A stretch of DNA of 64,000 nucleotides from Candidatus Omnitrophota bacterium (GCA_041667545.1 JBAYES010000001.1:5928-69927), one strand, 5' to 3'; positions 1 through 64,000 are shown, counted from the first letter of the stretch. Program-made: numbers and translations. The notes: generated by a model not told the origin, from the letters alone.

Positions 1-2
1 TT

Positions 3-539
3 GTGCAGATAGATAATCTTTCGTCAGAAGCAAAAGGTCTGGCACAGGTAATTTCAGAATATACCCGAGCGTTGGATATTTTGGATGATTTTGACCATGG
101 AAGATTAAAGGAGCCGAAAGGTCAAAAAAGTGATAAATACAAAATGACCTATCAAGAGGCCAGAACTATTATTGAAACGATGAAAGAAAAGTTTAAGGAT
201 TCTAATATTGTTGGCCAAGAAAAAGACCAGGGATTTAAAAGTTCTCTCGGAGCGATTTATCAAAGTGCCGGTGGCAAGGATGCCTATTCGACAATTCAGG
301 AAAAAGCAGCACATTTGCTATATTTTGTAACCAAGAATCATAATTTTGTGGATGGGAACAAAAGGATCGCCGCAACACTATTTATTTGTTTTCTTAAAGG
401 TAATGGGATTCTGTATCGCAAAGATGGAAGTCGTATTGTTGATGATAATGCTCTTGTTGCCTTAACCCTCATGATTGCCGCAAGCAACCCGAAAGAAAAA
501 GATGTGATGGTGAAGGTGATTATGAATTTGATTTGTTAA
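3..539 (+). CDS. Fic/Doc family protein, probably truncated at the N-terminus by the window edge
   Basis: Doc/Fic-like motif HNFVDGNKRIAA (HxFx[DE]GN[GK]R) near the C-terminus. The ORF runs from the window edge. Confidence 0.5.
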   Translation: MQIDNLSSEAKGLAQVISEYTRALDILDDFDHGRLKEPKGQKSDKYKMTYQEARTIIETMKEKFKDSNIVGQEKDQGFKSSLGAIYQSAGGKDAYSTIQEKAAHLLYFVTKNHNFVDGNKRIAATLFICFLKGNGILYRKDGSRIVDDNALVALTLMIAASNPKEKDVMVKVIMNLIC

Positions 540-549
540 TGAGGAGATA

Positions 550-753
550 TTGTTAATGGATAAGGAATTTAAATTATCACGTGTTTCAGGTACTCCTGTT
601 AGTAATGAAGAGATCCTGTCAGATTTAAAGAGAGTATCGAAAATTCTTAATGAAACAAGGATGACTCAGAAAAACTACGAGCAGTTTGGTCAATTTAATT
701 GTAGTACTATTATCCGTCGATTCGGTTATGGAATAAGGCTGTGCAGATGGTAG
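550..753 (+). CDS. N-terminal fragment of an HNH endonuclease-like gene, separated from 741..1220 by an apparent frameshift
   Basis: Contains a ...RRFGYG... repeat similar to the ...RRYGSWTNALKAF repeat of the next ORF. The two ORFs overlap in different frames at 741-753. Confidence 0.35.
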   Translation: MLMDKEFKLSRVSGTPVSNEEILSDLKRVSKILNETRMTQKNYEQFGQFNCSTIIRRFGYGIRLCRW

Positions 754-1220
754 GCCTATCTGTTTCTAACGAAATAAATATTACCGAAGAACGATTATTC
801 GAGAACATTCTACGTTTATGGCAGCATTATGGAAGGCAGCCAAGAAGAAGAGAGTTGGCGGAGGAACCGTCAGTTATATCTCAAAGCCCTTATAATCGGC
901 GCTATGGATCATGGACAAATGCGCTAAAAGCCTTCATTGAATATGCGAATTCTTCAGAAATAGGATATCAGAAAAGAAAATCGGCTAACACAAAGAACAA
1001 ACTACGAGTGGAAAGACGAGATCCGTCTCTGAGATTGCGTTGGAAGGTGTTAAAAAGAGACCGTTTCACCTGTTGTAAGTGTGGCGCAAGCCCTGTACTT
1101 AAGGTAGGGGTAGAATTCCACGTCGATCATATTATGCCTTACAGTAAAGGTGGAGAAACAGTGTTTGAGAATTTGCAGACTCTTTGTTCGACCTGCGACA
1201 TAGGAAAGAGTGATTTGTGA
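741..1220 (+). CDS. HNH endonuclease domain protein
   Basis: C-terminal HNH motif HVDHIMPYSKGGETVFENLQTLCSTCDIGKS. The N-terminal RYGSWTNAL repeat is typical of HNH homing-endonuclease-like proteins. Confidence 0.55.
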   Translation: MQMVGLSVSNEINITEERLFENILRLWQHYGRQPRRRELAEEPSVISQSPYNRRYGSWTNALKAFIEYANSSEIGYQKRKSANTKNKLRVERRDPSLRLRWKVLKRDRFTCCKCGASPVLKVGVEFHVDHIMPYSKGGETVFENLQTLCSTCDIGKSDL

Positions 1221-1288
1221 TTTTAATTAGAGTCGATGAACGATCGTGACTAATTGTGGATTCATATACGACTAAAGGATGTTTGTAG

Positions 1289-2632
1289 ATGATTGATAAT
1301 AAAACAGATAAAAAAAAGCGAGTTTTTCTGAGGACTTTCGGTTGTCAAATGAACGAGCGGGATTCTGAGATCATTTCGGGGATGCTTGAGGGGAAGGGGT
1401 ATGAGATCACCGGAAATGAGGGCGAGGCGGATGTTATTCTTTTTAATACCTGCAGTGTGAGACAGCATGCGGAAGACCGTGTTATAGGCAATCTGCAGAA
1501 GCTTGCTTCCCGCAGGAAAAAGAACCCCGGATTCAGGATAGGGGTCCTGGGGTGTATGGCCGAAAGGCATGGGGAGATGCTTTTAAAACAATACCCCCAG
1601 GTCGATCTTGTGGCGGGGCCGAACAATATCCCGGATATCCCCGGTCTTCTTGACAGGGCAATGAACGGCGAAAGGCCCGCGGCCACAGGCATCCGGAAAC
1701 GGCCCCGTAAAGACGCGTCGATCGGACACAAAAAAGGGACACTTTCGGATTTTGTTAATATAACCTACGGCTGTGACAATTTTTGCTCGTATTGTATAGT
1801 ACCCCATGTGCGCGGCCGCGAGGTGTCCAGGAAAAAGATGGAGATAGTCGAAGAGGTATGGGCTCTTGCCGATAGGGGATGCAAGGAAGTTACCTTGCTC
1901 GGACAGAACGTTAATTCCTACGGCAAGACGCTTAATAGCAAGACCACTTTTCCGGATCTTCTGGAGGCCGTAAACAAAGTGCGCGGCATAGAACGCATAC
2001 GTTTTGTCACAAGCCATCCCAAAGACGCGGGCATGTCTCTTTTCAGGGCTATGAGAGATCTGGAAAAGGTCTCGGAGAACCTGCATCTCCCTCTTCAGTC
2101 GGCTTCCGACAAAATACTTGATCTTATGAACCGAAAATACAAATACGGAGATTATTTGAAAAAGGTGGATGATTACAGGAAAATACTTCCGGAAGGCGGG
2201 TTAAGCACGGATATTATTGTGGGGTTCCCCTCTGAAAAGGAAAGTGATTTTGAGGCGACAAGAAAAGCTCTTGAGGAAATATCATTTAACTCGGCTTTTA
2301 TATTCAAATATTCTCCCAGGCCTCCCGCTATGTCGGCATGCCTTGAGGATGATGTTCCGGAACAAGAAAAGAAGCGCCGAAATACCGAACTTCTTGCCGT
2401 ACAAAAGAAAGTCTCGCTTAAGAAAAACAAAGACCTTATCGGCAGCACGGTCGAAGTTCTGGTAGAGGGAAAAAGCCGTATGTCGGAGAGCGAAATGGTG
2501 GGCCGGGCCAGGAATAATGTTACATGTGTTTTCCCTGGAACGGAAGAGCTTACAGGCAGTCTGGTGAAGGTCAGGATAGCGGGAGCGAGCCCGAATACGC
2601 TTAAGGGCGAAGTGGTGAGGGCAAAGGGGTAA
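1289..2632 (+). CDS. miaB: tRNA-i6A37 methylthiotransferase MiaB (radical SAM, MTTase family)
   Basis: N-terminal MTTase motif FGCQMNERDSE, radical SAM CxxxCxxC (CDNFCSYC) and a C-terminal TRAM-like region. Lies adjacent to miaA. Confidence 0.85.
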   Translation: MIDNKTDKKKRVFLRTFGCQMNERDSEIISGMLEGKGYEITGNEGEADVILFNTCSVRQHAEDRVIGNLQKLASRRKKNPGFRIGVLGCMAERHGEMLLKQYPQVDLVAGPNNIPDIPGLLDRAMNGERPAATGIRKRPRKDASIGHKKGTLSDFVNITYGCDNFCSYCIVPHVRGREVSRKKMEIVEEVWALADRGCKEVTLLGQNVNSYGKTLNSKTTFPDLLEAVNKVRGIERIRFVTSHPKDAGMSLFRAMRDLEKVSENLHLPLQSASDKILDLMNRKYKYGDYLKKVDDYRKILPEGGLSTDIIVGFPSEKESDFEATRKALEEISFNSAFIFKYSPRPPAMSACLEDDVPEQEKKRRNTELLAVQKKVSLKKNKDLIGSTVEVLVEGKSRMSESEMVGRARNNVTCVFPGTEELTGSLVKVRIAGASPNTLKGEVVRAKG

Positions 2633-2690
2633 GGGGCAAGGGGGAAGGGGTAAGAGGTAATGGGGAAGGGCGAAGAGGGAAGGATAAGTG
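2625..2690 (+). repeat. purine-rich (GGTAAGGGG/CAAGGGG/GAAGGGG)n tract embedding the miaB stop codon
   Basis: ggcaaaggggtaaggggcaagggggaaggggtaagaggtaatggggaagggcgaagagggaagg, a canonical G4 pattern (GGGG N3 GGGG N3 GGGGG N2 GGGG). Confidence 0.85.
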
Positions 2691-3638
2691 GTATATAAAG
2701 AAAAGAAACCGGCATTGATCGGCATGCTCGGGCCTACGGCCAGCGGGAAAAGCGAGGTCGCGGCCCTGCTCGCCGAGAAGATAAACGGCGAGATAATCTC
2801 ATGCGATTCAATGCAGATCTATAGAGGTATGGAGACAGTTACGCAGGCTCCGTCCGGTGATATCACATCAAAGGTCAAGCATCATCTGGTCGGGATCATA
2901 TCCCCGGAGAAAGAATTTAATGCGGCCGAATTTGTTACTCTTGCCTCACGGGCTGTTGATGAAGTGATCTCTCTCGGCAAGATCCCCGTTCTTGCGGGCG
3001 GAACGGGTCTTTACGTTAAAGCTCTTCTCGAGGGTATTTTTTCGTCGCCTCCCGGGGATGATGAACTGCGGCAGCGTCTCGCGAAGGAGTCCTCCGAAAA
3101 GGGCGGCACCTATCTTTACGATAAACTTAAGAAAATAGATCCCGAGGCGGCTTTAAAAATAGATCCCCGGAACATTCGCCGCGTCATAAGGGCCCTGGAA
3201 ATTTTTGAACTTACCGGAAAGACATTTTCAGAGAAAAAGAACGAAACAAAAGGTATTGCGGACGCATATGATGTTAAGCTCTTTGCTCTCGAAGTATCCA
3301 GAGAGGCCCTTATAGAGAGAATTAACAAAAGAGTGGAGAATATGTTCTTATCCGGGATCGTGGATGAGGTTAAAACACTATCTGTGAAAAATATGAGTTC
3401 CACCGCTTCTAAGGCTCTCGGGTTAACCGAAGTATCCGGGTTTATCGCCGGGAAAGCCGGGCTTGAAGATACCAAGAGTGAAATTAAAATAAAGACACGG
3501 CAATACGCCAAACGCCAAATGACATGGCTACGGGCGGTAAAAGGTTTGGAATGGGTTAAATCCGAAAAAGCCGCGGGAGATATAGCTTCTGATATCGCGG
3601 CCAGGCTTGGTTTTACCGGATCCGGCGGGAGGGAATAA
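2688..3638 (+). CDS. miaA: tRNA dimethylallyltransferase MiaA
   Basis: P-loop GPTASGKS and overall IPT-family layout, including the RQ..W motif region (AKRQMTW). Confidence 0.85.
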   Translation: MVYKEKKPALIGMLGPTASGKSEVAALLAEKINGEIISCDSMQIYRGMETVTQAPSGDITSKVKHHLVGIISPEKEFNAAEFVTLASRAVDEVISLGKIPVLAGGTGLYVKALLEGIFSSPPGDDELRQRLAKESSEKGGTYLYDKLKKIDPEAALKIDPRNIRRVIRALEIFELTGKTFSEKKNETKGIADAYDVKLFALEVSREALIERINKRVENMFLSGIVDEVKTLSVKNMSSTASKALGLTEVSGFIAGKAGLEDTKSEIKIKTRQYAKRQMTWLRAVKGLEWVKSEKAAGDIASDIAARLGFTGSGGRE

Positions 3639-3645
3639 TATTTGA

Positions 3646-4935
3646 ATGTATACCACTAAACCCATATCCAAAGAGCGCGAAAAAGCTTTTCTTGTCACCG
3701 TAACACAATATGGAAAAGAAGAACTGGATCTCGCGGGAAGAATTGATGAGTTTGAGACGCTTGCTTCTTCTTGCGGCGCCGTAATAGCCGGAAGCGAGGT
3801 GTGCAGGATAAAAGAAATAAAACCCAACCTTTTTATAGGCACTGGAAAAGCTGAAGAGATAGCCGGGAAGGCGTCGGAACTCAAGGCGGACAGCGTAATT
3901 TTCAACAATGACCTTTCTCCGTCACAGCAGAAGAATCTTGGCGAAAAATTCAATGTCAAGACCATAGACCGTACCCAGCTGATACTGGATGTCTTTGCCA
4001 GAAGAGCTACTTCTTTGGAAGGCAAGGTCCAGGTCGAGCTTGCCCAGCTCATGTACCTTCTTCCCAGGCTTAGCCGTTTATGGCTGCATTTCTCGAAACA
4101 GGCGGGCGGTATCGGCACCAGAGGCCCCGGAGAACAGCAGCTTGAAGTGGACAGGAGAAAGGTTCGGGAACGTATTTCCCGTCTTAAAAAGGAACTATCT
4201 GAGATAACGCGCCAGAGAGGAGTTCAGAGGTCACGCAGGGAAAGGTTCTCAATGCTTTCCGTCGCGCTTGTGGGCTATACTAACTCGGGGAAATCAACTT
4301 TGTTCAACGCGGTAACGGCGGCCAAAGTAAAAACAAAGGATCAGTTTTTCAGTACGCTCGACCCTACCGTAAGAAAGAAACACCTGCCCAATAATCAGGT
4401 CATTCTTTTGTCGGATACCGTAGGGTTCCTGAACGATCTTCCGCATCATCTTATCGAAAGTTTTAAGGCCACTCTCGAGGAGGTTAAGGGAGCGGATATA
4501 CTTTTCCACGTCGTGGATATGAGTGACAGCCGTATAGGCGAAAAGATGGGAGCGGTGATGCAGGTTTTGAACGACATTTCCGCCTCAGACAAGCCGATCT
4601 TTACCATACTTAATAAATCCGACATCGTGCCCGCCGGGCCTCAAACCGAAAGGATAAAACGCAAATTCCCGGGTTCTGTGGTTGTTTCCGCCTTGAAAAA
4701 GGAGGGGCTGTCGGCGATAGACGATATTCTGATGAGATATATCGACAAGGATATGGAAGATATGGAAATAGTCCTTCCTCCCGGGCATTATTCGGTAGCC
4801 GCGGTTATAAGGGAAAAAGGAGAAGTCCGTTTCGAGGAATACCGGGATGAGGGTCTTTTTCTCCATGCCCGGGTGCCTAAAAAGATGAAACGCCAGATCT
4901 TTAAAACACTCGGCGCATCGGGCATAGATCATTGA
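3646..4935 (+). CDS. hflX: GTPase HflX
   Basis: HflX N-domain followed by a G-domain with G1 VGYTNSGKSTL and G3 DTVGF motifs. Confidence 0.85.
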   Translation: MYTTKPISKEREKAFLVTVTQYGKEELDLAGRIDEFETLASSCGAVIAGSEVCRIKEIKPNLFIGTGKAEEIAGKASELKADSVIFNNDLSPSQQKNLGEKFNVKTIDRTQLILDVFARRATSLEGKVQVELAQLMYLLPRLSRLWLHFSKQAGGIGTRGPGEQQLEVDRRKVRERISRLKKELSEITRQRGVQRSRRERFSMLSVALVGYTNSGKSTLFNAVTAAKVKTKDQFFSTLDPTVRKKHLPNNQVILLSDTVGFLNDLPHHLIESFKATLEEVKGADILFHVVDMSDSRIGEKMGAVMQVLNDISASDKPIFTILNKSDIVPAGPQTERIKRKFPGSVVVSALKKEGLSAIDDILMRYIDKDMEDMEIVLPPGHYSVAAVIREKGEVRFEEYRDEGLFLHARVPKKMKRQIFKTLGASGIDH

Positions 4936-4950
4936 TCTGATATCTGAGCC

Positions 4951-4978
4951 TTGACAAAAATCACGACAGTGATATAAT
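4951..4978 (+). promoter_or_regulatory. sigma70-type promoter of the hrcA-grpE-dnaK-dnaJ operon
   Basis: TTGACA (4951-4956), a 16-bp spacer, then TATAAT (4973-4978), about 80 nt upstream of the hrcA start. Confidence 0.7.
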
Positions 4979-4979
4979 T

Positions 4980-5006
4980 TTGGCACTCGTAGTAAACGAG
5001 TGCTAA
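4980..5006 (+). promoter_or_regulatory. CIRCE operator (HrcA binding site)
   Basis: TTGGCACTC-N9-GAGTGCTAA, a perfect inverted repeat matching the CIRCE consensus TTAGCACTC-N9-GAGTGCTAA. It sits immediately downstream of the -10 box. Confidence 0.85.
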
Positions 5007-5057
5007 TGAGTTTAAGCGTGAAAAATACTTTCAGGCGAAATTTTAAGAGGTTTTAAG

Positions 5058-6116
5058 GTGAACGGCACAAAAAGGGATAACAGAAAAGACGTGGTCCTGG
5101 CTCACATAGTTGAAGAGCATGTTTCAAGCGCTATGCCCGTAAGTTCCAGGGTTGTCGCGGAAAGGCTGGGAGGCGGAGTGTCCAGCGCGACCATAAGGAA
5201 CGTCATGAGCGAGCTTGAACATCAGGGGCTGATAGAACAGCCGCATACTTCGGCGGGAAGAGTGCCTACCAATGCCGGGTACAGGCGTTATGTCAGCATG
5301 AAAACAGAAAAAGTGAGCTATAGAAAAAGGGAAGCTGACCGGCTGGCTTTTGAATACGGGCTCAGGATAGAGACGATAAAGGAACTTATCGAAAAAACAA
5401 CGCATCTGATAAGCAGGGAATTACATAACGCGGGCGTAATGATGTGGCCGGGGGAGAACAATCTTTATCTCAAACATCTTGAACTGGTCAAGATAAGGTC
5501 GGAAGTGGTTCTTGCCGTGCTTATCACAATGACAAACGCGGTCAAGAACCATCTTGTAAAACTCGATCGGGATATAAGTCCCGAAGAGCTCGTGAGAGTA
5601 TCAAGGTATGTCAATGAGAACTATTCTGAAAAGCCGGTAACAGAGACATTAGAACACATACGGGAAGAAATAAAAAGCGATGCCTTAACGGGGCGGTCCG
5701 ATGTAAGAAAAGTAGCTCTTACGGCGCTCAGGATCCTGGACGGAATAGCTATGGAAAATATCGATAATGAGCTATACTGGGAGGGAATAGACAATTTCAT
5801 GAGCGAACCGGAGTTTTCCGATATAAGTTTTATGCGCAGAGTTTTCCAGATATTTTCGGACCAGAAAAAAGAGCTTGCCGATATTTTTACCAGAGATCTT
5901 TCATCGGGAGACATAAAGGTGTATATAGGGGATGAATGCGGAGTGGAAATCCTAAAGGATTGCAGTATAGTAACATGCGGGTATTTTTTAAGGGGTAAGG
6001 CCGCGGGACGTATGGGTGTTGTCGGCCCGACCAGAATGGATTACGACAGGGCGTTAAGAATGGTTAGCTGCTTATCCGGATTGATAAGCGCCAAACTCGA
6101 GGAGATAGACGGGTAG
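5058..6116 (+). CDS. hrcA: heat-inducible transcription repressor HrcA
   Basis: N-terminal SSATIRNVMSELEHQGLIEQPHTSAGRVPT motif and a GTG start. Lies downstream of CIRCE and upstream of grpE. Confidence 0.85.
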   Translation: MNGTKRDNRKDVVLAHIVEEHVSSAMPVSSRVVAERLGGGVSSATIRNVMSELEHQGLIEQPHTSAGRVPTNAGYRRYVSMKTEKVSYRKREADRLAFEYGLRIETIKELIEKTTHLISRELHNAGVMMWPGENNLYLKHLELVKIRSEVVLAVLITMTNAVKNHLVKLDRDISPEELVRVSRYVNENYSEKPVTETLEHIREEIKSDALTGRSDVRKVALTALRILDGIAMENIDNELYWEGIDNFMSEPEFSDISFMRRVFQIFSDQKKELADIFTRDLSSGDIKVYIGDECGVEILKDCSIVTCGYFLRGKAAGRMGVVGPTRMDYDRALRMVSCLSGLISAKLEEIDG

Positions 6117-6118
6117 TC

Positions 6119-6676
6119 ATGCATAAAGACAAAAAACATAAGAAGAATATCGAAGGTGAAGTTATTTCGGAAAGCGAAGCCGAGAATGAACTGACGGAAA
6201 AGGCCATGGAAGAGCTTAGGACAAAGGCGGCCGAAAGAGATGAATACTACAGTAAATGGCTGAATGTCCACGCGGAATACGAAAATACGAAAAGACGCCT
6301 TGAGAAAGAAAAGTATGACCATATAAGGTTCGCCAATGAGGGAATAATATCCAGATTGTTCCCCATAATGGACAATTTCGATATGGCTTTCGCGGCTATG
6401 GAGAAAGCCGAGGATAAAGGGGCTATGCTCGAGGGGATAAAACTTGTTCAGAAAGAGTTCCACAGGGTCCTTGAAGATTCAGGAGTAAAAAAAATAGAGA
6501 CCCTGGGTAAACAGTTCGATCCCAATATTCACGAAGCTGTAATGGCTGTGGAGACAGAGGATATCCCCGATGGTGAAGTGGTTGAAGAAGTAAGGCCGGG
6601 GTATATGTTGAATGACAGGTTATTGCGCGCCGCCCAGGTAAAGGTGGCGAAAAATGCCCCGGATAACGAGGAATAA
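6119..6676 (+). CDS. grpE: nucleotide exchange factor GrpE
   Basis: GrpE fold motifs (NxxKRxxKE, DNFD) and position between hrcA and dnaK. Confidence 0.85.
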
Positions 6677-6699
6677 CAATAGTAATAAGGAGGATAGCA

Positions 6700-8634
6700 A
6701 TGGGAAAAGTTATAGGGATAGATCTTGGGACAACTAATTCTTGCGTGGCCGTTATGGAAGGAAAGGAGCCTAAGGTAATAGCAAATGCCGAGGGGACAAG
6801 GACCACGCCCAGTGTTGTGGCTTTCACCAAAAGCGGGGAGAAACTTGTCGGCCAGCCCGCGAAACGCCAGGCGGTGACCAATTCGGATAACACTATTTTC
6901 AGCATAAAGCGTTTTATGGGGAGACAGCATTCCGAAGTGCAGGAAGAAGAAAAGCTGGTTCCATACAAGGTGGAAGACGACAGCAAGGGGAATGTAGTGG
7001 TGGCCTCTCACGGTAAAAAATACACTCCTCCCGAGATATCGGCAATGATACTCCAGAAAATGAAACAGACAGCGGAAGATTATCTGGGAGAAAAAGTTTC
7101 GGAAGCCGTTATTACCGTTCCCGCTTATTTCAACGATTCACAGCGCCAGGCTACAAAAGACGCGGGGGAAGTTGCCGGGCTTAAAGTGCTCAGGATAATC
7201 AACGAACCAACGGCCGCGAGCCTGGCTTACGGGCTTGACAGCAAAAAGAACGAAAAAATAGCCGTTTTCGATCTTGGCGGCGGAACTTTCGACATATCCA
7301 TACTGGATGTGGGCGAAGGAGTGTTCGAAGTGAAGTCCACTAACGGCGATACGCATCTTGGAGGGGACAACTTCGACCAGAATGTCATGAACTGGATAGC
7401 GGAAGAATTCAAAAAAGAGCATGGGATAGATCTCAGGAACGACAAGATGTCGCTTCAAAGGCTCAAAGAAGCGGCTGAGAAAGCTAAATGTGAGCTTTCT
7501 TCGAACCTTGAGACGGAGATCAACCTGCCGTTCATAACAGCGGATGCCTCGGGGCCGAAACATCTTACGATGGCACTTACAAGATCGAAATTGGAACAGC
7601 TTGTGGACTCTCTTGTAGAAAGGACAAAAGAACCTTGTTACAGGGCTCTGAAAGATTCCGGTTATTCCCCTTCGGAAATAGACGAGGTCATACTTGTTGG
7701 AGGGCAGACGCGTATGCCCAAAGTACAGGAAGTGGTCAAGGAGATATTCGGGAAAGAACCCCACAAGGGAGTAAATCCCGACGAAGTAGTGGCGATAGGG
7801 GCCGCTATACAGGGCGGCGTTCTCAGCGGCGCCGAAGGCCTTTCGGATGTGGTTCTTCTTGACGTCACTCCGCTTTCTCTGGGGATAGAGACATTAGGCG
7901 GGGTAATGACAAAATTGATAGAACGCAATACGACAATACCTACTAAAAAAAGTCAGGTATTTTCCACTGCCGCCGACAATCAGACCGCGGTTTCCATACT
8001 GGTTCTGCAGGGCGAGAGGGAAATGTCGAGCGACAACAGGACTCTTGGGCGTTTTGACCTTGTCGGAATACCTCCGGCTCCCAGAGGCATTCCCCAGGTA
8101 GAAGTGACGTTCGATATAGATGCCAACGGTATTGTGCATGTTTCGGCAAAAGACAAGGCCACCGGCAAAGAACAGTCCATAAGGATAGAATCTTCAAGCG
8201 GGCTTTCTAAGGAAGAAATAGAAAAGATGAAGGCCGATGCCAAATCGCATGAAAGCGAAGACAAGAGAAAGAAAGAGCTTATCGAGGCGAAAAATCAGCT
8301 TGATAATCTGATATATGCCACCGAAAAAGCGGTAAAAGAATACGGCGATAAGGTCTCGGAAGACGAAAAGAAGAAAGTAACGGAAGCGGTGGAGGAAGCC
8401 AGGAAAAAACTTTCTTCCGAGGACGTTGCCGAGATCAAAAAAGCGCAGGAAGAGCTTCAGAAAGCCAGCCATAAACTTTCGGAAGAAATGTACAAGGAGG
8501 CGCAGGCTAAAGCTCAGGCGGAAACCGCTGGCCAGGACGCCTCGGCCGGAGCCCGACCGGACGAGAACAAAAAAGAAGAAGATGTTGTCGACGCGGATTA
8601 CAAAGTGGACGACGACAAGGAAAAGAACGGGTGA
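6700..8634 (+). CDS. dnaK: molecular chaperone DnaK (Hsp70)
   Basis: Hsp70 signatures [18 protein letters not shown] and [11 protein letters not shown]. The 644-aa length fits DnaK. Confidence 0.95.
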
Positions 8635-8672
8635 GGCTTTAAAATAACGGACATTTTCAACTGAAGGAAGAC

Positions 8673-9803
8673 ATGGCAGATTACTACGAGCTATTAGGCG
8701 TTGGCCGGGACGTTTCCGGGGACGACCTCAAAAAGGCATACAGGAAACTAGCCCTTAAGTACCACCCCGACAAGAATCCGGGAAGCAAGGAAGCTGAAGA
8801 TAAGTTCAAAGAACTGTCACACGCTTACGAGATCCTGAGCGATCCGGAAAAGCGCTCAAGGTATGATAGGTTCGGCGAGGCGGGTTTTCAGCATGGGGGG
8901 TCGGGAGGGTTTGATTTTCACGACCCAGGCGATATTTTTAGGGAGGTTTTTGGCGGCGGTTTCGGCGGAGCTTTCGGCGGGATATTTGACAGTATGTTCG
9001 GATCCGGACAGTCAGGAACCCGCGGTCCGAGAAAAGGACGCGATCTGGAATATTCTCTTACTCTGACCTTTCTTGAAGCGGTCAAGGGTATTACCAAAGA
9101 GATAAAGATCCGGAAATACGACATATGTTCTTCCTGCAAGGGCTCGGGAGCCCGGCCCGGTACAGGGAAGGCCAGATGTTCAAGATGCGGAGGGACCGGC
9201 CAGATCTCGAGATCTGCCGGGTTTTTCAGCATAGCGACGACATGCGATACCTGCGGCGGAGCGGGTGAGGTCATCAAGTCTCCGTGTTCGGACTGTTCGG
9301 GAAGCGGCAGAGTGCAGGTCTCCCGGAAGATCACGGTTACGGTGCCCCCCGGGGTCGATACGGGCGTCAGATTGAGGATATCGAAAGAAGGCGAACCGGG
9401 TTACAATGGCGGGCCGTTCGGCGATCTGTATGTGTCGTTGAGGGTCCTGGAACATAAGTCATTTTCCCGCAGGGACTACGATCTTTTATACGCGGCCGAT
9501 GTATCCTTTGCCCAGCTTGCTTTGGGAGACGAAATAAATGTTCCCGGGATAGAAGGGGAAGTAGGTTTTACTATCCCGCCCGGAACCGCTTCAGGGCGTG
9601 TTTTCCGTATTAAGGGCAAGGGAATTAAACGTCTGGACGGCCGCGGAACGGGGGATCAGCTTGTAAAGGTGAATGTTATTATTCCAGAAAAGCTTAGTTC
9701 GCGGCAGAAGGAACTTTTAATGGAGTTTGACGAAAGTTTTGTAGGGAAGAATACCAAAAAAAAGAAGACCATAATGAATAAAGTAAAAGAGATCCTTTCA
9801 TAA
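8673..9803 (+). CDS. dnaJ: co-chaperone DnaJ
   Basis: J-domain with HPD (YHPDKN), a G/F-rich region and four CxxCxGxG zinc-finger repeats. Confidence 0.9.
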
Positions 9804-9813
9804 AAGGAGAAAA

Positions 9814-10083
9814 ATGCCTACCTACGAGTATCAGTGTAAAAAATGCGGGTACAGATTCGAAAAATTCCAGAGTATGACCGAATTGCCGGTAAAAAAATGT
9901 CCCGAATGCAAAGGTTCTGTGAGAAAAATGATAGGGACAGGCGCCGGCCTTATATTCAAGGGAAAAGGTTTTTACCAGACCGATTATAAATCTACCGGAA
10001 GCGGGACAAAAAAGCAAGATGATAAAAATCCCGCGGAAACCCCCTGCGGTAAACCCGGGCCATGCGGTTCATGCGCAAGTTAA
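9814..10083 (+). CDS. FmdB-family zinc ribbon protein
   Basis: MPTYEYQCKKCG ... KCPECKG double CxxC pattern. The protein is 89 aa. Confidence 0.7.
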   Translation: MPTYEYQCKKCGYRFEKFQSMTELPVKKCPECKGSVRKMIGTGAGLIFKGKGFYQTDYKSTGSGTKKQDDKNPAETPCGKPGPCGSCAS

Positions 10084-10084
10084 A

Positions 10085-10474
10085 ATGAGGTTTTCTGAAT
10101 GGGTTAAAATAGACAGGCCTTTTTTTGCATGGGTTCCGGCCTGCTTATGGGGTTTGAACATCCTTGTCCTTTCACTGCTGCCTTATAGACTTACTCCGCA
10201 GCTTACGGTAGGACATTTCGATAAGTTGTGCCATTTTTCGATCTATGCTGTTTTCGCGTTTCTTGCGGTATGGGGACTAAAAAGGTCATTTAAAAAACCT
10301 ACAGCAAAAAACCTCTTGTTAGTGTTGATATTGACCATTGGTTATGGTATCTTAATTGAAATATTTCAAAGGTTTGTTCCGGGAAGGGAAGCATGTGTAT
10401 ACGATGTGCTTTTCAATTCGGCAGGTGTTTTTACGGGTATAAGTTTCGGAAGGGTGACATTATGGCGGAAGTAA
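10085..10474 (+). CDS. VanZ-like membrane protein
   Basis: Multi-TM protein with DKxxH and ExxQxFxPGR-like motifs. I prefer the start at ATG 10085 over the 6-frame ORF start at 10019, which overlaps the previous gene. Confidence 0.45.
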   Translation: MRFSEWVKIDRPFFAWVPACLWGLNILVLSLLPYRLTPQLTVGHFDKLCHFSIYAVFAFLAVWGLKRSFKKPTAKNLLLVLILTIGYGILIEIFQRFVPGREACVYDVLFNSAGVFTGISFGRVTLWRK

Positions 10475-11757
10475 GGCCGTTCAGAGGGTTGGTTTATGAT
10501 CCCGTGACAGTGGGGGATGTTTCCAGGGTAATGGCTCCTCCTTACGATGTAATATCGGATGAAAAGAGGGAGGAGCTCTACGGTAAGAGCGACTTCAATG
10601 TGGTCAGACTAATACTTGGTAAAGATGTTCCCGGGGACGGCCGGAATGACAATAAGTACATTCGATCAAAAAAAGCCATGAACGATTGGATGGAAAAAGG
10701 AGTTTTGGCCACGGACGAGCAGGAAGCCTTTTATGTATATCTTCAGCAGTATGAAGTAAAAGGGCGAAGGTTTAGCCGGACAGGCTTTTTGGGGCTTATG
10801 AAGATAGAGGGGACGGATGTGGTTTTGCCGCATGAGCATACCCTGTCCAAACCCAAGGAAGACAGGATGAGCCTGATAGGGGAGGTAGAGTGTAATTTAA
10901 GTCCCATATTCGGACTGTACAGCGGGGACGAAGGATATATTTCCGGGAAACTTAAGAATGCCGTATCTGGACTTACACCGTTCACGGACATTGAGATCGA
11001 TGGGGTAAGGCATGTTATCTGGAAGCTTTTTAGCGCCGATGTGATATCAGAAATATCGGAGGCCATGGAGACGAGAAAGATCTTCATAGCCGATGGACAT
11101 CACAGGTACGCTGTTGCCAAGGCTTACAGGGATCTTTGCCGTTCCCGGGAAGGGTACGACGGACGGGCTGACCATGTTCTTATGTACCTGACAGATATGG
11201 ATGATCCCGAAAATCTCACAGTTCTTGCTACTCACAGGGTAATAAATAATATCCCGGAAGATGTAAAGAACGGTATTTTGTTGAAGATAGAGCGATATTT
11301 TAATATTACCGAGATCAAGGGGCTTTCCGCTCTCATGGATAAAGTGGAGGAGCTAAGACGGAAAAGCTATGTTTACGGTTTTTTTGACGGCATTAGATAT
11401 TTTCTTATAGAACCCCGGGAAACGGAAGATTTGAAGAACCTCATACGCAACAAACCCGAGTCATGGAAAGATCTTGACGTAAGTGTTCTTCACTCGGTCA
11501 TATTAGAGAAACTTCTGGGGATACAGGCAAAAGAAGGCGATGTAAGCTACGCGAAAGAGCCGGAAGAAGCGGAATCGCTCGTGAAAGAGGCAGGCGGCAG
11601 AGCGGCTTTTTTCCTTAATCCCACAAGGGTAGAGCAGCTTCGGGCGGTAGCTGAAGATGGAGAGATGATGCCCCAAAAATCGACATATTTTTACCCTAAA
11701 CTTTTAACGGGACTTGTGATGAACAGGTTCGAAGACCAGAAAGAAAAAGTGATATAG
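10462..11757 (+). CDS. DUF1015 domain protein
   Basis: N-terminal FRGLVYDP...APPYDVIS signature. Start taken at MAEVRPF (ATG 10462), inside the longer ORF that begins at 10393. Confidence 0.65.
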   Translation: MAEVRPFRGLVYDPVTVGDVSRVMAPPYDVISDEKREELYGKSDFNVVRLILGKDVPGDGRNDNKYIRSKKAMNDWMEKGVLATDEQEAFYVYLQQYEVKGRRFSRTGFLGLMKIEGTDVVLPHEHTLSKPKEDRMSLIGEVECNLSPIFGLYSGDEGYISGKLKNAVSGLTPFTDIEIDGVRHVIWKLFSADVISEISEAMETRKIFIADGHHRYAVAKAYRDLCRSREGYDGRADHVLMYLTDMDDPENLTVLATHRVINNIPEDVKNGILLKIERYFNITEIKGLSALMDKVEELRRKSYVYGFFDGIRYFLIEPRETEDLKNLIRNKPESWKDLDVSVLHSVILEKLLGIQAKEGDVSYAKEPEEAESLVKEAGGRAAFFLNPTRVEQLRAVAEDGEMMPQKSTYFYPKLLTGLVMNRFEDQKEKVI

Positions 11758-11790
11758 GCGTTCTCTTTGGATTTTAAATAAGGACAAAAA

Positions 11791-12627
11791 ATGTCATTTT
11801 TCTCCAAAAAACCGATCTTCGGGAAAAAGAAAAAAAGGGAAGTGCCCGGAGGCCTTTGGACCAAATGCCCGGGGTGCGGTGAACTTCTTTACAATAAAAA
11901 GCTCAAAGAGAGCAACAATGTCTGTGCTAAATGCGACTATCATTTCAGGCTTGGAGCGTATGAGCGTATAGAGAGCATGGTCGACCCGGATACATTCTGT
12001 GAAATGTTCAAGGACATGGAAAGCAAAGATCCCCTGAAATTCAAAGGCCCTACCGGGTATCCTACAAAAATAAAGAACGATCAAAAAACCACAGGCCTCA
12101 AAGAAGCCGCGGTGGTAGGGGAAGGGTATCTTGACTCCCGGAGGATAGCCATAGGGGCTACGGATTCAAGGTTCATAATGGGATCCATGGGGTCTGTGGT
12201 GGGAGAGAAAATAACCCGTCTCATAGAGTTCGCGGATTCAGAAAAGATCCCGCTCATAATAGTTTCGGGTTCCGGAGGCGGGGCTCGTATGTACGAGGGA
12301 ATGTATTCTCTTATGCAGATGGCGAAAACAAGCGCCGCGCTCGACCGGTTCAACCGGAACGGCGGGTTTTTTATTTCTCTTCTGACCAATCCTACAATGG
12401 CCGGAGTTATGGCAAGTTTCGCTTCTCTCGGGGACGTAATAATCGCGGAACCAAAAGCGCTTATAGGTTTTACAGGGCCCAGGGTCATTCAACAGACAAT
12501 AAAACAGGATCTTCCCGAGGGGTTCCAGAGTTCGGAGTTCCTTCTTGACCATGGATTGATAGACATGATCGTGCATCGCGACGAGATGAGGAAAGCCCTA
12601 AGCGCTCTTATGGGATACACTTCGTAA
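11791..12627 (+). CDS. accD: acetyl-CoA carboxylase carboxyltransferase beta subunit AccD
   Basis: N-terminal zinc ribbon CPGCGELLY...CAKCDYH followed by a carboxyltransferase domain. Confidence 0.85.
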   Translation: MSFFSKKPIFGKKKKREVPGGLWTKCPGCGELLYNKKLKESNNVCAKCDYHFRLGAYERIESMVDPDTFCEMFKDMESKDPLKFKGPTGYPTKIKNDQKTTGLKEAAVVGEGYLDSRRIAIGATDSRFIMGSMGSVVGEKITRLIEFADSEKIPLIIVSGSGGGARMYEGMYSLMQMAKTSAALDRFNRNGGFFISLLTNPTMAGVMASFASLGDVIIAEPKALIGFTGPRVIQQTIKQDLPEGFQSSEFLLDHGLIDMIVHRDEMRKALSALMGYTS

Positions 12628-12649
12628 AAATCGGGGAAAAGGTTATTTA

Positions 12650-13753
12650 ATGGCACAGGTGAGTTTGAGAAATGTTGTTAAAGAGTTTCCCGGAGGGATA
12701 AAAGCCGTAAACAATGTAAGTTTCGGAGTAGATAATAAGGAATTCCTGGTTCTTGTAGGCCCTTCGGGGTGCGGGAAATCCACGACGCTGCGGCTCGTAG
12801 CCGGCCTTGAAAAAGCCACTTCAGGCGAGATCTTCATAGGTAATAGAAAGGTGAATGATGTTCCCCCCAAAGACCGGGATATAGCTATGGTCTTTCAGAA
12901 TTACACGCTGTATCCGCACATGACCGCCTACGAAAACATGGCTTTCGGGCTAAAACTCAGGAAATATCCGCAGGAAGAGATAGATACACGGGTACGGGAA
13001 GCGGCAGGTATACTCGGTATCGAGAACCTTCTGACAAGAAGGTCGCGGGAGCTTTCCGGAGGCCAGAGACAACGGGTGGCTTTGGGAAAGGCAATAGTCC
13101 GTAAGCCCCTGGTATTTCTTTTTGACGAACCCTTGAGCAACCTCGATATTAAGCTCAGAGTGCAAATGCGCACGGAAATTCGCAAGCTTCACATAAGGCT
13201 TCAATCCACAATGATATACGTCACGCACGATCAAACCGAAGCCATGACATTGGGCGACCGTATAGTCGTAATGAAAGACGGTATAGTACAGCAGGTAGAT
13301 GTGCCCGGTGTGGTCTATAACAAACCCGTTAACAAATTTGTGGCAAGTTTTATCGGGGCTCCGCCCATGAATTTTATGGAAGGCAAGATCATCAAAAGGG
13401 AAAGAAAACTCTATTTCGACGAAGGGAACTTCAGGATAAGACTGGTGGAAGGTATGTACGACGCTCTCGAGGCGTATACGGATAAAAGGTTATTAATGGG
13501 AATAAGGAGCGAGGACATACATGATAAACTCAGCGTATCAGAAGCTCCTCCGGAGAACATAGTTACGATGAATTGTGATGTCGTTGAGCATCTGGGGTCG
13601 GAGGCGTATATCCATTTAGACACCGGCAAACATGTTCTCGTTGCCAGGGTTCCGGGGGATGCTAATCCTCAAGTGAACCTGGATATGGACATCGTTTTCG
13701 ATATGAGTAAAGTTCACTTTTTCGATAAGGCTACCGAAAAAACAATTGTTTAG
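12650..13753 (+). CDS. ABC transporter ATP-binding protein, MalK/UgpC family, with a C-terminal TOBE-like domain
   Basis: Walker A GPSGCGKST, signature LSGGQRQR and Walker B LLFDEPLSNLD. No adjacent permease gene. Confidence 0.8.
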   Translation: MAQVSLRNVVKEFPGGIKAVNNVSFGVDNKEFLVLVGPSGCGKSTTLRLVAGLEKATSGEIFIGNRKVNDVPPKDRDIAMVFQNYTLYPHMTAYENMAFGLKLRKYPQEEIDTRVREAAGILGIENLLTRRSRELSGGQRQRVALGKAIVRKPLVFLFDEPLSNLDIKLRVQMRTEIRKLHIRLQSTMIYVTHDQTEAMTLGDRIVVMKDGIVQQVDVPGVVYNKPVNKFVASFIGAPPMNFMEGKIIKRERKLYFDEGNFRIRLVEGMYDALEAYTDKRLLMGIRSEDIHDKLSVSEAPPENIVTMNCDVVEHLGSEAYIHLDTGKHVLVARVPGDANPQVNLDMDIVFDMSKVHFFDKATEKTIV

Positions 13754-13759
13754 GCTTTT

Positions 13760-15199
13760 ATGCCCAATTCCATAACCCCGGCGGTCAGGAAAAATATCCT
13801 GGTCGCGCTTTTTCTGGTTATATTCTTTACGATACTGTGGAATGTCAGTTCCATAGGGGTTTCCATTTCAGGCCGAGTTCAGCATATAGAGATCATCATC
13901 TTAAGCGTTGTGATACTGGCCGGCGCCGTTCTGATGTTCCTGTGGAGCAATCTCGGCGTCGTTCCGGGCCTGCTTTCTTTTCTAATGGCCATGATATTTC
14001 TGGCCCGGCCGCTCAAAGCTACAGATCCCCAATATTATGCCGCGCTGATAGTGGTATTTTTCGCGTTTATTCTTGGGGGATATCACTTTAACAGAAAAGG
14101 CCTCAAGGCTCTGCAGAAACACAAGGTTACCATGGAGAAGATCTCCGAGGACAACAACCTTATAAGCGATCATATGCGTAACAGGGACAGCGAGGTCTCT
14201 GCCATGGGTAAAAAAATAGACGGTCTTTTAAAGCTTAAGGGCATAGCCGATAAGATAGGTGTTATTCTTAAGGAGGACGAAATACTCGGCGAGGTCGCTA
14301 AAGAGACATTCAATATTTTCGGAAATGACAACAGAGTTCTGCTTTTTACGGTCAGCGAGGAAACAGGCGGTCTTAACCTCTCTATCACCCTTAAGGGTAC
14401 AGGCAGAAAAGCTTTCGAAAATAAAAAAGGCGGTATTTTTGACAGTTGGGTCATGAAAAACACCAAAAGTCTTTTAGTAAAAGATGTGAAAGAGGATTTC
14501 AGGTTTTCCGTGAGAGGGAAAGAAGGAAAAGATGATGCCGCATCGCTCATGGTAAAACCTCTCATTATGGAAGGCAGGGTGCTTGGTGTGTTAAGGGTGG
14601 ATTCCCCCAAAGAAGGGGTGTTTACATCACATGAACTGAGAATGCTGGATATTGTCGGGGATCTCGCGGCCGTGGCCATGGAAAATGCCAGGCTTTACAG
14701 GCGGACAGAAGAGCTGGCGATAAAGGACAGCCTTACCGGGCTTTGCGTCCACCGATATTTTATGGAACGCCTTGACGAAGAAGTAAAAAGGGCATTAAGG
14801 AGCGGAAATTCTTTTGCTCTTCTTATGATCGACATCGACAATTTCAAGGTTTTTAATGACGAGTATGGCCATATGACAGGTGACGCCGTTCTTCAAAGCA
14901 TGGGCGCCATATTAAGGAGCAAGGCGTCGGCGGGTGATACCGTGGCGAGATACGGCGGTGAGGAATTCGCTTTTCTCGCTCTTCATGTAGACAGAGCCCG
15001 GGCGCTGGAGATCGCCGAAGAAATAAGGGCTGAAGTTGCGGATACGCCCGTAATGGTGAGAAGAAAAGAACGTTCGGTAACAGTATCTATCGGAGTAAGT
15101 ATTTTCCCCGAAGACGGCAGACTCAGGGATGACATTATAATGGAAGCCGATAAAGCGCTTTACAGAGCAAAAAAGAAAGGCAAGAACCGGATATGCTGA
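13760..15199 (+). CDS. membrane-anchored GAF-GGDEF diguanylate cyclase
   Basis: N-terminal TM helices, a GAF-like middle region and a GGDEF domain with RYGGEEF. Confidence 0.8.
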   Translation: MPNSITPAVRKNILVALFLVIFFTILWNVSSIGVSISGRVQHIEIIILSVVILAGAVLMFLWSNLGVVPGLLSFLMAMIFLARPLKATDPQYYAALIVVFFAFILGGYHFNRKGLKALQKHKVTMEKISEDNNLISDHMRNRDSEVSAMGKKIDGLLKLKGIADKIGVILKEDEILGEVAKETFNIFGNDNRVLLFTVSEETGGLNLSITLKGTGRKAFENKKGGIFDSWVMKNTKSLLVKDVKEDFRFSVRGKEGKDDAASLMVKPLIMEGRVLGVLRVDSPKEGVFTSHELRMLDIVGDLAAVAMENARLYRRTEELAIKDSLTGLCVHRYFMERLDEEVKRALRSGNSFALLMIDIDNFKVFNDEYGHMTGDAVLQSMGAILRSKASAGDTVARYGGEEFAFLALHVDRARALEIAEEIRAEVADTPVMVRRKERSVTVSIGVSIFPEDGRLRDDIIMEADKALYRAKKKGKNRIC

Positions 15200-16575
15200 A
15201 AATGAGACCCTTTATGCTTTTAGCTCTGAACATATTGCTGGTCCTGGCCAGTTGGGCGGCATATAATTTTCCTCAAGCGGATGAGTATCTGTTCCTGTTC
15301 ATTATTCCGACGGTTTACGTTTTAATGCCGTTCGTTCTTTCAATCAGACAAGCGTTGGCCGTGACGGCAATGAATTTTTTATTTTTGGTATTTTACGGCA
15401 TACTGGGCGTACTTAATCCCATAGACATAACGGCCTTCATTTCTCTTTTTGCGATTGTAGGTTCGATAAGCTATTTGTGTTTCTGGATCTATCGGAGTTT
15501 TGTGGAATTTTATGAAAAGGAATCCGGCAGGGCTCAGAGACAATATAATAACCTGGTCTCAGAACTTGAATCCATAGACAGGAGGGGCAGGAAGATAGAA
15601 ACAGAACTTGTCAGGATATCAAGGCTTTACGAGATCACAAAGAAACTCGCTCCCGCGCTTACATTCGAGGAACTTTTGGAGGTGCTTTTCGATTTTCTTG
15701 AAGAGAACTTCAGCCTGAAAGCGGCCCATCTTATGGTATGTTCCGGAACGGAATGTGTAAGGTGTATTTCAAGAGAGATAGCCCCGAACGAAGAACCTCC
15801 TAAAGAAAGCGCAAGTATGGATACATCAAAGATCCTTGATTATTGCGCCGCGCATGAAATGAATTCTTTATTCGTTACGAAAGAAGAATCCGGAGAACTT
15901 TTCGAGAACATGAACCTTACTTCGGAGACTTTTATGCTGTTCCCGATAGCCGTGAGAGGAGAAGTTTCGGCTATTCTTGCTGTTGAAGGCGCGCAAAGGT
16001 CAATGTACGGAAGGTTCAGGATACTTATACCGCAGATAGCCCTGGAATTCCGGAAGGTCCAGTTGTACGAAAAGGTCCAGGAGCTTTCCATAATGGACGG
16101 GTTGACGGAAGTTTATCTGAGAAGGTATTTGATGGAACGGTTGGAAGAGGAGATAGACAGGGCGAAGAGGCTTAACCTGACATTTTCTGTGGGAATGGTG
16201 GATGTAGATCACTTCAAGGATTGTAACGATAGATACGGCCATCTTGTGGGGGACGCCGTTCTTAAAAAGATCGCCGATCGGCTGAAAAAATCGGTTCGGG
16301 AAATCGATATGATAGCGCGTTACGGGGGGGAAGAATTCTGCCTGATCCTCCCGGAAACCACCGAGGAACTGGCCATGACCGTAGGTGAGCGCGTAAGAAG
16401 GTCTGTTGAAGAGGAACCCATAAAAGCGTTTGATGAAGAACTTAAGCTGACCGTCAGTGTGGGAATAGCGACATATCCCGAGGATGGCGAAAAAATAGAG
16501 ACTCTTTTGGAAAAAGCCGACACCGCTCTCTATAAAGCCAAACGCCGGGGCCGGAACACGGTTTGTAAAATATGA
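15193..16575 (+). CDS. membrane-anchored sensor diguanylate cyclase (GGDEF)
   Basis: TM helices, a sensor region and a GGDEF domain with RYGGEEF. Overlaps the previous gene by 7 nt. Confidence 0.8.
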   Translation: MLKMRPFMLLALNILLVLASWAAYNFPQADEYLFLFIIPTVYVLMPFVLSIRQALAVTAMNFLFLVFYGILGVLNPIDITAFISLFAIVGSISYLCFWIYRSFVEFYEKESGRAQRQYNNLVSELESIDRRGRKIETELVRISRLYEITKKLAPALTFEELLEVLFDFLEENFSLKAAHLMVCSGTECVRCISREIAPNEEPPKESASMDTSKILDYCAAHEMNSLFVTKEESGELFENMNLTSETFMLFPIAVRGEVSAILAVEGAQRSMYGRFRILIPQIALEFRKVQLYEKVQELSIMDGLTEVYLRRYLMERLEEEIDRAKRLNLTFSVGMVDVDHFKDCNDRYGHLVGDAVLKKIADRLKKSVREIDMIARYGGEEFCLILPETTEELAMTVGERVRRSVEEEPIKAFDEELKLTVSVGIATYPEDGEKIETLLEKADTALYKAKRRGRNTVCKI

Positions 16576-16677
16576 CCCGGCGGCGACCGTCGGGACCGGC
16601 AAAGTGAAGACCACGCTGGATTTTTATTTTTTGAGATGGTATACTGCATTCTCACAAAATTACGGAAGGGTAATAAT

Positions 16678-19404
16678 ATGAAAAGGTTTTACGTTTTAGG
16701 GAAACCGGGAAAATTATGCGCGGTCTTTTTGTGCCTCTGTCTTGTCGCGGGCGGCGCTTTGCCTTCGGAAGCTTTCTGGCCCGGGGCAGATACCGGGTCC
16801 GATCCGGAATTTTCCAGACAACAAAAAAGAAATATGGAGATACAAAAAATATTGGATAAAGCCAGGGACGAGCGGGGAGTGAATAATTACAAAAGAGCGA
16901 GATCTTTCGGGGAAAGAGCTTTGAGGCTTGACCCGGACAACTATGCCGTTAAAGCGTTTTTGGGGCATTTAGACATTGCCGAAGAAAGATGGGAAAAATA
17001 TCAGTCTGACCTGAAAGAGCTTAAGATAAGGCAGAAAGAAGAGGCAAAAGCCCAAAAAGAGGCTGAAAAAGAGCTAAAAAGAGAGGAAGTTTCCCAAAAA
17101 CGAGCTGAAGAGGAAGCGGCTAAATTGGAAGAGCGAAAGGAAGATGTTCCGGTTAAACAAGTTATGGCGGAAGAAAAGCCCGCGGTTGATATGCCTGATG
17201 TAGATAGAGTCTCTGAAGATGCCGAAAGTATTCCGGGAGAAAAGGAGATCTTTCCCAAAAGAGAAGATCCCGAGATGGATCTTTTAGCGAAGTCGGGCCA
17301 TTCCATAGTGGTAGACGGGGATAGAGTGGAATATCTACAGGAAGAAGGACGCATAACGGCGGAAGGCAATGTTTCAATACAGTATGGCGATGTGGTGCTT
17401 AACTGTGACAAGATATCCATAGACACTAATTCGAGAATAGCGCTCTGTGAAGGCAATGTCCGCATAGTGCACCCCAAAGGGGTATTGGAAGGCGATCTCA
17501 TTCGTTATGACCTGGCAAATAAGGAAGGAGAGATAGTCGGGGCGGATCTTAAAGCATTTCCGTGGTTTGCCACAGCGGATGAGACGGGCAAGGTCGGGCC
17601 CAATGAATATGTGCTTAAGAACGGGTACATAACAACATGCGACGAAGATGAACCGCATTATCACCTTAAAGCCCAGGAAATACGTGTTTTCCCGAACGAT
17701 AAGATCATAGCAAAAAATGTTATCTACTACATAGGCAAGATCCCTGTTTTGTGGGTGCCTTATTATTATCAGCCCAACATAGAGTTAAAGACAAAGGTAC
17801 AACTGATCCCGGGCAGTACAAGCGATTGGGGCTATTTTCTTCTCTCCGCATGGCGGTTTCATATAAAGGGGAACACTAAAGTTGATATACTTTCCGATTA
17901 CCGGACCAAAAAAGGTTTCGCTTTCGGCGCCAATCTTTACTATGATCTCGACGATACCGGCATAGAGGGGTTAGGTAAAGGCCTTTTAAGGGGATACTTT
18001 ATAGATCAGAATGGTTTTGGCACGTATGAACCATCTGAATTTAGGGATGAAGGAACGCAGCAGAGATGGAGAAGGCGTATCCAGTGGAAACATCGTTTGA
18101 ATTTCGACGAAGAGACCACTGGTATAGTGGAATTCAATAAACTGAGTGACGAGCATGTTCTCAAAGAATATTTTTACAACGAGTACGAGGAGAATAACCC
18201 CGTTCCCCCCAACTACATATCCATTATAAACACAAAACCGAATTATTCCTTCAGCCTTGAGGCCCACAAAAGGTTCAACGATTTTTATACGGTGACGCAG
18301 CGTCTTCCCGAAGTAAAACTTGATGTTTTCGAGCAGAGGTTGTGGGATACGCCTCTGTACTACGGTTCAACTTCTTCCGCTACCTACTTCGAGAAAGAAT
18401 ACGCTTATCTTTCATCGCCGTCCGAGAAAGTGGGCAGAGCCGATACCTATCAGAAACTTGCCTATGCCACAGGTATAGGCCCTTTGAGCATTGTGCCTTA
18501 CGGTACACTTCAGGGAACGGCATATAGCCGGACAAAAAATCAAAGTCAGGCCGCTGTACGGGGTACCTTCGGCGGGGGGGTAGACACTTTTATCAGGTTT
18601 AGCCGTGTGTTCGACATTAAGACAGATTATCTGGGACTTGATATAAACGAGTTAAGGCATATAGTCGCTCCCAGGGCTCAATATTATTACACTTACAGAC
18701 CCAGCATGAGCAGGGGACATTTTTACCAGATGGACGAAATAGACGCCCTGGAACATCTTAACGGTATAGCGTTCTCATTAGAGAATAAACTGCAGACCAA
18801 GAGAGGGATGCCGGGAGAAATGGCTTCGGTGGATCTTATAAGGAGCATAATACGAACGGATTATTCTTTCAGAGAGAAAGAAGGCGGGCCCCGGTTCAAA
18901 ATGCTTCATTCCGACCTTGAAGTCAGGCCTTATAGCTGGTTGTATTTCGATAATAGGCTTGAGATAGAGACAGAGAATTTTTCCGTAAAGACAAATAGTG
19001 TTGAGGCCGTCCTTCAGCCCTGGTGGAATTTTCAGGCGGCTTTGGGATACCGCTACGAGAAAAGGATGGATGATTCAAGGAATCAGCTGACATTCGATAC
19101 GAATTGGGTTATAAACCCGAAGTGGAGCGTAGGATTATACGAACGGTTCGATCTTGAGAAAAGTGATATTGAAGAACAGCAGCTTACGATCACAAGGGAT
19201 CTTCACTGCTGGGCGGTAGATGTAGTTTACAACGTCAAGGGAAAAGATATCTTTGAAGACGATTTTACATTCTGGTTCGCTTTCAGGCTTAAAGCTTTCC
19301 CGGACCTTCCGATAGGCCTTTCGAGATCATATAACAAAACTCCTCCGGGGGCGTTATCTTCGTATCCCAGGCCCTCATTAACGCCGGAGCCGTATAAGCC
19401 ATAG
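16678..19404 (+). CDS. lptD: LPS-assembly outer-membrane protein LptD/OstA homolog with an unusual charged coiled-coil N-terminal insertion
   Basis: Signal-peptide-like N-terminus, an OstA_N-like beta-jellyroll segment (VVDGDRVEY...GNVSIQYGDVVLNCDKISIDTNS...GNVRI) and a large C-terminal beta-barrel region rich in Y/F/W/G. Start taken at ATG 16678, which follows GGAAGG. Confidence 0.7.
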   Translation: MKRFYVLGKPGKLCAVFLCLCLVAGGALPSEAFWPGADTGSDPEFSRQQKRNMEIQKILDKARDERGVNNYKRARSFGERALRLDPDNYAVKAFLGHLDIAEERWEKYQSDLKELKIRQKEEAKAQKEAEKELKREEVSQKRAEEEAAKLEERKEDVPVKQVMAEEKPAVDMPDVDRVSEDAESIPGEKEIFPKREDPEMDLLAKSGHSIVVDGDRVEYLQEEGRITAEGNVSIQYGDVVLNCDKISIDTNSRIALCEGNVRIVHPKGVLEGDLIRYDLANKEGEIVGADLKAFPWFATADETGKVGPNEYVLKNGYITTCDEDEPHYHLKAQEIRVFPNDKIIAKNVIYYIGKIPVLWVPYYYQPNIELKTKVQLIPGSTSDWGYFLLSAWRFHIKGNTKVDILSDYRTKKGFAFGANLYYDLDDTGIEGLGKGLLRGYFIDQNGFGTYEPSEFRDEGTQQRWRRRIQWKHRLNFDEETTGIVEFNKLSDEHVLKEYFYNEYEENNPVPPNYISIINTKPNYSFSLEAHKRFNDFYTVTQRLPEVKLDVFEQRLWDTPLYYGSTSSATYFEKEYAYLSSPSEKVGRADTYQKLAYATGIGPLSIVPYGTLQGTAYSRTKNQSQAAVRGTFGGGVDTFIRFSRVFDIKTDYLGLDINELRHIVAPRAQYYYTYRPSMSRGHFYQMDEIDALEHLNGIAFSLENKLQTKRGMPGEMASVDLIRSIIRTDYSFREKEGGPRFKMLHSDLEVRPYSWLYFDNRLEIETENFSVKTNSVEAVLQPWWNFQAALGYRYEKRMDDSRNQLTFDTNWVINPKWSVGLYERFDLEKSDIEEQQLTITRDLHCWAVDVVYNVKGKDIFEDDFTFWFAFRLKAFPDLPIGLSRSYNKTPPGALSSYPRPSLTPEPYKP

Positions 19405-19428
19405 TCCTTAGACCATAGTCCATAGTTT
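19398..19428. repeat. CCATAGTCC short direct repeats, first of four occurrences
   Basis: ccatagtccttagaccatagtccatagtttgg. Related copies at 20762-20797, 22392-22418 (inverted) and 24536-24572. Confidence 0.8.
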
Positions 19429-19454
19429 GGAGGAGGGGGAGGACAGGAGACAAA

Positions 19455-20759
19455 ATGAAAATAACTATAGTAGGAAGCGGGTATGTGGGGCTGGTAACAG
19501 GCACATGTTTTTCCGATCTCGGGAATGAGGTTATTTGCGCCGACAGCGACAGCGCGAAGATAGGCCTTTTGAAAAAAGGCGGGGTGCCCATATACGAGCC
19601 CGGGCTTGAAGAACTTATAAAGAAGAACGTTAAAAGCGGCAGATTAAGTTTTACCACCGATATCAAAAAAGCCGTTTCCGGATCGGAAGTGGTTTTTATC
19701 TGTGTGGGGACACCTCCTAAAGATGACGGCAGCGCCGATCTCAGCGGAGTGGAGAAAGTATCCAAGGATATTGCCGAACATTTTGACTCGTACAAACTTA
19801 TTGTGGAAAAAAGCACCGTTCCGGTGGAAACGGGAGAATGGGTGAGGCGCACTATAGCTAAGTTCAATAAGAGCGGCAGTGAGTTTGAGATAGCTTCCAA
19901 CCCCGAGTTTTTAAGGGAAGGCTCGGCTATAAAAGACTTTATGAACCCTGACAGAGTAGTTATAGGCGTGGAATCGGAGAGGGGAGAGAAGATACTTCGC
20001 GATATTTACGAACCCTTGAACACTAAAATAGTGGTTACTAATATCAAAGGCGCAGAGATAATAAAACACGCGGCAAATTCGTTCCTGGCCGTGAAAATAT
20101 CCTTTATAAACGCCTTGAGCAATATATGCGAGAAAACCGGGGCCGATGTAGAGCAGGTGGCCGAGGGCATAGGGCTTGATTCTCGAGTTAACAAGCATTT
20201 TTTAAGAGCGGGCATAGGTTTTGGCGGATCGTGTTTTCCTAAAGATCTTAAAGCTTTCATACATATATGCGAAAAACTGAGCTATGATTTCGGAATGTTG
20301 AAAGAGGTCGAAAAAATCAACGAAAGACAAAAGGAACTTGCCGTTGAAAAGATACGCAAAATGCTGTGGAATATGTCGGGAAAAGTGATAGCGGTATGGG
20401 GACTGGCTTTTAAGCCCGACACCGACGATATTCGGTCCGCCCCGGCCATAGACATAATAAACCGTCTTCTATCGGAAGGCGCCCGCATAAGGGCTTACGA
20501 TCCCGTAGCAATGGATAATTCCAGGAAGCTGTTCGCCGATTCCCCTAACATAGAGTTCTCTCGGGATATCTACGATGCCGCGAGATCAGCGGACTGTATA
20601 GTTCTTATGACCGAATGGAACGATTTCAAGGAAGTAGACTGGAACAGAATAAAGAAAGAAATGGCGCAGACGTTTATACTTGACGGACGCAATATTTACG
20701 ACCCTGAAAAAATGAGGGATCTGGGCTTTACGTACGAGGGAATAGGGCGGGGGGTGTAA
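19455..20759 (+). CDS. ugd: UDP-glucose 6-dehydrogenase
   Basis: N-terminal Rossmann MKITIVGSGYVGL and the catalytic GGSCFPKD motif. The protein is 434 aa. Confidence 0.85.
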   Translation: MKITIVGSGYVGLVTGTCFSDLGNEVICADSDSAKIGLLKKGGVPIYEPGLEELIKKNVKSGRLSFTTDIKKAVSGSEVVFICVGTPPKDDGSADLSGVEKVSKDIAEHFDSYKLIVEKSTVPVETGEWVRRTIAKFNKSGSEFEIASNPEFLREGSAIKDFMNPDRVVIGVESERGEKILRDIYEPLNTKIVVTNIKGAEIIKHAANSFLAVKISFINALSNICEKTGADVEQVAEGIGLDSRVNKHFLRAGIGFGGSCFPKDLKAFIHICEKLSYDFGMLKEVEKINERQKELAVEKIRKMLWNMSGKVIAVWGLAFKPDTDDIRSAPAIDIINRLLSEGARIRAYDPVAMDNSRKLFADSPNIEFSRDIYDAARSADCIVLMTEWNDFKEVDWNRIKKEMAQTFILDGRNIYDPEKMRDLGFTYEGIGRGV

Positions 20760-20761
20760 GT

Positions 20762-20797
20762 CCATAGTCAATAGTCCATGGTCCATGGTCGATAGAA
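20762..20797. repeat. CCATRGTC short repeats, second occurrence
   Basis: tccatagtcaatagtccatggtccatggtcgatag. Confidence 0.8.
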
Positions 20798-20803
20798 GGT
20801 CTT

Positions 20804-20846
20804 GTGCCGGGTTCACAAAAGCAGGTTCCCATTACGAACCTGGCAC
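20804..20846 (+). promoter_or_regulatory. conserved 42-nt upstream element, copy 1 of 3 (GTGCCRGGTTCACAAAAGCRGGTTCCCATTACGAACCTGGCA)
   Basis: Near-identical copies at 24588-24628 and 26017-26058, each 29-77 nt upstream of a start codon. It contains an outer inverted repeat GTGCCRGGTTC/GAACCTGGCAC and an inner one CAGGTTC/GAACCTG. Confidence 0.75.
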
Positions 20847-20874
20847 AGAAAAACTGTAAAAAAAGGAAACAAAC

Positions 20875-21603
20875 ATGATAGAAGGCGTAAAAGTAAAACA
20901 GCTGAAACTCATCCCGGACGATCGCGGCAGGCTTATGGAAATACTGCGGAAAGACGATGACTTGTTTGCGGAATTCGGACAGGTGTATATGACAACGGCC
21001 TTTCCGGGAGTTGTAAAGGCCTGGCATTTCCACAAAAAGCAAACTGACAATTTTACCTGTATAAGGGGGTGTATGCGTCTCGGTCTGTATGACTCCCGTA
21101 AAACCTCGTCTACATACGGCAAAGTCGAAGAATTCATAATAAGCCTTGATAGCCCGATGCTTGTTCAGATACCACCTGAAGTTTATCACGGGTTCAAGTG
21201 CATAAGCGAGGAAGAAGCTGTAGTAATAAACACGGTAACCGTACCATACGATAAGAACGATCCGGACGAATACAGAGTAGACGCGTTTGAAAATGATATC
21301 CCTTTCGACTGGAACGCCGTCATTGCGAGGCCCGCAGGGCAGAGCAACCCAAAAAACGAGTCGACTGAAACGCCGTCATTGCGAGGCCCGCAGGGCCGAA
21401 GCAACCCAAAAAACGAGTCGACCGAAACGCCGTCATTGCGAGGCCCGCAGGACCGAAGCAACCCAAGGAACGAGTCGACCGAAACGCCGTCATTGCGAGG
21501 CCCGCAGGGCCGAAGCAACCCAAAAAACGAGTCGACCGAAACGCCGTCATTGCGAGGCCCGCAGGGCCGAAGCAACCCAAAAAAACGAGGTAACCTGACA
21601 TGA
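20875..21603 (+). CDS. rfbC: dTDP-4-dehydrorhamnose 3,5-epimerase RmlC with an in-frame tandem-repeat C-terminal extension
   Basis: RmlC cupin core through ...DPDEYRVDAFENDIPFDW. No stop codon follows, and the frame stays open through 5 x 57-bp repeats (NESTETPSLRGPQGRSNPK). It ends at a TGA overlapping the rfbA ATG. Confidence 0.75.
   Translation: MIEGVKVKQLKLIPDDRGRLMEILRKDDDLFAEFGQVYMTTAFPGVVKAWHFHKKQTDNFTCIRGCMRLGLYDSRKTSSTYGKVEEFIISLDSPMLVQIPPEVYHGFKCISEEEAVVINTVTVPYDKNDPDEYRVDAFENDIPFDWNAVIARPAGQSNPKNESTETPSLRGPQGRSNPKNESTETPSLRGPQDRSNPRNESTETPSLRGPQGRSNPKNESTETPSLRGPQGRSNPKKRGNLT
21311..21594 (+). repeat. tandem repeat array A: five copies, unit 57 bp with a 56-bp first copy (GAAACGCCGTCATTGCGAGGCCCGCAGGGCCGAAGCAACCCAAAAAACGAGTCGACC)
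   Basis: Copy starts at 21311, 21367, 21424, 21481 and 21538, identical apart from a few substitutions. The array lies between the rfbC domain end and the rfbA start. Confidence 0.95.
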
Positions 21604-22340
21604 AAGGCATAGTACTCGCGGGGGGGCTCGGAAGCCGTCTTTTTCCTCTCACCAAAATAACCAATAAACATCTTCTTCCGGTTTACGACAAACCCATGAT
21701 CTATTATCCCATAATGACGCTTGTCGACGCTGGCATAACCGAGATAATGGTGGTTACAGGAGGAAACCATGCCGGAAATTTCCTCCGGCTTCTGGGCAAC
21801 GGGACCGAATTCGGCCTTAAAGGAATAAATTACGCTTATCAGGAAAATGAAGGCGGCATAGCCGAAGCCCTCGGACTTGCCGAATACTTTGCCGACAATG
21901 ATAAATGTGTCGTGATCCTGGGAGATAATATTATAGAAAAAAGCATAAAAAAAGAAGTTGAGGAATTTTCCGCGCAGAAAGAAGGCGCGCGTATAATGAT
22001 AAAAGAATCTTCTCACCCGGAAAGATTCGGCGTTGTGGAGTTCGAAGACAACAAAATAAAACGGATAATAGAAAAACCCAAAAACCCGCCCACAAATTAC
22101 ATAGTTACGGGAGTCTATATGTATGACGGCAAGGTTTTCGACTTTATAAAAGGTCTCGATCCCTCCGGCAGAGGGGAACTTGAAATAACGGATGTCAACA
22201 ACATGTATATAGAAAAAGGCCAGATGGAATACTCTATGCTTGACGGCTGGTGGACCGACGCGGGTACGTTTACCTCTCTTCTCAGGGCAAGCAACCTTGT
22301 CGCGGGAAAGGATGCCTCCAAAAACCAAAGCGCGTCATAA
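21600..22340 (+). CDS. rfbA: glucose-1-phosphate thymidylyltransferase RmlA
   Basis: N-terminal MKGIVLAGGLGSRLFPLT nucleotidyltransferase motif. Length and order fit the rml operon. Confidence 0.9.
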   Translation: MKGIVLAGGLGSRLFPLTKITNKHLLPVYDKPMIYYPIMTLVDAGITEIMVVTGGNHAGNFLRLLGNGTEFGLKGINYAYQENEGGIAEALGLAEYFADNDKCVVILGDNIIEKSIKKEVEEFSAQKEGARIMIKESSHPERFGVVEFEDNKIKRIIEKPKNPPTNYIVTGVYMYDGKVFDFIKGLDPSGRGELEITDVNNMYIEKGQMEYSMLDGWWTDAGTFTSLLRASNLVAGKDASKNQSAS

Positions 22341-22391
22341 TATAACTAGATGCAAGCAACCGGGTGCAAGTTCTACCGGCCACCTACCATG

Positions 22392-22418
22392 GACTAATGA
22401 CTATGGACTACACAACGA
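22392..22418. repeat. CCATRGTC repeat, inverted orientation
   Basis: ccatggactaatgactatggactac, the reverse complement of GTAGTCCATAGTCATTAGTCCATGG. Confidence 0.7.
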
Positions 22419-22428
22419 GAGGCGACAT

Positions 22429-23406
22429 ATGAGGCTGCTAATTACGGGAGGCGCGGGGTTCATCGGCTCCAACTTCATACGTCTTACACTTGATAGATAC
22501 AAGGATATAAGGGTAACCAATCTCGATAAACTTACCTATTGCGGCAATTCGGCCAATCTTGAGGACATATCGAAAGATCCGAGATATTCTTTCGTAAAAG
22601 GTGATATCTGCGATAAGGGCCTTATGGAAGATCTCATCTCAGACTCCGACATTATTATCAATTTTGCCGCCGAGACCCATGTGGACAGGTCAATAAAATA
22701 TCCGGATGACTTTATTGTTACCAATATTTACGGTACAAAAACCCTTCTTGAGGCCGCCCGTAAGAGCGGCATCTCAAAATTCATACAGATAGGGACAGAT
22801 GAGGTCTATGGGAGCGTGCCGGAAGGCCTTTCCGCGGAAAGGGATACTTTAAGGCCCAATAGCCCTTATTCGGCGACAAAAGCTTCGGCCGACCTTTTGG
22901 CTCTTTCTTACTACACGACTTACGGCCTTCCCGTAATAGTTACAAGAAGCTCCAATAATTTCGGGCCGTACCAATTCCCGGAAAAAGTGATACCGCTTTT
23001 TATAACCAATCTTATAGACGGGCGTAAGGTCCCGCTTTACGGGGACGGCGGCAATATCAGGGACTGGATATTCGTCGGCGACAATTGCGAGGGCATAGAC
23101 GTTATAATGCGTAAGGGCAAACCCGGAGAGATCTATAATATCGGCGGAGGCAATCATCTTTCCAACAAGGAACTTACCTATGCGATACTGTCGGCGATGG
23201 GGAAGGGGGAGGACTCTATAGAGTATGTAAAAGACAGGCCCGGCCATGACAGGAGATATGCTCTTGACTCTTCTAAGGCGGGGAAACTTGGATGGACCGC
23301 GTCTTCAGATCTTAACGGAGACATCCAAAGGACCATAAAGTGGTACAAAGATAATGAGTCCTGGTGGCGTGAACTGAAAAAGAAAGCCGAAATAATCACC
23401 TGGTAG
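22429..23406 (+). CDS. rfbB: dTDP-glucose 4,6-dehydratase RmlB
   Basis: MRLLITGGAGFIGSNF Rossmann start and the YSATKAS catalytic motif. The 6-frame ORF extends upstream to 22240, but the conserved N-terminus begins at ATG 22429. Confidence 0.9.
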   Translation: MRLLITGGAGFIGSNFIRLTLDRYKDIRVTNLDKLTYCGNSANLEDISKDPRYSFVKGDICDKGLMEDLISDSDIIINFAAETHVDRSIKYPDDFIVTNIYGTKTLLEAARKSGISKFIQIGTDEVYGSVPEGLSAERDTLRPNSPYSATKASADLLALSYYTTYGLPVIVTRSSNNFGPYQFPEKVIPLFITNLIDGRKVPLYGDGGNIRDWIFVGDNCEGIDVIMRKGKPGEIYNIGGGNHLSNKELTYAILSAMGKGEDSIEYVKDRPGHDRRYALDSSKAGKLGWTASSDLNGDIQRTIKWYKDNESWWRELKKKAEIITW

Positions 23407-23436
23407 CGTAAAAGATCTTCAGGGAACATAAGTTTT

Positions 23437-24342
23437 ATGAAAATACTTATAACAGGGTCCGGCGGGATGCTGGGGCGGGAACTTCGCGGCGTTCTTTCAA
23501 AGGGAGAAAATGAAATAGCCGGGTTGGACATTGCTTTGACGGATATGGCGAAGCCCGAACCGGGAGTTTTTTATAATGTTAACATAAACGATGCCGAAGA
23601 GATCAAGAAGGTCTTTGAAAAAGAAAAACCGGATATAGTTATTCATACAGCGGCCTGGACAGATGTGGACGGCTCTGAGAAAGATCCCGAAAAGGCGCGT
23701 AAGATAAATGTCGAGGGGACTGTTAATGTAGCCGAATCGGCTCGGAAACATTCCGCTGACCTCTTATATATCAGTACGGATTTTGTTTTTGACGGCGGGA
23801 AAAACGCTCCGTATACGGAACTTGACGAGTGTGCTCCCCTAAGTGTTTACGCTAAGACGAAATGGGAAGGAGAGAACAAGGTCAGAGGATCTCTGGAAAA
23901 TTATGCCATAGTAAGAACAAGCTGGCTTTTCGGCCCCGGGGGAAAGAACTTCGTTAAAGCCATAGTATCAAGATCTAAAGACCACAAAACGATACAGGTA
24001 GTGAACGATCAGACGGGTTCTCCGACATACACAAAGGATCTGGCCGATAGCGTAAAGAAACTTCTTGAGAAGGGGATAAAAGGCGGGGAAATATACCATG
24101 TATGTAATTCAGGCCAATGTTCCTGGTATGAGTTCGCCCTTAAGATAAAAGATCTTGTGCCCGAGATGAAAGATGTAAATATTGTACCCTTGTCTTCCGT
24201 CGAACTTGGCCGCTCGGCCCCAAGGCCCGCGTATTCCGTAATGAACACAAGCAAGTTCCGGGAACATACTGGCATGAGTCTAAGGAATTGGCAAGAAGCG
24301 CTGGAAGAGTACCTATGCGAAGAGGGAAGGGCAAAGAGGTAA
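23437..24342 (+). CDS. rfbD: dTDP-4-dehydrorhamnose reductase RmlD
   Basis: MKILITGSGGMLG N-terminus and RmlD-like length. The stop TAA is embedded in GGTAAGGGG. Confidence 0.85.
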   Translation: MKILITGSGGMLGRELRGVLSKGENEIAGLDIALTDMAKPEPGVFYNVNINDAEEIKKVFEKEKPDIVIHTAAWTDVDGSEKDPEKARKINVEGTVNVAESARKHSADLLYISTDFVFDGGKNAPYTELDECAPLSVYAKTKWEGENKVRGSLENYAIVRTSWLFGPGGKNFVKAIVSRSKDHKTIQVVNDQTGSPTYTKDLADSVKKLLEKGIKGGEIYHVCNSGQCSWYEFALKIKDLVPEMKDVNIVPLSSVELGRSAPRPAYSVMNTSKFREHTGMSLRNWQEALEEYLCEEGRAKR

Positions 24343-24372
24343 GGGGTAAGGGCGAAGAGGGAAGGGCAGAGA
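24320..24372 (+). repeat. purine-rich GGTAAGGGG/CGAAGAGGG tract overlapping the rfbD stop codon
   Basis: gaagagggaagggcaaagaggtaaggggtaagggcgaagagggaagggcagag. Similar tracts at 2625-2690, 27034-27060, 29953-30062 and 32866-32925. Confidence 0.85.
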
Positions 24373-24465
24373 GCGAAGGGTTATGCGGAATAGCGTTTTT
24401 CACGTCGTTGCGAGGGAGCGAAGGGTTATGCGGAATAGCGTTTTTCACGTCGTTGCGAGGGAGCG
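24373..24465 (+). repeat. tandem repeat array B: two copies of a 45-bp unit ending in CGTCGTTGCGAGGGAG
   Basis: Unit gcgaagggttatgcggaatagcgtttttcacgtcgttgcgagggag starts at 24373 and 24418. It is followed by GCGACCGAAGCAATCTAATAAAATAAAAATAAG. Confidence 0.9.
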
Positions 24466-24503
24466 AAGCGACCGAAGCAATCTAATAAAATAAAAATAAG
24501 AAG
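24447..24503 (+). promoter_or_regulatory. conserved terminal element CGTCGTTGCGAGG...CCGAAGCAATCTAATAAAATAAAAATAAG, copy 1 of 3
   Basis: The CCGAAGCAATYTAATAAAATAAAAATAA tail recurs almost exactly at 30106-30141 and 32957-32992. Confidence 0.7.
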
Positions 24504-24535
24504 TCGGAGAGCAAAGAGGTAAGAGGAAAGGGTAG

Positions 24536-24572
24536 TCCATAGACCATAGTCGATAGTCCATGGTTTGGGAAC
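24536..24572. repeat. CCATRGTC short repeats, fourth occurrence
   Basis: ggtagtccatagaccatagtcgatagtccatggtttgg. Confidence 0.8.
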
Positions 24573-24587
24573 ATGACTCCGGGTCTC

Positions 24588-24628
24588 GTGCCAGGTTCAC
24601 AAAAGCGGGTTCCCATTACGAACCTGGC
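24588..24628 (+). promoter_or_regulatory. conserved 42-nt upstream element, copy 2
   Basis: gtgccaggttcacaaaagcgggttcccattacgaacctggc, about 70 nt upstream of the 24699 start. Confidence 0.75.
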
Positions 24629-24698
24629 GAAGGGCGGAACGCCCCCGCCGTCATCCTGAGGAGCCGAAGGCGACGAAGGATCCCAAAAAAGGAAAACA

Positions 24699-26012
24699 AT
24701 GAACACACATGCAGCATTAAAACAAAAGATCAAGAATAAAACCGCCACTGTGGGTGTCATCGGCCTCGGTTATGTCGGCCTTCCCATGGCCGTGCAGTTC
24801 GCCCGAAAAGGATTTGACGTTCGAGGTATAGACTTAAGCGCAAAACGTATAGCCAGATTGAAAAAAGGCGTTTCCTACATTGGCGACATATCGGACGCGG
24901 CGATAAAAGAAGCCCTCACATCCAAAAAATTCACCGTAACATCGGACGCTAAGCACTTAAAAAAATGCGATGTTGTTATAGTCTGCGTACCCACTCCCAT
25001 AAATAAGGCCCTGAAACCCGATATCTCATACATACTCTCAGCCGCGAAAGTAATGAAAGAGAATATCCGGCCCGGCCAGCTTTTTGTGCTTGAAAGTACA
25101 ACATACCCCGGAACTACGCGGGAGGTTCTTTTGCCCATACTTTCCGGAAAGAAACTTACGGCGGGCAACGATTTTTTTCTTGCCTTTTCTCCCGAAAGAA
25201 TAGATCCGGGTAATCCAAAATATGATTTTTCCAATATACCCAAGCTTGTCGGCGGTATTACCGGTAAATGCACGGAACTTGCCAAACTTCTTTACCGGCA
25301 AGTCACTGAAAAGGTAATAGGCCTTTCTTCTCCCGAGACGGCGGAGGTAACCAAACTGCTTGAAAACTCATTCCGGATAGTTAATATCGGACTCATAAAC
25401 GAATTCGCGAATTTATGCCACAAACTAGACATAGACGTATGGGAAGTTATTGAAGCGGCAAAAACAAAACCCTTCGGTTACATGCCTTTTTATCCCGGCC
25501 CGGGAGTGGGCGGGCACTGCATACCTGCCGATCCCATGTACCTTTCATGGAAAGCCAGGAAGGTGGGTTTTGAGACAAGGATGATAGACCTTGCCGCTAA
25601 AGTCAACATAAACGCTCCACGTCATATAGTGGAAAGGATAAGCGCAATTCTAAAAAAATACGGGAAAAAGATAAAAAACTCTAAAATACTTATCCTGGGA
25701 GCGGCATATAAAAAAAATATAAACGATCTCAGGGAGTCGCCCGCGCTGGATGTAATGAAGGCGCTGGACAATAAAAAGGCGAAATGGGCGTATAGTGACG
25801 CGTATATCCCGTATTTGGACATACATGGTCTTAAGTCCAAAAGCGTTAAACTTTCACCAAACCTTGTCAAAAAACAGGATCTTGTCGTGATACTAACAGA
25901 CCACAGCAATGTAGATTACAAAATGGTAGCCAAGAACTCGAAAAGGATCTTTGATACACGTAATATAACAGGCAGATCAGGAATAAAAGGGGACAATATC
26001 GTCAAGTTATGA
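24699..26012 (+). CDS. nucleotide-sugar dehydrogenase of the UDP-GlcNAc/UDP-ManNAc 6-dehydrogenase type (WbpA/WecC/TviB-like)
   Basis: N-terminal VGVIGLGYVGLP Rossmann motif and catalytic GGHCIP. The 437-aa length is typical of the TviB/WecC clade. Confidence 0.85.
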   Translation: MNTHAALKQKIKNKTATVGVIGLGYVGLPMAVQFARKGFDVRGIDLSAKRIARLKKGVSYIGDISDAAIKEALTSKKFTVTSDAKHLKKCDVVIVCVPTPINKALKPDISYILSAAKVMKENIRPGQLFVLESTTYPGTTREVLLPILSGKKLTAGNDFFLAFSPERIDPGNPKYDFSNIPKLVGGITGKCTELAKLLYRQVTEKVIGLSSPETAEVTKLLENSFRIVNIGLINEFANLCHKLDIDVWEVIEAAKTKPFGYMPFYPGPGVGGHCIPADPMYLSWKARKVGFETRMIDLAAKVNINAPRHIVERISAILKKYGKKIKNSKILILGAAYKKNINDLRESPALDVMKALDNKKAKWAYSDAYIPYLDIHGLKSKSVKLSPNLVKKQDLVVILTDHSNVDYKMVAKNSKRIFDTRNITGRSGIKGDNIVKL

Positions 26013-26016
26013 TCTT

Positions 26017-26058
26017 GTGCCGGGTTAACAAAAGCAGGTTCTCATTACGAACCTGGCA
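26017..26058 (+). promoter_or_regulatory. conserved 42-nt upstream element, copy 3
   Basis: gtgccgggttaacaaaagcaggttctcattacgaacctggca, starting 5 nt after the upstream stop and about 45 nt before the 26104 start. Confidence 0.75.
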
Positions 26059-26103
26059 TAAAAAAGCGCAACTTCTCTCGCGGTCAAAAAAAAGGAGTCA
26101 CAC

Positions 26104-27036
26104 ATGTCTAAATACCTTGTAACAGGCGGAGCCGGATTTATAGGGTCTAACATTGTAGAAGAACTCGTTTCCCGGGGAGAAATCGTACGCGTTCTGGACA
26201 ATCTTTCAACCGGCTTCGAAGAGCATATCGCTCCTTTCATGGACAAGATAGAGTTCCAAAAAGGCGACATCAGAAAAGAGGAAGATGTGAAGAAGGCTGT
26301 TTCGGGAATGGATTACGTTATTCATCAGGCGGCTTTAAGAAGCGTAGCTAAAAGCGTAGAGGCCCCGGTGCCGACCAATGACGTCAATGTATGGGGAACT
26401 CTTAACATGCTTCTTATCTCCGTAGAAAATAAAATAAAAAGGTTTGTTTACGCTTCTTCGAGTTCGGCTTACGGCGACTGTGATGTTTTTCCCGAGCATG
26501 AGGGGCTTTGTCCCAACCCGATATCTCCATACGCGGTGAGCAAACTTGCCGGAGAGCATTATGCCAGGATGTTTACTCACACAATGGGCCTGGAAACCGT
26601 AAGCCTGCGTTATTTCAACGTATTCGGACCGCGTCAGAATCCGGAATCTAAGTATTCGGCGGTAATTCCGGCATTTATTGACAGGCTTGTAAAGAATGAA
26701 CCGTGCATTATAGACGGAACAGGGGAACAGTCCAGGGATTTTACTTATGTAAAGAACGTCGTCGACGCAAATATAGCTTCATGTCATGCAAAAGGCGTTT
26801 CCGGAATGGTTTTCAACGTAGCGTGCGGAGAAAGTTATTCTGTGAACGAAACGGCAAGATCCATCGCCAAAATTCTGGGTAAGAATATTTCCCCAGTATA
26901 CGGCCCGAAAAGAAAGGGAGATGTACTAAAAACCTATGCCGACATAACGGCGCTGAAAGAGAAACTGGGAGTCACTCCGGAAGTAGGCTTTTACGAAGGC
27001 CTGGAAAAAACAGTTAAGTGGTTCGTAGAGAAGTAA
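26104..27036 (+). CDS. NAD-dependent nucleotide-sugar 4-epimerase (WbpP/TviC-like)
   Basis: YLVTGGAGFIGSN Rossmann motif and catalytic YAVSKLA (YxxxK). Pairs with the upstream TviB-like dehydrogenase. Confidence 0.8.
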   Translation: MSKYLVTGGAGFIGSNIVEELVSRGEIVRVLDNLSTGFEEHIAPFMDKIEFQKGDIRKEEDVKKAVSGMDYVIHQAALRSVAKSVEAPVPTNDVNVWGTLNMLLISVENKIKRFVYASSSSAYGDCDVFPEHEGLCPNPISPYAVSKLAGEHYARMFTHTMGLETVSLRYFNVFGPRQNPESKYSAVIPAFIDRLVKNEPCIIDGTGEQSRDFTYVKNVVDANIASCHAKGVSGMVFNVACGESYSVNETARSIAKILGKNISPVYGPKRKGDVLKTYADITALKEKLGVTPEVGFYEGLEKTVKWFVEK

Positions 27037-27069
27037 GGGTGAGGGCAAAGAGGTAAGGGGCACAAAGCC

Positions 27070-27366
27070 CCGTCATTGCGAGGAATGAACGAAGTGAGTG
27101 ACGAACCAAACGCGTCTTCTCCGTCATTGCGAGGAACGAACGAAGTGAGTGACGAACCAAACGCGTCTTCTCCGTCATTGCGAGGAACGAACGAAGTGAG
27201 TGACGAACCAAACGCGTTTTCTCCGTCATTGCGAGGAACGAACGAAGTGAGTGACGAACCAAACGCGTTTTCTCCGTCATTGCGAGGAACGAACGAAGTG
27301 AGTGACGAATCAAACGCGTTTTCTCCGTCATTGCGAGGAACGAACGAAGTGAGTGACGAAGCAAAC
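27070..27366 (+). repeat. tandem repeat array C: about 5.8 copies of a 51-bp unit CCGTCATTGCGAGGAACGAACGAAGTGAGTGACGAACCAAACGCGTCTTCT
   Basis: Copy starts at 27070, 27121, 27172, 27223, 27274 and 27325. The last copy ends ...GACGAAGCAAACTAAATAAACATG at the carbamoyltransferase start. Confidence 0.95.
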
Positions 27367-27375
27367 TAAATAAAC

Positions 27376-29205
27376 ATGAAAAACAACAAAACCTACATAT
27401 TAGGAATATCCGCTTACTATCACGACGCGGCAGCGGTTCTCCTGGAAGACGGCAATATTATCGCAGCCGCCCAGGAAGAGCGGTTCACCCGCAAAAAGCA
27501 CGACCCGTCATTTCCTCTGAAGGCGGTTGAATATTGTCTTACCGGTGCCGATATCAAAATAGAAGACGTTGACATTGTGGCTTTCTACGATAAACCCTTT
27601 CTCAAATTCGAAAGGCTTCTCGAAACTTATGTGGCCTACGCGCCTTTCGGCATAAGATCTTTCATACAGGCCATGCCTCCCTGGGTAAAACAGAAACTCT
27701 TCATGAAAGAGCATATAAAAAGCGAACTCGGATACAAGGGTAGAATAATATTCCCCGAACATCACCATTCCCACGCTTCAAGCGCGTTCTACCCCTCGCC
27801 TTTCGAGGAAGCGGCCATACTTACGGTTGACGGTGTGGGAGAATGGGCCACGGCAAGCATAGCAAAAGGCAGCGGCAGCAAGCTGGAACTTTTAAAAGAG
27901 ATAAAGTTCCCGCATTCCCTGGGGCTTCTTTATTCGGCGTTCACTTACTATTGCGGGTTCAGGGTAAATTCCGGAGAGTATAAACTTATGGGGCTTGCCC
28001 CCTATGGCGAACCTAAATACGCGGAACTCATAACGGACAAACTTATTGACATTAAGGATGACGGATCGTTCAAGCTTGATCTCAGATATTTTAACTATTG
28101 TACAGGCCTTACCATGACGAACAGGAAATTCCATTCTCTTTTCGGCGGCCCGCCAAGAAAGAAAGAAGGCGCGCTTCTTCAAAAACATATGGATATAGCC
28201 CGTTCCATACAGGATGTGACCGAAACAGTTATCATGAAGATGGCAAAATATACCCGCAACCTTACAGACTGCCGCGATCTTTGCATGGCGGGAGGCGTAG
28301 CCCTGAACTGTGTGGCGAACGGCAAGATGGTTCGGGAAGGACTTTTTGACAATATATGGATACAGCCGGCTTCATCCGATGCCGGAGGCGCCCTCGGCGC
28401 GGCTTTGGCAGCATGGCATGAGTGTATGGGCCGGGAAAGGCCGGTAGATCATGGGCGTGACTCGCAAAAGGCAAGTTTACTCGGACCGGAGTTTTCCGAC
28501 AGTGAGATAGAGGGCTATCTCATCAAGGAAAAGATTCCTTATAACAAGGTCCCTCCGGAAGAGATCTCAAAACGAACGGCTGATCTTATAGCTTCGGAGA
28601 ATGTTATCGGCTGGTTTCAGGGAAGAATGGAATTCGGGCCGAGAGCCCTTGGCGCCAGAAGTATTCTGGGAGACCCGAGATCCGAGAAAATGCAGTCTTT
28701 AATAAACCGAAAGATAAAATTCAGGGAATCCTTCAGGCCGTTCGCGCCCAGTATTCTACTTGAATCCGCGAAAGAATATTTCAGCATGGAAGGTGAAAGT
28801 CCGTACATGCTTATGGTGTTCCCGGTATCCGAAAATAAAAGAGTGAAAAATACTTCAGGAGAAGAACTATTTGGAATAAACAAACTCAAGGAAAAACGCT
28901 CGCTTGTCCCGGCCATAACCCATGTAGATAACTCCGCGAGAGTCCAGACAGTTAAACAGGAGGATAATCCGGCATATTACGATCTTATAAATGAGTTCAA
29001 GGTGAGGCACAACTGTCCACTTGTCATAAACACATCTTTTAACGTCAGGGGAGAACCCATAGTCTGCACACCGGCAGACGCCTACAGATGTTTTATGCGT
29101 ACCAATATGGATTATCTTGTAATGGGTAATTTTATTATCGACAAAAAAGATCAGGATCCTTCAAGAATAAAGCTTGAAGAAGTCAATAATTTTGAATTAG
29201 ACTGA
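27376..29205 (+). CDS. carbamoyltransferase (NodU/CmcH/SxtI family)
   Basis: N-terminal ILGISAYYHDAAAVLL, the HHHSHASSAF metal motif and a C-terminal YrdC-like domain. The protein is 609 aa. Confidence 0.85.
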   Translation: MKNNKTYILGISAYYHDAAAVLLEDGNIIAAAQEERFTRKKHDPSFPLKAVEYCLTGADIKIEDVDIVAFYDKPFLKFERLLETYVAYAPFGIRSFIQAMPPWVKQKLFMKEHIKSELGYKGRIIFPEHHHSHASSAFYPSPFEEAAILTVDGVGEWATASIAKGSGSKLELLKEIKFPHSLGLLYSAFTYYCGFRVNSGEYKLMGLAPYGEPKYAELITDKLIDIKDDGSFKLDLRYFNYCTGLTMTNRKFHSLFGGPPRKKEGALLQKHMDIARSIQDVTETVIMKMAKYTRNLTDCRDLCMAGGVALNCVANGKMVREGLFDNIWIQPASSDAGGALGAALAAWHECMGRERPVDHGRDSQKASLLGPEFSDSEIEGYLIKEKIPYNKVPPEEISKRTADLIASENVIGWFQGRMEFGPRALGARSILGDPRSEKMQSLINRKIKFRESFRPFAPSILLESAKEYFSMEGESPYMLMVFPVSENKRVKNTSGEELFGINKLKEKRSLVPAITHVDNSARVQTVKQEDNPAYYDLINEFKVRHNCPLVINTSFNVRGEPIVCTPADAYRCFMRTNMDYLVMGNFIIDKKDQDPSRIKLEEVNNFELD

Positions 29206-29221
29206 CCAGTGGCGGGAGAAT

Positions 29222-29626
29222 ATGGAAGAGAAGAAGATACAAAAAAAAGATCTGAGAGAGTTTGGAATGGTGCTGTCTCTCATTCTGGCTCTTTTCGCGT
29301 TCATCCATTTCCGAAAAGGGCATTTTGATCTTACTAAATGGTTATCCATGTTCTCTGGCATGTCGGTTTTGTTCGCGATACTGGTGCCCGCGGCCTTAAT
29401 ACCGGCTTTTAAAGTTTTCACAAAAATAGCCCATGCTCTCGGCTGGTTCAACACAAGGCTTATCTTAGCCTTCGTTTACTATCTTATAGTAACCCCGATA
29501 GGTATAGTTTTCCGTATTTTCGGGAAAGATCTTTTGTCTTTAAAATTAGACAAGAACAAACCAAGCTACTGGCTTGACCATCATTCGGGAGGCGTCACGG
29601 CAGAGTCCCTGGAAAAACAGTTTTAG
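29222..29626 (+). CDS. SxtJ-like small membrane protein
   Basis: 134-aa protein with about 3 TM helices immediately downstream of the carbamoyltransferase. The ...REFGMVLSLILALF segment resembles SxtJ-family proteins. Confidence 0.45.
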   Translation: MEEKKIQKKDLREFGMVLSLILALFAFIHFRKGHFDLTKWLSMFSGMSVLFAILVPAALIPAFKVFTKIAHALGWFNTRLILAFVYYLIVTPIGIVFRIFGKDLLSLKLDKNKPSYWLDHHSGGVTAESLEKQF

Positions 29627-29639
29627 GGTCCGAAAAAGC

Positions 29640-29760
29640 GCAAAAAAGAGGAGCTCCTCGCTGTCATTCGCTATGAGGTCGCGGGGTTTGTGGAAAGGAT
29701 CCTGTTTCCTTGGTCATTACGAGGAGCCCTGTACCGGAGCGAAGCGACTATTACAATGCG
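29640..29760 (+). repeat. degenerate single copy of the CGTCATTGCGAGG...CGACGAAGCAA element
   Basis: gtcattacgaggagccctgtaccggagcgaagcgactattacaatgcgacgaagcaaacc, preceded by gctgtcattcgctatgagg. Confidence 0.6.
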
Positions 29761-29793
29761 ACGAAGCAAACCCCAAACAAAAGGATTGAACAT

Positions 29794-29952
29794 ATGGGAA
29801 AAATGGGGATAATGAGAGAATTATGGGACTTCATGAGAGTCCGGAAAAAGTGGTGGCTTCTGCCCATAATAATAATGCTGCTTCTTCTGGGGCTTTTGTT
29901 AATATTCACCCAGTCCTCAGCAGTAGCCCCGTTCATATACACGTTGTTTTGA
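29794..29952 (+). CDS. SxtK-like/DUF5989-like small membrane protein
   Basis: MGKMGIMRELWDFMRVRKKWWLLPIIIMLLLLGLLLIFTQSSAVAPFIYTLF. The RKKWWL...APFIYTLF pattern matches small proteins found after carbamoyltransferase genes. I prefer this internal ATG over the ORF start at 29710. Confidence 0.5.
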   Translation: MGKMGIMRELWDFMRVRKKWWLLPIIIMLLLLGLLLIFTQSSAVAPFIYTLF

Positions 29953-30062
29953 GCAAAGAGGTAAGGGGTAAGAGGCAAGGGGCAAGAGGTAAGGGCAGGG
30001 GGCGAAGGGCGGAGAGCAAAGGGCAAAGAGCGAAGGGCAAAGAGCGAAGGGCGGAGATCGGA
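29953..30062 (+). repeat. purine-rich (GGTAAGGGG/CAAGAGG/CGAAGGG)n tract
   Basis: gtaaggggtaagaggcaaggggcaagaggtaagggcagggggcgaagggcggagagcaaagggcaaagagcgaagggcaaagagcgaagggcggag. It contains four or more GGG/GGGG runs. Confidence 0.85.
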
Positions 30063-30076
30063 AGGATCGCAAAGCC

Positions 30077-30141
30077 CCGTCTTTGCGAGGTCCCCGGAAC
30101 GGGGGCCGAAGCAATCTAATAAAATAAAAATAAAACAAGTC
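30077..30141 (+). promoter_or_regulatory. structured element CCGTCTTTGCGAGG-[CCCCGGAACGGGG hairpin]-CCGAAGCAATCTAATAAAATAAAAATAAAACAAGTC
   Basis: A near-identical element at 32927-32992 has its hairpin changed to CCTCCGGAACGGAGG, which is compensatory covariation. It lies about 25 nt upstream of the UXS start. Confidence 0.7.
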
Positions 30142-30164
30142 TCGGTGTAAAAAAAAGGACAATC

Positions 30165-31106
30165 ATGCGTATACTACTAACCGGCGGAGCCGGATTTCTC
30201 GGGTCACATCTGTCTGAACGCCTTCTAAAAGAGGGACATAAAGTTGTCTGTATGGACAACCTTATAACCGGCAGAACGGAGAATATATCTCACCTTATCT
30301 CTAATGAGGACTTTGAATTCATCAAACATGATGTCTCAAAATTCATTATTGTTGACGAGAAACTGGATTATGTTTTTCATTTTGCATCTCCCGCAAGCCC
30401 CGAAGACTATCTCAATCACCCGATAAAAACCCTTAAAGTGGGTTCTCTGGGGACACATAACGCTCTTGGCGTGGCAAAAGAGCATGAAGCAAAATTCCTT
30501 CTCGCGTCCACTTCCGAGGTTTACGGAGACCCTCTTGTAAACCCCCAGCCGGAAACTTACTGGGGCAACGTAAACCCCATAGGGCCGCGCGGAGTTTATG
30601 ACGAAGCAAAGAGATTCGCGGAAGCTATAACGCTTGCTTATCACAGGGTTCACGGTGTAGATACTAAAATAGCCCGTATCTTCAATACTTACGGGGAAAG
30701 AATGCGCCATCATGACGGCCGGGTAGTACCGAATTTCATAGATCAGGCATTGAAGGGAGAACCACTTACAGTTTACGGTGACGGGACACAGACGAGAAGT
30801 TTTTGCTACGTGTCAGACCTTATTGAGGGGATATTCCGCCTTATGAATTCAGATCTTAACGAGCCGGTAAACATCGGAAACCCCATAGAGCTGAGCGTTC
30901 TTGAATTTGCGGAAAAAATAAAAGAAATATCCGGAGCTGATTGTGAAATAGTCTTCAAGCCGCTCCCGGTCAACGACCCAAAAGTAAGAAGGCCGGACAT
31001 AACCAAAGCAAAAAAAGAACTCGGCTGGGAACCCGAGATTAATTTAGAGCAAGGATTAAAGAGAACTATAGAATGGGCCAAGAGAGAAGCAAAAACGACT
31101 CAGTAG
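30165..31106 (+). CDS. UDP-glucuronate decarboxylase (UDP-xylose synthase)
   Basis: [16 protein letters not shown] start, YDEAKR catalytic motif and 313-aa length fit UXS. The upstream ugd supplies UDP-GlcA. Confidence 0.8.
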
Positions 31107-31115
31107 AATAATGCT

Positions 31116-31367
31116 TCCGTCATTGCGAGGAGTGGACGAAAAGAGTATTCCTCCGTCGTTGCGAGGAGCGAACGAAGAGAGTATTTCTCCGTCGTTGCGA
31201 GGAGCGAACGAAGAGAGTATTCCTCCGTCGTTGCGAGGAGCGAACGAAAAGAGTATTCCTCCGTCGTTGCGAGGAGCGAACGAAAAGAGTATTCCTCCGT
31301 CGTTGCGAGGAGCGAACGAAGAGAGTATTTCTCCGTCGTTGCGAGGAGCGAACGAAGAGAGCGACGA
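31116..31367 (+). repeat. tandem repeat array D: seven copies of a 36-bp unit TCCGTCGTTGCGAGGAGCGAACGAAGAGAGTATTYC
   Basis: Copy starts at 31116, 31152, 31188, 31224, 31260, 31296 and 31332. Ends ...GAGCGACGAAGCAATCTCAAAAAATCAAGGAGCAATATG at the gmd start. Confidence 0.95.
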
Positions 31368-31394
31368 AGCAATCTCAAAAAATCAAGGAGCAAT

Positions 31395-32375
31395 ATGAGC
31401 AACAAAAAAGCGCTGATAACCGGTATAACCGGCCAGGACGGCAGTTATCTTGCCGAATACCTGCTTAAAAAAGGATACGAGGTGTATGGTGTTGTGAGAC
31501 GGGTTGCCTTGGAAGACCAAAAGCACAGAATGTGGCGCATAAACCACATAGCCGACAAAATTAAATTTCACTCCGGGTCGCTTGAAAGTTATCCCAGTCT
31601 TTTTAAGATAGTGGAGAAGATCAGGCCTGACGAATGTTATCATCTTGCGGCTCAGAGTTTTGTGACCTATTCTTTTGAAGACGAATTCTCGACCCTTAAT
31701 GCCAATATTAACGGAACGCATTACATTTTATCGGCTCTTCAGAGCGTGGTTCCCGACTGCCGGTTCTATTTCGCCGCGTCCAGCGAGATGTTCGGGCGTG
31801 TAGAAGAAGTTCCTCAAACTGAGATAACAAAGTTCCACCCCAGGTCAGCATATGGCATTTCAAAAGTAGCGGGTTTTGATCTTACAAGGAATTACCGTGA
31901 GGCGTACAATATGTACGCGGTAAGCGGCATACTTTTTAACCATGAATCGCCGCGCAGAGGATATGAATTCGTTACGAGGAAGATAACTTCTCTTGCGGCG
32001 CAAATTAAACTTGGCAAAGCCCAAAAGCTGTATCTTGGCAATCTTGATGCCAAAAGAGACTGGGGCCATGCGCGGGAGTATGTCAAAGCCATGCATGCTA
32101 TGCTTCAGCAGGATGAACCGTATGACTATGTGATAGGTACGGGAGAAACCCACTCGGTGCGTGAATTTGCCGAAATAGCCTTTAAATGCCTTGATCTGGA
32201 TTACAAGAAATATGTGGAAATCGACCAGAATTTTTTCCGTCCCGCAGAAGTAGATCTTCTCATCGCCGATCCGTCAAAAGCAAAAAAAGAACTGGGCTGG
32301 GAATACGATCTCTCGTTCGAAGATCTTGTCTCGGAGATGGTAAGATCAGATTACGACCATCTGTCAAAGAGCTAA
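31395..32375 (+). CDS. gmd: GDP-mannose 4,6-dehydratase
   Basis: KALITGITGQDGSYLAEYLL start, YxxxK catalytic motif and 326-aa length fit Gmd. Confidence 0.9.
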   Translation: MSNKKALITGITGQDGSYLAEYLLKKGYEVYGVVRRVALEDQKHRMWRINHIADKIKFHSGSLESYPSLFKIVEKIRPDECYHLAAQSFVTYSFEDEFSTLNANINGTHYILSALQSVVPDCRFYFAASSEMFGRVEEVPQTEITKFHPRSAYGISKVAGFDLTRNYREAYNMYAVSGILFNHESPRRGYEFVTRKITSLAAQIKLGKAQKLYLGNLDAKRDWGHAREYVKAMHAMLQQDEPYDYVIGTGETHSVREFAEIAFKCLDLDYKKYVEIDQNFFRPAEVDLLIADPSKAKKELGWEYDLSFEDLVSEMVRSDYDHLSKS

Positions 32376-32398
32376 GGGCTAAGGGCGAAGAGCAATCT

Positions 32399-32445
32399 CC
32401 CCGTCATTGCGAGGAGTCCACGGCTACTAAAACTTAGAACGACGA
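32399..32445 (+). repeat. single copy of the CGTCATTGCGAGG...CGACGAAGCAAACC element
   Basis: ccccgtcattgcgaggagtccacggctactaaaacttagaacgacgaagcaaacc. Confidence 0.7.
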
Positions 32446-32523
32446 AGCAAACCAAATAATATGAAAATGACAAGTCGCGCAAAGGACAAAGTGGAAAGGC
32501 AGGATAAGGACGATAGTGAATAA

Positions 32524-32871
32524 ATGGGTGCAAAGATGAGTGTATTCCACAAGGAACTTGGAAGTGGACGCTGGAATGAGATGCCATTCTGCGAGCAAAT
32601 GGCGAATATCGGAAGCGAAGTAAGCAGGGCATTCAGATGGCGTGAAAAAGACAGAAAGGATCTTTCACTTAACTCGGCAAACAGGGCTTTGGAGCTTTTG
32701 GACATGACCACAAGACCCATAAAAAAATACGCCCGGTTAAAGGAACTATCGCGAGTAAGAGAAGTTTTGGTTGATTTTTTCTATGGTAGCAACGAATACG
32801 GTTCTTCTGGGATATCATTGCTAAAATATTTCGACCATTTTAACTATCTGGCGAGAATAGGTAAGGGGTAG
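32524..32871 (+). CDS. small hypothetical protein
   Basis: 115-aa ORF bracketed by repeat elements, with a weak all-alpha resemblance to MazG-like NTP pyrophosphohydrolases. No confident family assignment. Confidence 0.4.
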   Translation: MGAKMSVFHKELGSGRWNEMPFCEQMANIGSEVSRAFRWREKDRKDLSLNSANRALELLDMTTRPIKKYARLKELSRVREVLVDFFYGSNEYGSSGISLLKYFDHFNYLARIGKG

Positions 32872-32925
32872 GGGCGAAGGGGCAAGAGGTAAGGGGTAAG
32901 AGCAAAGGGCGGAAGGGTCACAAAA
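32866..32925 (+). repeat. purine-rich GGTAAGGGG tract
   Basis: ggtaaggggtaggggcgaaggggcaagaggtaaggggtaagagcaaagggcggaaggg. Confidence 0.85.
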
Positions 32926-32926
32926 T

Positions 32927-33031
32927 CTCGTCGTTGCGAGGCCTCCGGAACGGAGGCCGAAGCAATTTAATAAAATAAAAATAAAACAAGTCCCGGGATT
33001 GCTTCGGTCGCTCCGCTTCCTCGCAACGACG
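32927..33031 (+). promoter_or_regulatory. inverted pair of CGTCGTTGCGAGG...CCGAAGCAAT elements flanking a conserved A-rich core
   Basis: Forward copy at 32927-32992 with a CCTCCGGAACGGAGG hairpin. An inverted partial copy ATTGCTTCGGTCGCTCCGCTTCCTCGCAACGACGG at 32997-33031 gives a roughly 100-nt imperfect palindrome. Confidence 0.7.
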
Positions 33032-33091
33032 GGAAACGACCGAAGAATCTAAGGACTATTTAGCAATTTAACAACAAGGAGATACAGTACA

Positions 33092-34216
33092 ATGCAAGTA
33101 CCGCTTTTAGACCTGAAAGGTCAGTACAAAAGCATTAAACAGGAAATAGATAAGACAATAGCCGATGTGGTCGAAAGCCAGTACTTCATACTTTCCTCTG
33201 AAGTATCGGAGTTTGAGAAGGAAGTTGCTTCTTATACCGGTGTTCCAGCTGGTGTCGGCGTGGCTTCCGGCACAGACGCCATAATCCTTGCGTTGAGAGC
33301 CGCGGGCATAGGCAAGGGAGACAGAGTAATAACCACACCTTTTACTTTTTTCGCTACCGCCGAGTCGATTTCCGTCCTCGGAGCTAAGCCAGTCTTCGTT
33401 GATATCGACCCCGAAACTTACAATATAGACCCAAAGGCGATCGAAGAAGCCATGCTCAAAATACAAAAACGCGATAACGCCGAACGCGGTACGATCAAGG
33501 CTATCATCCCGGTCCATCTCTACGGCCAATGCGCCGACATGGGCCCTATAATGGAGATAGCCCTTAAATACGGGCTTAAAGTAATAGAAGACTGCGCCCA
33601 GGCCATGGGAGCCGTCTACAAAGGGAAGAAAGCGGGGAGTTTCGGCCTCGCCGGAGCATTCAGTTTCTTTCCCAGCAAGAATCTGGGCGGATTCGGAGAC
33701 GGAGGAATGGTAGTTTCGGACGATGACGGTATTATTTCAGCCGTGAAAAAGTTAAGGGTACATGGCAGCTCAAAACAGTACATTCATGACGAAATAGCGT
33801 ATAATTCCAGGCTCGATAGCCTTCAGGCCGCGATACTGAGGGTTAAGCTAAGAAAGCTCAATTTCTGGATAGAAAAACGTATAGAGATCGCCAGAAGATA
33901 CAATGAGGCCTTTCAGGGAACGGATATCGTTACTCCCAAAACCGGAGAAGGAAATACACACACTTATCATCAATACACCATATCGGTTCCTGACAGAGAT
34001 GGTCTGCTAAATTATCTGGGGGAAAAGGGAATAGGCTCAAGAGTATATTATCCCGTACCCATGCACCTTCAGCCGTGTTATAAAGATCTGGGCTACAAAA
34101 AGGGAGATTTCCCCATATCGGAAAAAGCCGCAAAAAGCGTACTCTCTCTCCCGGTATATCCCGAACTTACGGAAGAAATGATACAATACGTCATCGACAC
34201 AGTACTTGCGTTTTAG
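33092..34216 (+). CDS. DegT/DnrJ/EryC1/StrS-family sugar aminotransferase (PLP-dependent)
   Basis: N-terminal VPLLDLKGQY, the GSFG..GAFSFFPSKNLG region and 374-aa length. Confidence 0.85.
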   Translation: MQVPLLDLKGQYKSIKQEIDKTIADVVESQYFILSSEVSEFEKEVASYTGVPAGVGVASGTDAIILALRAAGIGKGDRVITTPFTFFATAESISVLGAKPVFVDIDPETYNIDPKAIEEAMLKIQKRDNAERGTIKAIIPVHLYGQCADMGPIMEIALKYGLKVIEDCAQAMGAVYKGKKAGSFGLAGAFSFFPSKNLGGFGDGGMVVSDDDGIISAVKKLRVHGSSKQYIHDEIAYNSRLDSLQAAILRVKLRKLNFWIEKRIEIARRYNEAFQGTDIVTPKTGEGNTHTYHQYTISVPDRDGLLNYLGEKGIGSRVYYPVPMHLQPCYKDLGYKKGDFPISEKAAKSVLSLPVYPELTEEMIQYVIDTVLAF

Positions 34217-34301
34217 TTTTCCGAAAAAGCCTTTGACAAAGAAAAATTATAGTGTATAATCTATAATACATATAACTTATAAGCTATATGGCAAGGCTAA
34301 T

Positions 34302-35012
34302 ATGGACAAAAACATTAGAGAAGCTCAAAAAGAAGTTTTAAAGGTTTTTTCGCGGCATGCCCAAAATTTCGCGCTTTCCGGCGGAACGGCCTTAGAACTT
34401 TACTATCTGCATCACAGATTTTCAATTGATCTGGATTTTTTTTCTCCCGTATATGATGTGAAAGAGATAGACCTTCTGATCAAAGAGTTAAAGAAAGACC
34501 TAAAGACCGATATAAAATTGGAAAATGAACTCATGTCCGGGAATAAAGCAAAAGTTCGTTTTTATACGATGCCCATAAGTGATTCAGAAAAGACGTTGAA
34601 AATAGATTTTGTTGAAGACGTGATAGTAGATAAACCTGAAATTGAGAATTTTGAAGGTGTCAGAGTTTATGGGGCGCATAATATATATTTGCAAAAGGCC
34701 TCGGCCATTACGGGAACTCAGATAAACACAGACCACATAGGACGGGAGATCATGCAGGGCAGGGTGGAAGCCAGGGACGCATTCGATCTATATATGCTTT
34801 CAAAAAAAATAAGTCCGCTTCACGTGTTTTTAAAAAGTTCTCCGGGGTATATACAACGGGGGATAATTCAATGGTATAGAAGGTTCTCAAGAACAGATCT
34901 TAAGCTATCACTGCTTGACCTGGATATCTATTCAAGAACATTCGACTCAAAGGAAATGATAATTCATCTGGAAGAAGAAATAGAAAAATTCATGCAGGAA
35001 ACCATAATATGA
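34302..35012 (+). CDS. AbiEii-like nucleotidyltransferase (DUF1814 family)
   Basis: GGTALELYYLHHRFSIDLDFF matches the AbiEii N-terminal NTase motif. Confidence 0.55.
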   Translation: MDKNIREAQKEVLKVFSRHAQNFALSGGTALELYYLHHRFSIDLDFFSPVYDVKEIDLLIKELKKDLKTDIKLENELMSGNKAKVRFYTMPISDSEKTLKIDFVEDVIVDKPEIENFEGVRVYGAHNIYLQKASAITGTQINTDHIGREIMQGRVEARDAFDLYMLSKKISPLHVFLKSSPGYIQRGIIQWYRRFSRTDLKLSLLDLDIYSRTFDSKEMIIHLEEEIEKFMQETII

Positions 35013-35533
35013 GCAAAGCAAATTCATCATATTCAAAGTATTTCTGGGACCTGAACGAAAAAGCGCTCACGGAAACAGCGGATATCTTAAAGGATCCCGA
35101 TCATGAGAGATTTCAGCAGAGAATGGTCAGACTGCTTTCCCGCTGTCAGAGCCCGGAAGAGCTTTTTTCTGTAATTTCAAAAGACAACTTTGTCAAAGCT
35201 TGGCCTAAATTGAGCAGGTACTGGGCAAAAATAGAAAAAATCTCGGATTTCAGAGACTGGTGGCAGACAATATACGAGGAGATCCTGAGAAGACAAGGCA
35301 AGGCCACGAAGGCAATGGGAGAGCCTTCGGCGCTCTTTAAGAATATCGGGGCAAAGATCAGGGAAGCAAGGACAGAAAAGGAAATCAGCCAGAAAGATCT
35401 TGCTTTGGCGGTTGGAATGAAACAGCCCGATATTTCCAAGATCGAAGAGGGTAAAAAGAACATTACTCTTGAAACTTTAGCCCGAATATGTAAATATCTG
35501 GATATTCGAGAAATAGGGATAATCGGAAAATAG
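35009..35533 (+). CDS. XRE-family HTH protein with an unknown N-terminal domain
   Basis: C-terminal ISQKDLALAVGMKQPDISKIEEGKKNITLETLARICKYLDI helix-turn-helix. An ATGA start/stop overlap links it to the upstream NTase gene. Confidence 0.55.
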   Translation: MSKANSSYSKYFWDLNEKALTETADILKDPDHERFQQRMVRLLSRCQSPEELFSVISKDNFVKAWPKLSRYWAKIEKISDFRDWWQTIYEEILRRQGKATKAMGEPSALFKNIGAKIREARTEKEISQKDLALAVGMKQPDISKIEEGKKNITLETLARICKYLDIREIGIIGK

Positions 35534-35551
35534 TAGGAAAGGGGGACAGGC
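35456..35551 (+). repeat. 96-bp direct repeat, copy 1 (3' end of the XRE gene plus AGGAAAGGGGGACAGGC)
   Basis: About 96% identical to 37614-37709. Confidence 0.9.
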
Positions 35552-35605
35552 TACTTTTTATTCCTACAGTTCCCACAATATAAAAAGTTGCCTGTCCCCC
35601 TTTTT
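35541..35605. terminator. long-stem hairpin with a T-run on either strand (GGGGGACAGGC...GCCTGTCCCCC TTTTT)
   Basis: 11-bp perfect GC-rich stem, extendable to about 20 bp through ACTTTTTA/TAAAAAGT, followed by TTTTT. A T-run also follows on the - strand. Second copy at 38463-38523. Confidence 0.55.
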
Positions 35606-35694
35606 CACAACGAGCAACCCCGTACCACTCGCTTCGCTCGGGCACGGGTAGGCGAGCACCCAGCAACCTCTATGGGCGAGTCAACATTTTAACG

Positions 35695-36462
35695 TTGGCG
35701 AAACTATGGAAACATGATCGATCGACGAGGTGCATGTTGAATAAACCGGAACTTAAACAGTATTTAATGAGCGGTCAGTTCCTGAATGCTCTGTCCAGAC
35801 GGAAATATTTTAGCTTTGACGAGCTTTATGCCAAATTGTCGAAAAAGTATCCGGATTTAAAAAGAGTACAGCTATCTCGCTATATGTTTGATGTTGTTAA
35901 AAATGGAAAAATATATGGCGCCGGTCGAGGATGGTACTCTTTGATCAAAAGTCCTTTGACGGCAGAGCCGGAGTTTGTTCAAGAAATTGTGGATCTTCTG
36001 GCCAATGAGTATCCGCAAGTTGTTTTTTCCTGTTGGTCGACCAAACATATCCGGTCTTTTATGCATCACCTGCTTGCGAAATTTGTGACATTTGTTTATA
36101 CGCAGTGGGAAGCGATGGAGATGATGGGAGATTTTCTGGAATCGGAAGGATACAAGGTATGGGTCAATCCGCACGGGAAGGATATTGATCGTTTCCATGT
36201 GAATATGGAGAAAACCGTTGTTATTCGCCCATTGATTTCTCGTGTTCCGGTTAATGGCCATTTTGCGACATTTGAGAAAATTCTGGTCGATCTGGGGGTG
36301 GAGATCCGGCAGTTGCCTTTAATGGATGAGAGCGAATATGACACCTTGTTATCGAATGCTTTGACAGCCGGACGTGTGGATGTCGGAACTCTGATTAGTT
36401 ATGCCAAGAGGCGGCGGTTAAGTATTGACAAGACTGTATTCAATATTCGCAAGGCGTTATGA
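35695..36462 (+). CDS. AbiEi-like antitoxin/transcriptional regulator
   Basis: N-terminal region with a GAGRGWYSL motif typical of AbiEi-family wHTH domains. Sits immediately upstream of an AbiEii gene. Confidence 0.5.
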   Translation: MAKLWKHDRSTRCMLNKPELKQYLMSGQFLNALSRRKYFSFDELYAKLSKKYPDLKRVQLSRYMFDVVKNGKIYGAGRGWYSLIKSPLTAEPEFVQEIVDLLANEYPQVVFSCWSTKHIRSFMHHLLAKFVTFVYTQWEAMEMMGDFLESEGYKVWVNPHGKDIDRFHVNMEKTVVIRPLISRVPVNGHFATFEKILVDLGVEIRQLPLMDESEYDTLLSNALTAGRVDVGTLISYAKRRRLSIDKTVFNIRKAL

Positions 36463-36515
36463 ATTAAATCCACATTTATCAAAAGTGTGGATTTAATTCA
36501 TATAGGGAATCTTAT

Positions 36516-37592
36516 ATGATTGAAAACAGGTGTTTTACGGCATCGTGGATTGAGCAAAAAAGGCGCGAAATCGGGCGTGTTGATCCGGCTCTCTTGGAAA
36601 AAACCATATATGCGATGGCACTTCTTTGCGGGCTGGCCCGGTCAAAAATGCCTTTTGTCTTCAAGGGCGGGACCAGTTTGATACTGCTCATTAAGGACTT
36701 CCGCAGGCTTTCCATCGATGTCGATATCGTTGCCGATATTCCACGGTCAGAATATGAGGTGATTCTGGAGGAGATCGGGAAGACGGCTCCGTTTTTGGGC
36801 TACGTGGAGGATAAGCGCGGTGACCGCGGCTTGCCAAGGCGGACGCATTTTAAGTTTGCGTATCATTCAGTCGTTTCTAAGCGCAAGGATTATGTTTTGC
36901 TGGATATTCTGGAAGAGAAGAATATCTATCCGACAACAAAGATGGTTGCCATTGAGCCTTCATTTGTAGAAGTATCACGGCGAGTTTCCGTACGAATGCC
37001 GACAGCCGAATGTCTCTTGGGGGACAAGCTTACGGCATTTGCTCCGAATACGATAGGTGTTCCTTACGAAAGGAAGTCCGGAATGCAGATCATCAAGCAC
37101 TTGTTTGATATCGGGGAGCTTTTTGGAGTTGCCGAAGATATGAACATGGTAAGACGGGCGTATGAAGCAATCGCCAGAGCTGAGATCGGCTATAGAGAGA
37201 ACGCTTTTATTTTGGAAGAGGCATTGACGGATACTTTTAATACTGGCGTCAAAGTTTGTATGATGGGCATGAGAGGAGAAAGGGCGGGTCGGGAAGCGGA
37301 GGTCTTGCGGAAGGGAATTCAACGGGTTGAAAGCCATCTGGTTAATACGTTGTTCACACTGACAGAAGCTAGATTAGCGGCATCTCGGGCGATTCTGTTA
37401 TCCGCTTTGGTGAGAGAAAAAACAGACCGCAGAGGTCTGGGGGCTTTTCGTTGGAAGCCACAAGATGACGGGGGATTGGGTTCGCTTTCGCTAAACGGGG
37501 AATTGGAGAGACTGAACCGGATCAAGTTGATCTCTCCGGAAGCGTTTCATAATCTCCACACGGCCCAAGGCTTTTTAGTCGAGAAGATATGA
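36516..37592 (+). CDS. AbiEii-family nucleotidyltransferase toxin (type IV TA/Abi)
   Basis: FKGGTSLILLIKDFRRLSIDVDIV NTase motif and DUF1814-like length of 358 aa. Confidence 0.65.
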   Translation: MIENRCFTASWIEQKRREIGRVDPALLEKTIYAMALLCGLARSKMPFVFKGGTSLILLIKDFRRLSIDVDIVADIPRSEYEVILEEIGKTAPFLGYVEDKRGDRGLPRRTHFKFAYHSVVSKRKDYVLLDILEEKNIYPTTKMVAIEPSFVEVSRRVSVRMPTAECLLGDKLTAFAPNTIGVPYERKSGMQIIKHLFDIGELFGVAEDMNMVRRAYEAIARAEIGYRENAFILEEALTDTFNTGVKVCMMGMRGERAGREAEVLRKGIQRVESHLVNTLFTLTEARLAASRAILLSALVREKTDRRGLGAFRWKPQDDGGLGSLSLNGELERLNRIKLISPEAFHNLHTAQGFLVEKI

Positions 37593-37613
37593 TAGTGGCC
37601 TGTTCGTTGATCA

Positions 37614-37709
37614 AAGAACATTACCCTTGAAACTTTAGCCCGAATATGTAAATATCTGGATATTCGAGAAATAGGGATAAGCGGAAAATAGCAGGAAAAG
37701 GGGACAGGC
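37614..37709 (+). repeat. 96-bp direct repeat, copy 2, containing an orphan copy of the last 78 nt of the 35009..35533 gene
   Basis: aagaacattacccttgaaactttagcccgaatatgtaaatatctggatattcgagaaatagggataagcggaaaatagcaggaaaaggggacaggc. Confidence 0.9.
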
Positions 37710-37728
37710 GGGCGACAGGAACAAAACC

Positions 37729-38454
37729 ATGTATCTATCAGTGATCATACCAGCCTACAACGAAGAAAAAAACATCGAAGGGACTCTTGCCGAAATAGAG
37801 GCATATCTCGCGGGTAAGGATTTAGCATCCGAAGTCATCCTCATCGACGACGGCTCGATAAACTGGACAGTTGTTAAGGCTCGCGAATTTGAAGAACGAA
37901 TTCGCGATTTCAGGATAATCGAAAGCAAGCCAAATCACGGGAAGGGATACGTTGTCAGGAGAGCCATGCTGGAGGCGCAAGGCGAGTACAGTCTTTTTAT
38001 GGACGCAGATAACTCCACTTCGATAAAGGAATTAGAAAATTTTTTACCCGCCATAAGCGATAAATTTGACATCTACATAGCTTCCCGAAGGATATCCGGT
38101 TCCAAAGTGAAAGTTCCTATAATGCGCCGCGCTTTAGGCAATGTGTACATATTTGTAGCGCGCATCCTCCTCGGCATAGGTATAAGCGATATTAATTGCG
38201 GGTTCAAAATATACAGCAAAAAGTCCGTTCAAGACATTTTTACAAAGCAGCTCATGAACGATTGGAGTTTCGACGCCGAAAATCTGTTTGTTGCGAAAAA
38301 GTACGGTTACAAGATAAAAGAGATTCCGGTAGAATGGAAGCACAAATACACGTCAAAAGTAAGGCCGTTTAGTGACGGGATCAAAAGTTTCACAAGTCTC
38401 GTAAAAATAAGAACAAACGACCTTTTGGGGAAATACCGCATAAATAGAGGATAG
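37729..38454 (+). CDS. GT2 polyprenyl-phosphate sugar transferase (DPM1/GtrB/ArnC-like)
   Basis: LSVIIPAYNEEKNIEGTL N-terminus, DDGS and DAD motifs and 241-aa length. Confidence 0.8.
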   Translation: MYLSVIIPAYNEEKNIEGTLAEIEAYLAGKDLASEVILIDDGSINWTVVKAREFEERIRDFRIIESKPNHGKGYVVRRAMLEAQGEYSLFMDADNSTSIKELENFLPAISDKFDIYIASRRISGSKVKVPIMRRALGNVYIFVARILLGIGISDINCGFKIYSKKSVQDIFTKQLMNDWSFDAENLFVAKKYGYKIKEIPVEWKHKYTSKVRPFSDGIKSFTSLVKIRTNDLLGKYRINRG

Positions 38455-38462
38455 AGGAAAAG

Positions 38463-38523
38463 GGGACAGGCTGCTTTTATCCCTACGGTTCCCACAATAT
38501 AAAAAGTTGCCTGTCCCCCTTTT
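38463..38523. terminator. long-stem hairpin with T-run, copy 2
   Basis: GGGGACAGGCTGCTTTTAT...ATAAAAAGTTGCCTGTCCCCC TTTT. Confidence 0.55.
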
Positions 38524-38538
38524 ACGGATGCCTTCAAT

Positions 38539-39231
38539 ATGATAACGATAGTATTACCAACATACAATGAAGCGGAGAATACGCCAAGGCTTATAATGAG
38601 CCTTGAGAATAGTTTTAAAGACTCTCTTGAGATCCTGGTGGTGGATGACGATTCTCCGGATAAGACCTGGCAAATAGTCGAGAGTATGGGGCTTCCCGAA
38701 GTGCGCGTTATAAGACGTATAGGCGAAAGGGGTCTTGCCACGGCTATTGCGAGAGGAGTTGACGAAGCCAGGGGTGATATAGTAGGTTGGATGGATGTGG
38801 ATATGTGTCATCCCCCGTCACTACTTCCTCAAATGTTGTCTTTTTTGAACGAATATGATGTTGTTATAGGATCAAGGTACGTTAATGGCGGGAAAGATGA
38901 CAGGGGACCATTCAGGGTGTTTACAAGCAGGCTGATTAACCGGTTCGCGGGTCTTTTATTGGGATTTTATGTTAAGGATTATGACAGCGGATTCATTCTT
39001 ATAAAGAAAGAGGTAATAGATAGAGTTGGGTTCCCATCAAGCGGATATGGGGATTATTTCATAGAGCTTATGTACAGGTGTAAAAGAAATGGATTTAAGG
39101 TTAAAGAGGTTCCATATGTTTTCAGGGATAGGGAAGTGGGAGAATCTAAAACCGCCGGTAGTCTTATGGATTTCTTCAAATTGGGATTTGGCTACATTAC
39201 CCGCATAGTAAAATTAAGGTTCAGATCTTGA
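38539..39231 (+). CDS. GT2 polyprenyl-phosphate sugar transferase (DPM1-like)
   Basis: ITIVLPTYNEAENTPRL, VVDDDSPDKT and WMDVDM (DxD) motifs. Confidence 0.8.
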   Translation: MITIVLPTYNEAENTPRLIMSLENSFKDSLEILVVDDDSPDKTWQIVESMGLPEVRVIRRIGERGLATAIARGVDEARGDIVGWMDVDMCHPPSLLPQMLSFLNEYDVVIGSRYVNGGKDDRGPFRVFTSRLINRFAGLLLGFYVKDYDSGFILIKKEVIDRVGFPSSGYGDYFIELMYRCKRNGFKVKEVPYVFRDREVGESKTAGSLMDFFKLGFGYITRIVKLRFRS

Positions 39232-39662
39232 ATAAAGGTCGGGGGAGGGGGGCTATGGAATGTATAAAGTCCAAAAAGGGCAACATAATAGCTATTGTGA
39301 TACGTGAAAAAGACAGGTTTGAGGGGATAAAATTCTTCACTCCTTCTAATTTTTCTCAACAAGTAGGCCTCTTAACCCACAAGAAAGGATCTATAGTAAA
39401 ACCTCACGTTCATAAACTTATTGAAAGAAAGGTAGAGATAACTCAGGAGGTTCTTTTTGTCAAAAAAGGAAAAATAGCTCTGTATCTCTATGATGAAAGT
39501 AACAAGCACATGGCTACAAGGTATCTAAAAAAAGGCGATACGGTAATTCTCGCAAGTGCCGGGCATGGCATAAAAGTCCTGCAGGAAAGCGTTATTTTTG
39601 AGGTAAAACAGGGCCCTTATGCGGGTGCCGACGATAAAGTGTATCTTAAGAAAAAACTTTAG
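39228..39662 (+). CDS. cupin-fold sugar 3,4-ketoisomerase-like protein (FdtA/WxcM C-terminal-like)
   Basis: 144-aa protein with a His-rich cupin motif HKKGSIVKPHVH. Positioned directly before a DegT aminotransferase, as in FdtA-FdtB pairs. Confidence 0.5.
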   Translation: MNKGRGRGAMECIKSKKGNIIAIVIREKDRFEGIKFFTPSNFSQQVGLLTHKKGSIVKPHVHKLIERKVEITQEVLFVKKGKIALYLYDESNKHMATRYLKKGDTVILASAGHGIKVLQESVIFEVKQGPYAGADDKVYLKKKL

Positions 39663-39670
39663 GGAGACAC

Positions 39671-40789
39671 ATGAAATTCATACCGGTAAACGAACCCCTG
39701 CTGGGCAAAAAAGAATTAAAATATGTGACAGATTGTATAAAAACAGGCTGGATATCGTCTAAAGGCGAATACATAAATAAATTTGAAAACAAGTTTGCTG
39801 AAGTTTGCGGGGTAAAGTACGGCATATCTACCACAAACGGGACTACAGCTCTTCATCTTGCCCTTGCTTCCCTGGGAATAGGCAAAGGTGATGAAGTTAT
39901 AATGCCAACTTTTACCATGATAGCCACGGCTTATGCGGTTCTCTATACGGGGGCTAAACCTGTTTTTGTCGACTCCGAAGAGAGGACATGGAACATGGAC
40001 ACATCCAAAGTCGAAAAGCTCATAAATAAAAATACAAAGGCTATACTTCCCGTGCATATTTACGGCCATTCGGTGGATATGGATCCTTTGCGGAAGCTTG
40101 CCCGAAAATATGATCTTTACCTGGTTGAAGATGCTGCAGAAGCGCATGGCGCCGAGTATAGGGGGGAGAGATGCGGATCTTTGGGGGACATAGGATGTTT
40201 TAGTTTCTATGGCAACAAGATCATAACTACCGGTGAAGGAGGGATGATAGTTACCAATAATAGAAAAATAACCGAAAAAGCCAGACTGTTGAAGGATCTG
40301 GCGCATTCTCCGGGGAAAAGGTTTCTTCATTCTGAGCTGGCATATAACTATCGTATGACCAATATGCAGGCGGCGGTCGGACTGGCTCAAGTCGAGCAGA
40401 TAAACAAATTCATTAGAAAAAAAAGAAAAATAGCTCAGACCTATAAGGAAAATCTAAAAGGTGTAAAAGGTTTGAGGCTTCCTGTCGAAGAGAAATGGGT
40501 AAAAAATGTTTATTGGATGTACGCGATCCTGATCGAAAAAGGGTTCGGAATTACGAGAGATAAGCTTATGACCGAACTTGCTGAAGAAGGAGTAGGCACA
40601 AGGGCGTTTTTCGTTCCTATGCATAGGCAGCCTGTGATCGTGAATAACGGGATATGCGATAAAAAAACTTCATATCCTGTCGCCGACGATATAGCGGAAA
40701 GAGGATTGTACCTTCCCACGGGCATGACACTCAGGGAAAAAGATATCGTAACGGTATGTAACAAGTTGAGGGAAATCCAACAAAAGTAG
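39671..40789 (+). CDS. DegT/DnrJ/EryC1-family sugar aminotransferase
   Basis: FIPVNEPLLGKKE...GWISSKG N-terminus and the CFSFYGNKIITTGEGG lysine region. Confidence 0.85.
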   Translation: MKFIPVNEPLLGKKELKYVTDCIKTGWISSKGEYINKFENKFAEVCGVKYGISTTNGTTALHLALASLGIGKGDEVIMPTFTMIATAYAVLYTGAKPVFVDSEERTWNMDTSKVEKLINKNTKAILPVHIYGHSVDMDPLRKLARKYDLYLVEDAAEAHGAEYRGERCGSLGDIGCFSFYGNKIITTGEGGMIVTNNRKITEKARLLKDLAHSPGKRFLHSELAYNYRMTNMQAAVGLAQVEQINKFIRKKRKIAQTYKENLKGVKGLRLPVEEKWVKNVYWMYAILIEKGFGITRDKLMTELAEEGVGTRAFFVPMHRQPVIVNNGICDKKTSYPVADDIAERGLYLPTGMTLREKDIVTVCNKLREIQQK

Positions 40790-40812
40790 GAGGCGGAAGA
40801 CCCCGATCCATT

Positions 40813-42228
40813 ATGGAAAACTATAAAAAAAGACTGATATTCACACACTTGCTGTTCATTTTGTCGCTCGCTGTGATCTATTCTATTCCATATGTGGCCC
40901 GCATGGCGGGGGATACATTTCTCCCTCCTCAGGGGAGATTTGTAAGGTTTTATAACATAGGAGTGATAACCGCTATATTTTTGAGCTACGGCAGTATGCT
41001 TTATTATCTGAAAAAAAGCGGGATGAATGTTTTTGAAAGAAGCCGGCTGACGGTATATTTCTGGGGACTGACCGTTACGGTCTCTCTGCTTTTATGTTTT
41101 TCTCACGCCGTTCATTCCAGCGATCTTTATGAGTATTGTATAAGGGGAAGAATGGCGGGTCTTTACGGCATAAATCCTTATTTCAGCATGCCCTCTGACA
41201 TACAGAGCGATATGTTCTATCCTCTCATATTCTGGAAAAATACCCCTGAATGTTACGGTCCGGCGTGGGTGTACATAGGCATATTCAACACGTTACTTTT
41301 TCCGAACAGCCTTATTCTTACGATCTTCTTTCATAAATTTGTGCTGTTTGTTTTTCTTCTGGCCGGCGGGTATTTTTTCTTTAAGATATGCGAAGAGTTA
41401 AACTTTAAAAACAAACACATTCTCACGGTAGCGTATATCCTTAACCCTCTTATGCTGCTGATGACGATAGTTGACGGGCATAACGAAATAGCCATGGTTA
41501 CGTTCATTCTCGCGGCTTTATGGTGTGTTTTGAGATCGAGGTACGCGGTTTCCATGATCCTTTTTGCCGTAGCGGTAAATATCAAGTTCACATACGTTAT
41601 GATCGCGCCGTTATTTGTGGCTTATATACTTTGGGGTCCCGGCCCGAAGCCTTTAAACGAACGACTTAAAGAAAGCGCGATCGGTATTTTTCTGGCGGCG
41701 CTTGTTACGTCGATTTTATGGGCCTCTTTCACCTGGGGTTCCGTACCGGCCATTATTGATTATTACAGGGACGTTAATACCTGGTTCTGGGCGGACACCA
41801 TACCGTACATATTCTATTTTATCCTCGAAAAAACAGGCATGGACTCTCCTCGTAAGATCATAGAAATGGGTTCTTTGGGGATTTTCGCTATTTCATATTT
41901 TTTCGCGGCTATTTATTTTTTTCGCAACGTCAAGAGAGATAAGAGAGCGATATTTACTGCCGGCAGTTTCATTTTTCTCGCTCTATATGTTACTAATTAT
42001 ACGCCCTTTCAGCCTTGGTATCTCTTGTGGGTGATACCGCTTTTGCTTTTAAGCGGTATACGGCCTAAATTTCTGCTCGTGACCATGATGTCATATTTTT
42101 TAATGATGACCTTCTGGAAAAGGATGTCAGCTTTGGCGGTACCCATGATGGTTTTATATTTTATAGTCTACTTTTCACTTAAAAACAAAAAGACCGAGCT
42201 GAAAAACTTTGTTTTCAGCCTCGAGTAG
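40813..42228 (+). CDS. polytopic membrane protein, candidate GT-C-type glycosyltransferase
   Basis: About 12-13 predicted TM helices with conserved-looking loop residues (HSSDLYEY, YGPAW). Found within a lipid-linked glycosylation cluster. Confidence 0.45.
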   Translation: MENYKKRLIFTHLLFILSLAVIYSIPYVARMAGDTFLPPQGRFVRFYNIGVITAIFLSYGSMLYYLKKSGMNVFERSRLTVYFWGLTVTVSLLLCFSHAVHSSDLYEYCIRGRMAGLYGINPYFSMPSDIQSDMFYPLIFWKNTPECYGPAWVYIGIFNTLLFPNSLILTIFFHKFVLFVFLLAGGYFFFKICEELNFKNKHILTVAYILNPLMLLMTIVDGHNEIAMVTFILAALWCVLRSRYAVSMILFAVAVNIKFTYVMIAPLFVAYILWGPGPKPLNERLKESAIGIFLAALVTSILWASFTWGSVPAIIDYYRDVNTWFWADTIPYIFYFILEKTGMDSPRKIIEMGSLGIFAISYFFAAIYFFRNVKRDKRAIFTAGSFIFLALYVTNYTPFQPWYLLWVIPLLLLSGIRPKFLLVTMMSYFLMMTFWKRMSALAVPMMVLYFIVYFSLKNKKTELKNFVFSLE

Positions 42229-42236
42229 AGGGAAAT

Positions 42237-42956
42237 ATGTTTTTGTCAGTAATAGTGCCGGCGTACAACGAAGAAAAGAGAATAGGAAGAACACTTTCTT
42301 TAATATCAGATTATCTCAAGGATAAGGACTTCGGATACGAAGTTATTGTCGTGGACGATGGTAGCGGAGATATGACCGTTAATGAAGTGGAAACCAGCAA
42401 ACTTTTCAGAGGGAACAATTTAAAGTTGATTAAAAACGGAGTCAACAGAGGTAAAGGTTTTTCAGTAAAGAGGGGTATTTTAGAATCCGTCGGCGAATAC
42501 GTACTAATATGCGATGCGGATATGTCGACCCCGATACCGGAGGTCGAGAAACTATTAGTTTATATGCCGCAGGGGAATGACATTGTCCTGGGATCACGAA
42601 GCATTAAAGGCGCCGACATAAGAGTGGCACAACCTTTTCAGAGAAGGATAATGGGCAAAACGTTCAACCTTTTGGTAAAAATGTTCCTATTCAGAGGGAT
42701 CAATGATACACAATGTGGCTTTAAACTGTGCAGGGGGGATCTCGCCCGACGCTTGGCCGAAAAGATGCGAATCGATGGATTTAGCTTTGATGTGGAGATC
42801 CTCTATCTTGCCTTAAGATCCGGATATACGATTAAGGAGGTAGGAGTTGTGTGGATAAATTCGGCGGATAGCAGAGTTCATCCTGTTTTTTCTTCCCTTC
42901 AGATGATGAGGGATATTTTGCGTATAAAATTCATACATAAAAAAATAGCCTTGTGA
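42237..42956 (+). CDS. GT2 polyprenyl-phosphate sugar transferase (GtrB/ArnC-like)
   Basis: LSVIVPAYNEEKRIGRTL, VVDDGSGD and CDADMS motifs. A paralog of 37729..38454. Confidence 0.8.
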   Translation: MFLSVIVPAYNEEKRIGRTLSLISDYLKDKDFGYEVIVVDDGSGDMTVNEVETSKLFRGNNLKLIKNGVNRGKGFSVKRGILESVGEYVLICDADMSTPIPEVEKLLVYMPQGNDIVLGSRSIKGADIRVAQPFQRRIMGKTFNLLVKMFLFRGINDTQCGFKLCRGDLARRLAEKMRIDGFSFDVEILYLALRSGYTIKEVGVVWINSADSRVHPVFSSLQMMRDILRIKFIHKKIAL

Positions 42957-42960
42957 TGCG

Positions 42961-44277
42961 ATGAATCCGCAAATCTTTTTACTGGTTTTTTATCTTGCTT
43001 CGATAGTTATCCTTTTGAAACGCAAAGGGCATATCATATATCTAATGTGCCTTACTGTGCCTTTTTATGATAATTTCGAGGGATTGTTCGTTAATTTGTC
43101 TCTGTTTTCAATAAAGTTCACTTTAAAGCCTTTTCTGTTCTTTGAGCTTGTGCTGGTTTCTCTGGTGGTCTTGGATATCTGGAGAGAGAAAAGACTTGGA
43201 AAACGTCTGTCATTTTTGAATAAAGCGGCTTTTCTGTCCATGTTCTTATTTTCGTTGTTAGCCTTGATATTTACGATACGAGAGGGGATACCAACATTTG
43301 TCGGCTTTAACGTTTGTCTGCTGGCTGTTTTATTGTTGGCAGTACCCTATTACTGTAAGAAGGAAACAATTGAACTTAGGAAACTCTTATTTTACCTGTT
43401 CGCAGGGTGTGTAATATCCTTTATCCCGATGCTTTTTGAAAACATCATTCCTTCTATTTTATCATGTTCTCCGCCGATTAACCGCGGGCTTAAGATCTAT
43501 GGAATGACCTTTGCAATGATAGCGTCCCCGGCGGTCTATGCTTATTTGATGTCCCGAAGGGTACATGTTCATATCCTTTCAGGGATTTTCCTGTTCATTA
43601 TTTTTATAATGACGATATTGACCCAATCCAGAGCAAGCATTTTTGCGCTGTTTTTATCGGTATTTTTCTGTACCATCTTTATTTCCGTTAAAAGGGCCAA
43701 TTATGGTCTAAATATGACCAGGATCTCGAGCATAGTTCTTATTTTAGGCTTAGCGGTTTTTGGCGCGTATGCCCTAAACAACTCGGTGATTAATGAGATC
43801 GATATTGTCAAAGTTTTCAAAGATGATTCCGTTATAATACAGAAAGATCCGTTCATGGGGTCGATAGACAGTACGTTTTTTAAAAAAGTGTGGGCTCTGT
43901 TAGCGCATGAAAGGACCATCGCCTGGCAGAGTACGATCAAGATATTGAAAACAGATCCTTTAATCGGCAGGGGATTGGTCTTTATGCCGACACAAGTTGG
44001 AACTCATAATGCATATTTGGGAGTTTTCCTGTCATCGGGCATAATCGGTCTGTTTTTTTATATAGTCGGAATGTTAGCCGTTCTTATGAATCTGATATTC
44101 AAAATCATAAAAAATGACGAATATCCAAAATATCAGTTTTTTTATTTTTCTCTTTCTACCGCATTATTGACTTATTGTGTGAATGGTATTTTTCAGACAA
44201 ATTTTAATGAATATTTGCCGTGGTTTTTTGCCGCGGTATCTTTTCTTGACAGTCCCATCACCGGTAAAGTTGACTGA
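42961..44277 (+). CDS. O-antigen ligase-like (Wzy_C domain) membrane protein
   Basis: Polytopic protein with the hallmark HNAYLGVFLSSGIIG (H-N-x-[YF]-L-x5-G) and SRASIFALFL segments. Confidence 0.65.
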   Translation: MNPQIFLLVFYLASIVILLKRKGHIIYLMCLTVPFYDNFEGLFVNLSLFSIKFTLKPFLFFELVLVSLVVLDIWREKRLGKRLSFLNKAAFLSMFLFSLLALIFTIREGIPTFVGFNVCLLAVLLLAVPYYCKKETIELRKLLFYLFAGCVISFIPMLFENIIPSILSCSPPINRGLKIYGMTFAMIASPAVYAYLMSRRVHVHILSGIFLFIIFIMTILTQSRASIFALFLSVFFCTIFISVKRANYGLNMTRISSIVLILGLAVFGAYALNNSVINEIDIVKVFKDDSVIIQKDPFMGSIDSTFFKKVWALLAHERTIAWQSTIKILKTDPLIGRGLVFMPTQVGTHNAYLGVFLSSGIIGLFFYIVGMLAVLMNLIFKIIKNDEYPKYQFFYFSLSTALLTYCVNGIFQTNFNEYLPWFFAAVSFLDSPITGKVD

Positions 44278-44279
44278 TA

Positions 44280-45989
44280 ATGGAAAAACGAATTATTTTG
44301 TTCGCGATAATATGTGCAGGGTTCTTCGTGAGGGTATGGGGAATAGATTACGGGTTGCCTTATGTTCTGCACCAGGATGAGCCCATAATAATAAATCATG
44401 CGCTTGCTTACGGAACCGGAGATCTCAACCCGCATTTTTTTATTATACCTCCCGCATGTTCCTATCTGCTTTTTTTCTGTTACATTGTTTTTTTTGTAAT
44501 GGGGAAATTATTTGGGATTTTTTCGGGAGTTTCCGACTTTGCGATGAGTTATTTTAAAGATCCCACTTATTTTTACATAATAGCGCGCACAGTTCTTGGT
44601 GTCATCCCGGGGACATTGAGTATACTATTCACATATACGCTTTATAAGAGGCTTTTTTCAGAAAAAGGCGCGCTTTACGCGGCGGCCGTAGTCGCGTTTT
44701 CATTTTTGACCGCGGTTAATTCGCATTACGCGTATGTCGATAATATGATGCTCATGTTAGTGCTTCTCGCGTACTTATCTATTGTCAACATGATGCAAAG
44801 ACCCTCCTTAAAAAACTATCTAATTGCAGGAGCCTTGTTGGGGGGGGCAATAGGAGTTAAATATAATTCCGGAATTCTCATAGTTCCCATGCTTTTAGCG
44901 CACGTTTTCGCGGTATCAGATGCTATCCGGAAGAAAACCGACATTGTGTTGGACAAGAACATGTGGATGGCCATGGCCGCCGCGGCGGCTGTTTTTATAG
45001 TGATAAATCCTTTTGCTGTCCTGGATTGGCAGTATTTCGCGTCCAGTGTTCCGGGCAGGATAAGGACCGCGTATATGGGGTGGACACATCACCTTATATA
45101 TTCTCTGAGAGAAGGGATGGGCTGGTTCCTGGTCATACCGGGAATCATCGGAGCTCTTGCAATGTGCGGAAGGACAGAAAAGAGAAAAACACTGGTATTT
45201 CTATCGTTCCCCGTTGTTTTTTATATGCACCTTGTGCTTGGCAGTCAAAGGTTTTCAAGATATGCTCTACCTTTGGTGCCTTTTTTAGCCATGGGAGCAG
45301 CTTTTTTCTTTTTCAATTTTATGGGTAAATACGCGAAAAACCGCATTGGGAAAAATATAATAATGACACTTTCGTTGATCCTTATCATTCCAACGCTGGT
45401 TAAATCCGTTAAGGCGGATATGCTTTTTGCCGGTCAGGATACACGTTCTCTTTCAGCTTTGTGGATAGAAGAAAATATTGTTCCGGGGTCAAAAATAGCG
45501 GTGGACCACACTTCGTACCGGCCGCAGATATTTCAGTCGGATGATCAGATAAAGGAAAAGTATCGCCTCGCGGATTCCCAGAAAGGACTCGAAAGCGTCA
45601 AGCAAAAGAAACTGGATTATCTGCTCAAAGTCGCCGAGGGCAGAAGATCATATGACGTGTTCTTCATAGGCGCGCAAAGCGGGGAGAAGTCGATGTTCAT
45701 GTCGATGTCGCCGGGTATCGAGGGCGATCTTGAGGTTCTCAAAAAGAATGGTATAGAATACATGGTGGTGAACTACTATACGGGTTCACCGGACTCGGAT
45801 CTTATAAATTCTGTCAAGGCCGAAGGAAAAGTCCTGGCGGAATTCAGCCCTTACCATGACGGGCATATCGCAGTCCCTAACGACAAAGTGGATCATACGT
45901 TCATGAACATAGGGTCAAAAGAGCTTTTCTCCAGGAATGCGACCGGGCCCTGTATCGTGGTTTATGCCATTGAAAAACATGAAAAGTAA
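44280..45989 (+). CDS. GT-C glycosyltransferase, family 39/83-like (PMT/ArnT-type)
   Basis: N-terminal TM helix then the loop-1 motif VLHQDEPIIINHALAYG (DE). About 11 TM helices and a C-terminal soluble domain. Confidence 0.65.
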   Translation: MEKRIILFAIICAGFFVRVWGIDYGLPYVLHQDEPIIINHALAYGTGDLNPHFFIIPPACSYLLFFCYIVFFVMGKLFGIFSGVSDFAMSYFKDPTYFYIIARTVLGVIPGTLSILFTYTLYKRLFSEKGALYAAAVVAFSFLTAVNSHYAYVDNMMLMLVLLAYLSIVNMMQRPSLKNYLIAGALLGGAIGVKYNSGILIVPMLLAHVFAVSDAIRKKTDIVLDKNMWMAMAAAAAVFIVINPFAVLDWQYFASSVPGRIRTAYMGWTHHLIYSLREGMGWFLVIPGIIGALAMCGRTEKRKTLVFLSFPVVFYMHLVLGSQRFSRYALPLVPFLAMGAAFFFFNFMGKYAKNRIGKNIIMTLSLILIIPTLVKSVKADMLFAGQDTRSLSALWIEENIVPGSKIAVDHTSYRPQIFQSDDQIKEKYRLADSQKGLESVKQKKLDYLLKVAEGRRSYDVFFIGAQSGEKSMFMSMSPGIEGDLEVLKKNGIEYMVVNYYTGSPDSDLINSVKAEGKVLAEFSPYHDGHIAVPNDKVDHTFMNIGSKELFSRNATGPCIVVYAIEKHEK

Positions 45990-48291
45990 AGGAACTTTTT
46001 ATTTTATAGCGTTATTTCTTACGGGGGTATGCTTAATATTCCACGAGATTTTATTTCTCAGAACCGCTTTTCTTAAAGCCGACTACCTTCAACAGCTTTT
46101 CCCATGGTCCGCGCTTTATTCCGACAGCATAAAAACTTTTAATCTGCCGATGTGGATAAGAGGCGTGCAATGCGGGTTTCCGCTATTTGCCGAGGGTCAG
46201 ACAGGGGTTTTGTATCCTTTTAACCTTATTTTCTTTCTTATTCTTCCCCTGAAAGCGGCTTACAATTATTCTTTCCTGTTCCACTTTGCGATCTGCGGAA
46301 TTTTCACTTTTTTCTTTGCCAGAAGAAAAGGTGCCGATGTCTGGGGCGGAGGGCTGGCCGCTTTGCTTATATGTTTCGGCAGCGCCTATGCCGGATGCTT
46401 TATACATCTTGCGTCGTTAAGGGCTCTTGCATGGTTCCCTCTGGTCCTCCTGTTATTTGACGAATATCTGAAAAAAAATAATCCGGGATCTTTCTTGTTG
46501 ATATCTATTGTCGCGGGGATGCAGCTTCTTGCGGGTTCAATGCAGATGTCCGCTTACGCATTTTTTTTCTATTTTTTATATTTCATCCATGGGACCAGGC
46601 AGGGGAAAAAGCCGTTGTTACGGTCCGTAGGGGTCTTTTTCATAGTTACAGCCCTTTCCTTGACTATAGCGCTTCCGCAGTTGTTAGCTACATATAAAAT
46701 GTCCGGGCTCTCTAACCGGATATCCTTAATGACTCCGGATTTTGCTTTATGGAATTCGCTCTCACCCGCGGCGCTTGTTGGATGTGTCATGCCCTATGTG
46801 GGAGAGCTCTTCGCCAGGGGAAACATAATATACATCAGCGTACTGGGACTTTTTTTTTCATGCGTGGCTATATGGCTTTCCAGGTCAGAAAGGCCGTTGA
46901 GGCCGCTTGTTGTAATGCTGATCTTCTCAATATTACTCGCATTGGGAAAATATAATCCTGTTTATACGGCATTGATCAAGGCCGCTAATTTTTATTCGTT
47001 CCGCGCTCCGTCAAGATTCATATTCTTCGGTATATTCTCTCTTGCTGTTCTCGCGGGCGCGGGGTTCACTTATTTAATGGAGAACAGGGAAAAGGTGCCC
47101 GGCCGCGTATATAACGGTTTTTTATGGATACTATCCGGTATACTGGGGGTATTTTTTACGGCAAAGGCTGTTCTAAGGATCTACGGAAGCAGAATATTGC
47201 AGCTGGCTTCTACCTATGTTAAGGACAACATATATGGAAAACCCTTTCACAGGTATGATCTCGAGACGTATATGGAAAGGACGGAAGGTTTTTATAGACA
47301 GCTTAAAAGCATATTTTCTTTTGAAAACCCTTATGTTATTATGACTTTGCTTGTCGTCTTGTGTTCTTTTTTATTCATCTACGCCCTCAAAAGGTCATAT
47401 AGGGGAAAGCTGTTTTTCAAGTACGCATCCCTTGTTTTTATATGTGCCGAGCTGGTCATTTTCAGCCGGTTTTCGAAAGGTCTGAAAGCCGAGATCGCCT
47501 CTTTTGAGTACATCGTTCCCAAAGAGCGGAGCGTGTTCAATGTCCTGAAAAACGACAATGAATTATACAGGATATGCCCCTTCGGGAGGTTCGAGACCCT
47601 GCCCGTATGGTTGAAGCCGAGCATGAACACGTATTACGGAATAGACAGTATCGCCATATACTCTCCGCTTGTAAATGCCGATTATTTTGATGTGATGAAG
47701 GGGACGGGCGTGGTGGATGATTCCATAGGTATTTTTCCGCCTGAAAAAGAAGTGCTGTATCAAAAATTATCAATTTTCAAAAAACTTAATGTGAAATATA
47801 TCGTTTCGACCGTTGAACTTGAGCATGATGAATTGGACTTTGTTTTATCGGATAAGGGTCTTCGTCTGTATGTTTTGAAAAATTATCTGCCCAGATGCTG
47901 GATATCATCCGATGTGAATGGGGCGAATGACGTTAAATCCGAGATACGAATGACCGAATATTCTTCAGGCAGGGCCGAAGTAAGCGCAGGGAGCAAGACC
48001 GGAGGATATTTGATCTTTTCCGAGAAATTCTATCCGGGATGGGAGGTCTACGTCAATGGGAAAAAGGAGGAAATGGTCAAAGCCTCCGGCATTTTGCAGG
48101 CAGTCAAGATTGCTCCGGGTAAACATGATGTCACGTTCAAATATGATCCCGAACACGTCGGGATATTGATCATGATATCAACGGCAGCATTTTTTTTGGT
48201 ACTTCTAATAGCGGTATTGTTTTTAACCTCAGGGAAATATAAACCAGGCCGTCTTTTTGCCGGCGGTAACTTCTACGCGGATCATGAATAA
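45979..48291 (+). CDS. YfhO-family membrane glycosyltransferase (GT-C)
   Basis: N-terminal ...ADYLQQLFPW...LPMWIRGVQCGFPLFAEGQTGVLYPFNLIFF matches the YfhO signature. About 780 aa with a large C-terminal soluble domain. The start is ambiguous among 45937, 45964 and 45979. Confidence 0.7.
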   Translation: MKSKGTFYFIALFLTGVCLIFHEILFLRTAFLKADYLQQLFPWSALYSDSIKTFNLPMWIRGVQCGFPLFAEGQTGVLYPFNLIFFLILPLKAAYNYSFLFHFAICGIFTFFFARRKGADVWGGGLAALLICFGSAYAGCFIHLASLRALAWFPLVLLLFDEYLKKNNPGSFLLISIVAGMQLLAGSMQMSAYAFFFYFLYFIHGTRQGKKPLLRSVGVFFIVTALSLTIALPQLLATYKMSGLSNRISLMTPDFALWNSLSPAALVGCVMPYVGELFARGNIIYISVLGLFFSCVAIWLSRSERPLRPLVVMLIFSILLALGKYNPVYTALIKAANFYSFRAPSRFIFFGIFSLAVLAGAGFTYLMENREKVPGRVYNGFLWILSGILGVFFTAKAVLRIYGSRILQLASTYVKDNIYGKPFHRYDLETYMERTEGFYRQLKSIFSFENPYVIMTLLVVLCSFLFIYALKRSYRGKLFFKYASLVFICAELVIFSRFSKGLKAEIASFEYIVPKERSVFNVLKNDNELYRICPFGRFETLPVWLKPSMNTYYGIDSIAIYSPLVNADYFDVMKGTGVVDDSIGIFPPEKEVLYQKLSIFKKLNVKYIVSTVELEHDELDFVLSDKGLRLYVLKNYLPRCWISSDVNGANDVKSEIRMTEYSSGRAEVSAGSKTGGYLIFSEKFYPGWEVYVNGKKEEMVKASGILQAVKIAPGKHDVTFKYDPEHVGILIMISTAAFFLVLLIAVLFLTSGKYKPGRLFAGGNFYADHE

Positions 48292-49942
48292 AAAACAAGT
48301 CTATATTCTGGCAGTCTTGCTTCTTTCGTTCTTTACCGTCCTGGCCGTAACGAGTGTCTGGCCGGGCAGGAAGTCCGCCACCGCGGATGAGTTGGCACAT
48401 CACATTCCGGTCGGATATGTCCTTCTTTCAAAGGGTGATCTCAAGATGGATCCTTCCCAGCCTCCTCTTGCCAGATATCTTGCGGCGCTTCCCCTGGTGA
48501 TTTTTATGGATCTTAGTATCCCTGACAATGAAGACCAGTGGCGCAGGGAAGACAGGTCCGAGTTCGGCAGGGATTTTTTTTACAAGTTCAATGACCATCC
48601 GGATAGGATGTTATTTTACTCAAGATGTTCTTTTATTGTCATCGGCCTGCTTTGCGGGATCATACTGTTTGTCATGGCAAGATCGTTTTATGGCGACAGG
48701 GCCGCTCTTTTCAGTCTTTTCCTTTACAGCTTTTCGCCTAACATCATCGCTCATACAAGGCTTTCTACGGTAGATATGACCGCGACATGTTTTATTCTGC
48801 TTTCGGTGTATACCTTTTGGAGATTTCTACGGAAACGATCTCTGAAAAATATAGTGATCGCGGGAGGATGTTTGGGGCTTGCTCAGCTTTCTAAATATAC
48901 TTCACTTTTGCTTTATCCGACATTCATCTTTCTCACGGCACTCGAGATCCCATCCGTTCCGGAAGGTGAGCGAGCGCGGCTATTCAAAAAACTGTTTGTC
49001 ATCTTTGCGTGTTCCATAATTTTATTGTGGGCAGGTTATGGCTTTGATTCTGATCCGATATTGAATGGAGCGATGAGAGTCCAGGAAAAACTCGGGATTG
49101 CGCATAGCTTTGCTCAGAAATTAATACCGTTCTGGAACGAAAATATGTCTCGAGTTTTGGACCATGTCTTGCTTAATGTGCCGGTTCCCCTCGGTACGCA
49201 TATGCAGGGTACACTGGGGGTTATGAGACACGGATATGAAGGCCATAGCGTTTATTTTCTCGGGCAGTGGTCGGGTAAAGGCAATCCACTGTATTTCGTT
49301 TTGTCCTTTATGGTAAAAACGCCCATTCCGTCCATCCTTTTTATCGTTGCAGGGTTTTTCCTGGTCTTTAAAAAGGGCATGCGCAGAAAAGAGAGATTTC
49401 TTCTGACGTTGATAGCGGTTATTTTCCTCACGGCATCTTTAAGTAAACTGCAGTTGGGACATAGGTACGTTTTGCCCATGTATCCATTCTGTTTTATACT
49501 GGCCGGCAGGAGCGCGGAGTTATGGAAGAAGCCTTACAAGATACCTATCAGCCTGCTTATGGTGTGGTATCTCGTCACCGCATTCTGGATATGGCCCGAT
49601 TATATCAGCTATTTCAATGAAACGATAGGCGGTCCGGCTAACGGATACAAATATCTGAGAGATTCGAATATCGATTGGGGGCAGGACCTCCCCGCGCTGG
49701 CGGAATACATGCGCGAGAACGACATGCAGGAAGTGAGGTTGATGTATTTCGGATCGGCTGAACCTTCCGAGCACGGCATCAGATACAAGCCATTGGAGGA
49801 GTCGGAAACCATATTTCCGGGATCGAACGTGTACGCCATAAGCGTTCATAAACTTGAAAGGGTAAAATGGGCCCGGTACCATGAGCCGGACGCGAAATTG
49901 GGGTATTCGATATTTGTCTATGATTTCAGAGAGGACGAATAG
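48284..49942 (+). CDS. GT-C glycosyltransferase, family 39/83-like (ArnT/PMT-type)
   Basis: Loop-1 motif ATADELAHHIPVGY after the first TM, about 11 TM helices and a C-terminal domain. Start taken at ATG 48284, an 8-nt overlap. Confidence 0.65.
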   Translation: MNKKQVYILAVLLLSFFTVLAVTSVWPGRKSATADELAHHIPVGYVLLSKGDLKMDPSQPPLARYLAALPLVIFMDLSIPDNEDQWRREDRSEFGRDFFYKFNDHPDRMLFYSRCSFIVIGLLCGIILFVMARSFYGDRAALFSLFLYSFSPNIIAHTRLSTVDMTATCFILLSVYTFWRFLRKRSLKNIVIAGGCLGLAQLSKYTSLLLYPTFIFLTALEIPSVPEGERARLFKKLFVIFACSIILLWAGYGFDSDPILNGAMRVQEKLGIAHSFAQKLIPFWNENMSRVLDHVLLNVPVPLGTHMQGTLGVMRHGYEGHSVYFLGQWSGKGNPLYFVLSFMVKTPIPSILFIVAGFFLVFKKGMRRKERFLLTLIAVIFLTASLSKLQLGHRYVLPMYPFCFILAGRSAELWKKPYKIPISLLMVWYLVTAFWIWPDYISYFNETIGGPANGYKYLRDSNIDWGQDLPALAEYMRENDMQEVRLMYFGSAEPSEHGIRYKPLEESETIFPGSNVYAISVHKLERVKWARYHEPDAKLGYSIFVYDFREDE

Positions 49943-49943
49943 A

Positions 49944-50693
49944 ATGAAAAGTGAAAAAGCCAGCCTGATAAGGCATTATAAGAATCTCTGGTTTTTCAAT
50001 TTTAACCGGTTGAAGGACAATAACTACAAGGACATGAGGGAATACCTTGCCGGGGTCTTTTTATCGGATATAGAAGAATTTATCCCTCTTACGGGGAAAA
50101 AAGTTCTGGATGTCGGCGGAGCCAGAGGAGAGCTGTGTAAGGTCATTAACGAGAAAAGGGGTTGTGAGGCCGTCAATCTTGATCCCACTCCTTACGAATA
50201 CGGGGAATATTCGAGTGATTTTATATGGAAAGACACCGTCGCGGGGGTTGCTGAGGATATGCCGTTCAAGGATAATGAATTCGACCTTGTAATTTGCAGG
50301 GGCGTGTTTGAACATATATTTCCTGAAAAACAGCAGATTTCGTTAGATGAAATGTTCAGGGTAACCAGGCCGGGCGGGTATTGTTACATAACTATACCCC
50401 CCTGGTATAATCCCTGTGCCGGACATGGATTGAAACCGTTTCATTACCTGCCGTTCAAGTTATCGAAATTCATGGCGCAAAAGGCCTACGGAAAAAAAAT
50501 AAAGGAAAATTCCTGGAGAGAAAGAAGGCTTTTCAGGATAACATTCAGAAGTATGCTGAAAATGATATCTTCAAGCGGATTTAAACTGGTGGAGACTGAA
50601 GATGTCCATTTCAGAATGCATGTACTTACCAAAATCCCCATTCTGCGAGATATTGCCGTTCCGGCTGTAGCCTTCATCCTTTCGAAAAGCTGA
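49944..50693 (+). CDS. class I SAM-dependent methyltransferase
   Basis: VLDVGGARGELC (motif I) and LVICRGVFEHIFPE (Methyltransf_11-like). Confidence 0.75.
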   Translation: MKSEKASLIRHYKNLWFFNFNRLKDNNYKDMREYLAGVFLSDIEEFIPLTGKKVLDVGGARGELCKVINEKRGCEAVNLDPTPYEYGEYSSDFIWKDTVAGVAEDMPFKDNEFDLVICRGVFEHIFPEKQQISLDEMFRVTRPGGYCYITIPPWYNPCAGHGLKPFHYLPFKLSKFMAQKAYGKKIKENSWRERRLFRITFRSMLKMISSSGFKLVETEDVHFRMHVLTKIPILRDIAVPAVAFILSKS

Positions 50694-50742
50694 TTAGTTT
50701 TAGCGCTGGTTTTAAAAAGGGTGGTTTTTACTTTGAGCACTC

Positions 50743-50778
50743 ATGGTACATAATGACAATTCATGACCAATGATGACT
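50743..50778 (+). promoter_or_regulatory. three phased ATGAC(A/C/T) direct repeats at 10-bp spacing upstream of the 50793 promoter
   Basis: ATGACA at 50753, ATGACC at 50763 and ATGACT at 50773. Confidence 0.5.
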
Positions 50779-50792
50779 ATTAAAAGTTTGTA

Positions 50793-50820
50793 TTGACAAT
50801 AGAGATTTTTGTCATATAAT
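50793..50820 (+). promoter_or_regulatory. consensus sigma70 promoter with an overlapping palindromic operator
   Basis: TTGACA (50793-50798), a 16-bp spacer, then TATAAT (50815-50820). The inverted repeat TGACAA-N9-TTGTCA spans the -35 box and the spacer. Confidence 0.7.
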
Positions 50821-50869
50821 AGCCGAGATATTCAGTTATGCTTGCACTTGCCAAACAATCGGAGGATGT

Positions 50870-51130
50870 ATGGAGATTAAGGCCAACGAAGTATATACCG
50901 CACAGGAAGCGCAAAAACTGCTAAAGGTAAGCCCGAGCACCACAATGCGTCTTATCAAGGGGGGGGTAATACGCGCCGCCAAGGTCGGAAAGCAGTATAG
51001 GATAATGGGAAAAGAACTTTTGCGTATCGTTTCGCCCCAGATCGAGGATAAAGTGGGCAAGATATACAACAAAGGCCGTCAGTGGGTCCATGAGGGCATT
51101 GATGACGATGAAACGTTAAAAAAGAGGTAA
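50870..51130 (+). CDS. small helix-turn-helix DNA-binding protein (excisionase/MerR-like HTH_17-type)
   Basis: YTAQEAQKLLKVSPSTTMRLIKGGVIRAAKVGKQYRI is an HTH pattern typical of excisionase-family DNA-binding domains. Confidence 0.5.
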   Translation: MEIKANEVYTAQEAQKLLKVSPSTTMRLIKGGVIRAAKVGKQYRIMGKELLRIVSPQIEDKVGKIYNKGRQWVHEGIDDDETLKKR

Positions 51131-51135
51131 AACTA

Positions 51136-51210
51136 TGGATCTGGCTGATCAGAAAGTTCTCGTAACCGGCGCCGATGGATTATCGCAAAAAATTGGATTG
51201 CGTAATTAAG
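51136..51210 (+). pseudogene. remnant of an NAD-dependent epimerase/dehydratase N-terminus
   Basis: Encodes MDLADQKVLVTGADGLSQKIGLRN then a stop. This is a degenerate KVLVTGAtGfiG Rossmann start truncated after 24 codons. Confidence 0.35.
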
Positions 51211-51398
51211 ACCTACAAAATGCTGTACAATAAGATATTTGAAGGGTAACGTCGGGTTTCACGGGAGGCGAACCTTAGCGTATCTGATGCCGAGAAAACG
51301 TTCAGTGGACATTGATGATATTCTTGATCACAGGTTCGCTGAAATGATAATGAAAGACGAAATCTAACCGCATGTAACCAAACAATGGGAGAGAAACA

Positions 51399-52379
51399 AT
51401 GAAAGATATTTTTAAGAATAAGGTCGTTCTTGTTACCGGAGGGACAGGATCGTTTGGGAGGAAGATCACAGAGATAGTATTAAGGAATTGTAATCCGAGA
51501 AAACTTATTATTTTTAGCCGTGATGAAATGAAACAATACGAAATGCACAAGGAGTTCGACAGCGATATTTTAAGATATTTCGTGGGAGATGTAAGGGATG
51601 TGGACAGATTAAAACGAGCCATGAAAGGGGTGGACATAATTGTTCACGCAGCGGCTTTAAAAATTGTGCCTACTGCTGAGTATAATCCATTTGAGGCGGT
51701 AAAGACCAACGTGATAGGCGCAGAGAACATAATTAATGTTGCCATTGACAATGGAGTTGAAAAGGTGGTCGCATTGAGTACTGATAAGGCCACAAACCCC
51801 ATAAATTTGTACGGAGCCACGAAGTTATGCTCGGAAAAAATGTTCATTGCCGCGAATAATTATTCTACGGAAAAGGGAACTCATTTCAGCGTTGTAAGGT
51901 ACGGTAATGTTTTTGGTTCAAGGGGAAGCGTCGCTCCTTTTTTCAAGAGATGCCGGGCCAAAGGAGTGGTTCCCATAACTGACGAAAGAATGACACGGTT
52001 CGGGATAACTTTAACGGATGGGGTTAAATTTGTCATGCAGAGTATTGCGGATATGCAGGGGGGGGAGATCTTTATTCCCAAAATACCAAGCATGAAAGTT
52101 ACGGATCTTGCCGAAGCTATCTGTCCTGGATGTAAAAAAGAAATAATAGGAATAAGAGCTGGAGAAAAATTGCATGAAGCTCTGGTTCCGGCAGATGATG
52201 GAATTCATACTTACGAATACGAGGACAGGTATATAACATATCCTTACGTTGTGACCTATGGAGAAAGGAAGGATGGTGGTCGCCCTCTGGGCCCGGAGTT
52301 TGAAGGCTATCGAAGTGACAATAATTCTTTATGGCTTAGTGTTGAGGATTTAAGAAAGATGTCGGAGGAATATGCTTGA
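51399..52379 (+). CDS. UDP-N-acetylglucosamine 4,6-dehydratase, PseB/FlaA1/CapD-like
   Basis: KNKVVLVTGGTGSFGRK N-terminus and 326-aa length typical of PseB. Confidence 0.8.
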   Translation: MKDIFKNKVVLVTGGTGSFGRKITEIVLRNCNPRKLIIFSRDEMKQYEMHKEFDSDILRYFVGDVRDVDRLKRAMKGVDIIVHAAALKIVPTAEYNPFEAVKTNVIGAENIINVAIDNGVEKVVALSTDKATNPINLYGATKLCSEKMFIAANNYSTEKGTHFSVVRYGNVFGSRGSVAPFFKRCRAKGVVPITDERMTRFGITLTDGVKFVMQSIADMQGGEIFIPKIPSMKVTDLAEAICPGCKKEIIGIRAGEKLHEALVPADDGIHTYEYEDRYITYPYVVTYGERKDGGRPLGPEFEGYRSDNNSLWLSVEDLRKMSEEYA

Positions 52380-53619
52380 CGTGAATATCCCCTACGGAAA
52401 ACAGAATATCAGCGGCAAGGATACAAAGTCAGTAGACGCTGTCCTTCGCTCAGATTGGATAACTCAAGGATCCAAGGTGGGCGAATTCGAGGCCTGCCTT
52501 GCCAGATATTGCAACTCTAAATTCGCGGTTGCTGTTTCCAGCGGTACCGCAGCTTTGCATTTGGCCTGCCTGGCCGCCGGCATAGGTAAAGGTGACGAAG
52601 CCATAACGAGCCCGATAACTTTTCTTGCCACTCCTAATTCCGTGCTCTATACCGGCGCGAAACCAGTATTTTCTGACATAGATTACGAAACAGTCAATAT
52701 AAGCCCAGTTGAAATATCTAAAAATCTGACCCGGAGAACGAGAGTCATTCTCCCGGTACATTTTGCAGGATTACCCTGTAAAATGCCTGAGATATCAAAG
52801 ATCGCCAGGAAAAACAAGTTGATTGTCATAGAAGACGGATGTCACGCGTTAGGGGCCGAGTATAAGCATGGGAAGGAGTTGGTAAAGGTCGGGAGCTGCA
52901 GACATTCGCATATGACTGTTTTTAGTTTTCATCCAGTGAAACACATAACAACGGGTGAGGGCGGAGCCATAACCACCAACAGCAAGGAGCTGTACAAAAA
53001 ATTGTGTATGTTAAGAACACACGGGGTTTACAGGGACCAGAAGATGGCGAGAGCGCGGGGGGGCTGGTATTATGAGATGAGGTCTCTCGGGTTTAACTAC
53101 AGAATAACCGATTTTCAGTGTTCTTTGGGTATTTCTCAGATGGGAAGGATCGACAGATTTCTCTCGGAAAGAAGGAAAATGGCGGATGTTTATGACAAGG
53201 AGTTTTCAGGTATGGGTGAAGTGATAAGAATTCCAAATCAACGGGTTGACAGTGAAAGGCATGCCTATCATCTTTACCTTTTAAGGTTGAATCCGGAATA
53301 TATATTTTTCAGCGGTTCACCGCGCTGTTCAGCTTTTTCAGTAGCTGACAATGGCCGTAAGGTCGGATTGGAAAGGAATAGAGTTATTGACGAACTTATA
53401 GAAAAAGGGATTCGCGCTCAAGTACACTACATTCCTGTATACAAGCAGCCTTACTATCGTGAAAACGGTTACGGGAGGGTTAACTGCATATCCTCGGAAA
53501 AATATTTCAATGAAACGATCTCACTACCCATATACCCTGGACTCAGCACCGATCAACAGGGGTATGTCATAAAGAACGTGAAGAAAGCATTATGTGCGGC
53601 GGCAAAAAAAAGCAGGTAA
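52372..53619 (+). CDS. DegT-family aminotransferase (PseC-like)
   Basis: PLP-aminotransferase pattern including ...VFSFHPVKHITTGEGG. Lies immediately after the PseB-like gene. Confidence 0.8.
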   Translation: MLDVNIPYGKQNISGKDTKSVDAVLRSDWITQGSKVGEFEACLARYCNSKFAVAVSSGTAALHLACLAAGIGKGDEAITSPITFLATPNSVLYTGAKPVFSDIDYETVNISPVEISKNLTRRTRVILPVHFAGLPCKMPEISKIARKNKLIVIEDGCHALGAEYKHGKELVKVGSCRHSHMTVFSFHPVKHITTGEGGAITTNSKELYKKLCMLRTHGVYRDQKMARARGGWYYEMRSLGFNYRITDFQCSLGISQMGRIDRFLSERRKMADVYDKEFSGMGEVIRIPNQRVDSERHAYHLYLLRLNPEYIFFSGSPRCSAFSVADNGRKVGLERNRVIDELIEKGIRAQVHYIPVYKQPYYRENGYGRVNCISSEKYFNETISLPIYPGLSTDQQGYVIKNVKKALCAAAKKSR

Positions 53620-54541
53620 TTTGAATATATCCAGGTTCACTTTGGGTACGGCTCAGTTGGGATTGGATTACGGTATAGCCAATATTAACGGCAAGCCGGA
53701 TATTGTTAAGGCTCTTGAGATTCTCAATGCTGCCGTTGGATGTGGTGTCACAAGCTTTGATACTTCCTATTCGTATGGCGAAAGCGAGGAGATTCTGGGT
53801 TCTTTTATCGCGAAAAGGGCGGGAAAGGGCGAGGGCCTGTCTATAATATCGAAACTTCCTAAGATACTTCTCGGTGTGAGCCCTGCTCCGCAGATTGTAT
53901 ATAAGGAAGTGAAAAAATATGTGACGGAGTCCATAAAAAGACTGAATGTAGACACGATATCGGTGTATTTGATGCATGATGCTTCGGACATATGCTCTTA
54001 CGAAGGGAATGTTCTTAAGAGCTTGACAAAAATAAGGGAAGAAGGGCTCATAGGAACGGTAGGAGCCTCTTTTTATTATCCGGACGATGCGGAGAGGGTT
54101 CTCGATGTGGACGATATAGGCGCAGTACAGGTCCCTGTTAATCTGATGGACCATAGATTCATCAGGAACGGACTTATGTCAAGATTATCCCGAAAGGGCA
54201 AGATCGTTTTTGCCAGAAGTGTATTCTTGCAGGGCTTGTTCTTCATGGACCATGAAGAACTATCTGAAAAAATGTGTCATGTGAAACCATATTTGCGCAA
54301 GGCCGTCAGCCTGGCAGGGGAACATAATCTTGGAATGGACGAACTGGCGATGGGGTTTGTGAATAGCATTCCGGGTATCTCATCTTTCGTAATAGGGGCA
54401 GATAATGCGACCCAGGTTCTGCGTAATAGTGAGCTGATCGATAATCCCCCGATGGACAGCCAGTTGTATGGCAAGATATCGGGGCATTTTGCATATGTTC
54501 CGGAAAAGGTGACAATACCTATTTTTTGGGGGAAGGAGTGA
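53594..54541 (+). CDS. aldo/keto reductase family oxidoreductase
   Basis: FTLGTAQLGLDYG N-terminus and D..Y..GESE AKR-like motifs. Confidence 0.65.
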   Translation: MRRQKKAGNLNISRFTLGTAQLGLDYGIANINGKPDIVKALEILNAAVGCGVTSFDTSYSYGESEEILGSFIAKRAGKGEGLSIISKLPKILLGVSPAPQIVYKEVKKYVTESIKRLNVDTISVYLMHDASDICSYEGNVLKSLTKIREEGLIGTVGASFYYPDDAERVLDVDDIGAVQVPVNLMDHRFIRNGLMSRLSRKGKIVFARSVFLQGLFFMDHEELSEKMCHVKPYLRKAVSLAGEHNLGMDELAMGFVNSIPGISSFVIGADNATQVLRNSELIDNPPMDSQLYGKISGHFAYVPEKVTIPIFWGKE

Positions 54542-54543
54542 AT

Positions 54544-55335
54544 ATGGGTATAAAAGAAATGTTCAGCCTTGAGGGTAAAGTCGCGATAGTTACAGGTGGA
54601 GCGGGCCACATAGGTTCGGCCATTAGTGAGATTTTAGCGACAGCAGGCGCTAAAGTGGTTATCGCCGGGTTAGATTCGGAAAAATCTAAAAAGAAGGCCG
54701 GAGAGATCATTAAAGAATGTGGCGAAGGATGTTCGGGAATAACAATGGATATTGCTTCTCCTCAAAAAGTAAGAAAAGCCATGAGAACAATAGCAGAGGA
54801 TTTCGGAGGGATAGATATCCTGGTTAATAACGCATATTTTGGAGGTCGCGGAAGTATCGAAGACATTTCCGACAAGAATTGGGAGAAGGGTATAGATGGG
54901 ACCATCAACTCTGTTTTTAGATGTTCGCAGTCTGTCATCCAACACATGGAAAAAAGAAAAGGCGGTTCGATAATTAACATATCGTCGATATATGGAATGG
55001 TTTCTCCGGACCCGTCAATATATGGAGGGACCGATTATCATAATCCTCCGAACTATGGCGCGGGAAAAGCCGCGATAATACAATTTACACGTTTTGGGGC
55101 GTGTCATCTGGCCGGAAAAAATATAAGAATGAATTGCGTTACTCCGGGGGCATTCCCGAACAAGGAAGTGCAAAAGGACGTAAAGTTCATATCAAAGCTT
55201 GAAAAAAAGATCCCTGCGGGCAGGATAGGATTACCCCGCGATATCAAGGGGGCTGTTCTATTTCTGGCATCAGAGGCGTCTTCATATGTCACAGGCGTTA
55301 ATTTAGTAGTAGATGGGGGGTGGACAGCTTGGTGA
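54544..55335 (+). CDS. SDR-family short-chain dehydrogenase/reductase
   Basis: VAIVTGGAGHIGSAI (TGxxxGxG), NNAY and YxxxK (YGAGKAA). Start at ATG 54544, after the previous stop. Confidence 0.8.
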   Translation: MGIKEMFSLEGKVAIVTGGAGHIGSAISEILATAGAKVVIAGLDSEKSKKKAGEIIKECGEGCSGITMDIASPQKVRKAMRTIAEDFGGIDILVNNAYFGGRGSIEDISDKNWEKGIDGTINSVFRCSQSVIQHMEKRKGGSIINISSIYGMVSPDPSIYGGTDYHNPPNYGAGKAAIIQFTRFGACHLAGKNIRMNCVTPGAFPNKEVQKDVKFISKLEKKIPAGRIGLPRDIKGAVLFLASEASSYVTGVNLVVDGGWTAW

Positions 55336-56033
55336 CGGGCAGTGAAAAGAAAGTGGCCGGGATCATACAGGCACGTATGTCCTCAAGAAGGCTCCCGGGT
55401 AAGGTAATGATGGATCTATCCGGCAAGACTTTGCTTTCGCGCGTTATAGACAGGACAAGAGCGGCAAAAAGGATTGACTCTATATGTGTGGCGACTTCCG
55501 CTTTCCCGGAAGATGATGTTATTGAAATAGAGGCACGCAGGAATGATGTTGAGGTATTCAGGGGAGACCTAGATAATGTTCTGATGAGATATTGCGGGGC
55601 TGCAGATTATATGGGGGCGGATTATGTATTAAGGATAACGGGAGATAACCCTCTTACGGAACCAAGTTTTATAGATATGTGCTCGGATAAGATATTAAAT
55701 GAAGATCTTGATTATGTTTTTGTGAGTGATGTGCCTTACGGCTCTGGCGCTGAAGCGATTTCGAGAAGAGCTTTGTTCGAGGCTTTGGCAAAAGCTGATA
55801 GCAAAGAAAAAGAACATGTGACCATGTACTTGTACAAGAACCCGGAAGATTTCAAAAATTCAACGATAGAACCACCACCCTGGTTAAGGAGGCCGGATAT
55901 CAGACTGACCATTGATACTCCGAAAGATTATATTTTTCTGAGAAAAGTATTTTCATATTTTTACGAGAAAGGTATTTCAAACATCGGGCTAAGAGCCGTC
56001 ATCGAACTTATCGACGAGATAGGGGGGGCTTGA
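55320..56033 (+). CDS. CMP-nonulosonic acid cytidylyltransferase-like protein (SpsF/PseF/NeuA family, CTP_transf_3)
   Basis: VAGIIQARMSSRRLPGKVM matches the acylneuraminate cytidylyltransferase N-terminal motif. The true start may be an internal GTG. Confidence 0.7.
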   Translation: MDSLVTGSEKKVAGIIQARMSSRRLPGKVMMDLSGKTLLSRVIDRTRAAKRIDSICVATSAFPEDDVIEIEARRNDVEVFRGDLDNVLMRYCGAADYMGADYVLRITGDNPLTEPSFIDMCSDKILNEDLDYVFVSDVPYGSGAEAISRRALFEALAKADSKEKEHVTMYLYKNPEDFKNSTIEPPPWLRRPDIRLTIDTPKDYIFLRKVFSYFYEKGISNIGLRAVIELIDEIGGA

Positions 56034-56800
56034 TGGTGAACTTGGGATTGAAACTGTGGTCCGATAACGACGAATATATGCCCCATGCAGAAGAATTGTA
56101 TAGGGAAGGGTATTATGATTTTATAGAGCTATATGCGGTTCCAGGGACATCAAAAGAATATCTGGATAGATGGAAGAGTCTGGGAGTCAAATTTGTTATA
56201 CATGCGCCGCATTCTTTTCATGGGTTCAATCTTGCGGACTCTGGCAGAGCTGGTCGTAATAAGGTATTGTTTGAAGAAGCAAGGCGGTTCGCCGATGGCC
56301 TTGCCGCGGAACATATAGTCGTGCATCCCGGGGTGTTAGGTACGGAGGATGCGGTATTTGAGCAGTTAAAAGTCTTTGGCGACAGCAGGGTATTGCTGGA
56401 GAATATGCCTTATAGGGCTTTAGACAAGGGGATCTGCGCGGGTCATGATCCGGAACGAGTTAGAGACCTTGTCTCGTCATGCCATATAGGTTTTTGTCTG
56501 GACATAGCCCATGCCAGCAATTACGCTATCAACTTTGGGTGGGATTATTGCGATGTGCTTGAGGAGTTTATGTGTATAGAACCCAAATTGATACATATGT
56601 GTGGAATAGATATTTCTTCTGAGACCGACAGCCACTTGCATTTAAAGGATAGCCAGGTTAGTATGGATGAAATAGGAGCGATAATAAGAGGTTCCGGGGT
56701 AAAAAGATGTACGTTGGAGACCCCGAAGGATTCTCGAATCAATCTTGATGATTTCAAAGAAGAAATTTCAACGGCGCGAAAAATTTTGGGCGGATCATGA
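56030..56800 (+). CDS. TIM-barrel sugar phosphate isomerase/epimerase-like protein (xylose isomerase-like fold)
   Basis: Length and dispersed His/Glu/Asp pattern are compatible with the AP-endonuclease-2/xylose-isomerase-like TIM barrel. Assignment is weak. Confidence 0.4.
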   Translation: MMVNLGLKLWSDNDEYMPHAEELYREGYYDFIELYAVPGTSKEYLDRWKSLGVKFVIHAPHSFHGFNLADSGRAGRNKVLFEEARRFADGLAAEHIVVHPGVLGTEDAVFEQLKVFGDSRVLLENMPYRALDKGICAGHDPERVRDLVSSCHIGFCLDIAHASNYAINFGWDYCDVLEEFMCIEPKLIHMCGIDISSETDSHLHLKDSQVSMDEIGAIIRGSGVKRCTLETPKDSRINLDDFKEEISTARKILGGS

Positions 56801-57870
56801 TAAAAAAAATAGAGGTAGCTGGTCGCGTGATAGGGGATGGGTTTAAAACTTTCATAATAGCGGAGGCCGGAGCTAATTGGAAATACTGCAGAGATATGGA
56901 TCTTAATTATAAACACGCGATCAAGCTTATTAATATCGCCGCAGATTCGGGCGCGGATGCCGTTAAGTTCCAGGTGTACAGAGCCGCAAAGCTGTATGTT
57001 AAGTCAGCTGGTCACGCGGGTTACATAGGCAAGAATAAACCGATATACGATATCATTAAGGATATGGAAATACCCTATGAGTGGATACCGGAATTGAAGG
57101 ATCGATGTGATAAAAGAGGGATAGTTTTTCTTGCTACTCCGTTTGATGAAGAGTCGGTCATTGTACTTGAGAAGGCGGCGATAGAACTTTATAAGATAGC
57201 GTCGTATACTATTTCTCATCTACCCCTTGTCGAGATGATAGCGAGGCTCAACAAGCCTATCATTTTGTCTACCGGGGCATCCAACATTGCCGATATAGAC
57301 AGGGCACTTGAGACCGTGTCAAAATGGGGTAATGACAGGATTGCTCTTATGCAATGCACGGCCCGATATCCCGCATCGCTTGAGACCATTAATTTAAGAG
57401 TCATAAGTACTCTGAAAAATAAATATGATATTCCGGTAGGGCTTTCTGACCATTCCAGAAATCCAATTGTAGCGCCTCTCGGCGCGGTGAGTATCGGGGC
57501 AAATATCTTGGAAAAGCATTTCACAACTGACAATTCTTTGGATGGTCCGGATCATGGGTTTGCCCTGCTTCCAGAAGAGTTCAAGATGATGGTGGATTAT
57601 ATCAGAATGATGGAACGGGCGATTGGTAGTGGGGTCAAGGAGATCCAGAAGGAAGAAGAAGAATTGCATGGATTTTGCAGAAGGAAAATATATGCTGTAA
57701 AAGACATTTTACAAGGTGAATCTTTCTCGGAGGACAATATCGGGGTTTTGCGGAGTGGTCACGCTGCTAAAGGGCTGGATCCTCTGGAATATGGAAACGC
57801 GATCGGGAAAAGAGCAAGAATCCGTATTAAGGCAGGTGATCCTATAACCAAGGAAGTTCTGGATGAATGA
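56797..57870 (+). CDS. nonulosonic acid synthase (NeuB/PseI/SpsE family)
   Basis: FIIAEAGANW...AADSGADAVKFQ NeuB motif plus a C-terminal SAF (antifreeze-like) domain. Confidence 0.85.
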   Translation: MIKKIEVAGRVIGDGFKTFIIAEAGANWKYCRDMDLNYKHAIKLINIAADSGADAVKFQVYRAAKLYVKSAGHAGYIGKNKPIYDIIKDMEIPYEWIPELKDRCDKRGIVFLATPFDEESVIVLEKAAIELYKIASYTISHLPLVEMIARLNKPIILSTGASNIADIDRALETVSKWGNDRIALMQCTARYPASLETINLRVISTLKNKYDIPVGLSDHSRNPIVAPLGAVSIGANILEKHFTTDNSLDGPDHGFALLPEEFKMMVDYIRMMERAIGSGVKEIQKEEEELHGFCRRKIYAVKDILQGESFSEDNIGVLRSGHAAKGLDPLEYGNAIGKRARIRIKAGDPITKEVLDE

Positions 57871-60121
57871 TTACGGGTTATCTTTCCGGCCGGCTGTCAG
57901 GGAAGATTGTTCCCTGTTTCATATGTGGAGGAATGAGAGTATTGTCCGGGATCGTTCTTTTTCGGGTGATATGATAGGTTTAGAGGAGCATAAAGAATGG
58001 TTTGAGAAAAAATTGATCGATGGTAATTGCAAAATGTTCGTTTTGCAGAGAAACAGCATCCCACTTGGGCAGGTCAGGTTTGACATTTTAGGAAAGAAAG
58101 CCGAAATAAGCCTGTCTATTTCGAGTGAGTATAGAGGCATGTCATATGGCAAAAGAAGTATCAGAATGATGTCGGATTACATACTACGCAGTGGTATTGC
58201 TGACAGAGTGGTTGCGTATGTAAAGGAGGGGAACAAGTCTTCATTGGGAGCTTTCAGATCCTCGGGGTATACGGTATTGAACGAGAATATCATAGTCAAG
58301 GGGCAGAAGGCGATTGAGCTAGAGTACTCAGAGGAAGGCAGGCGGACCAGGCCCATCAAGTATCTTGCTACGACATCTCTTAAGCAAATATGGGAGAAGG
58401 AAAGAGATATTGTTTTGCTGGGGCCTTGGTGTTTTGATGGAGAGACGTATGAGGGCGAACCCTCCTCTATTGCCCTATCTCTGGCAAAAGATATAAAATA
58501 TACTACTGAGAACCTGATACCAAATGCGAATTATTGTGAGAAAGTTTACGGGGAGCTGATAGGTGAAATGACGGCTGTTATGAACGCTGTGCACGATGTC
58601 CAGGAGAGCGTCGATTACTGGGCAATTGTTCTTAACCCCTGGCTTGTTTTTCATATTTGCATGATGCATGAAAAATACACCAGGATATTGAAAGTTCAGA
58701 ACGAGCATAAGGATGGACTATATACTCATACGGTGGAACCCGACGAGAATCTAGCTCCGATGGATACCCGGGAGTTTCTTTTCAATAAGGTCGGAGATCC
58801 TGTCTATAACTTGCAGTTATTTTCTCAAATTATTAAAGCATCTGGGATGAACCATCATAAAGCAGAGAAATTTAGTCCTCTTCGCCCGGAGACGGGCTAT
58901 AGTCGTTGGGGGGAAGCCTTGAACTCAGTCAAAATTTTCGTTAAACGTATGTTTTATAAAAGTCTGTCGGCTTTTCTCGCAGAAAGCGATGTTGTCATGA
59001 CCGACATGTATCACATCGATTTTTGGGACTGCGTTCATTTAAGTCTGGCTACAGGATCGGCAATTTGTTTGGATACTATTTTTCCATGCCGGCGTACCGA
59101 AATATTTGATTATGATAAAGAACTCAGAGGAAAGATGAAAATGGCGAAAGGGGATGACCCTTTTGTGAATGTATTAAAGGAAAGCATCATATACTCCATG
59201 CCTCGTTGTTATGTTGAGGGATACGCTTATGTCTCGGGGCGAGTGAACGATATCAAGAGAAAAAAACCACATTTTATTATATCCGCGATAGGGTGGTACT
59301 TTAATGAAATGTTTAAGTTTTATGCGGCTCGAATGAAGAGCAAAGGCAGCAAGTTAGTAGGTGTTCAACATGGCGGGGATTACGGCTACAGTCTTTACCA
59401 ATCGGCGTTCATTTTTGAGCTGAAAAACAAAGACATGTTCTTCAGTTGGGGGTGGGGAAAAGGTATGGATAAGATAAAGGCGCTTCCCAATCCACATCTT
59501 TCCAGGATCAAGAATACATACTCGAATAGGGGGGACGGGATCCTCTATATATCTACCAATTATCCAAAACATTTTTTCTCTTTGTTGAGCTATCCTGGTA
59601 CCGAAGGGATGGAAATGTATTTCGAACAACAATTTTCTTTTTTGAAAAAAATGCCTTCTCGTCTGACCGGAAAATTGTACTATCGTTCTTACCCGACGGA
59701 TTACGGCAGGAGGATAAAAGACAGGGTAAAAATGATGAATCCTTCGATCAGGTGGGCCGACAAGTCCAGGAGTTTTCAGTGGATGAGGCGATCTAGACTA
59801 GTCGTATTGGATCACCCCGGGACATCCTTTGTGGAAGCCATGGTGGTGAACGTGCCATTGATACTTTTCTATAGCAGGGAATTATGGGCTATGTCACCTT
59901 ATGCAGAGAGTCTTTTTGATGCGATGAGGAGTAAAGGTATTGTTCAACCCAATCCTGATTCTGCTGCGGTTAAACTGGATGAAGTCTATGATAATGCTCG
60001 TGAATGGTGGAAGGATAGGCAGATACAAAAGATCAGAGAAGAATTTATTGAAAGCTATGGATATTCCCGGAAAAACTGGAGGGATATATGGGCCAAAGAA
60101 ATACGTTTATTGAAAGACTAA
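57863..60121 (+). CDS. fusion protein: N-terminal GNAT acetyltransferase (PseH-like) plus a C-terminal domain of about 580 aa and unknown function
   Basis: First roughly 170 aa have a GNAT layout (...RNESIVRDRSF... NCKMFVLQRNSIPLGQVRF...). The remaining 580 aa match no motif I recognise with confidence. Confidence 0.55.
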   Translation: MNDYGLSFRPAVREDCSLFHMWRNESIVRDRSFSGDMIGLEEHKEWFEKKLIDGNCKMFVLQRNSIPLGQVRFDILGKKAEISLSISSEYRGMSYGKRSIRMMSDYILRSGIADRVVAYVKEGNKSSLGAFRSSGYTVLNENIIVKGQKAIELEYSEEGRRTRPIKYLATTSLKQIWEKERDIVLLGPWCFDGETYEGEPSSIALSLAKDIKYTTENLIPNANYCEKVYGELIGEMTAVMNAVHDVQESVDYWAIVLNPWLVFHICMMHEKYTRILKVQNEHKDGLYTHTVEPDENLAPMDTREFLFNKVGDPVYNLQLFSQIIKASGMNHHKAEKFSPLRPETGYSRWGEALNSVKIFVKRMFYKSLSAFLAESDVVMTDMYHIDFWDCVHLSLATGSAICLDTIFPCRRTEIFDYDKELRGKMKMAKGDDPFVNVLKESIIYSMPRCYVEGYAYVSGRVNDIKRKKPHFIISAIGWYFNEMFKFYAARMKSKGSKLVGVQHGGDYGYSLYQSAFIFELKNKDMFFSWGWGKGMDKIKALPNPHLSRIKNTYSNRGDGILYISTNYPKHFFSLLSYPGTEGMEMYFEQQFSFLKKMPSRLTGKLYYRSYPTDYGRRIKDRVKMMNPSIRWADKSRSFQWMRRSRLVVLDHPGTSFVEAMVVNVPLILFYSRELWAMSPYAESLFDAMRSKGIVQPNPDSAAVKLDEVYDNAREWWKDRQIQKIREEFIESYGYSRKNWRDIWAKEIRLLKD

Positions 60122-60136
60122 CCCTGGAGGATAGAG

Positions 60137-61366
60137 ATGAGATATTGTAAAAGGTGTGTATATCCGGAGTCGTCCGCTGTAAAGCTTACGTTTGATGAGA
60201 GGGGAATATGCAGTGGATGCAGAGTTGCTGAAGAAAAAGAAAAACTGGATTGGGGTGAGCGTGAAAAACAATTGAGAAAGATCCTAGAGTCATATAAGGG
60301 ACAGGCAGAATATGACTGTATAATTCCGGTGTCAGGTGGCAAGGATAGTCACTATCAGGTGTATCTGATAAAAGAAGTTTATGGCCTAAACCCTCTTCTG
60401 GTGACATTTAACCACACTTTTAATACGAGGCTGGGAATAGATAATCTTACGAACCTTGTTGAAAAATTTGGTTGCGATCACTTAAGGTTTACGCCCAGTC
60501 CTAAAACAGTGAAAAAGCTTGCCAGGGTTGCTCTCAAAAAGATGGGGGACTTTTGCTGGCATTGTCATTGTGGTATTTTTACCTATCCCGTTCAGGTAGC
60601 CGTGAAATATCGGATACCTTTATTGATATGGGGGGAACAGGGTTTCTTAGACTTAGGGGGTATGTTTTCGCATTACGATATGATTGAAATGACGAGGAGG
60701 TTCAGGACGGAGCATGGTCTCAGGGGATACGACTATTCCGATTTGATCGACGAGAAAGAGGGGATAACGGCAGAAGACTTGAGGTGGGCGGTATATCCTT
60801 CAGATAAGGATATCGAGCGTGTGGGGGTCAGGGGCATTTATCTTGGTAATTTTGTTAATTGGAACGGAAAAAAACAGACGGAGTTTTTAATAAAAAATTA
60901 TAATTTTCAGACGGCTCGTGAATCAAGAAGTTACAATACCTACGAAAACGTCGAATGTCATCATTGTGGTGGTGCCCATGACTATCTCAAATGGCTTAAA
61001 TTTGGCTATGGCAGGGCCACAGATCATGCGTCGCAAGATATACGTTTGGGTAGGATGACGAGAGAGGAGGGTGTTGATATGGTTGAGAAATACGACGCGA
61101 AACGTCCAAATGACCTAGATCCGCTTCTTGATTGGCTGGAGATAAGTGAGGAAGAATTTGTCGAGGCCGTTGATGGGATGAGGGATCCGCGCGCGTGGAA
61201 AAAAGAGAACGGCAAGTGGATATTGCAAGATCATGTGAGAAATCACCGGAACGATCCTGGAGTAGAGGAGGTAAGGGTGCCTCTTGATGAAGAAAAACGA
61301 AAAACGAGAGAATATGTTCTGACATGTCCAAGAGGTAAGTTCGCCGATGGATATGTCAGGATGTGA
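60137..61366 (+). CDS. N-acetyl sugar amidotransferase (WbuX/PseA-like, PP-loop ATPase)
   Basis: N-terminal CKRCVYPESS...CSGC zinc ribbon and PP-loop PVSGGKDSHYQ. Followed by HisH/HisF homologs. Confidence 0.8.
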   Translation: MRYCKRCVYPESSAVKLTFDERGICSGCRVAEEKEKLDWGEREKQLRKILESYKGQAEYDCIIPVSGGKDSHYQVYLIKEVYGLNPLLVTFNHTFNTRLGIDNLTNLVEKFGCDHLRFTPSPKTVKKLARVALKKMGDFCWHCHCGIFTYPVQVAVKYRIPLLIWGEQGFLDLGGMFSHYDMIEMTRRFRTEHGLRGYDYSDLIDEKEGITAEDLRWAVYPSDKDIERVGVRGIYLGNFVNWNGKKQTEFLIKNYNFQTARESRSYNTYENVECHHCGGAHDYLKWLKFGYGRATDHASQDIRLGRMTREEGVDMVEKYDAKRPNDLDPLLDWLEISEEEFVEAVDGMRDPRAWKKENGKWILQDHVRNHRNDPGVEEVRVPLDEEKRKTREYVLTCPRGKFADGYVRM

Positions 61367-61385
61367 AATATTACATCATTTTATG

Positions 61386-62003
61386 AAGACGCTTGTAGTT
61401 GATTACAACATAGGAAATTTGCAGTCCATGGTTAATGCTCTGAAAATGGTCGGAGGTGATGTGATAGTTTCTAACAAGGGGGAAGATTTTGAAAAGGCTT
61501 CACATATAGTTTTGCCAGGTGTCGGAGCGTTTGGGGAAGGTATGAAGAATCTTGAAGCCCTGGGGTTGATCGAATTACTGCACAAACATGTGATCGAGAA
61601 AAAAAAGCCATTTTTAGGTGTATGTTTGGGAATGCAGCTTATATGTGGATATAGCTGTGAGGGGGGAGATTACAAAGGCCTTGGGTGGGTTACCTCTAAA
61701 GTCCAATACCTGGGGCAGGGTATAACGGGATTGTTGATTCCACATGTAGGATGGAATGACGTTGTCCCGAGGGATAAAAGTGTTTTATTTCCCGATCCGC
61801 TGAAAACCTATGTGTTTTACTTTGTTCACAGCTACCACTGCGAGTCAGAATCGCAAGATGTTGTTAGTTCGGAATGTTTCTACGGACGCAAATTCACCGC
61901 AAGCTTTGAACATGAAAATATTTTTGCCACGCAGTTTCATCCAGAAAAAAGTCAGCTTTTGGGGTTAGAGTTGTTAGGTAACTTTTTAAATTATCGTTTT
62001 TGA
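61386..62003 (+). CDS. glutamine amidotransferase subunit, HisH-like (WbuY-type)
   Basis: LVVDYNIGNLQSMVNAL...VLPGVGAFG...GVCLGMQL catalytic Cys and a HxxE C-terminus. Start at ATG 61386. Confidence 0.8.
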   Translation, partial: KTLVVDYNIGNLQSMVNALKMVGGDVIVSNKGEDFEKASHIVLPGVGAFGEGMKNLEALGLIELLHKHVIEKKKPFLGVCLGMQLICGYSCEGGDYKGLGWVTSKVQYLGQGITGLLIPHVGWNDVVPRDKSVLFPDPLKTYVFYFVHSYHCESESQDVVSSECFYGRKFTASFEHENIFATQFHPEKSQLLGLELLGNFLNYRF

Positions 62004-62019
62004 TTGCAGGGAAACATAT

Positions 62020-62862
62020 ATGCTTAAAAAAAGGCTTATTGCCGTACTTCTCCTGAAGAACGGGCATCTGGTCAAAACTAGGAATTTTGATAATTTTCAG
62101 ATAATTGGTAGTCCTTTGCAGTCCATCGAGAGGTTCAATTCATGGGCAGTTGATGAAATATTGCTGCTGGATTTGAGTACAGAAAAATTTTACGACCACG
62201 AAAGATATGATTGTGGATATGAGAACCCGGATTCTATTGAGGGTATAATCTCATACCTTTCAAGATCTTGTTTTGTCCCGCTTGCGGTTGGAGGGGGAAT
62301 ACACAATATTGAAGATATTAAACAGCGCCTTAAATTTGGCGCGGATAAAGTAGTTATAAATACGCAGGCATTCAATGCTCCCGGTTTTATTGTCGAAGCA
62401 GCGAAGATGTTCGGGAAACAGTGCATAGTGGTATCGATAGATGTTAAGTTTGGCAGCGGCGGAAGGCCAACCGTTCATGTGGCGCATGGTAATAAGGATA
62501 CAGGACTTGATCCGGTAGTATGGGCTAAAGAAGTTGAAACATTTGGTGCCGGGGAAATTTTGCTTAACTCTGTAGACAGGGATGGCACTATGTCTGGATA
62601 TGACCTTGATCTAATAAGATCCGTCACCGAAAATGTAGATATACCAGTTATCGTTTGTGGTGGGGCAGGGGAATGGAGCCATTTTGTTGATGCTATTAAT
62701 CTTGGCCAAGCTTCGGCCGTTGGAGCTGCTAATATTTTCTATTTCAGGGAACAGAGTACACGAATAGCGAAGAAATATATGAAAGCTTCCGGTATCAATG
62801 TGCGTTTCGCCGAGGATTTTGAGAAATTTATAAACATTAAGAATAATCAGGCCACACGGTGA
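62020..62862 (+). CDS. cyclase subunit, HisF-like (WbuZ-type)
   Basis: HisA/HisF TIM-barrel pattern (...VPLAVGGGI..., ...IVVSIDVK..., ...GAGEILLNSVDRDGT...). Confidence 0.8.
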   Translation: MLKKRLIAVLLLKNGHLVKTRNFDNFQIIGSPLQSIERFNSWAVDEILLLDLSTEKFYDHERYDCGYENPDSIEGIISYLSRSCFVPLAVGGGIHNIEDIKQRLKFGADKVVINTQAFNAPGFIVEAAKMFGKQCIVVSIDVKFGSGGRPTVHVAHGNKDTGLDPVVWAKEVETFGAGEILLNSVDRDGTMSGYDLDLIRSVTENVDIPVIVCGGAGEWSHFVDAINLGQASAVGAANIFYFREQSTRIAKKYMKASGINVRFAEDFEKFINIKNNQATR

Positions 62863-63299
62863 GGAACGATTTGTCATTTTTAAAGTTCATAAAACAAATA
62901 TTTTGGCGGACACCCGGGAAGTTCATTTTTATCGTTATTTTTATAATCCTGGCTGGTATGCTTGAAGGTGTGGGGTTTACGCTTTTTTCAAATCCTTTTA
63001 TACGGCATATCATTAATACTTTACGACTGGTGGAAAGGACTCATTGGTTTAAATTGCAGGAGGTTTTTGACGAGCTGGCATATCTATTAAAAGCTTTATC
63101 ATTCGAAGGGATATGTTCAGATTGCCGCGACGCACTCAAAGAAAAGTTCCTGATATTCGCTGATATAGATAGGTTTTATAAGAACTGGATATCAGGAGGA
63201 CTTGCCATGGATCAAAACATAGTAGACGGGTATATGGATATAGTAGATAGGGTTTTGTTGAACGGCGCCGAGGAGTGCGCGGGAGTACTGCATGGATAA
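62859..63299 (+). CDS. hypothetical protein
   Basis: 146-aa ORF with an N-terminal hydrophobic segment, co-directional and overlapping with its neighbours. No recognised family. Confidence 0.4.
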   Translation: MRNDLSFLKFIKQIFWRTPGKFIFIVIFIILAGMLEGVGFTLFSNPFIRHIINTLRLVERTHWFKLQEVFDELAYLLKALSFEGICSDCRDALKEKFLIFADIDRFYKNWISGGLAMDQNIVDGYMDIVDRVLLNGAEECAGVLHG

Positions 63300-64000
63300 C
63301 TCAGAGACGATGAAAGCTTGGGCAGACAATTGGTCCCCCCACAGCGTGAGTGAAGTGATGTCGATATTCGGATATATCAGAGTTAAGAGATTGCTGACTA
63401 TTTTTAGGGAATTGTTACCGGTCGAAGGCAAGATCCTAGAAGGTGGATGCGGGTTGGGACCATGGGTCATCAAATTGCGTGAACTTGGGTACGATGTCAC
63501 GGGCGTGGATTACGACACGGCCTCTATCGGTAAGATCAAGGAATACGATCCCATTATACCGGCGTATGTTGCGGATGTAAACAGCATGCCGTTCGAAAAC
63601 AATACTTTTGATGCTTACATGTCATTGGGCGTGCTTGAACATTTTGTTGAAGGTCCTCAAGAAGCTATTGAAGAAGCTCGAAGGGTTATGAAATCTGATG
63701 GATTGTTCCTGATAACGCTGCCCTACTTGAACCTGTTATTGAGGGTGAAGCGTCCTTATGAAAGATTGAAAAGGATTGGTTGGGTTAGAGGGCTCTTAGG
63801 GAAAGAACAAAAAGTCTTCTATTACGAGCGTTATTTTAACGTGCGCGAGATATGCAATTATCTTGAGGCTGGGGGTTTCGAGGTCGAGGAGATTAAGCCG
63901 ATCGATCATATATTCTCATTCGTTTCTTTTTCGAGAATTTTCAGGGATAAAATGTCTTATGATGGAGAGAATGATCTTGCTGTGAAGGCCGCAGATATTT
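63292..64000 (+). CDS. class I SAM-dependent methyltransferase, partial (runs off the window end)
   Basis: My manual translation from ATG 63292 gives ...ILEGGCGLGPWV...VTGVDYD...MSLGVLEHF..., which are methyltransferase motifs I and II. No stop before 64000, so it is absent from the ORF track. Confidence 0.55.
   Translation, partial: MDNSETMKAWADNWSPHSVSEVMSIFGYIRVKRLLTIFRELLPVEGKILEGGCGLGPWVIKLRELGYDVTGVDYDTASIGKIKEYDPIIPAYVADVNSMPFENNTFDAYMSLGVLEHFVEGPQEAIEEARRVMKSDGLFLITLPYLNLLLRVKRPYERLKRIGWVRGLLGKEQKVFYYERYFNVREICNYLEAGGFEVEEIKPIDHIFSFVSFSRIFRDKMSYDGENDLAVKAADI

Follow-up and report, generated by a model that had tools for sequence, protein, structure and literature searches.

Few transferases are known that place Pse, Leg or related nonulosonates on non-flagellar glycans, and the known ones belong to a small number of types, namely Maf, FlmG and the TagB-like enzymes of Tannerella (PMC5420450). 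The Tannerella forsythia enzymes Tanf_01245 and TFUB4_00887 (BFO_1060 family), which have been validated genetically as Pse and Leg transferases, are TagB-like, soluble proteins of the GT-B type with HP and D/E-D/E-G motifs; they are encoded with nonulosonate genes and add modified Pse or Leg to a glycan (PMC5420450). The CMP-beta-Kdo transferases WbbB (GT99) and KpsC (GT107) are likewise GT-B-like and use a CMP-activated ulosonic acid. A further family, TIGR04331, is named 'LIC12162 family transferase' in NCBIfam and was founded on the Leptospira interrogans protein LIC12162. Clustered at 50% identity, it comprises ∼1,400 groups or more, and our search of the literature on LIC12162/TIGR04331 returned one in-passing mention in a genome annotation and no characterised member; broader literature searches likewise turned up nothing about it.

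In the window, by which we mean the whole 64,000-nucleotide stretch of DNA that was analysed, a protein of this family is joined to a GNAT acetyltransferase within what gene-family matches identify as a Pse-type nonulosonate cluster. The genes are as follows.

51399 to 52379, + strand: PseB, above the equivalog cutoff
52372 to 53619, + strand: PseC, above the equivalog cutoff
53594 to 54541, + strand: aldo-keto reductase, in the upstream co-oriented block
54526 to 55335, + strand: PtmA-like SDR, same block
55320 to 56033, + strand: SpsF/KdsB-type cytidylyltransferase, same block
56030 to 56800, + strand: xylose-isomerase-like TIM barrel, same block
56797 to 57870, + strand: NeuB-family synthase, same block
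57863 to 60121, + strand: GNAT–LIC12162 fusion ORF, 752 residues, ATG start, directly 3' of the NeuB-family gene
60137 to 61366, + strand: WbuX-type amidotransferase, first of a downstream acetamidino-forming trio
61347 to 62003, + strand: HisH-like protein, same trio
62020 to 62862, + strand: HisF-like protein, same trio
62859 to 63299, + strand: 146-residue deletion remnant, the 5' part of an MsbA-like ABC exporter gene joined to the 3' part of a TagB/TagF-like gene

A preliminary description of this DNA had placed a 752-residue ORF with a GNAT N-terminus inside a nonulosonic acid cluster, right after a NeuB-family synthase, and our analysis agrees: PseB, PseC, NeuB and a cytidylyltransferase are all present, the peptides quoted there lie at residues 186, 258 and 499, and the end of the NeuB-family gene overlaps the start of the fusion ORF by 8 nt (ATGAATGA). 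Its account of a soluble, Trp/Tyr-rich large domain is also borne out, since the C-terminal ∼585 residues contain 2.7% W and 6.1% Y (16 other window proteins contain 0.2–2.2% W) and show no transmembrane-like segment, with a maximum 19-residue Kyte-Doolittle hydropathy of 1.35. An identical protein, called 36 residues shorter, is present in JGI data (P0001), and a 752-residue orthologue with 43% identity, which aligns to residues 6–744 of the window protein, was assembled independently in three samples (P0014); the fusion ORF is therefore real and not an assembly artefact. The upstream block (51399–57870) is collinear in four other loci (L001, which contains the P0014 gene, L128, L129 and L009), and in L008 a stand-alone LIC12162 gene is followed by the same WbuX/HisH/HisF trio. 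The remnant consists of the first ∼50 codons of the MsbA-like exporter gene and the last ∼70 codons of the TagB/TagF-like gene, and L001 and L009 still have both of these genes intact, 3' of LIC12162. The 64-kb window encodes no PseG, and no nonulosonate transferase of another known type.

The C-terminal domain, in which the preliminary description had found no assignable motif, is matched over its full length by the curated model TIGR04331 (residues 168–746, profile positions 1–584 of 585; 374.4 bits with a cutoff of 225; E = 1.1e-111). It belongs to exactly the LIC12162 type that had been offered there as one guess. A PF27859 match is precomputed on the identical protein P0001; the Pfam-A version that we used gave no match on the domain. 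The principal features are as follows.

58364 to 60100, + strand: LIC12162-family domain, residues 168–746, predicted divergent GT-B fold (TIGR04331, PF27859, structure model)
58418 to 58432, + strand: LGPWC motif, residues 186–190, after the first beta-strand, with C190 family-invariant (alignments A1 and A2)
59366 to 59377, + strand: QHGG motif, residues 502–505, almost invariant, on a loop that follows a beta-strand in the C-terminal Rossmann half
59810 to 59836, + strand: D650-H-P-G-T654-S-F-V-E658, a nucleotide-binding-type motif in the C-terminal Rossmann half, with D, T and E conserved and H651 not

All the family-invariant motifs (LGPWC, N..H, YxEGY, QHGG, WGW, YR, D.P.T..E and WW) of an 82-sequence alignment (A2) and of alignment A1 are present in the window protein, and across those 82 sequences the N-terminal half of LIC12162 proteins is strongly conserved. 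The window protein thus resembles its family in matching the full model, in its invariant residues and in its nonulosonate-gene neighbourhood, and differs in the added N-terminal GNAT; among the top 150 representatives of the family, almost every one is a stand-alone protein of ∼590 residues. Scanning the 82 members against Pfam at E ≤ 1 revealed no recurrent family, only three weak Glyco_trans_1_2 matches. The LIC12162 profile found no relative among PDB sequences, a word-indexed protein search to widen the family gave nothing new, a plasmid collection gave no match, and a genome scan with the tight alignment A3 returned only three loci. In hhalign the QHGG motif pairs with an xHG motif carried by the TagF-like neighbours, but a probability of only 25% makes this no more than a lead.

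Structure prediction and a Foldseek search, both proposed in the preliminary description, point to a divergent GT-B fold: the domain model (pLDDT 94, pTM 0.94) has two Rossmann-like alpha/beta domains with a cleft between them and carries about 230 residues of helical insertions. By profile and model together, the C-terminal domain is a full-length member of the LIC12162 family with this predicted fold. The significant PDB fold matches are all GT-B enzymes, and those with a Foldseek probability of 1.0 include SenB, WaaG, BshA, MurG, glycogen synthase and UDP-GlcNAc 2-epimerases, at target-normalised TM scores of 0.42–0.54. Because the UDP-GlcNAc 2-epimerases (NeuC, LegG family) score equally well as true glycosyltransferases (target-normalised TM ∼0.5), the fold alone leaves transferases, nucleotide-sugar hydrolases and nucleotide-sugar epimerases undistinguished. 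CMP-sugar transferases are not favoured among the matches; WbbB is there, but weakly (E = 1.6e-3, TM 0.2), and no conserved HP motif is shared with WbbB or KpsC. A sialyltransferase-type 'HP motif' at D650-H-P was considered and rejected, since the nearest relatives (P0014, P0002, P0015 and P0016) carry Tyr or Asn in place of the His. In this non-conserved His the family also differs from the Tannerella enzymes, and the BFO_1060-family model NF046086 has no match in the window protein; it is the lost neighbour, now the remnant at 62859–63299, that resembles the Tannerella type. The earlier suggestion of a Maf-like protein fails, since MAF_flag10 (PF01973) has no match in the protein or in the 82 family members and the predicted fold is GT-B.

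LIC12162 genes are tightly and specifically linked to nonulosonate synthesis. In the closest subfamily the LIC12162 gene lies directly after NeuB, or after NeuB plus a GNAT, in all six loci, and elsewhere it adjoins NeuB or CTP_transf_3 (L004–L007, L011). In an independent metagenome sample, picked only by the motif FQHGGGYG, NeuB or CTP_transf_3 was found in 13 of the 22 loci that have at least 5 kb of flank (59%), compared with 1 of 30 control loci (3%). Across 37 independent loci, same-strand neighbours are nonulosonate-tailoring enzymes (radical SAM/B12 proteins, methyltransferases, carbamoyltransferases) and Wzx flippases. No classical glycosyltransferase family is among the 25 neighbour families listed in this census, from which it follows that the sugar module is usually accompanied by no GT-fold protein other than LIC12162. 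The preliminary description had allowed for a known domain unrelated to the pathway; the family is indeed a known one, yet its genes track those of nonulosonate synthesis.

Our leading interpretation, to which we give an even chance, is that the window protein is a two-module enzyme in which a PseH-like GNAT is joined to a nonulosonate-dedicated LIC12162 glycosyltransferase of a Pse-type surface-glycan pathway. In the first module (residues ∼1–150), the GNAT would most likely use acetyl-CoA to N-acetylate a UDP-4-amino-4,6-dideoxy sugar, which PseB and PseC, encoded alongside, would supply. The second module (residues 168–746) would bind a nucleotide-activated sugar where its two Rossmann halves enclose a cleft, with QHGG 502–505, R608 and D650..T654..E658 as candidate sugar-site residues. 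It would most probably take a nonulosonate from its CMP-activated form and add it to a glycan under construction, which is probably lipid-linked. The CMP-sugar donor, the acceptor and the assignment of the GNAT as PseH are inferences on our part.

It is also conceivable, though unlikely, that the LIC12162 domain helps to build the nonulosonate-containing glycan as a glycosyltransferase for some other step, and that the CMP-nonulosonate transferase proper is the TagB-like neighbour that has been deleted in the window. The LIC12162 domain might then use a UDP-sugar donor to add the next or the preceding residue, or might act as a polymerase or terminator, and its best structural matches are indeed UDP-sugar enzymes. 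A TagB/TagF-like protein with HPRY...PLSS motifs is encoded near LIC12162 in three loci: in L001 and L009 it lies two genes downstream, in L008 ∼6 kb upstream; it weakly matches KpsC (E = 0.09), the BFO_1060-family glycosyltransferase model (29.5 bits) and TIGR04326, and a Herbaspirillum TIGR04326-type protein directly adjoins its LIC12162 gene. Genetic work in Tannerella has shown Pse and Leg transfer for enzymes of this TagB-like type (PMC5420450), and the neighbour could be the real nonulosonate transferase in those three loci. However, TagB-like and other glycosyltransferase families are not recurrent across the 37 independent loci, an HMM (A5) found TagB-like proteins in none of 39 loci, the recurrent neighbours are instead NeuB and cytidylyltransferase genes, and the window lineage has lost the TagB-like gene while keeping LIC12162 intact.

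The company of radical SAM/B12, methyltransferase and carbamoyltransferase genes raises another alternative, that LIC12162 is a tailoring enzyme which modifies a nucleotide-activated nonulosonate or UDP-sugar precursor in its GT-B cleft, for example by epimerising it or by attaching a group other than a sugar. Every fusion partner that we saw is a tailoring enzyme (the GNAT in the window and P0014, and a SAM methyltransferase in P0118), the strong conservation of the N-terminal half would be unusual for a glycosyltransferase meeting diverse acceptors, and in fold UDP-GlcNAc 2-epimerases are as good a match as glycosyltransferases. Against this, such an activity is without precedent in the family, rare-sugar glycosyltransferases are commonly encoded within the biosynthetic module of their own sugar, and the curators at NCBI named the family a transferase; we consider tailoring quite improbable. 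As a large, structurally distinct GT-B family that is linked to nonulosonates and independent of PseG, LIC12162 is nonetheless a concrete candidate for a nonulosonate transferase, and a cheap one.

The acetyltransferase part of the leading interpretation concerns one feature.

57878 to 58270, + strand: GNAT N-acetyltransferase domain, PseH-like, residues 6–136 (PF13302 and PF00583 matches)

This domain matches PF13302 (36.4 bits with a cutoff of 25.4, residues 6–136) and PF00583 (30.4 bits with a cutoff of 20.7). Its top NCBIfam match outside LIC12162 is PseH (TIGR03585), at 30.8 bits and under the equivalog cutoff of 93.1, and PseH is the best match of all for the separate GNAT of L128 (35.0 bits). 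It shares with C. jejuni PseH the GNAT fold and the PseB/PseC/NeuB context, but differs in falling below that cutoff, in being fused to a second domain and in having better PDB matches among SpeG-type GNATs (SpeG, E = 2.7e-7; PseH 4xpk, E = 0.002). The CoA loop, usually R/Q-x-x-G-x-G/A, reads R91-G-M-S-Y-G96, with Ser replacing the usual Gly, and P0014 has the same variant (R-G-R-S-Y-G). The GNAT is the sole N-acetyltransferase of the block and is encoded with PseB, PseC and PseI; sister clusters of the PseG type have a hexapeptide acyltransferase or an ATP-grasp system instead. Judged by these matches and its context, the GNAT most likely acts as PseH. The earlier statement that PseH-like GNATs are normally stand-alone proteins is roughly right, but the nearest relatives of this one are themselves fusions, with PseG (P0011, P0012) or NeuB (P0010, P0013). 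In those proteins a GNAT is likewise joined to an enzyme of the same pathway, although it is C-terminal there, whereas in the window it is N-terminal and its partner is LIC12162.

The preliminary description had suggested checking whether the fusion is conserved. It is rare, with a single case among the top 150 representatives of the family and none in 39 metagenome loci, and it recurs in P0014 within the same eight-gene block. In the closest relative, L128 (50% identity), GNAT and LIC12162 are separate, abutting genes, and the point at which they meet corresponds to the linker of the window protein.

58310 to 58363, + strand: inter-domain linker, residues ∼150–167, ...LEYSEEGRRTRPIKY..., at the position of the L128 stop and overlapping GTG start

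At this point L128 reads gcaTAGTGggg, a stop codon with an overlapping GTG start. The linker has a pLDDT below 50 in the full-length model, and its sequence differs between the two fused lineages (SEEGRRTRPI in the window, GKGRSGISGGRT in L001). Since the two genes are separate and abutting in L128, the fusion is a join of neighbours that is readily made and readily lost, and since the linkers of the two fused lineages are also unrelated, it is an in-frame join of abutting, translationally coupled genes without deep mechanistic meaning. The fusion adds little to what gene adjacency already implies about a functional link between GNAT and LIC12162. What is new is the GNAT–LIC12162 architecture; the family itself was already known but is uncharacterised.

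The preliminary description had also proposed that the domain might be the missing hydrolase, that is, a PseG-type UDP-sugar hydrolase fused to PseH so as to couple consecutive steps. PseG homologues are absent from the 64-kb window, from 22 kb around the P0014 gene (L001) and from the 7.8-kb L128 contig; PseG, too, belongs to the GT-B proteins, other proteins do join PseG to PseH (P0011, P0012), and hhalign aligns the D650..E658 motif with the GGxT..E motif of PseG. That alignment, however, covers only the C-terminal Rossmann half and has a probability of only 24%, which makes it a lead at most, and the PseG model TIGR03590 has no match in the window protein. LIC12162 and true PseG co-occur in 14 loci (L005, L006, L008, L009, L011, L129 and eight metagenome loci), with the PseG proteins of L009 and L011 scoring 105–113 bits against TIGR03590. 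These include the three close relatives L129, L009 and L008, in which a stand-alone LIC12162 protein, 40–45% identical to the window domain, is encoded in a collinear cluster with PseG. Clusters that lack PseB and PseC can carry LIC12162 as well (L004). Behind the cytidylyltransferase gene, three loci have PseG and three have a TIM barrel in the same slot, while LIC12162 is present in all six. Because true PseG stands beside it so often, we regard it as very unlikely that the LIC12162 domain is the missing hydrolase. The domain is similar to PseG and to the NeuC/LegG 2-epimerases in its GT-B fold (TM ∼0.5) and C-terminal nucleotide-binding motif, but has no match to their sequence families, is ∼230 residues larger, and accompanies PseG rather than replacing it.

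In the window the PseG slot is occupied by the TIM-barrel gene. The leading interpretation can be extended to a joint reading, possible but on balance doubtful, in which LIC12162 is a large family of CMP-nonulosonate glycosyltransferases and, in this sub-lineage, a TIM-barrel phosphodiesterase or hydrolase (xylose-isomerase-like, CbiR-like) has displaced PseG. If this were true, LIC12162 would be a dedicated installer that, in uncultured phyla, accompanies Pse- and Leg-type sugars bearing extensive tailoring, and a glycosyltransferase family without a Pfam glycosyltransferase match or a PDB sequence relative; the window would encode a non-canonical pseudaminic-acid pathway whose PseH step is physically tethered to the transferase. 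The TIM barrel at the PseG position offers a lead, open to testing, that a step of this well-studied pathway to a virulence sugar has been taken over by a non-orthologous enzyme. A strict, family-wide anticorrelation of PseG and TIM barrel was considered and rejected, since L011 has both, and it holds only in the closest subfamily. We also observed that the clusters with a TIM barrel at the PseG position are precisely the ones that use the GNAT.

The open reading frame that a preliminary description had placed behind the NeuB-family synthase gene was found exactly there.

57863..60121, + strand: GNAT::LIC12162 fusion ORF, ATG start, 752 aa

Its start overlaps the NeuB-family stop by 8 nt (ATGAATGA). 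A JGI protein with a sequence identical to the fusion protein, P0001, was called from Met37 (window 57863-57970 region) at 716 aa, and this call cuts the GNAT short, with the first beta-strands missing. The Pfam match from residue 6, the alignment with P0014, a fused orthologue, from residue 5, and the overlap with the NeuB stop all support the 752-aa start. When the fusion protein was scanned with Pfam, the GNAT alone was matched (PF13302, residues 6-136). The three peptides quoted previously from the large domain lie at residues 186, 258 and 499, and its characterization as soluble and Trp/Tyr-rich was borne out, since the C-terminal ~585 aa contain 2.7% W and 6.1% Y, compared with 0.2-2.2% W in 16 other window proteins, and no TM-like segment was found in them.

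Although the large domain had been considered to lack any assignable motif, the NCBIfam model TIGR04331 (‘LIC12162 family transferase’) matched residues 168-746 over its full length (profile positions 1-584 of 585, E 1.1e-111), with a score of 374.4 bits for a cutoff of 225, so that the guess of a LIC12162-type protein was correct. PF27859, from a newer Pfam release, is precomputed on P0001. Searched exhaustively with HMMER, 1.84 billion cluster representatives yielded 1,374 that belong to the family at E<=1e-30. No sequence relative was found in the PDB, no Pfam GT family recurred in the 82 members scanned, and full-text literature searches by accession (LIC12162, TIGR04331) returned no functional study, just an annotation made in passing in a paper on a Herbaspirillum genome, while broader ones returned nothing on the family. 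The family is known but uncharacterised, and the fusion protein is one of its rare architectural variants.

Among the 150 best family representatives, the GNAT was shared with P0014 alone (752 aa, 43% identical), which was assembled in three independent samples and is encoded in the same block as in the window, with PseB, PseC, AKR, SDR, cytidylyltransferase, TIM barrel and NeuB preceding GNAT::LIC12162. Nearly all of the remaining proteins were stand-alone (~590 aa); P0118 (921 aa, L011 10001-12766) carries a SAM methyltransferase C-terminal to LIC12162, and P0082 (1224 aa, L012 1681-5355) has an extra half with just a weak match to DUF6716 (‘putative glycosyltransferase’). The fusion is confirmed and recurs with its block in P0014. 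Another 39 family ORFs from metagenomes were all too short for a fusion, and the genes are separate at the locus of P0002. This protein, from a Candidatus Omnitrophota MAG, is the closest relative of the C-terminal domain (50% identity), and in its block, identical to that of the window, GNAT (161 aa) and LIC12162 (593 aa) are abutting genes in different frames, the TAG stop of one overlapping the GTG start of the other. The linkers of the two fused lineages are also unrelated (SEEGRRTRPI vs GKGRSGISGGRT). Taken together, the abutting genes and unrelated linkers indicate that the fusion, while real, joins two coupled neighbours and is readily gained and readily lost.

With 9 sequences as input, structure prediction of the full-length protein gave a mediocre model (pLDDT 72), and a model of residues 160-752 built from 82 family sequences was excellent (pLDDT 94, pTM 0.94). 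Foldseek matches to the PDB at probability 1.0 were exclusively GT-B-superfamily proteins, including SenB (E 4.8e-6), the GT4 enzymes WaaG, BshA and 6eji, glycogen synthases and MurG, with target-normalised TM-scores of 0.42-0.54. Accordingly, the LIC12162 domain has, in the predicted structure, a divergent GT-B fold enlarged by helical insertions of ~230 aa. Many UDP-GlcNAc 2-epimerases (MnaA and others) matched as well as glycosyltransferases, and the modelled fold alone cannot discriminate between a glycosyltransferase and a nucleotide-sugar hydrolase or epimerase. The CMP-Kdo transferase WbbB matched weakly (E 1.6e-3, TM 0.2), and the proposed likeness to Maf transferases found no support. 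An ‘HP’ motif suspected in D650-H-P was rejected, since the closest relatives have Tyr or Asn in place of the His.

Gene neighbourhoods were evaluated in metagenome contigs picked solely by the back-translated motif FQHGGGYG; 39 loci proved strong for LIC12162, and 65 with chance matches served as controls. NeuB and/or CTP_transf_3 were present in 13 (59%) of 22 LIC12162 loci with at least 5 kb of flank, compared with 1 (3%) of 30 controls with at least 7 kb, and PseG in 6 of the 22 and none of the 30; the distance from the LIC12162 ORF to the nearest NeuB or CTP_transf_3 gene was 0.9-8 kb. When 138 same-strand neighbours that had no other assignment, from 37 LIC12162 loci, were counted by Pfam family, the predominant ones were 25 radical-SAM enzymes (16 of them B12-dependent), ~24 SAM methyltransferases, 10 4,6-dehydratases or epimerases, 9 Wzx-type flippases and 6 carbamoyltransferases. 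With so many modifying enzymes nearby, LIC12162 might itself modify the activated sugar as a tailoring enzyme, which we consider unlikely. No classical GT family was among the 25 families listed, and LIC12162 is thus usually the sole GT-fold protein accompanying heavily tailored nonulosonate modules.

The analysis establishes the family of the large domain, its fold, how the fusion arose and the genes with which it is associated; the chemistry, donor and acceptor are inferred, with middling confidence. The GNAT would carry out the PseH step, N-acetylating the PseC product with acetyl-CoA as donor, and the LIC12162 domain would be a glycosyltransferase dedicated to the nonulosonate of the cluster. 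A nucleotide-activated sugar, most probably CMP-activated, would be bound between the Rossmann halves, with QHGG 502-505, R608 and D650/T654/E658 as candidate binding residues, together with C190, H244 and E452 on the N-terminal side. The nonulosonate itself is probably Pse-type with an acetamidino group, as suggested by WbuX, HisH and HisF downstream. The interest of the protein is modest, and comes from the family as candidate nonulosonate transferase and from an exchange of PseG for a TIM barrel, rather than from the fusion.

No PseG homologue was detectable in the 64-kb window, in 22 kb surrounding the gene for P0014 (L001) or in L128, the 7.8-kb contig of the P0002 gene, and it had been proposed that the large domain might be the missing hydrolase. 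In three other loci of the closest subfamily, however, a stand-alone LIC12162 (40-45% identical) accompanies a true PseG.

L129: PseB, PseC, AKR, SDR, CTP, PseG, ..., NeuB, LIC12162
L009: PseB, PseC, AKR, SDR, CTP, PseG, AMP-ligase, hexapeptide acyltransferase, radical SAM, NeuB, LIC12162
L008: PseG, NeuB, ..., LIC12162, WbuX, HisH, HisF

Across all loci examined, PseG and LIC12162 occurred together in 14, and a role for the domain as PseG substitute is therefore very improbable. The PseG position of these collinear sister clusters is occupied in the window by another gene.

56030-56800, + strand: xylose-isomerase-like TIM-barrel gene (PF01261), between cytidylyltransferase and NeuB

In the closest subfamily, the slot after the cytidylyltransferase held PseG in 3 loci, none with GNAT or TIM barrel, and the TIM barrel in 3 loci, all with GNAT, whereas LIC12162 was present in 6 of 6 (slots compared with that of the window: L001 8155-8940, L128 2038-2808, L129 4439-5335, L009 4461-5447). 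This alternation makes the TIM barrel a better candidate than LIC12162 for the UDP-sugar cleavage that is missing, as a non-orthologous replacement of the hydrolase. Its L128 orthologue showed a weak match to the CbiR phosphodiesterase (33.4 bits, E 3.1e-8). L011 has both genes, so that the rule does not extend to the whole family. The PseG homologue of L008 (3803-4879) has Ala (GMGAL) where the GxGH loop has a conserved His, and may be inactive or work differently.

In L001 and L009, two intact genes come after LIC12162, one for an MsbA/PglK-like ABC exporter and one for a ~450-aa protein, and a related ~450-aa protein lies upstream of PseG in L008. These proteins contain HPRY...PLSS motifs and weakly match PF04464 (TagF-like), KpsC, TIGR04326 and a BFO_1060-family GT model. 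BFO_1060, Tanf_01245 and TFUB4_00887 are genetically validated Pse/Leg-derivative transferases of Tannerella forsythia, and are TagB-like with HP motifs (PMC5420450). By this resemblance, the ~450-aa neighbour could be the actual CMP-nonulosonate transferase in L001, L008 and L009; LIC12162 would then act on the same glycan as a GT with a different donor or role, which we regard as possible but doubtful. TagB-like genes are not recurrent neighbours across the family loci, and both they and the exporter are gone from the window, leaving a remnant.

62859-63299, + strand: chimeric deletion remnant, 146 aa, first ~50 ABC-exporter codons and last ~70 TagB-like codons
From 63292 past the window end, + strand: conserved methyltransferase gene, 67% identical to the L001 gene

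Despite this loss the fusion gene is intact, with every family-invariant residue kept, and its function is therefore independent of the exporter and TagB-like genes.

All major window genes are on the + strand. Housekeeping genes (miaB, miaA, hflX, hrcA-grpE-dnaK-dnaJ) precede a ~45-kb surface-glycan region with an LptD-like gene, Ugd, RmlABCD, Gmd, a carbamoyltransferase, three GT2 genes, a Wzy-like gene and four GT-C/YfhO-type membrane proteins, and the nearest relatives of the nonulosonate block are in Candidatus Omnitrophota MAGs. The sole cytidylyltransferase of the window (55320-56033, +) is SpsF/KdsB-like (PseF model, 19.6 bits) and is always accompanied by AKR and SDR genes. A separate PseF-like gene, missing from the window, is present in L001 (2690-3385), L008 and L011; either the SpsF/KdsB-like enzyme doubles as CMP-nonulosonate synthetase, or PseF is elsewhere in the genome. 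In many GNAT-less LIC12162 clusters (L005, L006, L011, L018, L061, L073, L096, L098), a WbqC-family gene (PF08889) adjoins NeuB, often accompanied by a PIG-L deacetylase, which suggests a different N-acyl remodelling route in the nonulosonate pathway.

The glycan cluster is interrupted midway by two genes for nucleotidyltransferase toxins of the AbiEii type (34302-35012 and 36516-37592, +) and by one for a DUF6577 protein (35695-36462, +); G+C in this stretch (34302-37592) is 0.41 compared with ~0.46. Between PseB and a methyltransferase gene, at the upstream end of the nonulosonate block, an 86-aa ORF (50870-51130, +) resembles by eye a small helix-turn-helix (excisionase-like) DNA-binding protein, and could mark a module boundary or mobile-element junction.
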